Source: Rhodosorus marinus CCMP1338
Taxonomy: Eukaryota > Plantae > Rhodophyta
NCBI GenBank assembly: GCA_029953675.1
Contig: JAMWBK010000003.1
Coordinates: 2,914,001-2,978,000 of the forward strand
Reading direction: 5' to 3'
Length of the DNA stretch: 64,000 nucleotides
The notes beneath the pieces are model-generated. The model saw only the letters and a list, made by a program, of their open reading frames with translations. It did no database searches and was not told the DNA's origin. Below are positions 1 to 64,000 of the stretch, piece after piece. Positions within the stretch are counted from its first letter, which is position 1. Each line of letters opens with the position of its first letter. A program made the translations under genes and the position numbers.

Positions 1-500
1 TCAGTGTCTCACTATTTCAAAAACGTTTTATTGAGCTCTTGTAACGATCGGTTCGATGTTAAGCACACATCTTGACAACAGATTTCCACTTCTTCGTCCT
101 CCCCACCCATACCATGAAAAGCTTCACCCTATAACAACGCTAAAACAGTAATGTTTCGTATTCTGTCCTATAATAACGATCAAAAGCTACTTTTTTGAAG
201 GATTCTGGATCAAGTTGATAAGAACTTGAAAAGAAGTGAGCGGTAAAGTTCTTTGCTAAGCGTTCAGGAAGGGGACTTGTTGACGGAAGCCAGAAGCTTT
301 TTGAGGGACAAGTTAATGTGGAAAGAATTAGCTTTGTCTTGATTTGAAACTTGAATCACGACGTTTGAAGGTGTTTCGTTGATAAGCCCTCGATTTCAGT
401 GTGCTGTTTGGTCTCTGGAAGCTTGTGTTTTGGATCTACTGACGATTGTTCGGCGAGAGTGAGACAAGGAATTGGTCTTTCTACAGATTGAATCGGTGAG

Positions 501-1957
501 ATGATTGCAGTGACCTGCAGTCCTGCGGGTCCTAAGCTTGACTTGAACTATTCTATGCCCACTCCAGCTCCTGGAGAGGCATTGTTGAGAGTCTTGCTGG
601 CTGGGATATGCTCGACGGACGTTGAGGTGGCGTTTCGCAAGTATAAAGGTGGCTTTACTGGGGTTTTAGGGCACGAGGTAAGCCGTTCTGGTCGTCGTCA
701 AAGTGATTTCTTCGTGAAGACGATGGCTGATCTCGAAAATTCGTCTGTTCCGTCAACCAAAAAAACGACGACAAACATGTAGTTCGTCGGTAGAATCGAC
801 GTGCTGAATTTGAAACGCAAGAAAGACTGTGGATTCTCCATTGGAGATCGAGTTGTTTCAGAGATTAACATAGTTCCGTCCTTCTCGAAATCCACTAATT
901 ATCATCAGAGGGCGCAGGTACGTTAGCCCCTCATCGTATCATCAATATCCCACCTGTGTTTCGCCGAGGAATGCAACTATTCGTCTTGATTATATGTCAA
1001 TACCGACGCTTTTGATCGTGATTTGATTGCTCTGACGTCCTCTCAAGGGACGTTGTTGTCATAGAAAGCTTCGCCTCTGATACAGCGTGATATCCGTATC
1101 TGCTTAGGACCCTGATCGATCAGTCCTCGGTCTCATCAAACGCGATGGAGTCTTCGCTGAATACGTTTGTGTCCCCATTGAGAATTTGCACAAAGTACCA
1201 GACAACATCCCACCAGAGGTTGCCGTTTTTACAGAGCCATTAGCTGCCGCTTGCCAGATTCTTGAGCAGGTGAGAGGAGGGCTAAAGACTGTGGAGAGAT
1301 GAAGGGATTGATGAGGGCAGAGAAGGGTCTTGAGAAGGACAGTCGACCTTGTGAACTGTACGCTGCTGCGGAAAATTTTGCTGAAAGGAGGAGGTCATCT
1401 TGGTTTTTCATTTGTCCTGGTCGTAGGTTCATATCAAGCCGACCGATCGATTGGCTGTGCTAGGTATAGGCAAGCTAGGAGTTTTGATTTGCTTCGTTCT
1501 AAAGGCGTGTGGTAAGGATGTGACGGCAATCAGTAAGAAAGGAAGTCACTTTGACGTTCTCGAGTTGAGAGATATCCCGACGAGGAAAGTGAGCGAAGCA
1601 ATGGCGGACATGAAGGAGAGCTTCGACTTGGTTGTTGAGTGTACTGGCAACGCGGAAGGGTTTAATAACGCGCTGGAGCTAGTGAAACCGTACGGAACAA
1701 TCGTGCTGAAGACGACAATGGCCGGGATGACTCAGACAAATCTCACAGCTGTGGTCGTCAAGGAGCTTACGCTCGTGGGATCACGGTGTGGACCTTTCGA
1801 TGCAGCCCTGAGGATGCTCTCGACAAGACAGGTGGTTCTCGATGATATTAAGAAAGATATTTATGATATAACTGCTTTCCCTTCTGCAATAAGCAGAGCA
1901 CTAATGGCGGAAACTCTCAAGGTGATTCTTCGAATAACTCCTACATCAAGTAACTAG
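501..1957 (+). CDS. Zn-dependent medium-chain dehydrogenase/reductase (MDR, alcohol dehydrogenase-like), 4 exons, about 334 aa
   Basis: Exons 501-677, 783-917, 1108-1269 and 1427-1957 join in frame through phase-0 GT-AG introns. Motifs: GICSTD, GHE, EPLAAA, Rossmann VLGIGKLG, VVECTG, GSRCGPF. Confidence 0.9.
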
Positions 1958-1989
1958 AAAAAAACAGCTTGTTGTTAGGTTATTCTAAG

Positions 1990-3036
1990 TTAACGGGTTA
2001 AGAAGAAACTGGTGTTGTTGTCCTCTTCGAAGGGTGTTACGAGCCCCCTTCGGTTCTTGTCTTGCAACCTCCAGACTCTCCATTGACTGATCAAGTCCGC
2101 TTCTGCTTCGCAACCAAGAGCTTTCGCAGGTTGCGTGACCCTGAAAACCGACCCGGGACGGTCAGTAGTTCCCCCGATAGCGGGCATTTTCTTAGCTGGT
2201 GTGAAGTCCTTTCCCGCAAGGGTTAACAGGTCGTCCAAGCTGCTGCCGTCCTTTCTTCCAACAAGTCTAAGCTTTGCCTGTTTCTGAATCTCCAGGGTAG
2301 CTACCTCGGCTTGTGCTCTATGTAACTCGTCAACTTTTCTGTACTCTTCTAGTTCCTCTGCGGAAAGCTTCTTGGGAAGTCTGTGATCAATGATCCTCTC
2401 CGGATACGCGGCGGGCAATAGGCCTGCCATATGTAGCAGCTTCGCAGCTGTAATCCAAAGAGGGAAGTTTTCATTAGAGGCTGAACTGAAAGGCTGGCTG
2501 GGAACCAGTCAAAAGTTTGTACGCAAACGAAGTCCGTTAAGCTTCCAGGCAGATAGAAACTAGGAACAGAAGTGAGAAGAACGTTTACACGTTCAGGCCG
2601 ATGCAAGCGTTTCCCAGCAGTGTATGGCCAACCCCATTGAGCTTGGATCAAAATGGATAAACTAGAATTAAGCTTACCGCTTTCATTTGGTTGTACCCCG
2701 AAGGCCAAAAGCTTCTTTACCGCCTTCACGTTAATAAAACACCGCTTGCTTCTCTCCATACTCTAGCAAGATTTTTGATTTCCGAATAGAGCCGGGGTTA
2801 TGTCAGAGCTGGAAGAAAACAGTCAGATCCTTCGTTGGGGCGATCATGGTCCGCATCCATACCTCATCGTACGACATAAAGTTGGGATAGAAGAACCCCA
2901 ATTTTAACACTGGTCTCCCTCGGAGTCTCCTGAATCGAGACGTAAGAACAATTCGAAACCAATGTCTATCACTCCTTCTCCATCTTTGGAGCTTGATCCT
3001 GTACTTGAAAGTCCAATTTCCGAAGATTGCAGGCAT
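1990..3036 (-). CDS. rps16: Ribosomal protein S16 (probably mitochondrial bS16m) with a long C-terminal extension, 3 exons, about 238 aa
   Basis: Exons 3036-2863, 2762-2678 and 2447-1990 splice in frame. YRIKLQRW..WFRIVL....R.RG..V.KLGFFYP, then FINVKAVKKLLAFGVQPNESAAKLLHMAGLLP, matches the S16 pattern (IRLAR..FYRIVV...G..IE..G.Y.P / LN....YWL..GAQP....LL..AGLLP). Confidence 0.8.
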
Positions 3037-3359
3037 GATCGTCGGACTCTACTTCTTCTTGAACTCGTGTATTCGCCGCCGGCTCTTCCCTTTCGGATCC
3101 TATCTCTCTGAAGGAAGGAGAAAACCCAAAGAAGCGCGAGCACAAGAACTAAACGATAACTACCCAGAACATCCTCTTCCACCTTCCCTACCAGTGGCAG
3201 CCAAACCGGCAACAGGTCCTTCGAAGGCTTCACCATTCTCAACCCTCAAAAACAAAAGAAAAAGGAGGTCCAACCTCGACGGGAAAAAGTTGTACAAGTC
3301 CATATTACTTCTAAGTGTCAAATATATTATCAATCATTTTCCTCGAAGAGATCAATTTT

Positions 3360-3760
3360 AGTTCTAATAATTAATACAATAAGCAGTCAACATATTAATA
3401 TGGAAATATTCATAGTGACACTTACATTGGTTGTCAGAATCTAGAACAAAAAAGTTATTTATATGTCATATTGCATTCAGTCTATTTTCAATGTATAGGG
3501 GCGATTTTGTTCAAAGGAACGCTTATCTTTTCAGTGTCGATTGGCTTACAACGTGACACCTAAGAGCAACGGGAGTGACTCTTAAGTAAGTAAATTTTAA
3601 GTGTCATCATGTATTCTTTGTATTTTGATTCAATAGTTAATTTAATTTACTGAATATGATATAATGTTCAGTCATTAATCTTTTTAATTAGATTTACATT
3701 ATGACGTTTAAATGTATTCTTTTTCTCTGTGGTGGGATTTGAGTGCAGTGTTTGTGTCCT
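3360..3760. promoter_or_regulatory. AT-rich intergenic core, putative bidirectional promoter
   Basis: Sharp drop in GC between divergently oriented genes. ATTGG at 3426 and 3540, and repeated TGACAC/GTGTCA. Confidence 0.5.
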
Positions 3761-4309
3761 CTTTTGACGGTATGGGTTTGGCCCTAGTTTTTAGAGTAGC
3801 AGTGGTAGGAAATTCGGGGTTCCCGACTAGAATTGTGGACGCGAGGTACCTCTGGATTTGATCTTCTGCAGGAGCAACACTATGTACGATGGTAGAGCCT
3901 GTCGAGGGCTCGGAGTTTTCGATGGCTGGCAGCCGTGCACTGGTCTTTCAAGGAATATGATTCTCCCCGCATCCTCCGGCAGATGTTCTTGATTTCAGGG
4001 GCTTATCGTAGCGAATGCACCCACATCATCTAATTATACTCCTAGGAGTTGGTGCAAACCCCATGGATGCCCCCCAGGTTCAGAATTGGAAGTAATTGCT
4101 GTCATGAACATAGATCTAAAAACTTTTCGCTCCAGACACCACATTTGAAGATGGATCGAGCAACCCCGGCGGCCTCCGCTATTCGGAACACCTTGGCATC
4201 TCTTGAATTGACGTTTGTAAAAAGTCTCGAAAACGTGAGAAGCGTTGCTTCGCATCGAATTTTATGCACCTCTTGGTCGACGCAAAAGGTTGAGATTTTA
4301 GCCGTCCTA

Positions 4310-4610
4310 TACCAGCTTGCAAACCCTTTGGCAGCTCTTGACTAGACGATTCAACCCCTTTGATAGTTTCCTTGAAGTATAGACAGAAGTTTACTTCTTG
4401 AGATACATCTACCTCACCCTTACAGCCTCAGTGTTCGTCTATCCATTCAGAGGCAGGAGTAGTTTTATTCCTAACATTTACCAAGCTGTTTGCGAACCCT
4501 TTGGAACCACTTGACAAGACGATTCAACTCTTAGATACCTTCTCGCGATGATTTTGCTTCGGACGGATACACATCAGGTTCCTCTCTCAATAGCCTCTGC
4601 AGCCCTGGGT
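4310..4610 (+). repeat. Degenerate tandem duplication, period 173 bp
   Basis: GC(A/G)AACCCTTTGG at 4319 and 4492, and GACGATTCAAC at 4345 and 4518, share the same 173-bp offset. Confidence 0.65.
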
Positions 4611-4637
4611 CTATGAGAATCCGTTGTCGATTCCGGG

Positions 4638-6797
4638 GTGGTGAAGATATTGCGCTACGAGCAGGAATGGAGAGCTGTTGAGGATGGAGGGATGTTAGTC
4701 GATACTGACGAGGTCAGGTGTATGCTGTTTCCCGTGGCTCTGCCATCGTTTGAGTTTGAGTTGGCCTTTTTTCTTTCTGGTCATGTGATGGAGGCTTTCG
4801 AACTTTTGCTGAAGAAGTTCGAGGCTATACTTGAAATGATTCCGTAAGTGTCTCTGTTCTTTTGAGGTCGATAGTTGATGCATGCTCATGCGATTATTTT
4901 GTATGCTATGCTGTCGTTAATAATAGGGCTACAGATCGACGCAGCTTGTCGTGGAGAAATCTGCAGGAGCAATACCTCCAAGTGAAGGAGGCGTTTGACA
5001 AGATCTGTATTGTGGTTGCTGAGTGGAAAAGCGCGCCCGCGTCAACAGGGGCTTTGCTAAAAACTATTGAGGCTAAGGTTCAGACTGAAATTCAGGCTAT
5101 TGAATCAATAGCCAAGGCAATCATGGATATGACGGAGATGACGAACGTTCTTGTAGTGAAGACCGACTTCTCCGGTCACGGTGCTGACCGGGGCGATGAA
5201 GCTGGCATCGTTACGCCAGAGCTAACCTTTGTGAACCCAGATGCTGCATCTAAAAGCCAGTAAGCGCCAAATTCTTTTGCTTTCGATGCAACGAGTGGGA
5301 TGAATTCCTGGAGCACTCACAATTTGATGGCATGTACTCCTTCATCAGGGCGTTGCGGGACATGATCTCGCAGTTTGCTGATGCACTGCGGGCGTTGGAC
5401 GAGACTCTGGACATGGAAGGAGACCGACTGATGGACTTGAAGAGTAAAAAAGAGGGACTGGAGTTTAGGATAAAGAACGAGAGGGATACAATGAGTGCCT
5501 TAAACCTGATTGTGGATACTGAGAGAAGAAACGCGGAAGGGCTTAGAGTTAAGGGCGATAAGTGGAAGTTTGACGTCGCCCAGCGCCTAGGCAGGCTCGG
5601 CGAGCAGGTGAAGAGCTTGAAAGATACGCAAGCAGAACTCCTTCGCGAGCAGCACGAAGGCGAGGTTGAGACAGCAATGGAGCTGAAGAAGAATCAAACT
5701 GTCATCGCCATACGGGACGCACTCTGGAGGCGGTAAGATCTAATCCAGTTCCGGACGTGCCCTTCGTTGCTGGGCAGGGAGACGGAACCTTTCTGCTGAG
5801 AAATAGTTAAGTTAGACTGCCCACGTGTTGGATTTTTGACTGAGAGCAATGGGAAGTTCCCATTTTTTTTTGTTTTTGGTTGCTCATGTATTAGAATAAC
5901 GTACGGAGAAGCCGCGAAGAAGGCGCTGAGTGAAGAAGAAATCCTGGTTCAACGGCTAAGGAATGAACTTGAAAAGCTGAAGAAGATAGTTGTTGACTCT
6001 GGACGCCCGCGCCTTCATTCGAAGGCGAGACTAGCAAGCATGCAGGAAGTTGTTGCTGTGTACGAGAAAAGGTACGACCTTGACTATTTGACCTTCTGCT
6101 TGTGAAAATCACCGAAGTACGCCTTCTACCTCACCCGAGGGCCTCCCGTGATCTCTTCGTTCGGCACATCTAGGATTGGCATCGAGCTGAGATTTGTGGA
6201 AACAGCGCATGAGGATTTAAGCCATCTGAGAGCGCACCAGAAGACTCTGCTCTTGGAGAAAGCAGACCTATTGAAATCGATAAAATTTCTTAAAGAAATC
6301 ACAGATGAACGGCAGAAGGTAGGCGCCTGCCCGCAACTGGCAGCATGTTTTTTGGGTACCACGCATCATCCGATTCTCGGTCGTCTGCATATCGTGCCGC
6401 TCTAGTCTGGCCTTCTACCTCGCCACGGTTTTAGTCAGGATTTGGAATTACAATCTCACGCCTTTGTTGTCATCAAGATGCATTGGTCAGCATTTTCGTG
6501 GCAAGCGTTTGCAGAGGACGGTGAATCTTTGATGCCGTGATTGCCCGACACCATGCTCTGCTTCTCACATGGTGATTCAAATTTTACCTCTTGGTTGTCC
6601 AGGATGTATCCTTAAGGGAGGATAGCATGTGGAAACGATTTGAATCAGCGCGGCAGCTGAACCGATTATCCATGTATGCAAAGCCTCGTCAGTTTTCGCG
6701 AAAAAAGTTTTCTGCTGTCATGACATGTCAGCTCACAGGCGCTAACCAGAGTTTCGTGTTCTTCTTTGGTGCAACAGCGATCGTCTTGAGGAGTTGA
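4638..6797 (+). CDS. Multi-exon coiled-coil protein of unknown function (boundaries approximate)
   Basis: A chain of + strand ORFs (4638, 4862, 5332, 5836, 6148, 6591) has heptad-rich E/K/L/R content and is bounded by GTAAG/GTACG/GTAGG donors and YAG acceptors. No family recognised. Confidence 0.55.
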
Positions 6798-7295
6798 AAT
6801 TGATAACCGATCAAAGGGAATCTTAATTTGTGTGAGAAAAGTCGCTACTGAAGTTTTCTGTACTTTGTACATGTATTCTTATTTATCTATCCCTAATTCC
6901 TACGGGAATGGTTGTCTTAACAATGTAAATTAGCCATGACTTTGACTTAATTCATCTGAGGATTTCCAATCTCACAGATCCCATAAAGACGGCTTATGTT
7001 GCGCAAAGGCAGGCCATCAGCCACCTCTTGAAATCGACACCAGTGGACTTTCGTCTACTACGTCCTCTACGTCCCGGCAAATCATGCGCCCAGCCATGTG
7101 GCGATGGCAGGAGCGAATATGGTTTCTCTAAGACTGAAGCAATAGCCCTTGCAGCGGAAGCTTTCTTAGCGACATCGTCACGGAGAACTATATCATAACA
7201 CTGACCTTGTGGGGAAGAAAAAGCCCTGTCATGGGAAGCTGTTTTTGTGCAACCTCGTGGCACGATTGCGTAAACGCTCGTAGTCGTCAACAAGC

Positions 7296-7321
<26 letters not shown>
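7296..7321. repeat. (TA)13 microsatellite
   Basis: Read directly from the sequence. Confidence 0.95.
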
Positions 7322-7327
<6 letters not shown>

Positions 7328-8718
7328 GCATTCACCCCGGGGACAATTCGCCTGATCATTAAAATCGAAACGGGACAGTCCCAACACAAAATCTAATTTC
7401 TGAAAGAAAATAGGAATAGTCTATTTCAATCCAAAAACAATTTTATAATCGATATCGTGGAGCTACATAGTTTGGATAGTTTCAGAGTTTCTCCCTTTTT
7501 TTTACGCCAGGAAGCTGGTATTGAATCCATGAATAATCGTTAATATTGACCAGACATCTTCATTCTTGTGACACTGAAGATTCTTTAATAAAACATTTCA
7601 TCCAATGACTTACCTGAAAATGTAGGCTTCTACAAATCATAAATCTACACGTGGATCTATTTTTCCAATCAACGTACAACCTGACCACTGGCATTCCAAC
7701 TCTTCCGGGCATCACATGAACCGAATATTCCCCCCCCTTGGTTGTTTCACACATGTGAACTAGAATGGACTAATTTATATTAATGTATTGAATATTACCG
7801 GGGATGATCTGAAAATCCGCACCTGTTATGATACGGGTTCTTTTGAAAACCCCAAAACATGCAAAAAAAAAAGGTTGCCGATTTCTCATTGAGAAGGGGG
7901 TTAGGAAGAAAACATGGACGTCTGAAAGCCGTGCATTGCCAAAACATGGTGAACAAATCCTGACATTCATAAAATTCTAGTTCTTTTAACGTATTTTATC
8001 CGTTAACCGAAATGTTCATGATCAATTCCAACCCCTACAAGAATGCGGTTGTTCAAGTCACACAGATAAAAGGAAGGGGGGGGGTGGTAGCGCATATTAA
8101 GACGAAGCGCCCGGACCGATAAGAACGTCAATGGAAGACTCTAATTCGGCTTGTTTGTTTACCCTAACAAAACAACCACCACCTCCCCCTTTTTTTCTTT
8201 TTTTTCTTGGAACTGTCGGAAACTTGAAGGGACAGGAAGGCGACTTGACAAAAACCCCAAACCCCCCCTCCCTTTTATACACCTTTAACAAAATTTTAAG
8301 GGGTTATGTAAACGGACTAAACATTTTCAAATATTGATTACCGATGAATCGTAAAACTATTTGCATATCTTTGATTACCTTTTTCTTTCTTAGGTTTCCA
8401 AGAAATCTGAATCCGGGGGTTCGTTTTTCTCTACGACATGGAGGACATGGCTATATATGAAGCAGTGCATAGTTAGCTTAGCTGAGGGGGGAGGGGGGGG
8501 AGATGGTTTGGTAGGGACAGGCGAGAAGGGCTTTTCAGCGTGAATGCAATGTGTTGGACGTGTTGTTTTGCTACAGCCTAGATTTTTGGTTTGCTGCACG
8601 TGAGCAGGTCGGTGTTTTTGGTCTGAATAGTATTCGACTGGCCATGGGAGCAGCGTCGTTGTAGGGTTATTGTTATTTTTGTTTTATATTTTCGGGTGAT
8701 TGAGGGAATTGTGGAGTG

Positions 8719-9323
8719 ATGACGATTAAGAGGGTTGCAACAGGGGGTGGACCGTTTGAGGAAGCGACTGTGCTCCTTCGGCGAATGCGAGAGCTTCAGG
8801 CGACGCTAGGTAGGTGTGATGAGCTCAGGGTTGAGGCTGGCAGTGAAGCACTCTTCGTAGTTTAGGGGGTGGAGCCAAGGAGGTTCGCCCCTTCCTTGAA
8901 CGTGCAGTCGGCGCTTGTTCTGATATGTGATAGCTTTCGTCTTCATTGTTAGATGCGAGAGAGAACAAGTACACTGAAACTGAACGCCGGCTGGCGCTCA
9001 GTCAGGAGCAGCTGATGAAGCGTTTTGGGAGGGTGCCTATGGAACATAGTCACTCGAGGAAGACAATTGGATGCGTGCGAGAAGATATGTCAACGCTAGC
9101 TGAACTCTCAAAGACGCTTCGACAGGAGTCTGAACGATGTGCACAAGAGAACATTCAGCTGAAGGCGGAGAATCAATCCTTTTTGGAGGAGAACCAAAAG
9201 CTTCAGATGCAGATTCGACAGTTTGAAGCTGGAAACTATGTGGAATATACCTCTCCAATGAGCTTGCTTGGTCCCCAAGATGCTGCAATGGAGCCGGAGA
9301 CTGGTGAGAGTTCGGGTAAATAG
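8719..9323 (+). CDS. Leucine-zipper-only protein, paralog of the neighbouring bZIP lacking the basic region, 2 exons, about 154 aa
   Basis: ATG at 8719, phase-1 intron 8810-8952 (GTAGG..TTAG), exon 2 open to TAG at 9323. The zipper aligns without gaps to the 11448 bZIP at 18/46 identity. Confidence 0.7.
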
Positions 9324-11447
9324 AAATGCATGCCTGCGTTTAGAAAGCGAAGGAGGCAATGAACATATGTGGCTCTCCAAACTGGTTCCGTTTGACGAAG
9401 AGCTCTGTCATTGCGGCTTGAAATCAGTTGAGAATTTGATAAAGTATAATTTGTAAAGTTATAAATATGGACATTCTTTTAAGTTGTTGGTGGACGGAAG
9501 AGGCTGAAAGTATTTGCCTTTGTCAGAAGACTAGAATTTGGAAAAGAGCATGTGCTTATCTCCTTTGTTTTATTCGAAGAGGAAGTGGATACCGAATGGC
9601 GTGAGCGCAGTCGCCCGCCAAGGTGGACATCAGGTATGTTCCATCGAACCTATGTCATCTCTCGTAGAACGAGAAAGCACTTCAAAGCAGTACTCGTGAG
9701 TTTCGATTGGCTTTCTGCAGTTCAAAATATCCCAACGTGGTGCAGAATTAGTTTCGGCGCAGGAGAAGAAAGCACCTCTCCCCAGAGAGAATCTGAGGAA
9801 AGGAAAGGTCTAAGCAAAAACCTAACACCTATGCGTGTAGCTGGAACTTAAAACTCATTTTCCTAAAAAACGGGGTTGATAAAGTTCCGGGAGCAGCATT
9901 GGTTTCGCATGTCCAGACCTCTAGCCCAGTGGCGTAAACAGTCACACAGGAAACCCAAATGGCCGCCAGTGCGCAACAGGAGACGCCGCATGCATGCAGA
10001 TTGAACGAGTTTCGTGTACGGTTGCATTGGTGTACTTCGCTCTGTGACCCAAGCAAAGAACTAGAAGGAAGGCAAAGTAGACTAGTGTCCACTTGCAAGG
10101 AATCCATTTAAATGGTTCCATCAGTGGCCTCTCGTCATGCGTGTCTCCCATCGCCCCCCACCCACGAGCAATTGCGACCAGGCCAAAAGAAGTCAGATGT
10201 TTCCTTCGGACGATGGATCATCAAGCACAAGTGAAAGCTCCTCAGCTTCAGCAAACTGAAGGAAGAATTCAAAACCAGCGTCCAAACTGGAGGTCACAGA
10301 TCGTACTCCATGGCCTGCACGCGAGTGAGATGTTCATCCCCGAACTTTCGCGATAACCTAACCCCCGAAAAGCACATCTGATTTACTATTCTAATCCGGA
10401 CCTCAGCACTGAATTTAGTACAATATAGTACAACGTACGATAGATACTAACATCCTCAACATCAGTTGCGTTACCCTGGGTTTAAAAAGAAAAAAAACAA
10501 CGAGACCAGCTGGAATATACACTTTTTTCCTCCCCCATTTCGAAAGAATAGAAATCGAATATCTTAATTTATTATTATTTCAAACAATATATTCTAATCG
10601 CTTCCCCCTCTTCGTTTCAAGTGATGTGCTTCGCCATATCAGAATCAGCGGAGAAGGGAGGGGGGGGGGGGAAACTGTATTCACCCTCACTACCTCAAAA
10701 ATATTTTTGAAAAAGAAGATATATGGAGAAAGGAGCTCCAGCATCACCAACTCGTGGAAGCCATGGCAAGCGAGTTTCGCGTCATCTTATTCCAATTATT
10801 TTCGAATAAACAAGAACCGTCTTTTTGCCTCCCCAAAATACAATTTACCAAAATTTTAATGCTCCTAAGGTATTTAGAATCTTGATAAGGAGGGTACAAA
10901 AAGCGGTCTTTGAGACATCAACTAATACCTTTTATTATCAGATAAAATAAAAAAGCATTTCATGGGTAAAACAAATACCCTGGGTAAAAAAGGATTTATA
11001 GCTATGCTATTATCGAAGAAAAACAGCTTTGTTCGATTTCTTCCTTTTTTTTACTCGCCGGTCTGACTCGGTGATGGAATACTCTCATTGTTGCGTGGAG
11101 TATTCCGTCACTAGCTTACTTTCGATTTATAACTGGCAGAGTTCCCCAGAGCAGTGCTTTGACGAAGGTGACGGGGGAGGTGGTCCAGGGAGTGGGACTT
11201 GCTATGAAGGGTTGAAGTATACATAAGTAAACGAGTTTCTTGGTTTGTTAGTGGATTTTGGTGTTTCTTTGGAGAACATCGGTTGGCGGTAGTATGAGTT
11301 TGGATGATGGGGCTTAGTTGATGGCGGCATTGAAAGTTTAGGGAAAGGAGAGGTTGGGAGGACTGTTTGAGAGAGGTAGCTGGTTTGCTTTGGTGTTTTT
11401 CTTTTTTGGCGGTGGGAGGGTGATTTTTCTAGTAGTCGTAGGGAGGT

Positions 11448-12041
11448 ATGGAAGTGATAAGAGACATTTCACGAGAGTACGAGGACTTGGATCCGTTGTA
11501 CGGGTTTGAGGTTGGAGAGGAGTTGTGGGCACTTGGTGAAGGTGAGAATAATAAACCAAGCGGTTTGAACACTAGCGGAGGGAATCTATTTCCTGAAAAT
11601 GATAGGAACGAGGAGTGGAATACCGAAATGATAGCGGAGGATTATGCCTCTGGTGAGCACAGCCCCGAAGACGCGTGTAACAGCGAGGAGCATTCTAAGG
11701 ATGAAGGCAAGAAAGACGTGGATTGGGTTCGTTACAAGCGGAAGTTGAGGAATAGGGAATCTGCCGCTCGGTCTAGGAGGAAGCATCAAAGCGCCATCGA
11801 GTGTCTGAGGAAGGAAGTGCGAGAACTTTGCGACTGCTCGAAGGGACTCCTTGATCGTTGCCAGGATTGCGCGATGGAGAATGCTCGGCTCAAGGAGGAG
11901 AACACCAAATTGTTTTGTCAGAACACGAAGCTGCGCCTGGAGCTTTTCATGATGATGGTCGCAAAGTCAACCCCCGAATTGCAGAAGGCTTCCTCGATGT
12001 ATCTGACTCCTCGGATTCCGGAAATGGAGCGGGTGGAATAG
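11448..12041 (+). CDS. bZIP transcription factor, 197 aa, single exon
   Basis: Basic region KRKLRNRESAARSRRK with the invariant N-x7-R, followed by a heptad zipper. Acidic N-terminus. Confidence 0.9.
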   Translation: MEVIRDISREYEDLDPLYGFEVGEELWALGEGENNKPSGLNTSGGNLFPENDRNEEWNTEMIAEDYASGEHSPEDACNSEEHSKDEGKKDVDWVRYKRKLRNRESAARSRRKHQSAIECLRKEVRELCDCSKGLLDRCQDCAMENARLKEENTKLFCQNTKLRLELFMMMVAKSTPELQKASSMYLTPRIPEMERVE

Positions 12042-12937
12042 CAATCGACGACTTCAACAAGTATTAACCGAACAGACTTTGTACAGCTTGATTACGGTTG
12101 TCGTAATTCCCCTTTTTATTACTTAGCGATATGGCTTTCGTGCACCGAGTTCCCCATTGACTTACAGGTCTAGGTATCCTGATTAAGACATGGGCCATGT
12201 AAATTTTGTATATTTGCTGCGATGCATGTTAAACGAAAGTTATCTCTTTCCCAGTTGCAAAATACCGCATGCTGACGTGCTCACACACGCTGACGAAACT
12301 GGATCCACTAGTTCTCAGCCCTCAAGGCGAACGTCGATGCTAAATTTCACGAGCCTCGCCGGTACTGCTCTTAGTTCGAGCCGTTCGACTGTGGGCAAGC
12401 TCAACACGGCCAATGCAAGCTGGGAAGGTTGGACATGGCTTGCATTTGAGACATTTATCATTGTCACAATCCCCAATAGGCGAGCAGTATATCATGTTGG
12501 TCACATGCTTTGGTCGCATGCTTCCGGGGGGGGGGAAATGGCACAGTACGTGCAATGCTCAACCTATCCATATAGTGCAACTCAATCAAGTCAAAGAGTC
12601 ATATATGCGCGAAGCTCAAAATCTACCGTAGTGATTGCCTCTGGAACAGTATGTTGAGAATAGCTTCAATCGCGGCGTTGAGCTTTTACCTACAGGTTGG
12701 GCCTGCCGAACCTTCTCGGCACAGCACGTTGTTCGAAAGTTAAAAGCGTGGCCGACCGGTTTCAACTTGAATATAAGAGTTCGATCCTTGTTTATGTTTA
12801 TGATGATACCGAATGGTTTTTGTAAAAAGTTGCTGGTCAGCCGAGCGCTATTAAGAGCTTATAGAGATAACGGAAAACCACAGACTGCAACTCAAGCTCA
12901 GGTGGAGTAGTTTATACTACTTCCAAGTCAATACGAG

Positions 12938-13853
12938 TTAGTCAAAGTCAGCCATAAATCGCTTCGCCGATGCGCCATCGAAGTGCTCGGTGAGTTGATC
13001 CTTCCTCACGAATCGTACGAGGGCGGAATACTTTTTGAGCAGGGGTTTGATTACTTGCCACATAGGTTGGAATACAAGAGGGGCATCCACAACAACGAGC
13101 TCACTAAGCCGTCTCGGATAGTACGTGAAGAAGACATCAACCAACAACTGTGCCAGTTTCACGTCACTATTCTTCATAGCAAATCCTCGCATATCAACAA
13201 CACCTAGAATCGTCTCTGTTCCGTCGGACATATCATCTACAGCGTCGTCCATCATTTTCTGGATAAGCCTTTCGCTGCTCTCAAATGGGAACTGATTGGT
13301 GATGTGTTTTGAGGCTCGAACTATCAGGACTTTCCTGAACGCCAGCAAAGACAAGCAAGTTCAGAAATCTGTACAATGAGGTCAAAACGAAACAGACAGA
13401 CAAGGGCGCGTAACGCAGCCAAGTTCAACTCGCAACTCACCTGCCATGCTTGTCTGGATCAGGATATAAATAGGCCTTTCCAGTGTGGTACTCTCGCTCT
13501 ACTGAATTGTCCGGAACCTCTACGAGGGCCTCCCGCCACTTAAGCATACCGCCCAACTTCTCATATGATTTTTCAACGTCATAGCGCCTGTCCGCCAAAA
13601 ACCATTCCATGGTTTCAACATCCGGTACGGGTCTCCCGTTCTCATGGAATTTCTGGCTAAGCTTCTTCACCGCTTCAACTCTCTCATCTCTATTCACAAA
13701 TATCGGAAAATCCGCTTTGGAAAGATCCGGGCCTTCCCGATTGACGTCCACCTCAGCGACGCACTTCGGAACATTTCTCCGCATGCAAGTCGCCGACGCC
13801 TTTTTAGATCTGAACAACGTACTCGAGCTCGAGCTCAGAAGAAAAGCTACCAT
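12938..13853 (-). CDS. CRAL-TRIO/Sec14 lipid-binding protein, probably plastid-targeted, 2 exons
   Basis: Exons 13853-13441 and 13334-12938 (phase 2). Transit-like MVAFLLSSSSS. Motifs: WFLADRRYDVEK, D..GRKV, VVDMRGF, YYPRRL...VVDAP.VF...W.VIKP.L. Confidence 0.9.
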
Positions 13854-16018
13854 GGTTTATATGCTACAACGAGAAAAAAAAACAAAAACCAAAACAAAAA
13901 ACAACCTACAGCTCAATCCCACTCGGCTTCCCTCCCAAGCCCGCCCGCCTCACAAAGCCAAAATACACCAAACAAACCAGTCCCCCACAAAAAAACACGC
14001 GCACACACAAAAACCCAGTAAAGTCCTCTGAAAAACCTTGTACTTCTCCTCTATCCCCTCCTTCCTTACCAACCTACAGCTCTCACCCAACCCTGTTCAA
14101 CACGGCTAACCACGGACTCTATCAGAAGTTTCCCCAACGCACTTGACTAGCAAGAACCCTGCTTTATATACGGGGGAAAGCTCCCCACACGAACTTCCCT
14201 CCCGCCAGGAAACACTACTCTTGCAGCCAAGAAATCCAATGTTCCTTGTCACACAATAAAACATTTCACCCTCCCTATGCAAAACCAATAAAATACGCGA
14301 ATACATCTAATATAAAAATAAAAACACAACAGTATAGATTGGATATTATCTTGATTTACCCCCTTTTATCACAAGTTTAAAAAGATGTGGGCCAAAGGGC
14401 CGGCCCCCTCCTCGTACGTTTTTTTGAGGTTTTGACAGAGCTCGTCTTCCGGATGTAAATATTTTACCCTTTTTCAGTTTCTCTGTTCTCATTGCGCCAA
14501 GAAATCGATAAAACAAAAAACGACTTAAAAACAAACAAGATACGATGAATCCAAAAATGTTGATATTTCTTCCATTACACAATAGACAGGTCCATTCGGG
14601 GTTGGTTGGATCTATTTGTATATACGATATTTTTTAATCTCGAACACCACATATTCTGGGATTAAAATTATCTATTAAATCATCTTATTTACCAAAGTTT
14701 TACGGTTGTTAGTTAAAGATGTCGGTATATAATTCGATAGAAGACACCCGGTTATCAAGAAAATAGCCAATTATATGTATGCATTTCAGGGAGCGAATAT
14801 CCCTGATTGGTCATTAGTGGATTTTTTCGTCCTCTGCCCTAAATTGTTACTATAAACACCTATTCCATAAAGACTGCTTCTATCCAGGATAATGATTGAC
14901 CGGAACAGTTGGAGGGGTTTTTCTGGGACGGTCTCTGATCTCTTTTCTGGGGGAAAAAAAAGAGGACATGGATACCGCGCAATGTGTCCAGTTGCAACGA
15001 CTTGTGGCTTCAGATAGATCGAAGATTGTTTTTATTATCCAATGAATACATGCCAACATATGAAACAACCAGGGGAAAAGATCCTCCGGTCAACTGATAG
15101 TTGATTGGAATGAATTCAGTCAAAAACAAAAGTAAATAATCATTATCATATTTAGCGCTCATTAAATAAGTATTTACTCAGATATTTAATAAGGATGAAT
15201 ATCGAACTTAGGTAGATTTTGCTAATATAGCCCCAAAAAAATCTCCCTTGCTGGTTTTCTTAAAGCATCGATATTAATTGAAATTCAGTGAGAACCAAAG
15301 AATTGGATTTTATTAATAGTTTTATCCAATAGGAATTTTATATACCACCTGCTTGTTCTATTTAAAAACAATATTTGAGTGTTTGGGAGAGTAACACTTA
15401 GGTCGCCCAGAGTAAAGAACCCTTTGAGCGAAGTCAGGTCAGATCTTAGCATCTGGCGCACGTGCGAAAGTCAACTATTTCAAGGATTTAAGCGGCTGCT
15501 AGTTGATTGTAGAGAGCGAACGTCTCTCAGAAGGAAAGCCAAGGTGGTCAGCGAACGATAGCTCATCGGCAACCAGCAAGCAATAGAGTAGATTCGGTAT
15601 CAAGTACGTATATATCGATAGCCAGTATGAAAACTGATTGCTGTTCCTGCAAAAAATCTGAAAGCAAGAAGATGAGGGTGGCACGAACAAGTTGTGCTCG
15701 GAACCCTGCCCCTGTATCCGAGTTAGGCGAGAACAGTGTTTCGCCCTTTCCGGCCCGAGTTCTAATGAGTCATGAGCACGAAACAAGCGAACTGTTCCAG
15801 GTGTATGTAGGTTTTTCCCGCTTCCACGTTCGTTCCACACAGAAAAACTAGCGGAAGACTGCTCACTCTGTCACACGATATTCTGCAGGCACAGCATCTC
15901 ATGGACACATTAGGGCATATGAGCATGATCAAAAGATGAACTAACTGCTAGCAAAGAGCAACTTCCTGTAGAAGAGGGCCACAACGAATGTTTCCGAAGC
16001 CTACGCACTGCGCAAACG

Positions 16019-16131
16019 CAGTTTCCTCTACGAACGACGGATAAGCAGAATGGCTTGCATCTTTCCTGTAAGTACAGTTTCCTCTACGAACGACGGATAA
16101 GCAGAATGGCTTGCATCTTTCCTGTAAGTAC
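16019..16131 (+). repeat. Perfect 56-bp tandem duplication (2 copies)
   Basis: CAGTTTCCTCTACGAACGACGGATAAGCAGAATGGCTTGCATCTTTCCTGTAAGTA starts at 16019 and at 16075. Confidence 0.95.
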
Positions 16132-16703
16132 GTCTGTTCTGCAGCTCGGGGATATTCCAAATGGGTGAAAGCTTTCATAGTCTTTTTAAGTTTAGACCTA
16201 AGAACCCCCTCTGGACACCTGCGAAGGACAGGAGTGTGCTAACAAATGACAGCAGCTGCGACTAGGAAGGTGAGTCCAATGCCAACGATGTCCTCAATTA
16301 GCCAAATGGCTATCTTTTTGTGATGCACGAGGCAATCCGTGCATGAAAGCAACTCAGGAGTCTGCTGAATGTCAAACACCTGAGCGTTGTTGAATCAATT
16401 TCTCCGGGAAAAGGACTGCAGCGAAATAATCAGTGCGATAGGTCTGCCCGACAGACGAGGTACTACGTGCACTCAAGGCTTAGTTGACGCGTTCCCGAAG
16501 AACGGAACCTATTTCAACGTCCTCATCTGCATCTGCTAATGGAGATGCTTCCCCAGCCGAAGGACTCCAAGTCCCGCAAACGCGGGTACAAGAAAAAAGT
16601 CAAATAATCCCTGCATAGAGGATTGGTTTCTACTGCGAGGAAGCTCAAATATTACGCACTATACTTGTAACCATCACCACCACAAGCAGCTCAACCTGAA
16701 AGC

Positions 16704-17541
16704 TCAAAGAATCGGGTAGTCGAAGTTGTGCTTTGTGATGATTTTCTTAGGATTCCTTGCTGTGTTGATGATCCACTTCTCGTGCACAGCAGCTATCTTG
16801 GAGTCTTCGAGATCCGGTCTTATGCGGCCTACTGTGCGGAGATGGTAAAGAACCTGCGCGAACGACGCTGAGATATTCAAGCTCTGAACCATTCCGACCA
16901 TGGGCAGGAAGATCTTGACGTCTGCCTGGGACAGGATGGATTCACTCAGTCCGCGCTCTTCATTTCCGAACAAAATGCAGACCTTGTCGATTGCAGAAAA
17001 ATCTACTTCGCTGACGGGAATACTGTCCTCATCCAAAGTTGTCTACGGGAAAAAGAACACCATTGAGCCTCAGGTCCTTGGCTGGCGGCAGACAAAGGCC
17101 GAATGAATACGAAGTCCGTTAACCTACCGCTAGCAAACAGAAGCCTTCCATCTTCAATTGCTTAACCGCATCATAGCTTGTTTGAAATCTCCTGATTTCG
17201 ACGTATTCATCCGATCCATGCGCCAGCTCTGGATCGTACGCGAAGGGCATGAAGTACTCTACCACGTTGATGTACATGAGACCCATGCTATCTGCCGATC
17301 GAACACATACGGCACCATTGTGAGGGTCTTGCAAGTTTTCCAGCAGTACTTGAACAGACGCGCATCTTTTTGAGAGGATCTCCTCTAGCCTTGCAACCCT
17401 GGCTTTCTTGATGGTCTGGCGCATGACGTCGAGCATCGGGGTTCGCGGAACGCGTCCTCCATAGAACCGAACCGCTTTGGAACTTGATTCGCCATCTCCG
17501 TCAAGCCTTCTGAACTCCTCCTCCTCCTCTGCTCCGTACAT
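16704..17541 (-). CDS. trmH: SpoU/TrmH-family tRNA 2'-O-methyltransferase (5' end uncertain)
   Basis: LENLQDPHNGAVCVRSAD, FGNEERGLS and LPMVGMVQSLNIS are SPOUT motifs 1-3. Phase-0 intron at 17127-17043. Confidence 0.9.
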
Positions 17542-18299
17542 TCGACCTCTCTAAATTGGCTGCAGCCATCGACGCCTTACTATTGCGTACATTTGTATCG
17601 GTGCACTGAAGTCGGCTGGCGTAACCACCAGTAACCCCATCATGCCTCATAGCCGTCAACGTTCGCATCAGGCGGAGAGGTTTCCGCGGGCATTTTTGGC
17701 GTTGTGCAAATACCAAACTATTAAAAATGGACCACGTGCGATGGGTTGAAAGTTGAAAACCCTAACTAAACACACATAGCAAGAGCGGGCGACTACGTAA
17801 CGGCTCTTCCGGGTTACACCCGGATCACAGTAGAAATCGCGGAACCGGAGCGATGGACTCTGAAACCTATATCGTACCCGAGCGCAGGGGACGGCTACGG
17901 GACACACACACCCCTCTCGCGGTCAAGTGTTCCCGCAAGACGAAGAACTCAACTCATCTCAAATTACACTAACGACAGAATTCAACAAGCTCCTTCCAGC
18001 TGCGATAAAAAGCTAATCAATCCGTCTTGGACTTTCCGTTCAGGCAGTGCACACAAAAAACAAAAAAAAGATACGGCTTGCCGTAGGTAAACGGTCCACA
18101 ACCGTTTCTTCTATATTCAAAATTCGAATCAATGAAAAAAAAATTAATTGTTTGCTTGAAACAAAAACCCTTTAAAGACATCCTCTCATCGTTTCGACAA
18201 ACACCAACCCCCCCCCGTCGCCAAACCTCAACTCCCAAAAAGCTACTGGCCCATATCGAGAAGTGAAGAAGCCCCCGAACGCAGAAAAAAAACAATTTT

Positions 18300-18960
18300 T
18301 CTGGAAACAAATATATTCAACCAATCATCACTGAAAACATAGCCTAATTTATCCAACAAAAGCTCATAAGCATCTTATTGTACCAACTAAGATCTACTAT
18401 TGGATAAATTTTATCCAACCACTTCAAAAGTTCTTCTTATTAGAATTCCCCGATCCCCTCGATGATTTAAAATGTCGACGCAATTCCCCCAATAAAAATT
18501 ATCATTGGATAACTCTTCATTTAAAATCATCTTTGATTGGAAAGTTTGCCATCACCCATCCAATGCCCTAAAAACACCGAGTTGATCTGAAAGCATATCT
18601 CAGATCCGACAAAAACCCGCCCCGGGGGGTTTTAGGATGTCAACCGTCACAAAGACGCCTCCCCAGGGGGCTCCAAACCGTCATAGACTATCAATCTATA
18701 TTAAAGATTGACATCTAATTAATATTTAAAATATGAACTTTTTTCAATCTTGTTCAGTCAATATAAGTTTTATGAAATTATGGATGTGACACTTAACTGA
18801 AAAAGATCGACGTTCTTTTTTATTTTTTTACTTCGGGGAGGGGTTTTTTTTTATCCGTGTCAAATGCTTCGATGCTGAGACGGATGTGTGATGCCGTTTT
18901 AGATACATTTTTTTAATTTATTATATTGGGATTGTTACATTTTTGGGGTTTGGGGGTTTA
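18300..18960. promoter_or_regulatory. AT-rich bidirectional promoter core with a CCAAT/TTATCCAA cluster
   Basis: Six CCAAT/ATTGG sites at 18321, 18399, 18489, 18504, 18536 and 18560. Palindrome TTGGATAAA-T-TTTATCCAA at 18400-18418. Lies between the divergent trmH and 19280 genes. Confidence 0.6.
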
Positions 18961-19096
18961 TTCGGTGAAATGGGTTTGGGGGGGATTGATTCGGAGGGTT
19001 ACTAGAGTGGGTGCAAGGGAGTTTTGACTTTGGGTGAAGTGGTGTGTGGGGTGGGACGGGAGCGAGTGTCTTGTTTGTTTTAGTTTCCTTGTTTGA

Positions 19097-19238
19097 GGGA
19101 GGGAGGGAGGGAAGGAGAAGGAGGATTGAGTTGTTGTGAGAGGGACTATTTTTTGTTGTTGTAGGGGTGCTGTCGTTCTTTTGTTGTGTTTGTTGTTTTG
19201 AGTATTTTTGCGGATTTTGGGGGTGGGGTGGGGTCGGG
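19097..19238 (+). other. Two canonical G-quadruplex motifs upstream of the 19280 start
   Basis: GGGAGGGAGGGAGGG at 19097-19111 and GGGGGTGGGGTGGGGTCGGG at 19219-19238. Confidence 0.6.
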
Positions 19239-19279
19239 AGAGGCTGCGAGGGGCTGGTTGTTTTGTTTTTTGTTTGTGA

Positions 19280-21100
19280 ATGACGATTGACATGGCTGCG
19301 TTTGTTCCGGCCGGAGTCTCCTTGGCAAAGGGCCCGAGGAGGTCGACGAATGTTATTTGTCGAAATGATGGCGAGGATAAGCCAAACGCTGACGACAAGA
19401 AAGCGAAGCCCGCGAAGCCCTCAACGGTTGCAAGCGTTGAATCTGCAGCGAAGGCTGCGAAGGATTTGAATGAGCAGAAGACTAAGCCGAAGGGTGCCTC
19501 GGATCTCGACGTGACTAACGAAGTCAAGAAAGAGGTTGCTGGCGAAGATGATGATACCAGCGTACGGGCCGAGGGGAAGAAGGAAGCGAAGAACGGAGCC
19601 AAAATCGAGTCCAAGGCCGGGGCCAAGAATGGTAAGAATGGTAAGAATGGTAAGAATGGTGTCAAGAGTGGCGTTAAGACTGGGGTGAAATACAGAGTAA
19701 AATCGGAGAGAAAAAAATCTCCAACGGTGGCGGTCATCAATGAGCTCAAGTCTGCAATCGAGGCAGTCGGAAAAATTGGGGATACTCTCGGCGTTGTGAA
19801 GCTCGGACGCACAGCGAGGACGAAGCTTACGGAGCGCTTGGAGGAGTGGGAGGCGCTGAATGACAAGAAGGAAGGCGACGCGAAAGAGTTATCGACCAAT
19901 GACAAGATGAAGAGTGCCACCGGTGTTGTCGCTCTACAGACCGGAGAGGCTTCGTGGGATATCTGGAAGAACTTCATGACGCCAACGTTGAGGAAGGTGT
20001 TCGGAGACGGCTCCGATGCGGGCTTCGCAGCTACGTCGCTGGGTATTATGCTGGCCATTTTCTTCCTCCCGTCACTTGTTAGCGGTCCATCTGAAGTGCC
20101 AGAGGCTCCTTCAGGAACGCCTGTGGTCCAGAACAGATTTGGGGCTTCTAAGCCTAGCAGTACCAAAGAGTACGCCAACTTGGTGAAGGACTCATTTGGC
20201 CGACGGAGGAACCTAGTTGCGAGCGTGTCCGTTGAAGGAAAAGTAGTAACAGTGAACGTAGATAAGGCCTACACGAGCCTGGATGAGAGAACACGTTCAA
20301 GCCTGGCTCTGGCTGCCTATGACGCTCTTCGTGACAAGAGAGTTAATACCGTGCTCTTCAGCATGAAATCCGGCGAAGCGATCGCTCGCGTTGATGAAGC
20401 CACGGTTGTATATGCTGGTGAGGCGAAGTTGAAGGAAGAAGGTGTTGGACTGACCGCAAGCTTGCAGGATCAGAAGATTGTGTCCCAGCAGCAACGGAGT
20501 GAAAACGCAGGACTCCTTGAGCAGAAGAATCAGTTGATCGTGGCCCAGCAAGGGGCCGAAGCAGACTTTCAGAGGAACATCAGGCTTTTATCTGCCAGGA
20601 CCGCTGCTGCAGTGGAGGAAGTAGAAGGCATAAGAGCCCAGGTAGCTGGGTTACCCAACCGACAAGTCTTAGTCACCAAACTAGCTGACTCCGAGACGAG
20701 GAGGACTACTGCTCGGTCGGACTTGTTGGACCTCAGCGCCAAGCTATCCTCGACGAGAAACACGGAGGCTGTTGTCCTCGGGTCCGTAAGCGAAACCACC
20801 GTGGGAAATCAAGAACGGGAGGCAAAGGTTCAGAGCATCACGAAGTCATTCAATGCCAAGTCTGAAGAGGCTCTCACTCAAGCTAGGAAGGAAGCAAATT
20901 CTGCGCGGACAGCAAAACTGGCAGAGCTTGCAGCACAGGTCGAGAATGAGAAGGTCGAGCTGCAACGACTCCAGTCAAATTACGATCAGCTGATGGGGGC
21001 CAAGCAAGGAATCTTGGCCAAGCTGCAAGCGGACTTCGATGCAGAAATGGCTACTCTTAGAGAAGCCACTGACCGTGAGGTCGCGAGTATTCAGGCCTGA
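19280..21100 (+). CDS. Putative plastid membrane protein, 606 aa: transit peptide, K/E-rich linker, one TM helix, alpha/beta domain, long coiled coil
   Basis: Uninterrupted ORF. MAAFVPAG transit-like start, (GKN)n repeat near 19627-19660, hydrophobic ATSLGIMLAIFFLPSLV, heptad-rich C-terminus. Confidence 0.85.
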   Translation: MTIDMAAFVPAGVSLAKGPRRSTNVICRNDGEDKPNADDKKAKPAKPSTVASVESAAKAAKDLNEQKTKPKGASDLDVTNEVKKEVAGEDDDTSVRAEGKKEAKNGAKIESKAGAKNGKNGKNGKNGVKSGVKTGVKYRVKSERKKSPTVAVINELKSAIEAVGKIGDTLGVVKLGRTARTKLTERLEEWEALNDKKEGDAKELSTNDKMKSATGVVALQTGEASWDIWKNFMTPTLRKVFGDGSDAGFAATSLGIMLAIFFLPSLVSGPSEVPEAPSGTPVVQNRFGASKPSSTKEYANLVKDSFGRRRNLVASVSVEGKVVTVNVDKAYTSLDERTRSSLALAAYDALRDKRVNTVLFSMKSGEAIARVDEATVVYAGEAKLKEEGVGLTASLQDQKIVSQQQRSENAGLLEQKNQLIVAQQGAEADFQRNIRLLSARTAAAVEEVEGIRAQVAGLPNRQVLVTKLADSETRRTTARSDLLDLSAKLSSTRNTEAVVLGSVSETTVGNQEREAKVQSITKSFNAKSEEALTQARKEANSARTAKLAELAAQVENEKVELQRLQSNYDQLMGAKQGILAKLQADFDAEMATLREATDREVASIQA

Positions 21101-21887
21101 GATCTTTGGCGTAGTCAGTTGGACCTGTGATGTTTTGACCTGAGACCAGTTGCTGACATACCGGATCTTGTGTACGATTAGCTGTATGTCGAATTGGTCA
21201 AGGGGAGGACCGAAGGGAATTGTCACTTGTTTCTATCCCTATATCTGTTAGTTGTTTTCTGTTTAAAAAGTTTCATATTGGGCTTAGCAGACGGTGTCAC
21301 CGCTTCTTACCAAGGGCAACATCAAGTACCCCACCAGTGAACAAAAAGCGCCTCTCAAGAGTGACTTTTAGCTGGTTCTCTCACCGGACGGACGCAGACA
21401 GCTTTCTTTAGACTCTTTTTACCTTCAAGCCAAGAACAATTGATAACCAGCAGACATCGGAAACGGACACCGTAGGGGATTCCTTCGGACGCGGTATTCA
21501 CAGCGGCAACACAAATCCGGCCCAATCATGATTTCACTCCATGGTCTTACTTATCCGCTGCGTTGAGGAGCTCATCCATAGAGAAGCCTTCCAAGATTTA
21601 CAGTAAATCTTTCCTGTATCCAACCTTCGCTTGGAGATAGAAATCAACTACGCGTTTTGTTTCTTGGAAGATAAGTTTCCAAGAGACAGAACGTGACCAT
21701 GGCCGTCCTCTTCGTAGCGAGAAAAGATATCGTTTTCTCGGATTCATCATAGGCAAGTATTGTTGAAGAATTTTGTTGGCCAGAAACGTTACATGGCCCC
21801 ATGATACCTTTCGGTTTGGAGGCGACTGATGATTTGCTGCTATCACAATAAAAATGGGGAAATGGCTGCTTACGGTTTGGGTAGGAG

Positions 21888-23429
21888 GTGGACGCTGTAC
21901 TAGAAGAAGTATTGGGACAGACTGCAGAGGCTCACAGAAGACCTGATATGAGTCGAGTCTCTGGAAGAATCTCCCGTGTACTTGAGTTTCGTGGTGGAGG
22001 AGAACTCAATGAGGGTCGCGCACTCCCGCTGTACCAGATTCTTGGTGAGAACGGGATCATTGCGAAAGGAGTAAAGCACACGGCGTCGAAGCGAGATGTC
22101 AAGGTCTTGACGTGTATGATGAAGCTGCGGATGATGGATAGGATGCTTCTAGAGGCTCAGAGGCAGGGGAGAATACCTTTCTATGCTGCATGTAACGGCG
22201 AGGAGGGAAGCGTGGTCGGGACTGCTGCTGGGCTGTCGTCTGAAGATGAAGTGTTTTCTCAGTACCGAGAGCATGGCGTCCTGCTCTGGAGGGGATTCCG
22301 TTACCAAGACTTTATGGATCAATGCTTTGCTACAAAAGATGACCCTGGGAAGGGTAGACAAATGCCCGTCCATTACACGTCTCCAGAGCTTCATTTCCAG
22401 ACTGTTTCATCCACGATAGCAACACAGGTAATCATCTACCACCGCCGCTCCTAGACGAGTTCACCTGGACGATAAAGAACGCATGATACAGTTGCCGAAA
22501 GCCATCGACGCACTAATGCTGCTTTCTGTCCCTGTCTATCTTGCCATCGCGCGAACCTGCTTTCCCCGAAGATCCCCAACTCCGTTGGAGCCGCGTACGC
22601 TTTGAAGATGGGCAAGGCTAGTCGAATCACGGTGACGTTCTTTGGAGAAGGTGGCACGTCCGAGGGAGACTTCCACGCAGGACTGAATTTCGCCGCTTCC
22701 CTGCAATGTCCAGTTTTGTTCGTTTGCCGCAACAACGGCTGGGCGATCTCAACCCCGGCTTCTCAGCAGTACCAGGGTGACGGTCTCGCAGCTCGTGGGG
22801 TCTCGTATGGAATTCTCTCAGCAGCGGTGGATGGCAACGATCCTCTCGCCGTTGCCCATGCCGTTAGCACTGCCAGAAAACGTTGCCTTGAGACCCAAAC
22901 CCCTGTATTCCTGGAGCTCGTAACTTATCGATTAGGTCCACACAGTACCAGTGATGACAGTGCGTCTTGAATTTGGTCATTCTGACCACTGAGAACCCAG
23001 TCGGTCGGACTGCTCGTCTAATCCAAAAAGTTTTCACATCTAGGTATCTTGTACCGCGGCAAGGAAGAAGTCACTCAAGCCTTTGAAAAGGAGCCCATTG
23101 CGCGCTTGAGGAAGTTCCTGATCAGTTCTGGCTTGTGGAGTACCGAAAGGGAAGAAGAGCTAGCCACGGCGGAGAAGAAGAAGCTGCTCGTAAGACTGCT
23201 GAGACCGCAGACCAACCTTGGCAGCGGTTTGTCCTGCCCGGAAACACGCTGACGAGCTATTCACGCTTTCTGTTCTGAACAGGATGCCATATCCAAAGCT
23301 CAGAGAAAGGAGAAGGCCCCTCCGGCAGATGTCGTTGAACAAGTGCACAACCGGCTTTCCCGCACGCTTGAGAGGCAGCGACGTGAGCTTGTGAGCCGGC
23401 TTGATTCGTACAAGGACAAGTACGGGTAA
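21888..23429 (+). CDS. BCKDHA: Branched-chain 2-oxoacid dehydrogenase E1 alpha subunit (start uncertain)
   Basis: QRQGRIPFY, GEEG, QYREHG, KGRQMPVHY, TPP-binding FGEGGTSEGDFHAGLNFA..CRNNGWAIST and RLGPHSTSDD. Three introns. TAA at 23427-23429. Confidence 0.92.
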
Positions 23430-23828
23430 CCAGTGGACTTTTTCAGAAGAGTACACAGAGAACTGGACGACCTCGGGATAGCCTCTACCGAAGATCAATT
23501 CAAAAGCGCAGACCATATAGAGTAGTAAGGCGCAGTCGTAAATTGTTATTGTTATTATTTTACTATTAACTGGCGTCGTCAACACCTAGGCTTCCGCAGC
23601 ATGCACCCTCTGAACAAAGCCGGGCTATAGTAGCTGACAGGAGTCTGAACCGCAGCAGGCGGCGCTGCTGCCAGGCAGCTGAGACGATGAGAATAAACAA
23701 GACCGCTTGGATGAAGATAATATGGAGTCCACTTCTACACAGTTGACGAGCCACGTGAACATATGTGTCCCATCCATTCGCGGCCAAGCAAGAGTAGTTG
23801 ATCGTTCCAAAGAATGCTAGCCCAATTC

Positions 23829-26800
23829 TTAAGAAAGGTCAAAGCCCGCGTTGGAGGTAATAGAGTAAAGAAGCTTCTCACGCAGAATATTCTTGCTCTT
23901 GTACACAGGAAGCTTGAGCAGGTTTACACAAGTTGATGATGTGGGGAGCCGGTCGTCACCCTCCGCCTTATGGATGGCAAGCTGCGGACGTAGATACTTG
24001 AAACCTAACAGCGGTGCTCTTGGGGATGACGTTACGAACTTCAGCAGTTTTCGCTGCTCCTCAGTGTCCATGTCCGCAACGGTTTCCCAAAACCACTGGA
24101 TCACCTCACTCTTCTCGTGGAATCCATGATATTCTGTGTTCTTCTTGAGATCAACAAGATCAAGCTTTGAAGTATCAGCCTGCAAGAGCTGCTGCAATTC
24201 GCTTCGCGAGAACATCTTGACCATTTCCAGATCAACTACGTCTGCTAGTCCGCGAAGTATTGCTTCGGCCTGAGGTTTGATCTGCCTGTTCAGTCTGTAG
24301 TCAGCCACTCGATAAATGTACTCCAACCTGTTCTTCGCGGTTACGCGAACGTTCCCTCCTGTAACGTTGGGCGGAAAAGGCAAAACGAAACACAAAGGCA
24401 ACCAGGAAAAGGGGGGAAGAAGAATCAGGTTTAAGTTTTATACACGACGAGACAAGGACTCGAAGTCGTCTTTTTTCTCACCGTTTACAATAAGATCCAC
24501 CTCTTCACCGCTCAGCTCGCTCTTTACGATAGTGAAAGTTAGCCCCAAGTCTTCGACCGTTTCCGACGGCATTGACTTCACCTGAAGCAGATTTCGGTAC
24601 AATTCGGGGTCAAAAATTCTCAAGTCGTCGAGGTTGCTCACACGACCAACAATTTTTCCGATAAAGAAGTTGGCTAGCGATACGTTAAGCAGCAAGGACG
24701 ACTGTAGGGCCTTTCCGAGCATACGTCCCATGAACTCAAATTGATCCAGATGGTTGTCTCCCACCACAACTTCACTCGCTGGATTCGGATAGAGTTTTCC
24801 CTCCCACGTCTCACACATAAGTCCGTAGTCCGGAGAGAAGATCTTTGGAATCAGCTCGTACATGAATTCCTTGAACAAACCTCCTCCATCGATTCCAGCT
24901 TCTTCCAGACCGTCCGCACTGACAAAGCTGATTCTTATCCTCTGTCGCAGACCTCTCCTCATGTGATTCAGCTTTCTATAAGCCTCTTCCACAATATCAT
25001 CCCTTTTGATTGACACCTGGAGTCTACTGCCCCAGAGGCCAAAGTCGTCGGCTTCGTTCACCGTCTCGTGGAAAATAATGAGCCGTGCATGGAAAGGAAT
25101 CAAAATCGGGCATATGCTAAGCAGCTGATCAACTGCTACCAGTGTTGGAGTGACGGGTTCCTTCGTCAGCACCTGCTTAATCAGTCCCTCGTCAAAATCT
25201 GGAATATAAGAACCTAACACAAACCGAAAAAGCCGGCCTCGTAAGATTCTTGCGCTGTATGTTTGGTGGCTGAAAGAGCTAGAAGTCCATCAACTGTGAA
25301 GATGACGTGCATACCTCGCGTCCAAAAAGATTCCCCGCCAAAAGCACCGCCTTGCTCAGCCTCACAATCTCGGGCGTAGAGCATATTCAGTAGCTTCGCC
25401 GTTGCCTTCTTCGCGTCCAGTCCGTGAGCCCCGAAAACTGTCATGGGCGAGGTGTTCTCGCTGCTCATGACAATGGACCGTTCGAGAACCCCTTTCATCG
25501 TACTTGCGATACCCTTGACCTCCTCTCTCGAGAATGGCATCTCGTAGGAATAGAACTCGCTGGCGTCTTGAACAGCCAACAGAAAGGCGTACACGTGTGC
25601 AAAGAGAACAAACATCGGCGCTCTATCACCCAGAGACATGGTGCTGTCCTGCTGTAGAAGAACCATGTCCGCGAACGTCGGGAAATCCCCTTTGTCCTTC
25701 GCACACCCTTTCCACAAGCGGTATAACAAACATGAGTCTTTGTCTGCAACTTTCGAGTTAACCGCGAGCGTGCTCAGTACCGCGTGCTTGAACTGGACAC
25801 TGTTATCCATAAGCCTAAGGATTAGCGCTGACGCGGAGCTCAGACCGTCGCTCATGAAGATGTTCGTGAGGTGTTTCCTGTCGGACAGCATGGGCGTGAG
25901 CGAATTCAGGAGTGAATCGACTCCTTCGTAGAACTTATAACCAAGTGGCACCAGCGGGTGCTTGCTTTCTTGGTCTTCCGGCTCACTGTCCGAGTCCTGC
26001 TCCAAGTTTCGCTTCTTGAACTTATACTGGGCTCTGCCCAAAAGCTCATTCACGACGATGCAAAAGTCCGTCAGTACTTCTTTGCTCTGTGCGTTGAAGT
26101 TGTCTCTAACGCTGGAAGATATATCGAGCAAGTTGCTTAAGGTAATGACCGCCAGATCCGCATCCACGTCTTCTGGGTCCCTAATCCATTTCGACTTGGA
26201 TAACGATTTGTATAAATCCTCCAGGAAATCATGCCTGGTTAGAACCTCCCTGACGTCTTTCGCGAAGTACTCAACAACACCCGCCTGGGCAAGTATATTT
26301 CTTGTCAACAAACTATACCAATCCGAGTCTTCACCCTCTTGATCTCCGTGCTCGATGTCGTCCTGCGTCATCACGAAGTTCGACCTGTCTTCCCTCAAAA
26401 GCGGCTGCAGGCAGATGCGCATAATAGCTGAAACAGCGTTGGAAATCCTTACTCTGTCCTTGAATTCGAACACACTATTCATCTTGTAACCGGCAAGCAC
26501 ATAGAATCTTGGCGCACATTTCAGAAACACCCCGGCCGAATCTGAGGGTGCTTTCCACGACTCCCTTAAACATAGGTTCAAGGCGGCTTCATGTAGCTTC
26601 ATGTGGAACTCGTACGTCTCAGGGCCAATTCCCGCTATTTCAAACTGGGCCACTCGTACCCCCCAGAACACTACAGCGGCGGCCTCTTCATGTTTTAGGT
26701 AGTCGTTGTAATAAGCACCATCTGTCCGAAGGTCAGAAACCGCGGTTAAAAACTTCTCGAACAGTTGGGAGTCTACGTCAAACGAAAATCCGTCCAGAGT

Positions 26801-27184
26801 CCGTCGATAGCAGTTCGTGACCTTGAGGGGTCTACCAACGTAGATGATTGAGATGTGCCTCAAAATTTCACGGAACAGTTCAACCGTACGACTCCCAGAT
26901 TCCCATAGCTGATAAAGCTCAGCAAGCTTGTATCCAGACTCCCTTCTCACCATCCTCATGTGCTTCCATCGTCGAAAATAACCAGCCAGCAGAGCTGCGG
27001 ACTTCTCCCTACGTCTGTTCTCCGACCTCTGCACTCTAAGCGCTTGTGCGTCTGCCAATATTGACTTTGCATTCCTTTCCTTCACTGAGGATCCCCTCAT
27101 AGACACATTCCGTCGGGAAGTGCTTCCCAAGAAAATACCATTCATGGCGTCTTCAAACCGATCCAACCGAACAGCAGAAGTCAC
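23829..27184 (-). CDS. HECT E3 ubiquitin ligase of the UBE3B/UBE3C (plant UPL6/7) type, 3 exons
   Basis: N-terminal IQ-like segment, IPFHARLIIF, EAGIDGGGLFKEF, LLKFVTSSPRAPLLGF, catalytic RLPTSSTCVNLLKLP and C-terminal GFDLS. Intron 1 is 25314-25199. Confidence 0.93.
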
Positions 27185-29033
27185 CTCTCAAAACTGCCTT
27201 GCTACCCCCTCAACTTGATTTCCGCCTTGAAATTTTATCACAAACAAACAAAATAAAACGCAATCCAGGATTGCAAAGCGTCTTCTTCACGAATCCATCA
27301 CTCAAAACACTCCCAAGCGTGCTTCTCCACCCTCAAAGGCATATGCACACACAAAGAACACAACAAAGACAAACACAAAATGTACACACCAGATCAAACT
27401 CTATTCGACTAAAATACAATCAGAGCGTGCTAATGCTTTCTAACCAAACGTCTTATCAATCACATAGTACTATAAGGATCACACTCTCCTCCTCTACCTC
27501 ATCAACCCTCCTAACATCGTGTTGCCAGCACCTCCGAATACATGAGCCGATGTATATATTTCAGAAACCCCCAAAAGCCCAAATGAAAGGAAAACTCCCA
27601 AGTTCTCGAAAGTTCGCTTTCAACGATAAATAAATACCAAAAAAAAAAAAGAGAGCGAGAAAATGGAGTCGCCCGGCAGTCAGCTGACGGGAAGAAAAAC
27701 AAAATAAAATTCCGTGTTGTCATTTTCCGCTGAACAATGAACAATCATAATATAGTTTATTTTAGATATATTTCTAAATTAAGGTAATATTTTTTATGGA
27801 GAAAATGCCGCGTGGAAGGTCTTTTCCTCAAAATTTTGAACCGAGTTCCTCTAATATACGTCCAAGATCGGACGAAAAAATTCAAGCTTGGCACGTCTAA
27901 ATGTAGACGTGTTTAGACAACAGTTCTATAATTAAGTATATTCATTATTTGAAGATACTTTTGGTATCAGAAGGATTCTAGATTAGGAATCGAAACATTA
28001 TAATCTGTGATATGTCAGCTTTGTTTTGCTCTTCAGTCAGCCATTTCCAATGAGGCCTTAGAATCTGCTTTCAGATGCAAACTTATCTTGAATTGCATAA
28101 TTTTGTAATGCCGGGAGTTCTTGCGTCATGTCCAACAGGGGGGTAACTGGATTCGCATGCTTTTTTGCTCGGTTGTTCGCTTGGAGATGGTTTCATGCAA
28201 AAGCTTAGTCTACGTGCACAACGTTAATCTGATCCCATATAGGAGCTTTAGATTATCAATTCCGTCAGCAATTGCATCTCTATCCAAAATTAAGGGCTCT
28301 AAGCTTCTTTATTTTCTAAACATGAAGGAAAGCAATGAAAAGCTCTTGGCGGGCATGGATCGTTTAGCTGTGTCTGCCTTAGACAAACATCGATCTTTCT
28401 TCATGCGCTACTCGCCTCCTCGCTGAGTTATTCAGTTTCGTGAGCGGGCGCGTGATTCTGCTTCTTACGAACATCAATAAAGTGATATTTCAAAGTCGTA
28501 TATTCAGATGAGAGCTCTACATTTCCAGTTCAAACTTCAGCGCTTTTCCTCCTTCACAAGCCCGGGTTTCCGAGAAATGCGTCTGAATAAGATGAGTCGT
28601 TTTTCGGATGTGTTGAGACCCTTTGTTCGATAGAGGATGCGATCCGCTATTTTCCCTTTCTCAGGGATAGCGTTCTGCCCCTCCGCGCCATCAACCGGCT
28701 TCCCCGCTTCCATTCTTCACCCCAGCGCTATGTTTTTCCGGGAAGAAAGTTGAAAGGACGACGGCCGAAAACTCTGTTTGGGGGTGGGTGCTCTGTTGGA
28801 AATGAGGGTGAGTAAGTAGAGAAGGAACTTGACAAGCGGATGGAGCATGGAAAGTTCATCAAGTAGAATCGTTGGATGCTATGGATTCGTCAGCGTCTAT
28901 CGCGGAACGTTAACTCGAAGAGGTGAGGATTTTGGCTCACAGAGGAAGTGTTCGCTAAACGTGAGGGAGCAGGGGCTGGACAGGGACTGAAGAAGTTTTA
29001 CGGTTTTTGTCTTTGCTTTGCTTAGGTCGTACG

Positions 29034-30571
29034 ATGGTGATGAACAGAAGAATGGAGGGGGAGTTTGCCGATAAGTTTTCCGTGGCGCCGATGATGGACG
29101 TCACGGACCTCCACTTTAACACTTTTGCACGCAGTATAAGCAAACACGCTACGTTGTGGTCGGAGATGCTTGTAGATTCTACAGCAATCTACAATCCAGA
29201 ACGTACAGAACGTTTCTTCAAGCTAGGGGAGGACCTTCGAGTAGGTCCGACTGTTCTTCAGCTTGGGGGTTCAGACCCAAACAAGCTTGCCCAGGCTGCT
29301 TCTTACGTTCAGGACTTCGGGTTCGCTAGGCGGAAAAGAGTGGGAGACTGGTTTAATCCTCATGACGTGTTTTCTGAGATTCTCTCTTGTGTTGTCTAGG
29401 TATGACGAGATCAACTTGAATTGTGGATGTCCTTCGGACAGAGTATCAGGAAAAGGATGCTTCGGAGCGGCATTAATGAAAACTCCAGACCTCGTCGCTG
29501 ATATTACTGCTAGGATGTCTGCTGCGGTGAGAGGGACTGTACCCATAAGTGTCAAGGCAAGTGGGCATTTCGAGTGTGCAAGCATCCGAGTATGTCCTTA
29601 TATTCAAGTCTTCTACCATTTGTTGTCTTGCAGTGTCGCATTGGCGTGGATGATCTAGATTCGTACGAGAGTCTACGACATTTTATCATGACTGTGTCCT
29701 CAAAAGGAGACGTAAAAAGATTCGTAATTCATGCCAGGAAGGCCATTTTGAAAGGACTCTCGCCTGCGCAGAACAGGTCAATTCCCCCGTTGAAGTACGA
29801 CTACGTGTACAGACTCATCGAGGAATTTCCGGACCTCTATTTCACCATTAACGGAGGGGTAAGCGTGAGCAAAGCGTTTTGTGGATTGCGATGGGACTTG
29901 TTTTGCTTAGCTCGAACCATGGTGCAACCGGAGATTCTAATTTAGAGCTGTCCTGATAGCCCTTAGCAAATCCAAGACCACTGGGCTTTTGAGGTGCTGG
30001 GTCAGCTCCGCCGGCTCTCTGTTCGAGTTTTGTGAGAGCGGTTCACGTGTTGGAGCAGGCTCGCTTTAGAAATTGATAGCTTTGCGATTCTGACAGAGTT
30101 TTTACTTGTTCGGATCAGGTGCAGGACTTGAACCAAGTTGAGGAACACCTCGCGCGAGGCGCACACGGGGTAATGCTGGGCCGGGCTGCTCGGGATCGTA
30201 TCTGGGATGCACTGGGAGGAGTTGATGCTAGGGTTTACGGGGATCTTGACAAGGGAAGGTCGAGAAGGGAAATTATTCTTGAGTACGCTGAGTACGCTGA
30301 CAATGAGTTTAAGAACGCGAAGAGGGTTAGCAAGGTGGTTCTTGTGAAGCCGTTCATCAGCGCTTTCCATGGAGAAGATAATGGAAGGCTCTTCCGTCAG
30401 GCCATATCCAACAATATCAGAACAATGTCCATATACGAGTCTGTTAGCCATGCCTTCAAGCGCCTGGATGATGAAGTGCTCGATCGTCTACCAGGACAAC
30501 CAAAACCAGAGCGCGTTTTGTCGCAGCCTACGGGCATCGCGGAATTGGAAACCGTTGCGGATATTTCCTAA
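29034..30571 (+). CDS. dusA: tRNA-dihydrouridine(20/20a) synthase, DusA type (an upstream targeting exon is possible)
   Basis: [65 protein letters not shown] and GVMLGRAA, spread over 4 exons. Confidence 0.92.
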
Positions 30572-30832
30572 CTCTGTAACAATGCATAGACCAGGTAGTT
30601 CTTCGCGTGAGGAACTGAGTAAGAGTTGTACAAAATATTAAAACTAAGTGCGTAGAATGGTAGTTCTGGTACCGTGCAAGCTACGTGCATGATTCTTACA
30701 TCGGTGATGACTTTGTGCCCAAGCTCACCTCCAGCGGCAAGCCTGTTTTGGTAAACCCTCTGTCTTTTCCGCTCTTGATCGAAAACGGTGACCTGCGCGG
30801 TGCCCTAGTCAGAATTTCCATTATGTTGATCT

Positions 30833-32481
30833 ATGTTTCTCTCGACTTCAGCATCTCTTCCTGTGAGATCTGACCTCGTTCTAAGGACCACAGAAGAAGA
30901 GCTGAAGCCGCTTCTCGCTGTTCAAGACAGGCTGCCATGTCTGACCTCCATCGGAAGTCCTACCGAAGTTCGAGAAGACAAGAAGAGGATGTCTCATTTG
31001 TTGAGCGGAAAAGATCTTCGAGCTAATGCATGGAGAGACATATAAACGAATCCATGGATATTTGTCTGGCGATCTGCAACAAACTGATGCGGCTGTGTCA
31101 ACTCTGTCCTATCCAACTGACCCTCGCTCGGGTTGGGAATGGTGCGCAGTGGTGAGGGCGTGCTTCGGGTTTATTCTCAGGTTTGGGGGGAGGTGCTGGA
31201 TCGAACTTATGCTCCCAGACGACAAAAGCTCTGAGACGGATCAGAAATGTCTAGCAAGAACCTTTGCGAGATCGCCTGTGAGATTCTGCTGACTAGTGGT
31301 AAGAATGCATTACCAGCAGGAAGGTTTGCTTGATTTGGTTATTCTGATTTTCGATGGCGATTGATGCGTCTTCTCAGAGCTTCTTTGTATATTTTGTTCA
31401 TGTTGGTCCTTGACTTGCTCTGGATCCGTGCGGGTTGGGTGTCACTCGGTCAGATCCGGACTTGAAAGCTTCCCGAACGATCCAGGCGGTTGAAGATTGG
31501 ACTGCTGGAAGGATATCTGAAATTAGGGCATGTAAGGTCCCGGACAAACCCGCCAAACCTTTGGGTGTGCAATTGGTTGATCCGTGGAAGGTCCCTAAAC
31601 GAGGAAAAGGAGGAAGCGAGGCTACCAGGATATCTTCCTTGCATTCTCTTTGTCACATTGAGCAGGTTGCGGTAAACCTATCATGGGACATAGTTGCACG
31701 GTTCGCTGACCAGGACCTGCCAAGTGCGTTCTACGATGAATGGGTCAGGGTTGCTGGAGAGGAGGCAAAGCACTACAAGATTCTGTCCGAACGACTACAA
31801 GAGCTCAACTCGAAATATGGAAATCTTCCAGCTCATAATCGACTCTGGGAAAGCGCAACCGAAACCGTGAGTTCAAATTGACAATCACAACCTGCAAGCG
31901 TCCGTCCTGACGCAGCATTCCGTACAACGAATTTTCTATTTTGTATTTCGTTGTGCCCAAGGCTGATAGCCTCGAAGCTCGCCTGGCGATCGTTCACATG
32001 GTTCACGAAGCAAGGGGTCTTGATATCCATCCTCAGACTGTAAATCGCTTCAGATCTTCTGGCGATATGAGATCAGTTTCACTGCTTGAGGTGCTTTTTA
32101 ACACCAGGAGTAACCTTGTCCTTGTTTGATAAGAAACTGAGAGACAGTCGATCTGTTTCCTTTCCCTATACAGGATGTCATTTACCCAGACGAGATCACC
32201 CACGTCGAGGCGGGCGTTCGATGGTTCAAGTACATCTACAAGGACTCCTCGGAGGACGAAGTGATCCGTCGGTTCCATGAAATAGTACGAGAGCGTTTCA
32301 GAGGAAACCTTAAGGAGCCGTTCAACCATGAGGCTAGGGCAAAGGTTAGTTCAAGGTGGTCGTGGAAATGTCCTCTCTCAGGTGGCATCACCGGCTTCAT
32401 GGCTTTGGCATTGATCTTCTTGGCCTTCTTTTTTAGGCGGGATTTTCAAGAAGCTGGTATGAGCCGCTTTCCCACGACTGA
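30833..32481 (+). CDS. DUF455-type ferritin-like (di-iron) protein, multi-exon (start uncertain)
   Basis: LHSLCHIEQVAVNLSWD, EEAKHY, YGNLPAHNRLW, VHEARGLD, DEITHV, PFNHEAR.KAGFS..WY.PL. Stop at 32479-32481. Confidence 0.85.
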
Positions 32482-32591
32482 GCTGAATCCAGCGAAGGAT
32501 GAAAGACCCAGATGCGTGTTCTGGGTATCCTGTAGGGGATTGTTGCTGCTTGTTTGGGGCCGAGCGGGAGGGAGGAGTGTTGACTGAATAT

Positions 32592-33545
32592 TTAAGGTTT
32601 AGGTTTCACACCTTTAGACATCAGTTCCAGAGTCTCTTTCTCAAAAATGTCAAAGTCAGTAGAATCAGTGGAGGTGAAAGCGATATCCTTTGCGCGTGGA
32701 ATTTCAGAGTCGACAGGCAATTTGGGTTCTTCGGGGTCCCCCTGGGTGGTGGTGCCCACAGGTTTTACCTTGAGGCCGGCTTCACGCCATCGAGTCTTGT
32801 CAGTTAGCACCTACGCGGATGGATGAGATTTCAGCCAAGTATCGAGATCGACATGCCAAACTGAAAGAGAAAAGCATCAAAATTGAGTTAGTTTGAGCTG
32901 GAGGGTTTCCACACTTACCCTGTTAAACGTCTTCTCATCTGCAAGGTCTGCCAATGCCCCTGCTTTGGTCATAGTTAGTGAGGTCCCGGTCCCGTATTCC
33001 TTGAGGAGCTTGCTGATCTGCTCTTCCCCAACGCTGCAGCCTTTTCTGGGTTTGATAGATACAAAAAAATCGCGCGTCTCCGTAACGGGCTTGCTTGGCG
33101 TTTGGCTCTGCTGCAAATCCAGGTCCCGTCGTAGTTTCTCAATCTCCTCCTTCATTCTTTTTCTTCTCTCTTCGGAGAGGCCATACTTTCCACCCTGGGA
33201 TTGGTTTGCGGATTTCTTCGCCCTTGCCTGCATCTCTGCCTCGTACGCATGTTTCTCCCTCGTTTCCAGATCATCCCTCATCTTCCGCCTCTTGACGTCC
33301 ATCTTCCGACGCCGCTCCACATCCTGTGCTGCAACTTTTCTTTCAACATCCACATCCTTCCTAAGCTGCTCATCAGAAAGTATTTCATAGGCGAGGTAGA
33401 CGTTCTCGAACATCTGCGCCGCATGCTCATCACCGAGGTTCTTGTCCGGGTGCCATCGAAGCGCCGCTTTCCTATACGCGCGGCTGATCTCCTTTTGAGT
33501 AGCATTGGGACTCACTCCCAGTACAGAATAATAATCCTTATCCAT
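32592..33545 (-). CDS. DNAJC17: DnaJ-domain protein, DNAJC17/Cwf23-like, 2 exons
   Basis: J domain with HPD, followed by the KRRKMRDDLETREK coiled coil and a degenerate RRM-like C-terminus. Phase-0 intron at 32918-32811. Confidence 0.82.
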
Positions 33546-35189
33546 AGCGTCTTAAATTTTACCCCTTAGATCCTTCAGATCCTCCTTAGCCCACCCCTTC
33601 CACCAGTCTCAGACCTACAACCAGCCCGGCAGCGATACAAGCAAACCGACTTCCGAGAATGATTCCCATGGCAATAGTACACGTAGTACCATTCCCCGTT
33701 CATCCCTGTACTACTAAGTATTTTATTGACTGATTTCAATCAGTATTGAGGTGGTGTGTGAGGCTGGGAAAGCTAACTGATGCAGAAACCCCCGCGTATG
33801 AGCCCAGTCTAATTCTCTACTTATTCTGCTGAACGGCAACATTTAGATGACAATCTTTCTTGAAGCTTATAAGGGCTATCGATGAAGAACCCAAGTCCAA
33901 TCCCCGCGGAAAGGAAGGTCTTGTGAACGATCGGCGGTGAGTCCATTTGATTCCTTTGGCTAAAACCTCTTCGCCCCGTCCAAACTTTGGTTTCTGCGGA
34001 TGAATGCATTGACAAGCTAGGCATGAAATACGACAGATTTCATTGACGAATTCTCGCTGCGTAGGCATACACACGATGACGTTGAAGAGTCATCCAGACT
34101 GCATTTGCATTTTGTGGGCTGAGAAGCTTGGCTTGAAGCGACAAATTGGCTAAAGCTCTAGGCAGCTGCAGATGGGAAAGTGGTTGAGACAGCCGCTCGA
34201 CGCAACACCATTGCCTTTTGCGTCTAAGATCCGGCATCCGTCATTGCTTATGACTACTGTGCGTTTCTATTCTTGAACCTCCTCCTAGATGCTTCGTTGT
34301 CCTAGGTGATGCGTTTGTGCTTAAGAGGATGGGCGTGGACGGTTAACGACGAAGCAGATGAAAACGGGTTCAGGCTTAGTGCATACCAAATCCTGCCGGT
34401 GAACCCCTCGGCATTCACGGTCTCGTAGTCTCTGCTCCAGGCGCCATCGCTTTCCCACACGACGTCGTGTACCCGCACAGCTACCAGCACGGCCTCGAAC
34501 CCAGCTAACCTCAAGCATACTTTGTCCCTGTTTTTTCCTGGAGGCTGTTGTGAAAAACGCGTAGATGTCAACGTTAAGGAGAGTATTGCTCGCGACTTGG
34601 AACCCTGGCGTTCTGCTCTCAGGAATCGTCCACGTTATTTAGGGCAGAGGTGTCCCGCATGGCTTGTCAGGCCGAAGGGTTTCCAAGCAACCTCGCAGTG
34701 GCACGATTGCAGACCTGACCATCTATCTTCTCTCCATCCAAACCGCTTGCTTGTGAGTATGTGTTCAATTCTTTTTGCTTCCCAAGACTATGACTAGTCT
34801 CCTCGGTACATCTTGACCCAACACTAAGTTCGCTTTAAGCTGATCACAGATCTCGCGTCACATGGACTTATTAAATGGCTCCTCATTGGAGCCATCTCTG
34901 ACTCTCTGCCGTTCGAACCCCGCTTTGTCGTTGGCCGCACACTATCAACACGTCTCGCTTCCCCGCTCCTCGCAATAGATAGGCTCTGAACAAACCTGAT
35001 CATTCATCATCAAATGAACGTGTTTGCTTCAATACAGGGATATCTTCGCTACTTTTGAAGCCACCCTTTTCTGTTCTAGCTAGCAAATTCGCTTACGATT
35101 CACCTCGCGCTGCGCTCCTATAGTTTACTCCTGGTCCCTCCTTTGGTCAAATTCCTCTTATCAATTCTCCTCCCTCGCTCTCAATCCAA

Positions 35190-35221
35190 GAGAAAACCGT
35201 TGCTTAAGCAACGGTTTTCTC
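35190..35221. repeat. Perfect 32-bp palindrome
   Basis: GAGAAAACCGTTGCTTAAGCAACGGTTTTCTC equals its own reverse complement. Confidence 0.95.
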
Positions 35222-36065
35222 GTTAATTTCAACCCTACTAAAATTTATTTCTGAACAATTTTACGGATATCAGGGAAGTGGAATATTTCTCAATAATATA
35301 TTAGTAGAGTTTTTTTTATTTTATCGGATTAAAATATTGATTGTGAAATTGATTGCATCGACGATTCTTAGTTCGTTGAATGTTTCCCGCGGTGGGCACG
35401 GCAAGGTAGGGAGGGAATCTGGTGTGTAGAGTACATCTTGGAATTGGGCAGACACATTCTTCGTCAGCAGCAGGATATACCTCAAGCTACTCGTGTATGT
35501 ACAGGCTGAATGAAAAATGACTTGAACAAATCCGGTGAGTCCCCATGATGTCTCGCAACTAAAAAGTGTTCTTCCTCTTCTGGCAAAAACGTTCTAGAAG
35601 GTGTTGTTTGGTTTTTTTTCTTACTCTATGGACGAGGACGGGGTTGGATGCTGCGGACCGGTCGAGAGAGTGGATCGATGAGGATTGACTTGATAGATGG
35701 TTGCTCTTTGTGTGAGGACGGGGTTGCTGGGGGGTTCCTTTAGAAGAATTATCGGAAACTTGTGATGGAATTGTGTGGAGAAAGAAGGGGAAGGGTGGCG
35801 TAGGAATGGTTTGGTTTGATCCGAATTTCAGATTGTGCAAAAAAAGGGGGGGGATGGGGAGGGGGTGGGAGTTATTGAGGTTATTGGGGATGGGTGTGTG
35901 AGCGTGTGTGAGGGTCTAGTTTGATGACTCCTGGGGGAGAAAAGAGATATGAGTGAAGATGCTTTTTAGAGAAGACTCTCTGAAAGGGGTTTCCAGTTCT
36001 CCTTCTCTTCGTTTGGAATTGCTTTGTGAGGAGGCTGAGCTTTGGGCTCTAGGGTTTTTGCATAT

Positions 36066-37358
36066 ATGAATTTGTATAGAATAGGTCGATCGGGAAGATC
36101 CTTACGGATTGGTGGGAGTAGGGGACTATGTGAGGTGAGTTCTTCAATACGGGCGAGAACAGGAGTTGATGCTGGGGCCGTTGAAGAGGGTATGGGGCAG
36201 GAGCTTGAGATGGAGAGATATGGAGTCGGAGGCCGGGCACTGAAGGATGAATCTGTGGAGGAACTCATTGCCGGGACGGACCGTCGTTTGCTTTGTAGAT
36301 GGCAAGATATTCGGTCGATTCTCTCTGAGACGGAGAACATTGTTTTGCGGGAATCTCGTACCAAAAGGGCTGTGGCTGTGACGGCTTTTACGATTGGGGA
36401 GAATGCGCTGCTCGGGCCGAGTACTGAAAAGAGTATGCGGATTGGTCGTGTTCATCGCCATCTTACACTCGGGACTGATCGGAGGTATCGTCAAGAGCTT
36501 TTGAACACGCGGGTATTCGATCCTAACGTCTACGAAGCTTGCGTGGAGACAGCAATAGTTGCGGGCAAAGATCTTGCGGTATTTCACGATGCTGCGTTCT
36601 TGGAGTATGGCCGTGTCGATACGGTAGTGAGCTCCGCAATAGTGCCCAGAATCGATGCGCTTTACGAGAAACCTACAACAGTGAAGGAGTTGAAGTCAAA
36701 CGACGAGCTTAAATCTATGGAATTTGAACTACGCCAGGCGCTAAATTTTAGACATTGCTCGGGTTGGAACGTTGCCGATTCGAGGATGTTCGTACTGCTT
36801 GATGAGGAGGGCAAGTGGCTGTGTGGATGTGCGGTAAGCCGCGAAAACCCAACGCTCCGCCATTCGTGAACTTCTTTCAGGAATACTAACATCCGGAAAC
36901 CAAACACACTTTCTCTTGTCTACCACCCTAAAACACAGGTGAACGAACAGACCGTGTCTCTCCATAAACTTCCACAAACTGTGAGGTTCCTCCTTGCCAG
37001 AAGCACTCGATTGGAATCCCTCGTCAACCCGAACCCAAAGCTTCTGCTTGCGAAGATCGGCGCCTTCAATGTCTTTTCCAACGACTTTTCGCACCTCGCC
37101 AAGCTCTTTCGAGGCGTCAACTCCCAACTAGGAACACACCTCTGCATACATTACACGGTCGATTCAGACCCCTCCCTCGCCAGCTGGCGGAACGTAGAGT
37201 TCCTCCTTGAACTCCAGGGAACTATTGCCAGCGAAATCGAAACCCGGTTTAAGAAGGAATGGGGCCATGTCATGATCAGATTTCATGGTCTCAACCAGTT
37301 GCATCAAAACGGATTTCGTTTGCATCCTTTGTTTATCAGTCCAGATATGACCATCTAA
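36066..37358 (+). CDS. Hypothetical protein with an R/S/G-rich mitochondrial-like presequence, 2 exons, about 395 aa
   Basis: ATG at 36066. A phase-0 intron at 36834-36938 (GTAAG..ACAG) joins the 36042 and 36939 ORFs. No family recognised. Confidence 0.7.
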
Positions 37359-37585
37359 CTTTTCATTAAAAAACGCGAATCTATGTATTGTAACTCACAA
37401 GTTGGACACGGTGATACTCGAGGACTTGGTGCGCGCGCTGACTCCGTACCAAGTGGAATGGGCTTCAGCATAACAGCGACTTGCATAATCCTTCCGACAG
37501 CGACGGCCGCGTTCTGGCTTGGAGGCAGCACCTGATATCCTTATTATCCTTCATGGCGAGGAAAGCTTTACCACTGTAGCACTCT

Positions 37586-37747
37586 AGCCCGCAAGCCAGC
37601 AGCAGCGAATCGCGCACACCTCCACGCAGTACAGTTTCTTTGTTTCGCTTTTGGTGACGCACGACAAGCCCGCAAGCCAGCAGCAGCGAACCGCACACCT
37701 CCAGGCACTACAGTTTCTTTGTTTCGTTTTTGGTGACGCACGACAAG
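37586..37747 (+). repeat. Near-perfect tandem duplication of about 81 bp, between convergent 3' ends
   Basis: AGCCCGCAAGCCAGCAGCAGCGAA at 37586 and 37667. Both copies continue through TACAGTTTCTTTGTTTCG..TTTTGGTGACGCACGACAAG. Confidence 0.9.
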
Positions 37748-37882
37748 GGGAACCCGTTCGTGGATTTCGCTTTTATGCCTTTCGGATGTGGCCTATGTGA
37801 GTACCGTCCGGATGATGCTACAACTTGGATAGGTCCTCAGAGCAGTGGATCGAATCACCATCTTCGAATGTCTCGTGCCTCT

Positions 37883-39632
37883 TCATGGGTTTTCAGTGCT
37901 TTTTTTGCTGTTGTCATGACGCTCCCGGTTCTCGGCGTCCGAAAGCCCATCTTCTACTGCAACCAGTTTTTCGTCTGACTCCACTGAGGGGGGTTCACGC
38001 TCACTGTGTGCCTTGGCTGCCAGATCAACTGCAGAATTCTCCTCACCATCCCAGCACCAATCTGGGATGATTTCCGATTTGCTCTCAATGTATTCAGGCA
38101 GCACCTTCTCGAAGTTGGTCGTTGGCAGCCTATGTCTAACCATCCCCTCGACCGAATAAAGCCGATTTGACTGGAAAGCAGCTTGGCCAGCGGCTATATA
38201 CTTATCCAAGTCCAGATGTTCCTCACAGCCAGTTATCTCTGAGTCGACTACCGCCACCGACCTATGGAGAGGAAAGCAGAGCTTGGCATCCATGAGTCGC
38301 AAAAAACAAAGTCGGACGACTCCTCAACCGAAACCAGGAAAAGGCTTCTTCCTACCAGGCCTTGAGTTGCCTCCCTAGGGCACCAATTTTCTCCACCTTC
38401 CTCATGCTCATGAAGTCAAAGTCCGGGTCTCGTCGTAGTAGGAAAGGCGTCTCCTTCACAAGCAAGTCCGTACTCTCAGCATCCTCCAGAAAGACCTCGT
38501 TATCTAAAACCGATGATCGCTTATCAACAAACACGATCTTTTGTGGGATACATGGAGTCTCCACTGAATCAGAAACTGAGCTCGCCACGAGAGGGATCGC
38601 GAAAAGGCAGATGTAAGGGGGATCTATCGAAAACGTACCTTCCTTGCCTTTTTCTTTTCACTCAATGCGAAGGAAAAGTCGACCATCTTACCACTTCCTG
38701 GAGGCCACTCTACGATCCTCTGGTTCTTTATTTGCTCCATGATATTTCCCGGCTTCACCCCATGTTCAGTTAGTTTGCTGATGTCCAAGTTGGGTGGGGA
38801 TACTCTCTTCTCGCTGATGATGTAGCTGAAGTTTCCACGTCCGTACATGTATGCAGATATGCTGACTGAGAAATCCAGTTTGACAGAGGAAGAAGATGGA
38901 ATTGGCGGCGTATGTTTCCGGGTAGGAATCGAAAGGCGGTGAAAACGTTCACAATAGATCATGGGAGCGCGGAAGTAGAAAGCCCCGCGTCTTTTAGTTT
39001 TGGAGAGGAAAGCGGTGGGGGTCGAACTTTGGGAATCCTTGCTTACAATCGTCGTTTTCAAGAACAGGAAAGCGTCCTTTTGCGTTTTCGTAGAGATTCG
39101 CGGAGTTTTTCTGCTCACAACCGAGAAGTGGAGCTCTTGGGGCAGTTTCTTGATTATTTCGGTTGAGATGGAACTCTCTGATGTCGAGGTTGAGACTAAG
39201 GCTAGCCACTGATCCGCGCAGCGCCGACCGTAGGTAGTCCTTCAGACCCTGCGGGCCGAAAACGAACAGTGTTGATCGCTTGGCTCGAGAGGCTGCTCCG
39301 ATGTAGGCGTCGTTCAAGTAGCAGAGAAAAGCAGGTAGACCAAACAAGTATTCCGGGGAGAGACGTGGAAGTAGTATTGCCACGATCGTCGACGGGACGA
39401 TCGGCGATCTCATCAATCTGCCAACAACGCCATCCCCAGCACCGATGAGAACCACTCGCTTCTGAGGCTGAAACTCATTTGAGAGGCTGAACCCTAAGCC
39501 AGGTGCCCTTCTCTGACCGGGAATGCCCATGAGCACCGCGTCAATATCCCCCGTTCTAGCTTGAACCCTCATCTGCGGCACTGACCATCCTCGAATGATC
39601 CTCTTCGGAAGCCTTATGATAGCCTGAGCCAT
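37883..39632 (-). CDS. RNase Z (metallo-beta-lactamase fold)-like protein with degenerate metal motifs, multi-exon
   Basis: Order of motifs matches RNase Z: VLIGAGDG (motif I position), ILLPRLSPEYLFGLPAFL (motif II position), FVFGPQGLKDYL, exosite PPNLDISKLTEHGVKPG, KIVF and DLLVKETPF. Confidence 0.78.
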
Positions 39633-41030
39633 AGTTTCAACCCGACAGCTCTCCAAACCCAAACTAACAAGGCCGCAAGGGCCAATTTCAAACACTCACG
39701 TCCATGGTTTTGACCAGACGTGCGTGTTTAAGCGCTCTCACCAGACCGATTTGAATGGAAGTCTTTGCTTCAAGTGGTCGTAGCACCACATCTCAAAATC
39801 AAAAATCAAGGGCAGCCCTTGAATCCAGAGAAGACAAACAGCTCTACCACCCCGTACTGGTATATCAGTTAGAACTATGCCGCTGACCACGACGACATGC
39901 GTCACGTTACCCAGAGCGCATGGTGTTTGATCTTCTGAAACCTCCAAGCCAGACAGAACTCTCTCCAAATATGGATATCCACGATGCTCGGCTGCAGTGC
40001 GCGCATCAGTGGGAAAGTATCTCTTACCCAAATCACATAGGCTATGGATGCCAATCGCGGCGCCTTCCACGGGCGACACTGGTTGTTGGTGGGTACTGAG
40101 ACAGGCAAGAGAAGGGAACAAATTACCAAAACGTTGTCTCTTCTCCAATAATCCCTGGTAGTAAAGACTCTCACAGATCGTCTTCGTTGTTCAGCAGTTG
40201 CCGAACGACTTGGTCCGTAGTCGATTACAGGCCAGAGACCGGTTGCACGTCGTTCGTACAATGTATTAGTAAACGTATTGCGCTCGGATCCTGAAGGACG
40301 AGTTGTTGGCTGTTTCTAGAGGTTGGTCTGATCGCTCCGTCTTCGATTCGAACTTGGAACTGACGGGCTGAGAATAGACCAAGCTTGCTCTTTGGCAAGC
40401 TGAGCCTACAGCAGGTGCTGGAGAGGATCTATCACATCGTGTCTGATCTCTCCTTGCTTCTATTAGAATAGATAGAGCTCGCCCTCTGGGAGCCTGATCA
40501 TACATAAGATGCTGCAGAGGTTCAGGGAGATCTCTTCCAATCTACAGAATCAGTTTCAGTCGCAGAAGGCGCCGCTCGTCATGAATATGTTCCCTCGGTC
40601 CTCACACAATCTAGTGGCTTCTCCAGGAAACTGAAGCGCTTGTGGCGCTTGCACGTGGATGTCTGCCGTTTCCTCACAGACGATCAGCGAGTTGAAGTTA
40701 GCCATCATCACCTCGGAGAGTCGAGATGGATGTCTTTCACTTCGTCACCACATCCAGGTCATCAAAGGAGCGGATGCGTATTGTATATACATTGTAAATT
40801 CCGTAATTTCGATATAGAAGTGGAAACAAAAAAAAAAAGTTTTTACGATATATGGAGAGGGTATAAAAGCTGGACTTGACATTTTGGAAAGCCGGGAGGA
40901 GTGGGATGGAAGAGCCGTTGGGTAAGTGGATGAGGATGTTTGGATGTGTCTGTAGATAGTTGAGTTAGTATACACCTGAAAGATAAGAGTAGATATTTAG
41001 TTAGTGTTTGAGGTGAACAAGAAAGCAAGC

Positions 41031-41949
41031 ATGTCGTCTTCGCTTGGATGGCGGACGCAGAGCACTGTGTTGCCTTCAAAGGCGAAGGAGATTCGGAATG
41101 TTTCTGCGAGGAGCATGTTTGATTTGAAGGCTGCATTGTATGCAAAGGAGGAAGAATCCAGGAGAGGAACTAGGACTGTGAGAAAGAGGAAGAGGAGAGT
41201 GCGTGACGATGAAGGTCTGGAAGGGCAGAATAAGGGGGTTGCTTCTCGGGCGGAGAAGGAGGAACTTGAGGTGGCTCAGAAGCTTTCTGGAGCTGCGTTA
41301 AGGGAGAAAAGCAAACTTTATGGAGAGCTCAAAGGTAAGGAAGAGAATGACGTTGCTTATAGTTGGCCATATTGGCGTCGTTCGAAAGTGAATTGTTCAT
41401 TGATTTTTGCCACAGATCAAGCGAGGAACTTGAAGGATGGATTGGGAGACGAGAAGTACATGGTCAACTTTGAACGGGCTGGAAGGGATGTAGACCGGTC
41501 ATACCCGGAAAAGGAAACTATGCATGATAAACTCGATGAAATGGAGAAAGCTCGACTTGAATGGGAAACAGAAACTCTGCGGAGAATGGAAGAAGACCGT
41601 GAAGACGCAGAAAAAGTTACCTCTTTTGGGAAGGAAGCTTATGAGGCTACTGAGGCAACCCACCGAGAGAGAGAGAGCAAGCGAGAAAACGCCGATAAAT
41701 TGGAAGCTCAAAAACTCGTAAGCTGCTCACATGCGTCTCTTGTGTACCCGTTTCACACGCTTGAAACGGTGTTCGCCTGAGGGTGATCGCTTAGCTGACT
41801 CTCTTCAAACGTGTGAATTTCTTCACGAGCAGGAAAGACTACGCGTGCTGATCAAAGAGAGCAAGGAAAGCAAGTTTTTGGACTTGGACGAACTGGGAGG
41901 TGTAAGCCAGGAGGACGCTGGGCAGATTGCAAGAATTCTCCAGTTGTGA
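41031..41949 (+). CDS. CCDC174: CCDC174-like coiled-coil protein, 3 exons
   Basis: GW.TQS.V.PSK, SMFDLKAALYAKEEE and NKGVASRAEKE...LREKSKLYGELK match the CCDC174/DUF4078 pattern. Introns start GTAAG. Confidence 0.72.
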
Positions 41950-42063
41950 AGAATACGAGTGTAAAGTTATTTAAAAAAGAACCTAATCATCTAGCTCCAA
42001 ACAAGTTTGGCGGCCCCTTTTTTCTCCATGACTGAACCCCTTTTCAAGAGTTTGGGAATGTCG

Positions 42064-43487
42064 CTACTTTATGCCTCCGTTCTTGACGCTCTTGACTTTA
42101 CAAACTCCCTGGGGAGTTGAGAACGGCTTCCCTTTCCATGTGGCAACCAATTGCTCCGTTGTGATGAAATCCACGGCGATTTTCTCAAAAATTTGCTTCT
42201 TGGGGTTGAGCTGCGCATCTGGTTCACCTTCCTCTCCTTCGAAAACTACACGAGTACCCACCGTGCTACCCTCCGGCGGCATCACCAGCTCAACAATTGA
42301 ACCATTTGTACTCGTCGCACATAAAACCATCGCTTCCGAGACAATTCCACGCATCTTCGCTGGCTTCAAATTGCACACGCACAAGCACGGACCGAGGAGC
42401 AGATCAGGAGTCGTGAAGAACTTTCTAAGACCAGAGCAGACAGTTCGAGGCTTGTCATCCTACGCTCAAAGAGAAACGGGCAGAGGGACGAAGACAAAAC
42501 AACCCAAATCAGAACAGAATACAAGAAGAGGTAGCAACCTCAGTTCAAGTAGACTCAGTACAACTAGTTACGTACACCGACGTCGATCTGCTCAAGGTAA
42601 AGCCCGTCAGCGTCTGGATGATTCTCTGCCTTGAGGATGTTCGCGACTCGTATATCTAGCCTGGAGACTGAGAGAGTTTCCTCCCTTTTTGGTGTCTGGG
42701 TTGGTCCTGGTTTATCCTTCTTCGCGGCTTTTTTGGCTTCCTTTGCCGCTTTTTTCTGCGCTGCTTTGGCCGCGCGTTCCTCTTCGCTGAGTCCGCCGCC
42801 TGGAGCAGAAGAAGACGACTTCTTTGAAGAAACTGGTGGAGGTAGAAGAGCCACAGCGCAGGATGGTTATTTGGGAAAGATCCAGTTTTTGCCCTTTTTA
42901 TCTGGATGAGTAAGCCTCCCCGTTCTTATTTCGGTTTCTTACCCGCAGCAATCTTCATCTGCTCCATGCTGAGATTGAGGTCGATGTCAATCATAGCCAA
43001 GTCACCCTTCTTCTCGCATCGATGCTGAATGAGATCAAACCATCGCCATACATGAACTCCACTCAATCGTGCTTTCTCGTCAGCCGCATTTTTCAACAGC
43101 TCCGCGTGGATCGCTTTGTAAACCGCTTCATCGGCAGCAGAGAGCTCATTTCCAACCAGAAACCTGCTGATCCAAGACCAATAACTTTATGTAAATATCG
43201 ATAAGCCCGTCCGGAGCAAATTCTTCAACAAAATCCTTCAACTTTTAACTTTTTCTCCAAGGTACTCACGTCCGGGTTTCCATATGCATGTTAACCTCGT
43301 TCATCAAGCTTCTGAGGTCGCCTCCAGTATTGGCGAGCTGCACCCATTTCTCAACGCTCTAAGGGCAAAAGACAACGACGAAATAAAGCCAAAGGGAAAC
43401 TTGAGTTCAAAGCAGAGAACCCAGAAAGAAGAAACCAGACTCCATCAAGCTCAACAAAGAAAACCAAGTCCATACCTCCTCCGGCAT
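42064..43487 (-). CDS. ARC1: Arc1p/AIMP1-like aminoacyl-tRNA synthetase cofactor (GST-C-like N domain plus EMAPII/tRNA-binding C domain), multi-exon
   Basis: [25 protein letters not shown] (GST-like), K/A-rich linker, [46 protein letters not shown] and [10 protein letters not shown]. Confidence 0.88.
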
Positions 43488-43894
43488 CGCTCCAGAACGA
43501 ACAAACGCAAAAAGTAGTCCTTGCTTAACTGGAGTTCTTCTTCTGAGTAGCTTCTTGATGGTCAAGTTGTGAAGCCACGAACAAAAAGACCTCCGAGTTT
43601 GCTTCCACCCTTCGTCGAGATCGCGGGGCCACAATGGAAACCCCTTTCTTCCTAAAACGGATTACAACGGCAGTGACCGTAAGTCTTTGAGAGGGAGAGC
43701 GTTCAGAGCATGCCGCTCTTGAACTTCACCTAGATCTGAAGATAATGACGACGAACTCATTCTCTCGATCAGAGAGTGAGCATATGTTAGCGGCTAGTTG
43801 GCAAAGCGGAGAGCGACGTTGGGAGATGGAGCATGTACTTTAATCCCTTTTGAAGAGGTGAGGAGTAAGACTAGTTCCATGAGGGAGATGCGAT

Positions 43895-44613
43895 ATGGCA
43901 GGGGGGACACCCAGTTCTCTGGTGCTCTCTGAACTCTATCTGGCTTCAAGGATACTTGGAGTTTTTTTCCAAACTCACCCCAGCAGTGGCTGGTGTTTTT
44001 AGCTCTGCTTGCTGGCAACTTCCCGGTATGTCTTCATGGTTTGTTGTGGGATGGGAGGGTTACAGCACGACTTTCGCAATGGAGATCTGCGCGATAACTG
44101 TCGTCGTCTAGCGTAGTCTTCTAAGTGGGCAGTGCTTATGAAGCACTTAAGACCCGAGGAGATCGGAACCAGATCAACGACAGTGGCTTGAAGGGTACAG
44201 AGCCGTTCACACCCAAAGGCTGTTCTTGGCACCGGCTCCAGAGTCATTCCAAGTTGGATTACTCGCAACGTTTAGATTCTGAATAGCCCTGGTTGAACTG
44301 GTTGCATTGGCCTCCGGCGAGTGCAGTAAGAAGCACAGTCCTTACTTAACCTGGACGGGATGTTTTCATTGGTGTCCGAAAGTCACCGCAGATTGAGCTA
44401 GGGTAGGGCTTGAAAGCTATGCTCACAACGGAGAGCGTCAACGGAGAGCGTCTCTATCCATCGCCAAACGTGTTGAGGACGATCAGTGGCAGCTCTCATA
44501 TCCTACGTCTAGGAAGAAAGGATCTTCCAGGTTTCGACCGGACAATTCCTCTGAATAGAGAAGTCGCAAAAAGATATGTAATAGATGATGAGGAAGAGAT
44601 GGTTCAAGCATAA
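43895..44613 (+). CDS. Possible small multi-exon gene, divergent from ARC1 (unresolved)
   Basis: Protein-like segments VLSELYLASRILGVFFQTHPQQWLVFLALLAGNFP (ending at a GTATG donor) and LKAMLTTESVNGERLYPSPNVLR...DDEEEMVQA (ORF 44410-44613). No full model could be built. Confidence 0.3.
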
Positions 44614-45140
44614 TGCGGTGACTACAAATTCGCGCAAAGAAGATTAACGAAATCCACCAAGCACTGTGGAGAGTCTATAGACAACCAGCGGAGAAGGGAT
44701 CAGGTACGGGGCGGTTCAGGATATTGAGTATGGCACTATCTTTTCGACCGTCGCTGAGGAGCGGGTCGACCACATCAACACCGGTTGGTGGGCAACCGCA
44801 GCAAACACACACATCACGACGCAGCAGAGCAAACCATGTTGAGCGTGCACGACACACGCAACCGATTGAAGGCAGAGGTGGGACTCTCAATTCGAACGCG
44901 TTGGACTTCCCGCTGCTGTGAATACATACGCACTCATTGGGTTAAACCAAATAAACAATACTAATGGAAGCCAATTCGCCTTCTGATCAAATTGAGGATT
45001 GATATAGCACAGCACTAGGCAGCCGTGTGCTTCAGCCTACCTCACCCTCATCGCTACTAAGCGATGACTGCGAGCGCTCCTCGTCCCAAGTCCATTCTCT
45101 GTATTTTTTTATCCTAAAAATATTATTTTCCGATATGTTT

Positions 45141-45364
45141 TGTCATGTTCGTCCGATAAGAACATTTAGTGAAAGTACTTAGTACACTTATTATGGAATA
45201 AAAGAAGAAACTTCTCGTATGCGTGAACAAAATTCTTTCACAAAATCGATTTAATAAATATTCTAAACCAGACATGTTTTTCAAATATTTTCAAGTATAT
45301 ATACCCAAACATTGGCGTTTTTTATACAAATAAACCTCCCGTTCTTATCGGACGTTTTATGACA
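45141..45364. repeat. Inverted repeat enclosing about 177 bp of AT-rich DNA
   Basis: CGTCCGATAAGAAC at 45150-45163 and GTTCTTATCGGACG at 45341-45354 (14 bp perfect), extended imperfectly by TGTCAT/ATGACA. Confidence 0.8.
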
Positions 45365-46025
45365 ACCTTACTACTGACCAATCACATCAACGAGAAAACG
45401 GTTTTCTTTCACTATTTGGTTAAATTCAAAAGAAAAATTAAATTTAACTGCAGAAATCAGTCAAGGACCGGTTTCGTTGCTTAATTATTTAATAAAATCA
45501 TGCTGTTACTTTTTCCATCCTGATTGGTTATGTATTTGCCAATTATGTCTTAACATTTCGATGTTTAGATCTTGAATTTTATTAATAGGCAATAGACGAA
45601 CAGAAAATCGTTCTGAATTTATGTTTGAGATGAAATTAGAAAACATTATCTTCTAAGATGGAAGCCGCGGGGACGCACCCACTGACGGTGAACCCAGTCA
45701 GAAGACGAGCTACCTTCGGCACCAGCGGAAGCCGGCTGGGGTTGAAAATCATGTCCTAGTTTTTCCAAAGCTTTCCTGTACCAGTTCGTTTCTTCTCCCT
45801 TCGTATCGTACCCGAAGCCTTCCCGCGCGCGTGGACAGCGGGACGGATAGGTCGTGTCCTATCCTGCTGGTAGACAGATCCCAACAAGAAGCTTCCCAGA
45901 GTTACAACCGCTGAACACTAATTCTGTGGACGACTTTGTGAAAAGAGAAAAAAATGATTTAGGCAGCGCGTTGAGATCGAAGATTTGTCTACGGCCTGAT
46001 TTCCAATCCACAGGCAATGGCGTCC

Positions 46026-46054
46026 TGAAGCCGCTTGAAGCCGCTTGAAGCCGC
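46026..46054 (+). repeat. 10-bp tandem repeat TGAAGCCGCT x2.9
   Basis: Read directly from the sequence. Confidence 0.9.
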
Positions 46055-46623
46055 CCATCTGCGCTCTTGCGGTACAACATAAGACTCCATTTGCTCGAAC
46101 GGGATTCTCGGGGTTTGTAGCGCGAAGTCCTTGGAACTGGGTTCAAAGAACCCCACTTTCGCCCGCGACACGCTTGAGAGGACATTAGCTTGCATTATCG
46201 CACTCCGTGAGCCGCACCTGGCGAAGGAGTGCGATATGGCAAGGAGCCAGGGACTAGACGTTGCGAAAAACTATTGAAGACTTTGGAAAGAAATCTCCGA
46301 AAATATGAAATAAAATTTTGCGTTTATGGGTTATAGAATATGAAATGGGGGGGAAAAATTATGGAAACGAAAAAAAAAATAGAATGAAAAAGTGCGTTCG
46401 GCAGAGAGGAGGAGCACGTCGAATTAGCTTCTCCACATTCTGCGGTTACGCTTGGGAAAAACCATCTTGGGAAGGGATTCGTCCTTCGGAATAATAATAT
46501 AATTATTGGGAAAGCGACAATGAGCTTATGTGATGCGTTGCGTCGGCATATTCTTCCTCCCTCCCCTAGCGCGAGAACACAGCTCAGAACAACTGTGAAC
46601 AGCTCGCTTAGAGAGGAGACTAT

Positions 46624-47577
46624 CTACGAGACTTCCTGCGACAGCGTCAGAAGCGCATCAACAATTTCCATGTATGACGATTTGGTAACGTCACCAGCAT
46701 GGGGCAAGTCGTGCCCGACCCCGAGCTTCTGATTATCACGTAGCAATAAGCCAAACCAGGTAAGCCACAATATCGAAGTGCATCAATTTAAGCCGTCTCT
46801 TACCTCTATTTCGAACATTCGCTCGTGCTTAATAGATGCCTTCAGCTTCTAAAACGTCAATCAAAACAACCACGTAAGAACGTATTCACCTGATCCAGTA
46901 TGATGTCCAGTCATCAATACCTTTGCATCTCTCTGCTTTTCCCACTTCCTGCTTGCGGCAACTCTTCTGGCGCAGTGCACCGAGCAAAAGCGCCCACTAC
47001 CATAGGTACCGTCATGAACACTTGAACAATACTCGCACTCAACCTGGTACCCTCCCCTCGGAGCTTCATCCCTCATCACAACGATACGGCCCCTTGGAGC
47101 CTTCCTCATCGGTCCACTATTGTTCCAGGAGCAGAGGGATCCCTTCTACACAATTCCAAGACGTAGTTGCGACTTCAGCCCTGAACCACTTCAAGCGCTG
47201 GATAAAACTGCAGAAGCGACACTTACCCGTTTGGAACAGCAATCTTGGTAATACCCATTCCGGTCAAAACAGCTCGGGTGGCGATTGCAGACATCGTAAC
47301 ACCGACAAGAAGGTGACCCCACGCTTGGCACCGGTGGGACCCTTTGCACTGACTTGTTTGAGGGAAGCGCTGGGCTTACTGGGCTACTCGGGAGAGCGCT
47401 AGTTCGCATCTGCTTCCGGCAGATACATGGAGTCAAGCATCAGTTCGAATATGAAGTTCTGGTCGTGCTCTTGGCCAGCAGATCTGCCGCTTCAGGATGC
47501 AGTCTTACCTGGTGGTACGGTCGCTCATTCTCCGGCACTTCATACACATGTCCTCTGCCTGTGGGTTCATGCTCCAT
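46624..47577 (-). CDS. Small zinc-finger protein (CxxC..HDGxYGSGRFCSxxC), 5 exons
   Basis: ATG at 47577. Four phase-0 introns (GTAAG, GTAAG, GTATT, GTAAG) give an open protein: ...VECEYCSSVHDGTYGSGRFCSVHCARRVAASRKWEKQRDAKKLKASIK...MEIVDALLTLSQEVS, stop at 46624. Confidence 0.7.
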
Positions 47578-50500
47578 CGATCGATTCTGCGTTTACACAA
47601 CACGTCGTTTACCAAGACCCGTTCAAATCGTTTTGAGTGTTCTCTTCCCTGTCCCTCACCAAACATCTAAGCCCTACCCCGTTCCTCGCTCTCACAAACC
47701 ACTCCCTAACAAGTCTGTCCCAAACAGCCCCCAAACAGCCCCAACCAGTCCCTAACACCAAATCACAAACAGTTCCAAACTCTCTCAATGCTGAACGGCT
47801 TCCTTCACTCTCTCCTCCTCCAAAATCAAGACGCGCATAGACAGAACGCCCACAACCCTAATCCGCCAGGTATTATAGATACCCAGTTCCTCAGTCTCCA
47901 TCCAAATCCAAACCTTGCAAGATCCTCACCCCCCCCAAACCCTACGACCATCAATTGCTCCATCCACACTGCAGCCCCCCCCCTCTTCCCCACCCCCCGT
48001 TGAACTCATTCTTCCTACACCAAATCACCCAAAAACACAAACGACTCTCAAGTGGTAAGGGGGGTAGATTGTCAATCCATTTGCCAACATTAGCAAAAAC
48101 GAAACACCGAAGAGGGGTGAAGAATAACAAGAAAAAGTCAAATCATGTAAAGAACGCCAAGCAAATCCAAAACACCCCTACCTCTACTGTACCCCTAGCA
48201 AATCCAACAAAATCCTATCAAATTAATTACAGTCAGCAAATGAATTTCGTCCACCGCCTAAATATAAACATTCCATTCCAACAACTATCATGTATTTCAA
48301 GCAATCTGACTCCCTTTTTGTTTTCACCCCGTTTTCAAGTTGGTTTCTCCGTTCTCTTACCGACTCTACGGAGAAACTTCTCACGGCCCCCATTCCGTTG
48401 CTAAGCGAAGCCCTTATCTTTCAATCCCCCAATTTCACCGATCGACAAATCTTGTTTATTCGATACAATTTTAATAAACTTTGGAAATCTTTGAAATCTC
48501 TCTTTTGCAGTTCTAGCTTTTTTCATATTAAAAAGGCTGTTTTGATTTATCTTGCAAGGGATAGATTTTTTTTTTTCAGATGCGCGAAGTCAATGTTATA
48601 TCCTCACGCGACCCCCCCCCCTCATCGAATGCACCTCATGGCGGAAATCTTAGTTTCTATAATGTGTTGACCTGTGTAAAAAATTTTCCTCCCCCCCCCA
48701 AAACCATCCTGTCTAGGAAGGATTCGATTTCCTGAAATCCCTCGTCTAGAGTGCCTATTTTTGCAGTTTTTCTGTTTCAAGTTGGTCTGATGAAGGAAAG
48801 TTAAAGTAGTGGACGGGAAGGGGGTGGGGAAGGATAAGGCCAAGATCATCTAATTTCTTCTTCAAGTTTGGATTTGCAAAGCTGTAGTTTTCGTTTCTTT
48901 CTGAGGTTCTTCCATTCGTTCATTAATAAACTTGAAAGCACAAATCCTTTTCAATTTTTATTTTGATTGATTTCAGTTAACCAATGAAAAAGCGGCATGG
49001 AGACCCTCTCTTTTCAATCAGTCCAAGGAGCCCACAACGAACGCCCACTGCCGACATCCTTACTTAAATTTATACTATTCATATTTTACCGTTTACGGCT
49101 TAACCAATGATAAAGTGCATATATTGCAAGCAGCTTCGCAGTTCTGTTCTTCAGGGGGGGACAAGATTGCAGACTCCCTTCGTTGAAGAATGTTGAAAGT
49201 TTTGATATTTTGTAGGAGATGTCAACACATGCCTATTAAAACATACAAAAAACAAAAACACAACCCCCTCGAAGAAGTACTATGTTCCAAAATAATTTAA
49301 AAAATGGGAATGGGGGAGAGAGCGGAGGAAAAGGGGGGGGGGTGGGGTGAGTAGTTTAGATTTTTTTGTCCATTGGAAGGAGCCAGGACGTTTGGGTTCA
49401 ATAGTAAGAAAGAAGTTCAGAATATGAAACCAATCTGCAAGGAGGTTTCTTGCGTCCTTCTATTTTCGTCGATTTTGAAGTGAATGGGGGGAAGAAGAAG
49501 AAGTATTCAGCTGGGCTAAATGAAGCAGAAATCCTGGAACAAGGAATTTTAGTAATACGGAAAAATGACATCAGGATCGTCTATTTTCGAGTCCCTGGTA
49601 GTCAACATGACTAACTCTACTCGAAAGGGGTAATGGTATACAATAATACGACAGTTATCGAACACAGTAATTTTAGGAAGAGCTAAGAGGTATGACATTG
49701 GATCACCCCGGTATGGAGAACTGGCGTAGATTCTGGAACGTGCTCAAATCAATTTTATTGGATGGATTTTTATAATTAACATAAGTTGTTTTGGGCTTTT
49801 GGAGTTGGTTTGGTAAGGGGTGGACAGATTCTCGATTACCTATCGATTTGGAACCAATTAGAAGGGTGAACGAGATTTCGGAAACCATTCAGAAACTGAT
49901 CGGATTATGATTTAGCCTTGCGAGGAGGGGGATAAACTTTGAGAAGAAGGCCAATGGCTCTCAACAATGTGGCCGGCGTGAAGCTGACGCCCAGGAAAAA
50001 CTTGAAAGGGGTTAAGGCAAGATGTTAATGAGAACCCTGAATTTCTCCGTGCTTGAAGATCTCATGAAAATGGATGCTATTTACCCCGCAGGAGGCGTAT
50101 GCGAATGTTGCTCGAAAATAGCCATCGCGAAAAGATGTGCTTCTTTCTCGAGTGTTGTTGAATACTGTGAGGGAGAGAGGCGTATAGCGTGTAAGAGTAT
50201 AGACCCTACCAAGTTCGTTTTTGTCCGGTGTTCTTGGTAATGCGTTTCAAGAGAATTCGTTATGAACGTTTTGGATTTAGATATGCAAATGGTCCTCCGG
50301 CTGCCCCATTGATCGACATGCAGTGGAAGGCTCTGGGTTTTCATTATTTTGGTTTTTGGAAGTGGCCAGAAGTCCAAGATCGCACAGATTGTTCATCACG
50401 GGTGCTGTTCGATGAGTCATGGCACCTGGAAGCTGGCCTTCAACTGTATTTCGTTGCTCACGGGCTCGTCGAAAAATGGTACACAGGCGAATTGCTCTCT

Positions 50501-52392
50501 GGCACTCGAAGATCTTCTGACTTGATTTGGTGGCGTTTGGAGACGACTTCCAGCCAGTGGGAGTATACAGATTTTCCCTCGCGCGCCCCCTGTGCGCAGG
50601 GGTGATGGCCATCACCGTCGATCAGCTGATTCCGAATGGGAAACTGGAGAGGGCATGGCCGTGCTGTGGGTAGTAACTACTCCCTGCCACGAGGTCTACC
50701 AGTAGTGCGGCCGTGAACTAAACCGTGGCTGTGACCATAAACCATGTGCTTTGCCGATCAGCAAGCAGACCAGCCCCTGCTGACAAAGGCAGAGAACCCT
50801 ATCACCTGCAAATTGAGTAGAAAGAATCCGACCCCCCCGCAGGTGGTTGACTCCCAACGGCCTCTAGTATGCCTTTTCGCATGCCTCAAAGGGCGCTTCG
50901 ATCTACTTCGCCATCTCGGCAATAGATATTCATTATCATATCTGCTCAGCGTTTGCAGAAGCAAACGCGAATCCTCCTCTGACTTTGCTCTAACCCACCC
51001 CCTCCCCTCCCTGCTGAGCAAAATGCCCCCCACCCCCCGTTCCCCCCTCTTTCAATCCAAACCCTAAAAGAGAAGAACGCTCGGCCTTCCCCTCTCGGGA
51101 TGAGCACACAGAACCACTTCACAGACTGCGAAGCGTGGCCAAGGCGGTATATGGTATGTTGCGTTCTTTCTTGAACGAATCGAGCAAATTCCGCAGAAAT
51201 GCTCCGATAGGCCCATTTTATCCATTTTCATCCTTGGATAGGAGTTTTTCCTTTAAAGCTACGATTTCATTGAATCTTCAATCTTTTTGATATGGTCGTT
51301 AAAAGAAACGTTAATTACGGGTTCCTACTCTTCCTTCGTAAAATCTAACCTTTCTCATTGGTTAAAGAATTTATGTAGAAATAGTAAACGAAATACAGTT
51401 TAGTTTTCCAAAAAAACTTTCGGTCGCGCGTGGAAGAGTGTATCTCCCCGCGCAGGATCACATTTTTACATCTTGATTGGACAAGTAAGCGTATCTCAGT
51501 TGGAGGGCTTTTCCTTTTTTTCGGGTGCTATTTAACATATTTTATCCGAGCGGATGGGCGTTCTTTTAAATTTATATTTCTGTCCAATAATATTATAGCC
51601 AATCATATGCATCAATACATTCATCAGACATCCCGTTTTTGGTTTCTGCTGGATGATTGGTTAATTAGACACCAAACAAACGTCATGAAATATTCATTTA
51701 ATATAAATTATAAAAAGTATGGATTGGGAAATTAACTGAAATATAACGGGAAGCTAAATTTGAGCGAATGGAATTTCGTGAAATGGGAAACGGGTATGCT
51801 TGCCATGTGTTGTCTGTTGGAAAAGCTGTAATGAGGATGAGTTGGAGGTTTGCCTTTCAAAGGTTAGGAACAGGTGGAAGTTGGTGAAGGGCTGGTAAAC
51901 CCTAAGCGCTTTTCCAATTTCGTTTTTTTTGAGGGGAAGGGGTGGGGTACCTCCGGCTTGTTCCCAGCTATGCCTTTTGTAAGGTTTTCTTCCTCATGGA
52001 GCCGAAACGGACCTTGCTGTTGTCCGCATGCCATTTGTAGATCGTTGTTATGGAACGGCTGGAATGTCCGTGATATGAGCCTATAGGATACGATTCAGCA
52101 ACTATGGAGGCGGAAAGGTTTCTCAGCTTGGAATCGATGTTCGGGTTCTTACTACTGCAAGCGCGGGAACGTTTGGCATTCGGATGCTCTCGTTTGAAAG
52201 AGGTGAGCGTCACTCTCAGAGCAAGTCGGTCCATGCACATGTCGTTGCTGTACAGTGTTGTGCCTCGTTTTTAACGCTCCTCTCAGTCTTGAGTGCCAAA
52301 AGTATTCGGATTCTCTGACCTACATTCCTGCACTTGCTCTCACAGAGAACTTGGATTGTACGGATGGCAGAAAACGGGAGGACGAGGTCCTC

Positions 52393-53987
52393 TTAACCCG
52401 AAGCTCTTAGAATCACCGGCATGGCTATTCTGAGGATGTCCATGTTCGGATCCAGCAACCGGCCTAGGCCTTCTGCGACGAAAATCGACGCTACGATTGT
52501 TGCGAATTTGGGGTCCAGTTTCACGCTACACTCGTAGCATGTGGAGAGTACATCGACTAAAATATCAGCGATACCGAGCCGCTCAAGTCGCAGGCCACTC
52601 GCGTGAACGTCGCTTACGATATTGGATATGGAAGTGAGGAAATTTTCGACTTTCTCTTCCTCAACCGGGGACTTGCTCCTCTCAATGAGGAGCGATCCCG
52701 CCTTCTGACCATCGCCTGTGACGTGGGATTTTTTGGCCACTTTTAGCAACCCACGAGCGAAGCTGTGAATGGATTCGTTGCGTACACACCTCTCGCGATT
52801 GCCTGGAAAAGATCCCGCATGTCCCTGATTTGTTTCGGCTCAATTGTGAACGCGATACCCGCATCGAGTAGCACCAGCGAGTCTCCGTCGGAACTGACAA
52901 GGACGTTGCCAGGGTGCAAGTCTCCGTGAACAAAATGGTGGTTGAAGACCATCTCCAGGAAGGCTTGAACCCCCAGTCGCGCAAGTTTGCGACGATGACT
53001 GTCATCAAGCTCGTTCAACACAGGCTGTCCGTCCTCGTACTCCTCCACCAGGATCGTTTCAGAGGTAAGCGCTTCCACCGGCTGCGGGAATACTATCTTT
53101 GCATTCCCCAGAAAGTTCGCTCTGAATTTCCACAAGTTGAGTGCCTCGGCTCTCATGTCAATCTGAGGTTGGACCGTGGACGCGAACTCATCTACACATT
53201 CACCAGCGTTGAGAACGTCACGGATCATTGGCAGCTGGTCCATCAGAGCAGCACAATATCTAAGCAGCTCTACGTCCACCTCAGCCCTCCTCCGGACAGC
53301 GGGATGCACTACTTTGACGGCGACCCTCTTTGGATCCTTTCCAATCGTCTCTCCTTTGTAGACCTGGGCGATACATCCTGAGCCGAGAGGCGTTTTTTCC
53401 AAACGTAAAACGCGGGTATTCCAATCCGGACCGAAAACCTTAGCGAGCGCCTCGGCGGTTTCATTCCACTCATGCTGAGGTGCATTGAAGTGAAGGTTCG
53501 ATAATCTTCTACAAAGGAAAGCTGGGAAAAGGTCCACTCTCATTGCAGCCCACTGCAAGAGCTTCACAAAAATTGGTCCTTGTGACCCTGCAACTAGTAG
53601 AGCCCAGTGCCACCAGCGGTCGGCAACTTCCGGAAAGGCAAACGACAGTGCCCAAGCAAATGGGGCAGTGAGCATTAACGGCGCCGTACCAAGCAGGAAG
53701 TAGCAACCACGCAGCGCCACTTCCCACCAACCAACACCATCTGGCTTCACCTCATCCCGCTGTGAGGTCACCGGCCATTCGTTGGTGGTCTGCACCTCAG
53801 TCCTGACCGCGGAATGAACTGGTCCCGCATGCTGAGCAAACGCAACCCCAGCAGGCAATAACCCCACGGCAGCAGTCGCAAGCGAATAGCACGTCGTCCC
53901 AGAGTAACGGATCCTCACACCAGAAGGCCAAAGCCTTGCAATCTGACGACGTACGCTTCCAAACCTTCTAACATTCCTAGTCATCAT
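52393..53987 (-). CDS. ABC1/ADCK (UbiB-family) atypical protein kinase, probably mitochondrial, 2 exons
   Basis: GPIFVKLLQWAAMRVDLFP, PLGSGCIAQVYKG, VAVKVVHP, LVEEY, FVHGDLHPGNVLV, LLDAG and EGLGRLLDP.MDI. Confidence 0.92.
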
Positions 53988-54938
53988 CGGGCCTCCATCC
54001 GGAAAACCTCATAAGAAGAGGAACCCAAGCTCAATCAACACCGTCCATCAGAAAACCAAAAAAAAGGCCCTCGTCATGTCCTGAACCAATTTCAAAGTCG
54101 ATTTCACTGCATAAACGAACAGTATTCCTTCTACATCTGCTTCGTCCATGTCAAATCCTCAGTCTTCGCGTCCAACTATGAACGGCTGGTACCTCATATC
54201 CCAATCTCGGACATCTCCGAATGACGACGATCGATCATCACGGGCAATTTTTACTGACTTTCTTTTTTCAGGACAGACTGTCCCAGTTGTTTTTCTGGGG
54301 CTGAAGTTTTAAGCGGTGGGGGTCGATGATTGGGTTTGTGTAATGGACAAGAGAGAAACGACAAGGTTTCAGACTGATTCAGAGACTTTGAGTGATCGCT
54401 GTTGATTTGTCTGGATCGCTGACTGGTTGTCTGGTACTGTGACCAGCCGCCAAGGGAGACCGCCCTGTCCAGAGTGGTTTGCCGACCTCTAGTGGTGCTG
54501 GAGCTGCTTCTCAAGCTGCGTCAGCATGGCAGAGCTGGATTAGAGTATTCTTAAGCTCACCGTTTCTGCCATTTGGTGGGGTGTCAGATTGGTTGAAGGT
54601 TACGGCTCGCGCCTCCCCTTCCCCGCTTAGCGGCTGGTGTCCGCTCTCCGTTAGAGCGTTTCCAAAAACAAATTGCGGACAAAGGCCATCGGCAGCGGAC
54701 ATCGATTGGTGGTTCTCGATTTCAATCAGGCATCAGGTGACGCGGATTTCGAATAGTTGTCTTGGAGGACTCGCTCGTGGCTATGGCTTGCGATTTTCTT
54801 GATCCATGATGTATACGGTGCTCGTGGAGGTTTTCCTTATTCGTGGATTGCCTCATTTTGGGGCCAGCTTGCCGCGCTTTAGGGCTGGAAGACTTGCAGC
54901 GCTGTAGGATCTTCACAACGAGACACAGTGAAGTTTCG

Positions 54939-57164
54939 ATGGGATCAATCTCTCGTGCAGCAAAGCGAGCAGCAAATCTGAAAGCCTCGTCGGTGTGGGA
55001 TGTTCACCATGAAGCTTTGAGGCGAGCGCGCGAGGGGAGGCCAGTGACTGTTCTTAGTGTTGGTGAACCCGATGCCGAGACTGTGGGTGGAGTTGATGAA
55101 GCAGGGATCGCTGCGATTCGTTCAGGAGCAGGTCGAGTTTACGGAGACGCAGGCGGCCAGCTTGAACTGCGGCAACTTATCTCCCAGAAGTATGAAAAAG
55201 ACTACGGTCTGCAGATCGACCCGCGTCGCGTTCTTGTCACCGCGGGCGCTCAGAATGCTTTATTTCAAACGATGCTAACAGTCTTGGATGAAGGCACTGA
55301 AATCGTCATCCCAGACCCCTGCTATGTAACATACGAACCCACAGTTGTTGCCTCCGGAGGTACCGTAGTTCCGCTCCCGTTGCGAGCTGATGACTCTTTT
55401 CGAATCACCGCGGAAGCTGTTGAGAAAAAAATTACCAAGAAGACGAGGGGGGTACTCATCAATAGCCCAAACAACCCAACGGGAGCGATCGTATCCGAAC
55501 AGGACTTGAACCAGCTGTCGGAGCTCTGCCGCACGCGGGACTTGTGGTTGATCTCCGATGAGGTTTATTCCGACTTCGTCTTTGACGATAAGAAGCACAT
55601 ACCGGCAGCTGGCATAGCCGAGTCTCAAGAATCGACTATTACTATCAACTCGACGTCCAAAATGTTCTCCATGGTTGGGTGGAGAGTCGGATGGGCCATT
55701 GTACCGGAGAGACTCATTAATCCGATGATGGCGGTCAGCGAGGGCATGTTGTTCGGACTTTCTCGAATCTCAGAAGCAGCAGCGTTGAAGGCTTTCAGCG
55801 TGGATAACGATTTTCAAGCCCTTCGAGCTGAATACAGCGCCAGGTTCCGCGTCGTTTTCGACAACCTTCAGGGCGTCCCTGGAATCGTACCTCGTAAAAT
55901 TGGAGGAGGCATGTTCGCACTCGTTGACATTTCTGGTACGGGGATGTCTGCAACTGAATTTGCCTGGAAGCTATTGAACGACTTCGACGTCAGCGTTCTA
56001 CCCGCGGACTCATTTGGTGAGGCTGCGAGTGGCCACGTCAGGATCAGTCTAACAAAGAGTAGAGAGACCCTAAAGACTGCAGTTGAGAAGCTCGCGAAGT
56101 GTGCTGCAGACGCACGAGCAGCGACGCGGGTGGATGGACAGGTCGCAGTTGTCGGGAAGAACGACAAGTATGGAAGCGTCCTTGTATGCCGGGACCGTCT
56201 GGATTCGAGTGCACAACAGTGGTACACAAACGTGTTTGATCTGATTCGTGAGAACGGCGCGGGGGTGCTACGCGTGAAAGAATGGCCCTGTGAGGACGTG
56301 AGCGACGTCACTGCTGCGGTAGTTTGGAATCCACCGCCGGGTCTTCTGGCTAGTCTGCCAAAGCTTCGTATGGTTCAAGTTCTGGGTGCTGGCCTGGACG
56401 GAATCATGCAGTTTGTTTCAGAACTGGATGAGCGCGTGATGGTATGCCGACTTGTCGATCCAATCGCTGTGGAGCGAATGGCCAACTATGTGCTTGCAGC
56501 CGCAATGGATCACGTACGGCATAGAGCGTACACGCGTGAATGCCAGCAAAGAACCAAGTGGGATACCGGAGTTGGTCCAGAGTCTATTAGCTCGACTACC
56601 GTTGGGCTTCTCGGGTTAGGCGAGATGGGCCGTGCCGCTGGCGAGTTATTAGCCCGAGCTGGATTTGATGTCTTGGGCTGGAGCCGGAGCAGAAGGATAC
56701 CAGACGATGACCTTTTCGGCATCCGCAAGCGATTCGTTGGCGGGAAAGATCAACTCTCTGAGCTCTTGAGCAGTTCCGACGTTGTTGTCTGTCTGCTGCC
56801 TCTGACGATAGAAACGCAGGGAATTATAGACAAATCTGTGCTCGGTAAGATGAAAACCGGATCCTCGTTTGTCAATTGCGCACGAGGAGCACATGTGGTG
56901 TTGAACGATTTGCTGGAAGCCCTGAACAGTGGAAAATTGCGAAGCGCGGTACTGGATGTGTTTGAAGAAGAGCCTTTACCAAAGGAATCACCTTTGTGGA
57001 AGCATCCCAAAGTGATTCTCACCCCCCACATAGCGGGTTATGCTGGGGAAGCGTCTGCCGCAAACACAGTGGTTGAGAACTTGAGCAGACTGGCTCGTGG
57101 GGAAAAGCCACTATTCACTGTGAACGTGAAAAGCAGTAACTATCAGCTAACTGATTTCGATTAA
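54939..57164 (+). CDS. Fusion protein: class I/II PLP aminotransferase (AruH-like) plus D-2-hydroxyacid dehydrogenase (GhrA-like), 741 aa, intronless
   Basis: N half: WDVHHEA...LSVGEPD, INSPNNPTG, ISDEVY, INSTSKMFSMVGWRVGW (PLP Lys) and GHVRISL. C half: VQVLGAGLD, VGLLGLGEMG, GWSRS, LLPLT.ET.GII, VNCARG, LDVFEEEPLP and TPHIAG. One continuous frame. Confidence 0.95.
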   Translation: MGSISRAAKRAANLKASSVWDVHHEALRRAREGRPVTVLSVGEPDAETVGGVDEAGIAAIRSGAGRVYGDAGGQLELRQLISQKYEKDYGLQIDPRRVLVTAGAQNALFQTMLTVLDEGTEIVIPDPCYVTYEPTVVASGGTVVPLPLRADDSFRITAEAVEKKITKKTRGVLINSPNNPTGAIVSEQDLNQLSELCRTRDLWLISDEVYSDFVFDDKKHIPAAGIAESQESTITINSTSKMFSMVGWRVGWAIVPERLINPMMAVSEGMLFGLSRISEAAALKAFSVDNDFQALRAEYSARFRVVFDNLQGVPGIVPRKIGGGMFALVDISGTGMSATEFAWKLLNDFDVSVLPADSFGEAASGHVRISLTKSRETLKTAVEKLAKCAADARAATRVDGQVAVVGKNDKYGSVLVCRDRLDSSAQQWYTNVFDLIRENGAGVLRVKEWPCEDVSDVTAAVVWNPPPGLLASLPKLRMVQVLGAGLDGIMQFVSELDERVMVCRLVDPIAVERMANYVLAAAMDHVRHRAYTRECQQRTKWDTGVGPESISSTTVGLLGLGEMGRAAGELLARAGFDVLGWSRSRRIPDDDLFGIRKRFVGGKDQLSELLSSSDVVVCLLPLTIETQGIIDKSVLGKMKTGSSFVNCARGAHVVLNDLLEALNSGKLRSAVLDVFEEEPLPKESPLWKHPKVILTPHIAGYAGEASAANTVVENLSRLARGEKPLFTVNVKSSNYQLTDFD

Positions 57165-57318
57165 CTATTATTAGTTCGGCGCAAACTAGAGCTAACTTTG
57201 AGCTTTCTTGCTAGACACGGACGTTGGATCCCTGAATAAAGTGAAGTATATCTTTCCCCCCCCCTTTTATTGCACAATACGTGAGAACGAAGATCGCAAA
57301 CAACCTTCAAACTCCTAT

Positions 57319-57645
57319 TTACTTAGGTTCCTGGTCATCCAAACTAATCTGCTTCATCTTACTATAATCATGAATCTCGCTCATCGACTCTCCGCCTCCA
57401 ATCTTGGGCGAAGTTTCCTTGCTCGACCTTCCCCAGGCATCGTACCTGGAAGCACCAGTTGGCGCCCGTCCGTTCGGATGGAAGACGCTGCTCCATACGT
57501 CCTTCGTGGTGTTCCTCTTTTGAGCAGTATGCGGTGAAGACAACGTCGGCGAAGTCGGGGGGCTGGTGGCCTGCTTCTCCATTCTCCACGAGTGGTACCG
57601 GTTCAAAAAGTTCGCGGCATTGCTTGGCTCATATTCGTCATCCAT
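57319..57645 (-). CDS. Small S/T/P-rich protein with a DRM1/ARP-like motif, about 108 aa (3' end may be spliced)
   Basis: ATG at 57645 just downstream of a promoter-like flank. SPPTSPTLSSP...KDVWSSVFHPNG...GASRYD resembles the plant dormancy/auxin-repressed core SPTTP..NVWRSVFHPGSN...G...FD. Confidence 0.5.
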   Translation of the reverse strand: MDDEYEPSNAANFLNRYHSWRMEKQATSPPTSPTLSSPHTAQKRNTTKDVWSSVFHPNGRAPTGASRYDAWGRSSKETSPKIGGGESMSEIHDYSKMKQISLDDQEPK

Positions 57646-60309
57646 CTTCAGTCTCCTGCTTGAAATCAACAACGCTCTCTACCAAACCAGATCTCACCTC
57701 TGTTCCCAAAACAGAAACCTTCCTAAAACACCAGCAAAACTCCTTCTACTCGCTACCAAACACCCTATACCCTCGATATCCAAACCCAAACCCTCTCACC
57801 GCTCACTTCATCTACTTCTTATACCTCCTTAGAATCAAGCAATCTGGTCTTGTTTCCCATATCATGAAAACCTAACATTCCAAACCCCCTCCTCGCCAAA
57901 ACCAAAAACAAAAAAAAACAAAAAACGACAGAAGATAAAAACCCCAAAGCAAATTCGTTCTAAGTTCGTCAAATGCCAACTCCCGCAGTTCCCTCCAAGC
58001 TAATGATCATTATTACAGCAGAGGGGAGTGATACTAGATATGAAGATTTATGCTCAACTATTTACCCCTATCAATATAAACACATTTTCACCGACATAGT
58101 TTGATAAATAATATAAATATTTGATTTATGGGGATCCCATGTTTCTTGGTAGGGGTGGTCTGCAGAAGTACCTATTTGATAATATCGGGGCTCGACCCTA
58201 TGACTATCCGCGAAAGTGATCTACTTTTTTTAAGAAGATTAGAGGCGGGGGAGGTTTGTGGGAGTAAGGGCTTGGGGAGAGATTTTTGCCATCATGATGA
58301 AACCAGAACGATAAATGATTGGATAGTAAAATACCTGAGAACAAAAGACTACAAAAAAAATAATTTTCTTTTTGAAAAGTGAAATCAAATCGAAAGCTTT
58401 TTTCTTCGGAACCGAAAAAAGGGAGCACAATCAGTTTTATCGGAGGGGGGGTATCTTGTATAGTAAATGAGACCAAATCGTGCAACATTATTTAATTTTA
58501 TGAAATTAGGACGTCTTTTTGTAGTATCGTTAGGGAGGTAAATAACTGCACAAGATCATGAGAATCAGAGATAGAAAGGAAGATGGGATACGCCTTCGAT
58601 TTCAGAAGAAAATCAAAATATCATTGTGATTGGAAGAAGACATATAAGATATTCAATTTTTTTAGTATAATATTTGAATCCACTAGAATCTTTCTGTCCT
58701 AGATCAGTCAGTCTATATGGACGCTCTTTGATTGGCTGGTTGATAACGTCCTCGAAAGAAGTTGTTCGAATGGGAGGAAGGGGGAGGGGGGGAGGGAGAG
58801 TGGAACTTGGTAACTGATACTTGAAGCTAACAGCGCAAGTGTGTTTCAATTGCCTCGAGATGACTTTTGTTGCTCTAATAATCTTTGGTTTCGCGGTTTG
58901 GAAAGGGGGTCTGGAGGGGCTCCAGAGACCCAAACTTATCTTAAGTTTCTTGATCCAATGTGGATCAAGCATCAGGACCACTTTCGGAGTGGAGATTCTA
59001 TCGCTGGATTGGTTTTTTTCTTCTGACGCCGCTGCAGTAAACTTCTTGTATGGCGAAAGATCATTTCGGGGATGTAAGGGCTGTGGTGAGGTATTCCAAC
59101 CCCCCACCCCCCTCCCCCCGCCCTCAAAAAAATCCCTCCGCGTGGTTCCAACTTTCCCCGCTTTGCCGTGCTCGGCCCAGCGCGTTTTAGATCTTAAAAG
59201 AGACTGAGAATGGGGTGAGCCTAGAGACCTGACGGGCTACATGCTAGTTTTGGCAGTTTTAACCGTTGACTGAATGGAAGACGTCCACGAATTGTCAAAC
59301 GGAGCGGACGAAATATTTGACTTAAGATTTGGCGCGTCGTGGCTGTTCAACTGGAACGCTTTCTGGGGAGAGTCGGATTACTCACACCTTCCTACAACAC
59401 CGAAAAGGTCCGGACGCTTAGATGTCCTTGGCTGTATGGGTCCCGTCCTGCTCTCGCCGCTGCCTCGCGGCACCACCATGTTGTTGTAGCATCGACGAGA
59501 GCGAGCGGAACTCGGGAGTGCAGGACGACCTTTTCGGAGTTCGAAGGATGCGCTCCCAATTTCAGGCTTACGTACAAAACATGGATCTTTGTCCAACAGC
59601 AAAGTTTGGGTAGACAAACAACAAGGCAAGCATCGGGAGTCGTAAAATGGAGATTCGAAACGTGCTGGTTGTAATTCTGCTTTCCGTACTTTGCTCGTTC
59701 GTGGTTACCTCAGTTTGGAATCGAGAGAGCTGCGAGCCGTGACAGCGAACATCGCAAGTTCAGCGGAAGCCACTATCACCGAGTTTGGAAGTCGGCTTCA
59801 ATCCGCAGACGTTGACCAAGCCTTGATACAACACCCTTTAGCAGACCAAAAAGATCAAGGTTCACTGGGTGAAAAAAAAAGCAAACCATCAGAACGGGTT
59901 CATCAAACCCGCTCTACCACCGGCCCGAACAGCGTGGTTCTGAATCTGACTCACCCCTAAGACGTGTTCTTCCTCGTCCAGCGACGGTGCCCGAATTTCC
60001 TTTCCAGCGGTAGTATTGAGCTCCAATTCCCCACCAATCGGCAAAAGGTTCATAGGCACGTTGCTATTGGTAGCTTGTCATTGTTTTTAAGTACGATATT
60101 GGGATAAATATTCGTCCACGGCGGTAGAGGCGAGGGAAATATTCTCGTGTTGTCGTCAAACAGCCCAAAGTCGTTGATCCTGGATCCGGTGGCGAGGACT
60201 CATTGGCGTTTCCATCCCATGGCATCTGAATATGTAGATCTGTATGGTTTCGCATGTTTGGGTAAGGTAGATGTTTAATGGCGGTTGGCGTCGGTGTGGA
60301 TGTTGCTCA

Positions 60310-60650
60310 CGTGCTAGTAGTGGTCGCTTGGTATTGGCGTTGGTGAGTCTAGCACATCTTTTCAATCCTTGGTCGGCCAGCAACAAGTTTGTTTCAACGA
60401 TATTAATCATCCCTCAAATGAGCTGCGATCGCGACCTTACCACTGGAGTTTACTCTGCGCTTGGAGACACCGCATTTATCGCATCGAAACCGCGGGCTTC
60501 TTCCCGACTGGAAGGGTAGCTCACCTCCTGCTAATGGTTATTTAGTACTGGCGTTGGTGAGTCTAGCACAGCCTTTTGATCCGTTGTCCGCCAGAAACAA
60601 GTTTCTTTCAACGATATTGATCATCCCTCAAATATGAACTGTCCGCGGTA
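60310..60650 (+). repeat. Diverged direct repeat of about 120 bp, offset 214 bp
   Basis: TGGCGTTGGTGAGTCTAGCACA at 60335 and 60549. Both copies continue through AACAAGTTT.TTTCAACGATATT.ATCATCCCTCAAAT. Confidence 0.9.
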
Positions 60651-62281
60651 TCGTTGATAAGTGCCGTCCCTTCCAAGCAACTAATTTGCTCTGAATAAAC
60701 GGATAATGATCGACATTCGAGTGGTCACCGCAATCTCGGGAATACTACTGTATGAGTTCGATGGAGTGTGTCGTCCAATGAACAACGGACCGGCTAACGG
60801 AACGTGAATACCCGAGCAAGATGGTTCCTAACACCTGGCTGTCCCACTTCATTGAGGGTATCGTTCTCTTCACATTCGCAGGTAAACTACGGAACTCGAA
60901 TTCCTACATCCGACGACAAGAGCCTGCACCCAACATTCCCCAAGAAAAAAAAGAAAAAAAAAAGAGTCGTTGCACAAGTGGTACATACCTCCGCGACGGC
61001 GCGTGTCCTCCCTGCGCCCCTCGTGTTGCTCGCGCGGAGGATAATGTCCCCAGGAGAGTGGGACAAACGTTAACCGAGGAAATTTATAAACAAATAAATC
61101 CCAAGATCACCGCTCCGTGAACCCTCTCCCGCCAATCTCGTTTCCTCAAAAATTCTATCCTCCCAATGCATACCAGCGTCCCGATAACCAAAAAAAAACA
61201 GAAACGGGAAATCGATCCCAATCTCGTTTTCAAAAGAAAATCAGACTTCTCGTCTGCATAAAAGCAACTGAACTTCCTTCCTCATGCCCGCAAGAACCTG
61301 TCCGGCTTATCACCCTCTTCCGTCGATTCTTTACCGGTACCTAACGCCTTCCGGAAGAAAACACATTCTTTTCGATAAGCAAAACGCACGAATCCTTTTA
61401 CCCCCCACCCACCCCCCCACCCCCCCCGCCTCCCAAAATAATATACATCATCTATACAATACAAGATGAACTATAATTGAAATACATATCAAATAAAACA
61501 ATATATATACTTAAAATAACAATAAGAAATAGTCGGTCTGCTTGCTTAGAATCTTAAAATATATATCGGCAAGAAGAGAACCAGTGCGAGAAGATATTTT
61601 CAATATTTTACACGGTATCAGTGAACATAGATTAAAATTATTCAATTACAATAGTTATATTAAGTACAAATGTTATTTTAAGTAGTTTATGTACGAAACG
61701 TCGATAAAAAAGGAAAACTACATTCCGTTTGCAGGGGAATCAATAAACTTTTATGATTTTTCATCTCTCGTTCAATACTGAAGGTTAAATTATTTTCGAA
61801 AAACTAGATCCGCATAGCTCAAGTTTTTTGGGAATACTGGAAAGAGATTTTCTCTGTTTTTTTTCTTCTGATGGATTTGGGCAGTGGAAAATACTGGAGG
61901 GGTAAGAAATATTCGCTGGAATTTTATGGTTGTGAAACTATTTTAGAATTATTTATGTTCTTGAGCCATTTTGCAGATTTTCTTCAAGGGGGTTGGCGTT
62001 TTAATAGAAATGTATTGGACCTTTTTTTCTCGAAGGGTTGTTTTTTTTGTAGTGTTTTTTTTGTTGGTACATTTGGGAAAATGGGATGGGGCAGTCTGGT
62101 TTTGATGCTGCTGATGTTGGTGGTGGTGACAAGGGCGTTGGTGTCAAGTGGGACAATTGGGTATATAAGAATGGAAGTGTCTGGATACTAAGCTAGTGTG
62201 AAGAGATATGAGAGGCGTGGGTACGGGATTCAGATCTCTGTGGTGTAAAGTGTATTTGTTTTGTTTTGTTTTGAGTTGGAA

Positions 62282-63142
62282 ATGGAAGGGTTTGTGTCGA
62301 GTTGGACTGGGACCGGAGTGAGGAGTCGAGGGAGCGCTCCCTCGACTTGTGGAAGTGGGCGTGTGCGGTTTGTCTGTTTTCATGGAGCGAATTTTGGTAA
62401 TGGAGATGGGAGGAATGCGCTGATGAAGCTTAAGTATAGAACGACTGAGTGCGTGGGTGAGCGTTCAGTGAAGCATGTGGATGTGGATGCTGTGATTCAG
62501 GAGTCAAACGCAGCTATTAAAAAGCGCGAGTTTGGAAAAGCAGAGGACATTCTGAGTTCGGCCCTACTGGATGATATCCGTCAACCGAAGCTTTTCTTGC
62601 GCCTCGCGCTCTTGGAACAAAAGCGGAGAGACCCAGACCTCAGTCGTAGATTCTTCGAAGTAGCCCTCACTCACAACCCGGAAGACGCAGCTACCCTGCA
62701 AGCTTGGGGACTCTTCGAGAGCAAACAGGGAAATCGGCTTCGTGCTTCGCGCCTGCTGTTCCGCTCTGTTGGCTTGGAACCAAAAAACGTCACTGTGCTG
62801 AGATGGAGACCGCTGAGGTGTGTTGGGGAATTGTACCGTATTGCTGTACAGACATCGAATCCGACTGTTGCACGAAGGAGATACAGAGCATGCCTTCTCC
62901 AGTCCCCAGACTACGTTCCTGCGTATATCTCACTCAGCATGTTGGAAATAAGAACGAACAAGAACGCCGAGGCCGCAAGAGCCGTAATTCTCCAAGGACT
63001 CAGGCTAAGCCCATCCGAAAAGCGCCTTATGACCATATGGGGCCTGGTCGAAGCGATTTTCGGCAGTGAATTTGTAGCTTCTCGATTGTTTCAGGCGAGA
63101 GACCGTCGAACGCGACAAAGAAGGCTTTCCTACCACGCATAA
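62282..63142 (+). CDS. HAT/TPR-repeat protein, probably plastid-targeted RNA-binding (HCF107/Mbb1-like repeats), 286 aa
   Basis: MEGFVSSW transit-like start. Repeats: LALLEQKR..SRRFFE.AL..NP, TLQAWGLFESKQGN...A.RL, YISLSMLE and MTIWGLVE. Confidence 0.8.
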   Translation: MEGFVSSWTGTGVRSRGSAPSTCGSGRVRFVCFHGANFGNGDGRNALMKLKYRTTECVGERSVKHVDVDAVIQESNAAIKKREFGKAEDILSSALLDDIRQPKLFLRLALLEQKRRDPDLSRRFFEVALTHNPEDAATLQAWGLFESKQGNRLRASRLLFRSVGLEPKNVTVLRWRPLRCVGELYRIAVQTSNPTVARRRYRACLLQSPDYVPAYISLSMLEIRTNKNAEAARAVILQGLRLSPSEKRLMTIWGLVEAIFGSEFVASRLFQARDRRTRQRRLSYHA

Positions 63143-63640
63143 GAGCTCATTGCCAACTCGGATCGCGGAGCTTCCTTTTGGACTTGTAAAAATTTCGGGA
63201 CTCCCTCAACTGACAACGGTAACATATATATAACTAGGTACCCAGTTCATTCATCATGATTCCTACGCACGAGTGAGCGGGACAGTGTGCAAAGATATTA
63301 TTTCTCGAGATGATTAAAAGATACTTCGTTTCGCAAGGGGAACATGGCAACCCGAAGTACACGTGAGCGTATGCACGAGCGACGACGGGGCACAAGCTGA
63401 GGCTATCACCGTAACTGTGTCCTCTATTGGGCAGCCGCCTAACGCAGCCAGCATTAGCTCTATCACTATCTAGAGCAACCCCACGCTTGTGAAGTCGGAA
63501 TCCTTATCGAACGGGAACAAGTCCGGCCGTCCGAGGCAAGGGAGAACACTTTTCTTAGCAACTCTGTCCTCAGTCTAGAAAGGAATCCGGCCCATACGCC
63601 TTTGGTCGCCGTTCTCGTCCGGAATATGCGGCGATGAAGA

Positions 63641-63692
63641 AGCGATGTTTTACAGCGTGTTGAGCGATGTTTTACAATGCGTTGAGGGATGT
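63641..63692 (+). repeat. Short degenerate tandem repeat of about 22 bp (2.3 copies)
   Basis: AGCGATGTTTTACA at 63641 and 63663, followed by a partial AGGGATGT. Confidence 0.75.
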
Positions 63693-64000
63693 CGACGCTG
63701 CTCGAAGCGTTCAGCTAGATGGGGAAGGTATCTTGTTGCCGGGGACTAGGGTGTATCGTTCATCCAATAAAGATCTGACCACAAGAGGGAACGTCGGTCG
63801 CCATGCCCGTATTGGTGATGGAAACCCTTGAAAGCTAATGCCTAGGAGTATTCAGGGGAGAGCTTACAACATATGAAGTTGGAGATTCAATATCAATCAT
63901 CCTACGTCGAAAGCCGTGTCCTAGGAACTCAGTTTGCGCGATTTGATAGGGAGCATTCTTGCTACTTTCAACAAACGTCAGTGCTACACATATTTGTGAA

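Follow-up and report, generated by a model that had tools for sequence, protein, structure and literature searches.

The window analysed here (64,000 nucleotides of the Rhodosorus marinus CCMP1338 genome, most likely nuclear DNA) contains a gene in which an aminotransferase and a D-2-hydroxyacid dehydrogenase (2HADH) are encoded as one chain. Its frame, open from 54843 to 57164 on the forward strand, is the longest of the window (784 codons stop to stop) and first meets an ATG at 54939. The single intronless 741-aa frame described in the earlier note is thereby confirmed at 54939-57164, and every motif quoted there lies where it had been placed. A protein identical to the fusion (P0001) is encoded on a contig of 3.35 Mb. 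The features of the locus are collected in Table 1.

Table 1. Features of the fusion gene and its head-to-head neighbor (window coordinates; residue numbers refer to the 741-aa protein)
Feature	Position	Strand	Basis
First exon of an ABC1/UbiB-type kinase gene that neighbors the fusion gene head-to-head	52743..53987	-	PF03109, E 2e-50
In-frame stretch lacking an ATG, probably 5′ UTR; no N-terminal targeting extension	54843..54938	+	
Fusion-protein CDS, complete, intronless, 741 aa + stop	54939..57164	+	ORF reading
W20-D-V-H23, clade-specific N-terminal motif common to AruH-like bacterial enzymes	54996..55007	+	Alignment A3
AruH-like PLP aminotransferase domain of class I/II (aa 35-385)	55041..56093	+	Pfam PF00155, E 1.3e-66
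Gln105, site of Thermus AspAT Lys109	55251..55253	+	"tagaqnalf" versus "tvggkqalf"; invariant in A3 and fused proteins
D207-E-V-Y210 (predicted: Asp to PLP pyridine N, Tyr to O3′)	55557..55568	+	Alignment
S238-T-S-K241, predicted Schiff-base lysine motif	55650..55661	+	Alignment
Arg368, predicted alpha-carboxylate binder	56040..56042	+	Alignment
Interdomain linker, aa 393-411 (~20 residues)	56115..56171	+	AF2 pLDDT <50 at 400-409
D-2-hydroxyacid dehydrogenase of the GHRA subfamily, complete (aa ~412-735), with substrate-binding and NAD(P)-binding domains	56172..57143	+	PF02826 and GhrA alignment
Trp463, beta3-alpha3 loop, equivalent to E. coli GhrA Trp45	56325..56327	+	Alignment; invariant in fused family
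G559-L-G-E-M-G564, dinucleotide-binding GxGxxG	56613..56630	+	Alignment
S582-R-S-R-R586, fits [ST]R[ST]X[RK] NADPH-specificity fingerprint	56682..56696	+	Aligns with "wsrtrk" of E. coli GhrA
Catalytic Arg649, Glu678, His697	56883..57029	+	Aligned to E. coli GhrA R227, H275; invariant in 7/7 fused

Two alignments bear on the assigned start. A counterpart of the upstream stretch (LQSCRIFPTGHGEVS) precedes the same Met in homologue P0117, and Trp20 of the fusion aligns with the start region of bacterial AruH-like enzymes. The enzyme is probably cytosolic. A full-length R. marinus transcript from MMETSP0011 (P0002) carries a 738-aa ORF marked "complete" that is 88% identical to the fusion. Between 56100 and 56180, where the two halves meet, the frame is unbroken in the window, and it is likewise unbroken, with a conserved linker, in this transcript and in a genomic homologue of 59% identity. 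The fusion is genuine and is transcribed as a single chain.

The surroundings are intron-rich, as had been claimed: the HECT, E1_dh, and ABC1 genes are each broken into several ORF pieces, and R. marinus has 24,821 introns across 8,392 genes (PMC10250338). An intronless gene in such a genome, with bacterial nearest relatives for both halves, could reflect an assembly or annotation error or bacterial contamination, the two enzymes really being separate. This explanation conflicts with the presence of the fusion in an independent transcriptome, and with six more contigs or clusters that carry it next to eukaryotic neighbors (ABC1, WD40, PIKK kinase, and beta-adaptin). One fused homologue even has an apparent intron of ~75 nt. 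Furthermore, the gene sits on a 3.35-Mb contig, 55 kb from the start of a window whose other genes are ordinary eukaryotic ones, and its composition is host-like, with GC (0.53) and GC3 (0.54) values that match those of neighboring host ORFs and a codon-frequency correlation of r = 0.81. An artefact is effectively refuted and retains almost no probability; the fusion gene is a resident host gene. The ABC1 gene also adjoins the fusion gene at the locus of the 59%-identical homologue (L001), the two ABC1 proteins being 44% identical over 406 aa. This linkage is conserved; the ABC1 gene is not a functional part of the fusion system.

The aminotransferase half matches PF00155 at profile positions 2-361 of 361 with 225.7 bits (cut-off 19.7). 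Its catalytic set (K241, D207, Y210, N179, and R368) is present and is invariant among the fused family. The earlier note had likened this half to AruH, and the sequence pattern agrees: the closest stand-alone relatives are named AruH or arginine:pyruvate transaminase, share the W..H and GDPD motifs, and include proteobacterial enzymes with 39-44% identity to the N half. Across the bacterial relatives, the consensus is AAAWxIHxRA...LLSVGDPDFDTP. Alignment A3 shows no variation at W20 and H23, and every fused homologue with an available N-terminus carries the motif, except for L121, which has Ala at position 23. In a pairwise alignment, the W20-D-V-H23 motif is absent from Thermus AspAT. At the site of Gln105, that enzyme has Lys109, its distal-carboxylate binder.

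More specific protein models do not claim this half. The top NCBIfam model is NF041364 (GntC-type PLP cyclodehydratase, an arginine-derivative enzyme) with 293.9 bits, which is below its cut-off of 415 and only marginally above the scores of generic AspAT models. The AF2 model of the N half has pLDDT values mostly >90, and Foldseek gives target-normalised TM scores of 0.90-0.95 to AspAT and prephenate aminotransferases.

The reductase half is recognized by PF02826 at aa 520-699 (E 1.2e-48; 165.3 bits versus a cut-off of 25.1). It aligns to residues 25-303 of the 312 of E. coli GhrA and to X. autotrophicus GhrA (5vg6), with a target-normalised Foldseek TM of 0.86 to the latter. A Trp in the beta3-alpha3 loop is unique to GHRA, and [ST]R[ST]X[RK] in the betaB-alphaD loop is an NADPH fingerprint (PMC6303947). 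Both are present in the fusion, in agreement with the GhrA-type assignment made earlier. Closest stand-alone relatives of the C half are annotated GhrA, and bacterial GhrA-like proteins are 40-46% identical. The GhrA equivalog model (NCBIfam NF012013) scores 185.7 bits, below its cut-off of 403. Judged by these alignments and scores, the reductase half is within the GHRA subfamily but is not an equivalent of E. coli GhrA. Members of this almost entirely bacterial subfamily are promiscuous, and their physiological role is described as unknown (PMC6303947).

Both active sites had been described as complete, and none of the seven fused homologues departs from their catalytic residues; only in one fused lineage (P0238) does the WSRSRR loop vary. 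The AF2 model of the whole chain has a mean pLDDT of 90.6 and falls below 50 only at residues 400-409, within the linker, and in the C-terminal tail (736-741), both of which are thus predicted to be disordered. The length of the linker differs between fused homologues. A structure search returned no solved two-domain relative.

Protein searches (5.8 and 1.84 billion sequences) together with a metagenome scan yielded seven fused sequences from three deep lineages. In these searches no bacterial fused gene was found, and Rhodosorus was the only named red alga to contribute a fused homologue. A word-indexed search with the fused alignment missed P0238 and P0375, both of which were in its query, and absence from that search is therefore weak evidence. 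Wherever neighbors could be read, the fused genes are flanked by eukaryotic genes, and cluster records and neighboring proteins mark P0003, P0238, and P0375 as eukaryotic. The fusion is rare and so far occurs only in eukaryotes, which are algae where they can be identified. As the earlier note supposed, this type of fusion appears to be undescribed; we found no account of it in the literature.

In trees of the N half and of the C half, five fused proteins form one clade whose inner topology is identical in both. This match fits a single old fusion. The clade is modestly supported by bootstrapping (N half, 88/200; C half, 154/200), and long-branch attraction is possible. Between orthologues, the two halves are 87/90% identical in one comparison and 59/59% in another, which indicates equal rates. 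The sequences fit a history in which bacterial-type halves would have been joined once, long ago, with the fusion surviving in few eukaryote lineages. It is not a recent event in R. marinus, being old and common to several eukaryote lineages.

It had been proposed that two bacterial genes were acquired and then fused. The nearest stand-alone relatives of both halves are bacterial, which agrees with the proposal, but no donor operon emerged. When the AruH-like alignment was compared with GTDB species genomes, none of the 80 best bacterial loci was fused or had a GhrA-type neighbor, and a bacterial operon ancestor was rejected on this basis. A weak 2HADH occurs within 8 kb at only 4/80 of these loci, and the Pseudomonas examples that were inspected are part of a kgu-type operon for sugar acids. 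Arginase-family genes were not found near the 80 loci. Two stand-alone proteins that branch beside the fused clade, P0042 and P0335, are encoded near a group II decarboxylase in one case and an aromatic ammonia-lyase in the other; these contexts are mutually unrelated and uninformative as a clue to function.

The gene is real and expressed, and we place at roughly 0.7 the probability of a bifunctional enzyme whose generic two-step mechanism leads from an amino acid through an oxo acid to a D-hydroxy acid. In the first step, the AruH-like PLP half would move the alpha-amino group of an L-amino acid onto a 2-oxo-acid acceptor. Gln occupies the position of the distal-carboxylate residue of AspAT, which makes pyruvate or glyoxylate a more probable acceptor than 2-oxoglutarate. 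In the second step, the GHRA-type half would use NADPH to reduce the resulting 2-oxo acid to a D-2-hydroxy acid. The reduction could draw the reversible transamination onward and stop a reactive oxo acid from building up. We infer the flux direction, the coupling of both steps, the localisation, and the substrate. For the direction, the evidence is the NADPH fingerprint together with the fact that most 2HADHs are reductases (PMC6303947).

The leading candidate for the substrate, still tentative, is L-arginine or one of the basic or guanidino amino acids related to it, which would pass via 2-ketoarginine to D-2-hydroxy-5-guanidinovalerate (D-argininic acid). Experiments link just one intermediate to both parent families, and it is 2-ketoarginine, not MTOB. 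Pseudomonas putida AruH has a fitness phenotype in arginine catabolism, and E. coli GhrA reduces 2-ketoarginine with a kcat of 6.6 per s and a kcat/KM that is only 24-fold below that for glyoxylate. Trp45 of E. coli GhrA contributes to this reduction and corresponds to Trp463 of the fusion in the alignment. Gene contexts point in a similar direction. The two closest relatives of the N half (43-44% identity) adjoin a gene for an arginase-family ureohydrolase, with a DUF1989 gene and a polyamine-type ABC importer nearby; a CN_hydrolase gene and an aldehyde dehydrogenase gene each occur at one of these loci. Further AruH-like relatives follow polar-amino-acid or PotA-type ABC importers. The AruH naming of the nearest stand-alone relatives and the arginine-derivative enzyme behind the top NCBIfam model fit this candidate as well.

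Several observations weigh against arginine. The named relatives are only about 40% identical, and immediately after the GHRA Trp the fused proteins have N, K, D, A, or Q, a variability that argues against a conserved guanidinium-binding site. An aruH-aruI context, with an adjoining TPP decarboxylase, is found neither at the window gene nor at its inspected relatives, and the canonical aruHI arrangement was likewise sought for Pseudomonas and alphaproteobacterial relatives and not found among inspected loci. To our knowledge, D-argininic acid has not been given a role in any alga.

Small hydrophilic substrates are an unlikely alternative. Characterized GHRA enzymes perform best on glyoxylate and hydroxypyruvate (PMC6303947), and the nearest relatives of the C half carry the GhrA annotation. 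The enzyme might convert Ser through hydroxypyruvate to D-glycerate, which would feed digeneaside (mannosylglycerate) or a cytosolic photorespiratory bypass. Alternatively, the aminotransferase might make glycine, and the reductase glycolate, from glyoxylate, which is the best amino acceptor of MppQ, another Arg-handling aminotransferase. Digeneaside accumulates in Stylonematophyceae, but it is only a minor solute. Serine:glyoxylate and serine:pyruvate aminotransferases belong to class V, whereas the N half clusters with AruH-like enzymes. Genome sequences exist for other producers of digeneaside or floridoside among the red algae, and none of the fused homologues found comes from a named red alga besides Rhodosorus.

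The earlier note raised the possibility of an entry module for DMSP synthesis, in which the fusion would open the transamination route by catalyzing its steps from Met to MTOB to D-MTHB. The genes for these steps (MAT and MR), which the note called poorly defined, are still without assignment in the consulted literature up to 2026. Met is a minor substrate of P. aeruginosa AruH. The algal MTOB reductase of Summers et al. (1998) is reportedly NADPH-linked and forms the D-enantiomer; a D-specific 2HADH with an NADPH fingerprint fits this chemistry. The large hydrophobic pocket of GHRA enzymes, some of which accept 2-ketobutyrate or phenylpyruvate (PMC6303947), might also suit it. The genus Rhodosorus is listed as "Low" for DMSP (<50 mM) in a genus-level literature compilation, and neither R. 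marinus MMETSP transcriptome contains DSYB, DSYE, or TpMMT (both PMC11306096, Supplementary Table 3c). A primary DMSP measurement for the genus did not turn up. If the listing is right, further DMSP genes must exist. The fusion could then supply the missing Met aminotransferase/MTOB reductase pair in a low-DMSP alga that lacks the known MTHB methyltransferases, and a further methyltransferase outside the known types would be implied.

We nevertheless regard this role in DMSP synthesis as improbable, both as an entry module and as the missing pair, and found no specific support for it. The N half scores 206.7 bits with NF006569 (methionine aminotransferase subfamily, MtnE/YbdL-like), short of the cut-off of 420, and the clade to which it belongs suggests basic substrates. 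The Met aminotransferase of Ulva depends on 2-oxoglutarate, whereas the fusion has Gln at the distal-carboxylate position. Neither 2-ketobutyrate nor 3-mercaptopyruvate is reduced by E. coli GhrA. Among the fused genes recovered in the searches, which include the one that missed P0238 and P0375, none comes from a named high-DMSP lineage. The lack of DSYB, DSYE, and TpMMT in both R. marinus transcriptomes also counts against the role, and the 64-kb window holds no methyltransferase gene. A methyltransferase-aminotransferase fusion, P0008, was rejected as a DMSP clue, its methyltransferase domain having no specific similarity (24 bits) to a DSYE sequence taken from a published supplement.

A biosynthetic reaction in the reverse direction is very unlikely. 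The chain would then oxidize a D-2-hydroxy acid to an oxo acid and aminate it, by a logic like that of SerA/SerC or McyI. Pairs of a 2HADH and an aminotransferase of such a kind do exist: McyI oxidizes (3-methyl)malate to supply (3-methyl)aspartate (PMC11977255). In addition, a gene resembling FAD-type D-2-hydroxyacid/glycolate oxidases adjoins one AruH-like relative on two contigs, and in a bacterial LysR-controlled pair the reductase precedes the aminotransferase. In the fusion, however, the aminotransferase comes first, and the NADPH fingerprint and GHRA membership of the reductase half favor reduction, since native dehydrogenases among the 2HADHs are almost always NAD+-dependent (PMC6303947).

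If the two steps are coupled as in the preferred amino acid to D-hydroxy acid reading, the fusion would be a natural single-chain catalyst for converting an L-amino acid into a D-2-hydroxy acid, a conversion normally assembled from two enzymes, and the GHRA subfamily would gain a pathway context. The gene also offers a clear case of bacterial-type genes that were fused and then long kept in few eukaryote lineages, and for the first two steps of DMSP synthesis it is one concrete candidate.

The closest known counterparts are the separate enzymes. Like Pseudomonas AruH, the N half has a class-I PLP fold, an N-terminal W..H motif, and Gln at the position of AspAT Lys109, and several AruH-like relatives occur in contexts of guanidino, polyamine, or basic-amino-acid uptake or catabolism. 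Unlike AruH, which is followed by the 2-ketoarginine decarboxylase AruI, the N half is eukaryotic and is joined to a reductase. The likeness is to AruH-annotated proteins, at 39-44% identity, and orthology with the characterized P. aeruginosa and P. putida enzymes is at most possible, the N-half trees covering relatives other than these two. The C half shares with E. coli GhrA and 5vg6 the Arg-Glu-His residues, the Trp unique to GHRA, and the [ST]R[ST]X[RK] loop, but it scores below the GhrA equivalog cut-off, is joined to an aminotransferase, and occurs in algae, whereas GHRA proteins are almost entirely bacterial (PMC6303947).

Coupling of an aminotransferase to a reductase is familiar from other systems. 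The bacterial LysR-controlled pair (L155, L159) combines a GHRA-type reductase, 37.5% identical to the C half, with a class-I aminotransferase, but the genes are separate and in reverse order. Between its aminotransferase and the N half, identity is only 24-28%, and the pair is therefore not the ancestor of the fusion. Plants that make rosmarinic acid use a tyrosine aminotransferase and a hydroxyphenylpyruvate reductase to turn an amino acid into a 2-hydroxy acid, and lactic acid bacteria produce phenyllactate with an aromatic aminotransferase and D-lactate dehydrogenase. These routes also run from an aminotransferase to a reductase of the 2HADH family, but they rely on separate proteins, aromatic substrates, and GHRB or LDHD reductases. 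Hydroxyphenylpyruvate reductase (HPPR) is placed under GHRB in PMC6303947. DsyGD, which unites a DMSP methyltransferase and a decarboxylase, resembles the fusion in performing two consecutive steps of a small-molecule pathway in one chain. The two share neither domains nor reactions and are not expected to be similar in sequence; DsyGD has a demonstrated role in DMSP synthesis, whereas the fusion is a candidate.

The longest open frame of the 64-kb window (784 codons from stop to stop) is that of the fusion gene. The single intronless frame of 741 amino acids described in the earlier note is confirmed, and every motif quoted there was found at its position in the protein. The gene is an outlier, since the ordinary eukaryotic genes around it (HECT ligase, DnaJ, bZIP, E1_dh, ADH, TPR, and ABC1 kinase) are each split into several ORF pieces. 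The R. marinus CCMP1338 genome is assembled at chromosome level, with 13 contigs larger than 1 Mb and ∼3 introns per gene (PMC10250338). The identical protein, P0001, sits on a contig of 3.35 Mb. Its nearest relative is a full-length transcript from R. marinus CCMP769 (MMETSP0011; 88% identity) that is unbroken at the junction and keeps the linker, which bears out the proposal that both halves are made as one chain. Several lines of evidence show that the gene is resident and transcribed, and is neither a chimera nor a contaminant: the continuous transcript, the match of GC (0.53), GC3 (0.54), and codon use to adjacent host ORFs, and the linkage to an ABC1 kinase gene that recurs on contig L001 beside a homologue of 59% identity. 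Because the N-terminus opens straight into the aminotransferase domain, and because the in-frame stretch upstream carries no ATG (it is kept as an untranslated leader in the JGI sequence P0117), the protein is predicted to be cytosolic.

Features of the fusion gene, its product, and the neighboring genes
Feature	Position	Strand	Remarks
Open frame of fusion gene	window 54843-57164	+	first ATG 54939; 741-aa product
Aminotran_1_2	aa 35-385		Pfam, E 1.3e-66, full-length domain
2-Hacid_dh_C	aa 520-699		Pfam, E 1.2e-48, full-length domain
Aminotransferase motifs	STSK with Lys241; DEVY 207-210; Arg368		N half
Reductase motifs	GLGEMG 559-564; WSRSRR 581-586; Arg649, Glu678, His697		C half
ABC1/UbiB-type kinase gene	window 52743-53987	-	adjoins fusion gene, head-to-head
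ABC1/UbiB-type kinase gene	L001:3144-4592		adjoins 59%-identical fused homologue, in tandem
HECT E3 ligase fragment	window 23832-25289	-	domain over two frames
2-oxoacid dehydrogenase E1 component fragment	window 21885-22451	+
DnaJ fragment	window 32880-33551	-
bZIP fragment	window 11442-12038	+
Zinc-type alcohol dehydrogenase fragment	window 1427-1954	+
TPR protein fragment	window 62249-63139	+

The two ABC1 kinases are 44% identical, and their orientation relative to the fused gene differs between the window and L001. No tRNA genes were found across the 64-kb window. Two long antisense frames overlap at 18961-21097, one at 19280-21097 (+, 606 aa), which has no Pfam match, and the other at 18961-20268 (−, 436 aa). 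A 657-aa open frame at 25217-27187 (−), itself lacking a Pfam match, borders both HECT-domain pieces.

Each half belongs to a known family, and the combination is undescribed, very rare, and found only in eukaryotes. Among 5.8 billion proteins, a word-indexed search yielded only three fused clusters. Two more, P0238 (740 aa, 37% identity) and P0375 (29% identity; the entry is a gene call truncated at its N-terminus), came from an exhaustive phmmer search of 1.84 billion representatives, and a metagenome scan added two loci of the P0238 lineage, L101 and L121 (53%–58% identity), for a total of seven fused sequences in three deep lineages. A word-indexed search with alignment A2 missed P0238 and P0375, both of them query rows and present in the collection, and its absences should not be over-read. 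No fused gene was found in bacteria or archaea by the word-indexed, phmmer, GTDB-genome, or metagenome searches. We found no account of a fusion of this kind in our literature search, and the earlier note likewise knew of none.

The fused lineages are eukaryotic, as indicated by their neighboring genes. The red-algal group has the ABC1 kinase, in place of which a WD40 gene lies upstream in three loci of the P0238 lineage (L008, L101, and L121); L121 additionally has a FAT/PI3K/FATC kinase and a DUF760 gene, and L101 has an apparent intron of ∼75 nt. P0375 lies on 27-kb Tara Oceans contigs with beta-adaptin and ammonium transporter genes. GC content is 61%–75% in the P0238 and P0375 lineages. 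The P0375-type gene (L009:263-2545, L015:2419-4683) is called as 86 aa plus 634–640 aa, and tblastn continues across the split in a single frame. The gene probably encodes a full-length product, with either a short intron or an error at the split. In each of the four contigs, an ammonium-transporter gene follows ∼1.4 kb downstream.

A neighbor-joining tree was built for each half from five fused proteins and ∼70 stand-alone relatives. The fused proteins group into a single clade in each tree, and both trees resolve it alike, as (P0001, P0002, P0003) plus (P0238, P0375). Bootstrap support for the whole clade is 88/200 for the N half and 154/200 for the C half, and 196–200/200 for the sub-clades. 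Orthologue identity is equal in the N and C halves (87/90% and 59/59%), and in 7/7 fused sequences neither half varies at its catalytic residues. This pattern is consistent with one ancient fusion event, maintained ever since by selection acting on both activities, with long-branch attraction as a caveat.

The closest stand-alone relatives of the N half are proteobacterial enzymes of 391–404 aa from Pseudomonas, Halomonas, Paracoccus, and Hypericibacter (39%–44% identity), many of which carry the name AruH or arginine:pyruvate transaminase. The AruH pattern given in the earlier note is the consensus of these relatives, AAAWxIHxRA...LLSVGDPDFDTP. Lys109 of Thermus AspAT binds the distal carboxylate. 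Because this residue is replaced by Gln105, and is Gln throughout the AruH-like clade, the N half is not a classical Asp/Glu enzyme. The top NCBIfam model is GntC, an arginine-derivative enzyme, and the score is below its cut-off (294 vs. 415 bits).

Other pairings of AruH-like aminotransferases were observed. P0008 (L007:235-2184) is a metagenomic protein of 649 aa in which a class-I SAM methyltransferase (PF13649/PF08241) is fused to an aminotransferase 39% identical to the N half, and a glyoxalase-family gene follows it. It was rejected as a DMSP clue since its methyltransferase domain is unrelated to the MTHB methyltransferase DSYE. P0242, a phmmer match of 674 aa, carries an ABC-transporter ATPase domain (PF00005) at its C-terminus and may either be genuinely fused or result from run-through of the gene call. 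The Caulobacteraceae 'aruH' P0009 (L005:6554-9332, L006:5-2783) lies head-to-head with a FAD_binding_4/FAD-oxidase_C gene (GlcD/D-lactate dehydrogenase-like); here too, an aminotransferase is paired with an enzyme acting on D-2-hydroxyacids.

The C half aligns with the GhrA proteins of E. coli and X. autotrophicus over almost full length, and its closest relatives are bacterial GhrA-like proteins of 309 aa (40%–46% identity). The C half scores below the GhrA equivalog cut-off (186 vs. 403 bits). GHRA enzymes are typified by a subfamily-unique Trp and an [ST]R[ST]X[RK] NADPH fingerprint (PMC6303947). Both hallmarks are present (W463 and S582-R586) and, with the alignment, uphold the assignment to GhrA-type reductases with an NADPH loop. 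AlphaFold2 predicts both domains confidently (mean pLDDT 90.6, <50 only at residues 400–409 and the last six), and a pTM of 0.65 leaves their relative orientation unfixed by the model. A structure search found no solved structure spanning both domains (every query-normalized TM-score ≤0.51). In the C-half tree, the stand-alone protein that branches nearest to the fused proteins is the GhrA-like P0335 (L099:188-2520, L100:51-2383). A gene of the aromatic amino acid ammonia-lyase family (PF00221) follows its gene after a gap of 3 nt.

The simplest reading of these sequences is a two-step conversion. The aminotransferase half would turn an amino acid into a 2-oxo acid, which the D-specific, NADPH-dependent reductase half would turn into a D-2-hydroxy acid. 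Flux would run in the reductive direction, given the NADPH fingerprint and the general behavior of 2HADHs, most of which work as reductases, whereas native dehydrogenases use NAD+ (PMC6303947). Because both halves are fused in one chain, the steps may be coupled or channeled. In one bacterial gene pair, a GhrA-like reductase gene is followed by a class-I aminotransferase gene (L155:495-2782, L159:2306-5280), the reverse of the order in the fusion. L159 shows a divergent LysR regulator, and an IS integrase lies near the pair. This LysR-controlled pair independently supports joint action of the two enzyme types. The fusion would represent a natural single-chain path from amino acid to D-hydroxy acid and might place GHRA enzymes in a physiological context.

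The earlier note had also suggested that the fusion is the entry to DMSP synthesis, where the genes for methionine aminotransferase (MAT) and MTOB reductase (MR) were thought to be poorly defined. The latter point holds. Neither step is given a gene in the 2024 DsyGD/DSYE paper, which labels them merely MAT and MR and finds the predicted reductase adjoining dsyGD inactive, or in the June 2026 review, in which only methyltransferases and DsyD are listed; we found no report of such genes in the literature searched. The DMSP suggestion itself is unlikely. The chemistry would fit, and Rhodosorus is classed at genus level as a 'Low' DMSP producer (Supplementary Table 3c, PMC11306096), which does not bear out the refuting case of an alga that makes none. 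However, both R. marinus transcriptomes are among those without DSYE, DSYB, and TpMMT (same table), and the committed step is without a known gene in this species. The fusion offers an inexpensive way to test one candidate for the missing steps.

For the substrate, we tentatively favor arginine or a basic amino acid related to it, with a probability of roughly 0.3. Methionine is the least probable of the substrates named here: Nothing in the sequence favors it over others, and the N half scores 207 bits with the NCBIfam methionine-aminotransferase subfamily model, below its cut-off of 420 bits. Serine/glyoxylate-type substrates are unlikely, and other amino acids take the remaining probability. 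Several observations weigh against arginine. The aruI neighbor is absent from every relative's locus inspected, the residue following the GHRA Trp differs among the fused proteins, sister stand-alone proteins have unrelated gene contexts, and other GHRA enzymes take hydrophobic oxo acids (PMC6303947). In favor of arginine, the two nearest stand-alone aminotransferases lie head-to-head with an arginase-family ureohydrolase gene, and other relatives come after polar-amino-acid or PotA-type importer genes. Moreover, only for arginine do experiments connect an intermediate with both parent families. AruH, which in P. putida has an arginine-catabolism phenotype, produces 2-ketoarginine, and E. coli GhrA acts on this compound with a kcat of 6.6 per s and a kcat/KM only 24-fold below that for glyoxylate, whereas phenylpyruvate, 2-ketobutyrate, and 3-mercaptopyruvate are not reduced. 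Equivalents of W45, A65-G66, R227, and H275 of E. coli GhrA are all present in the C half.
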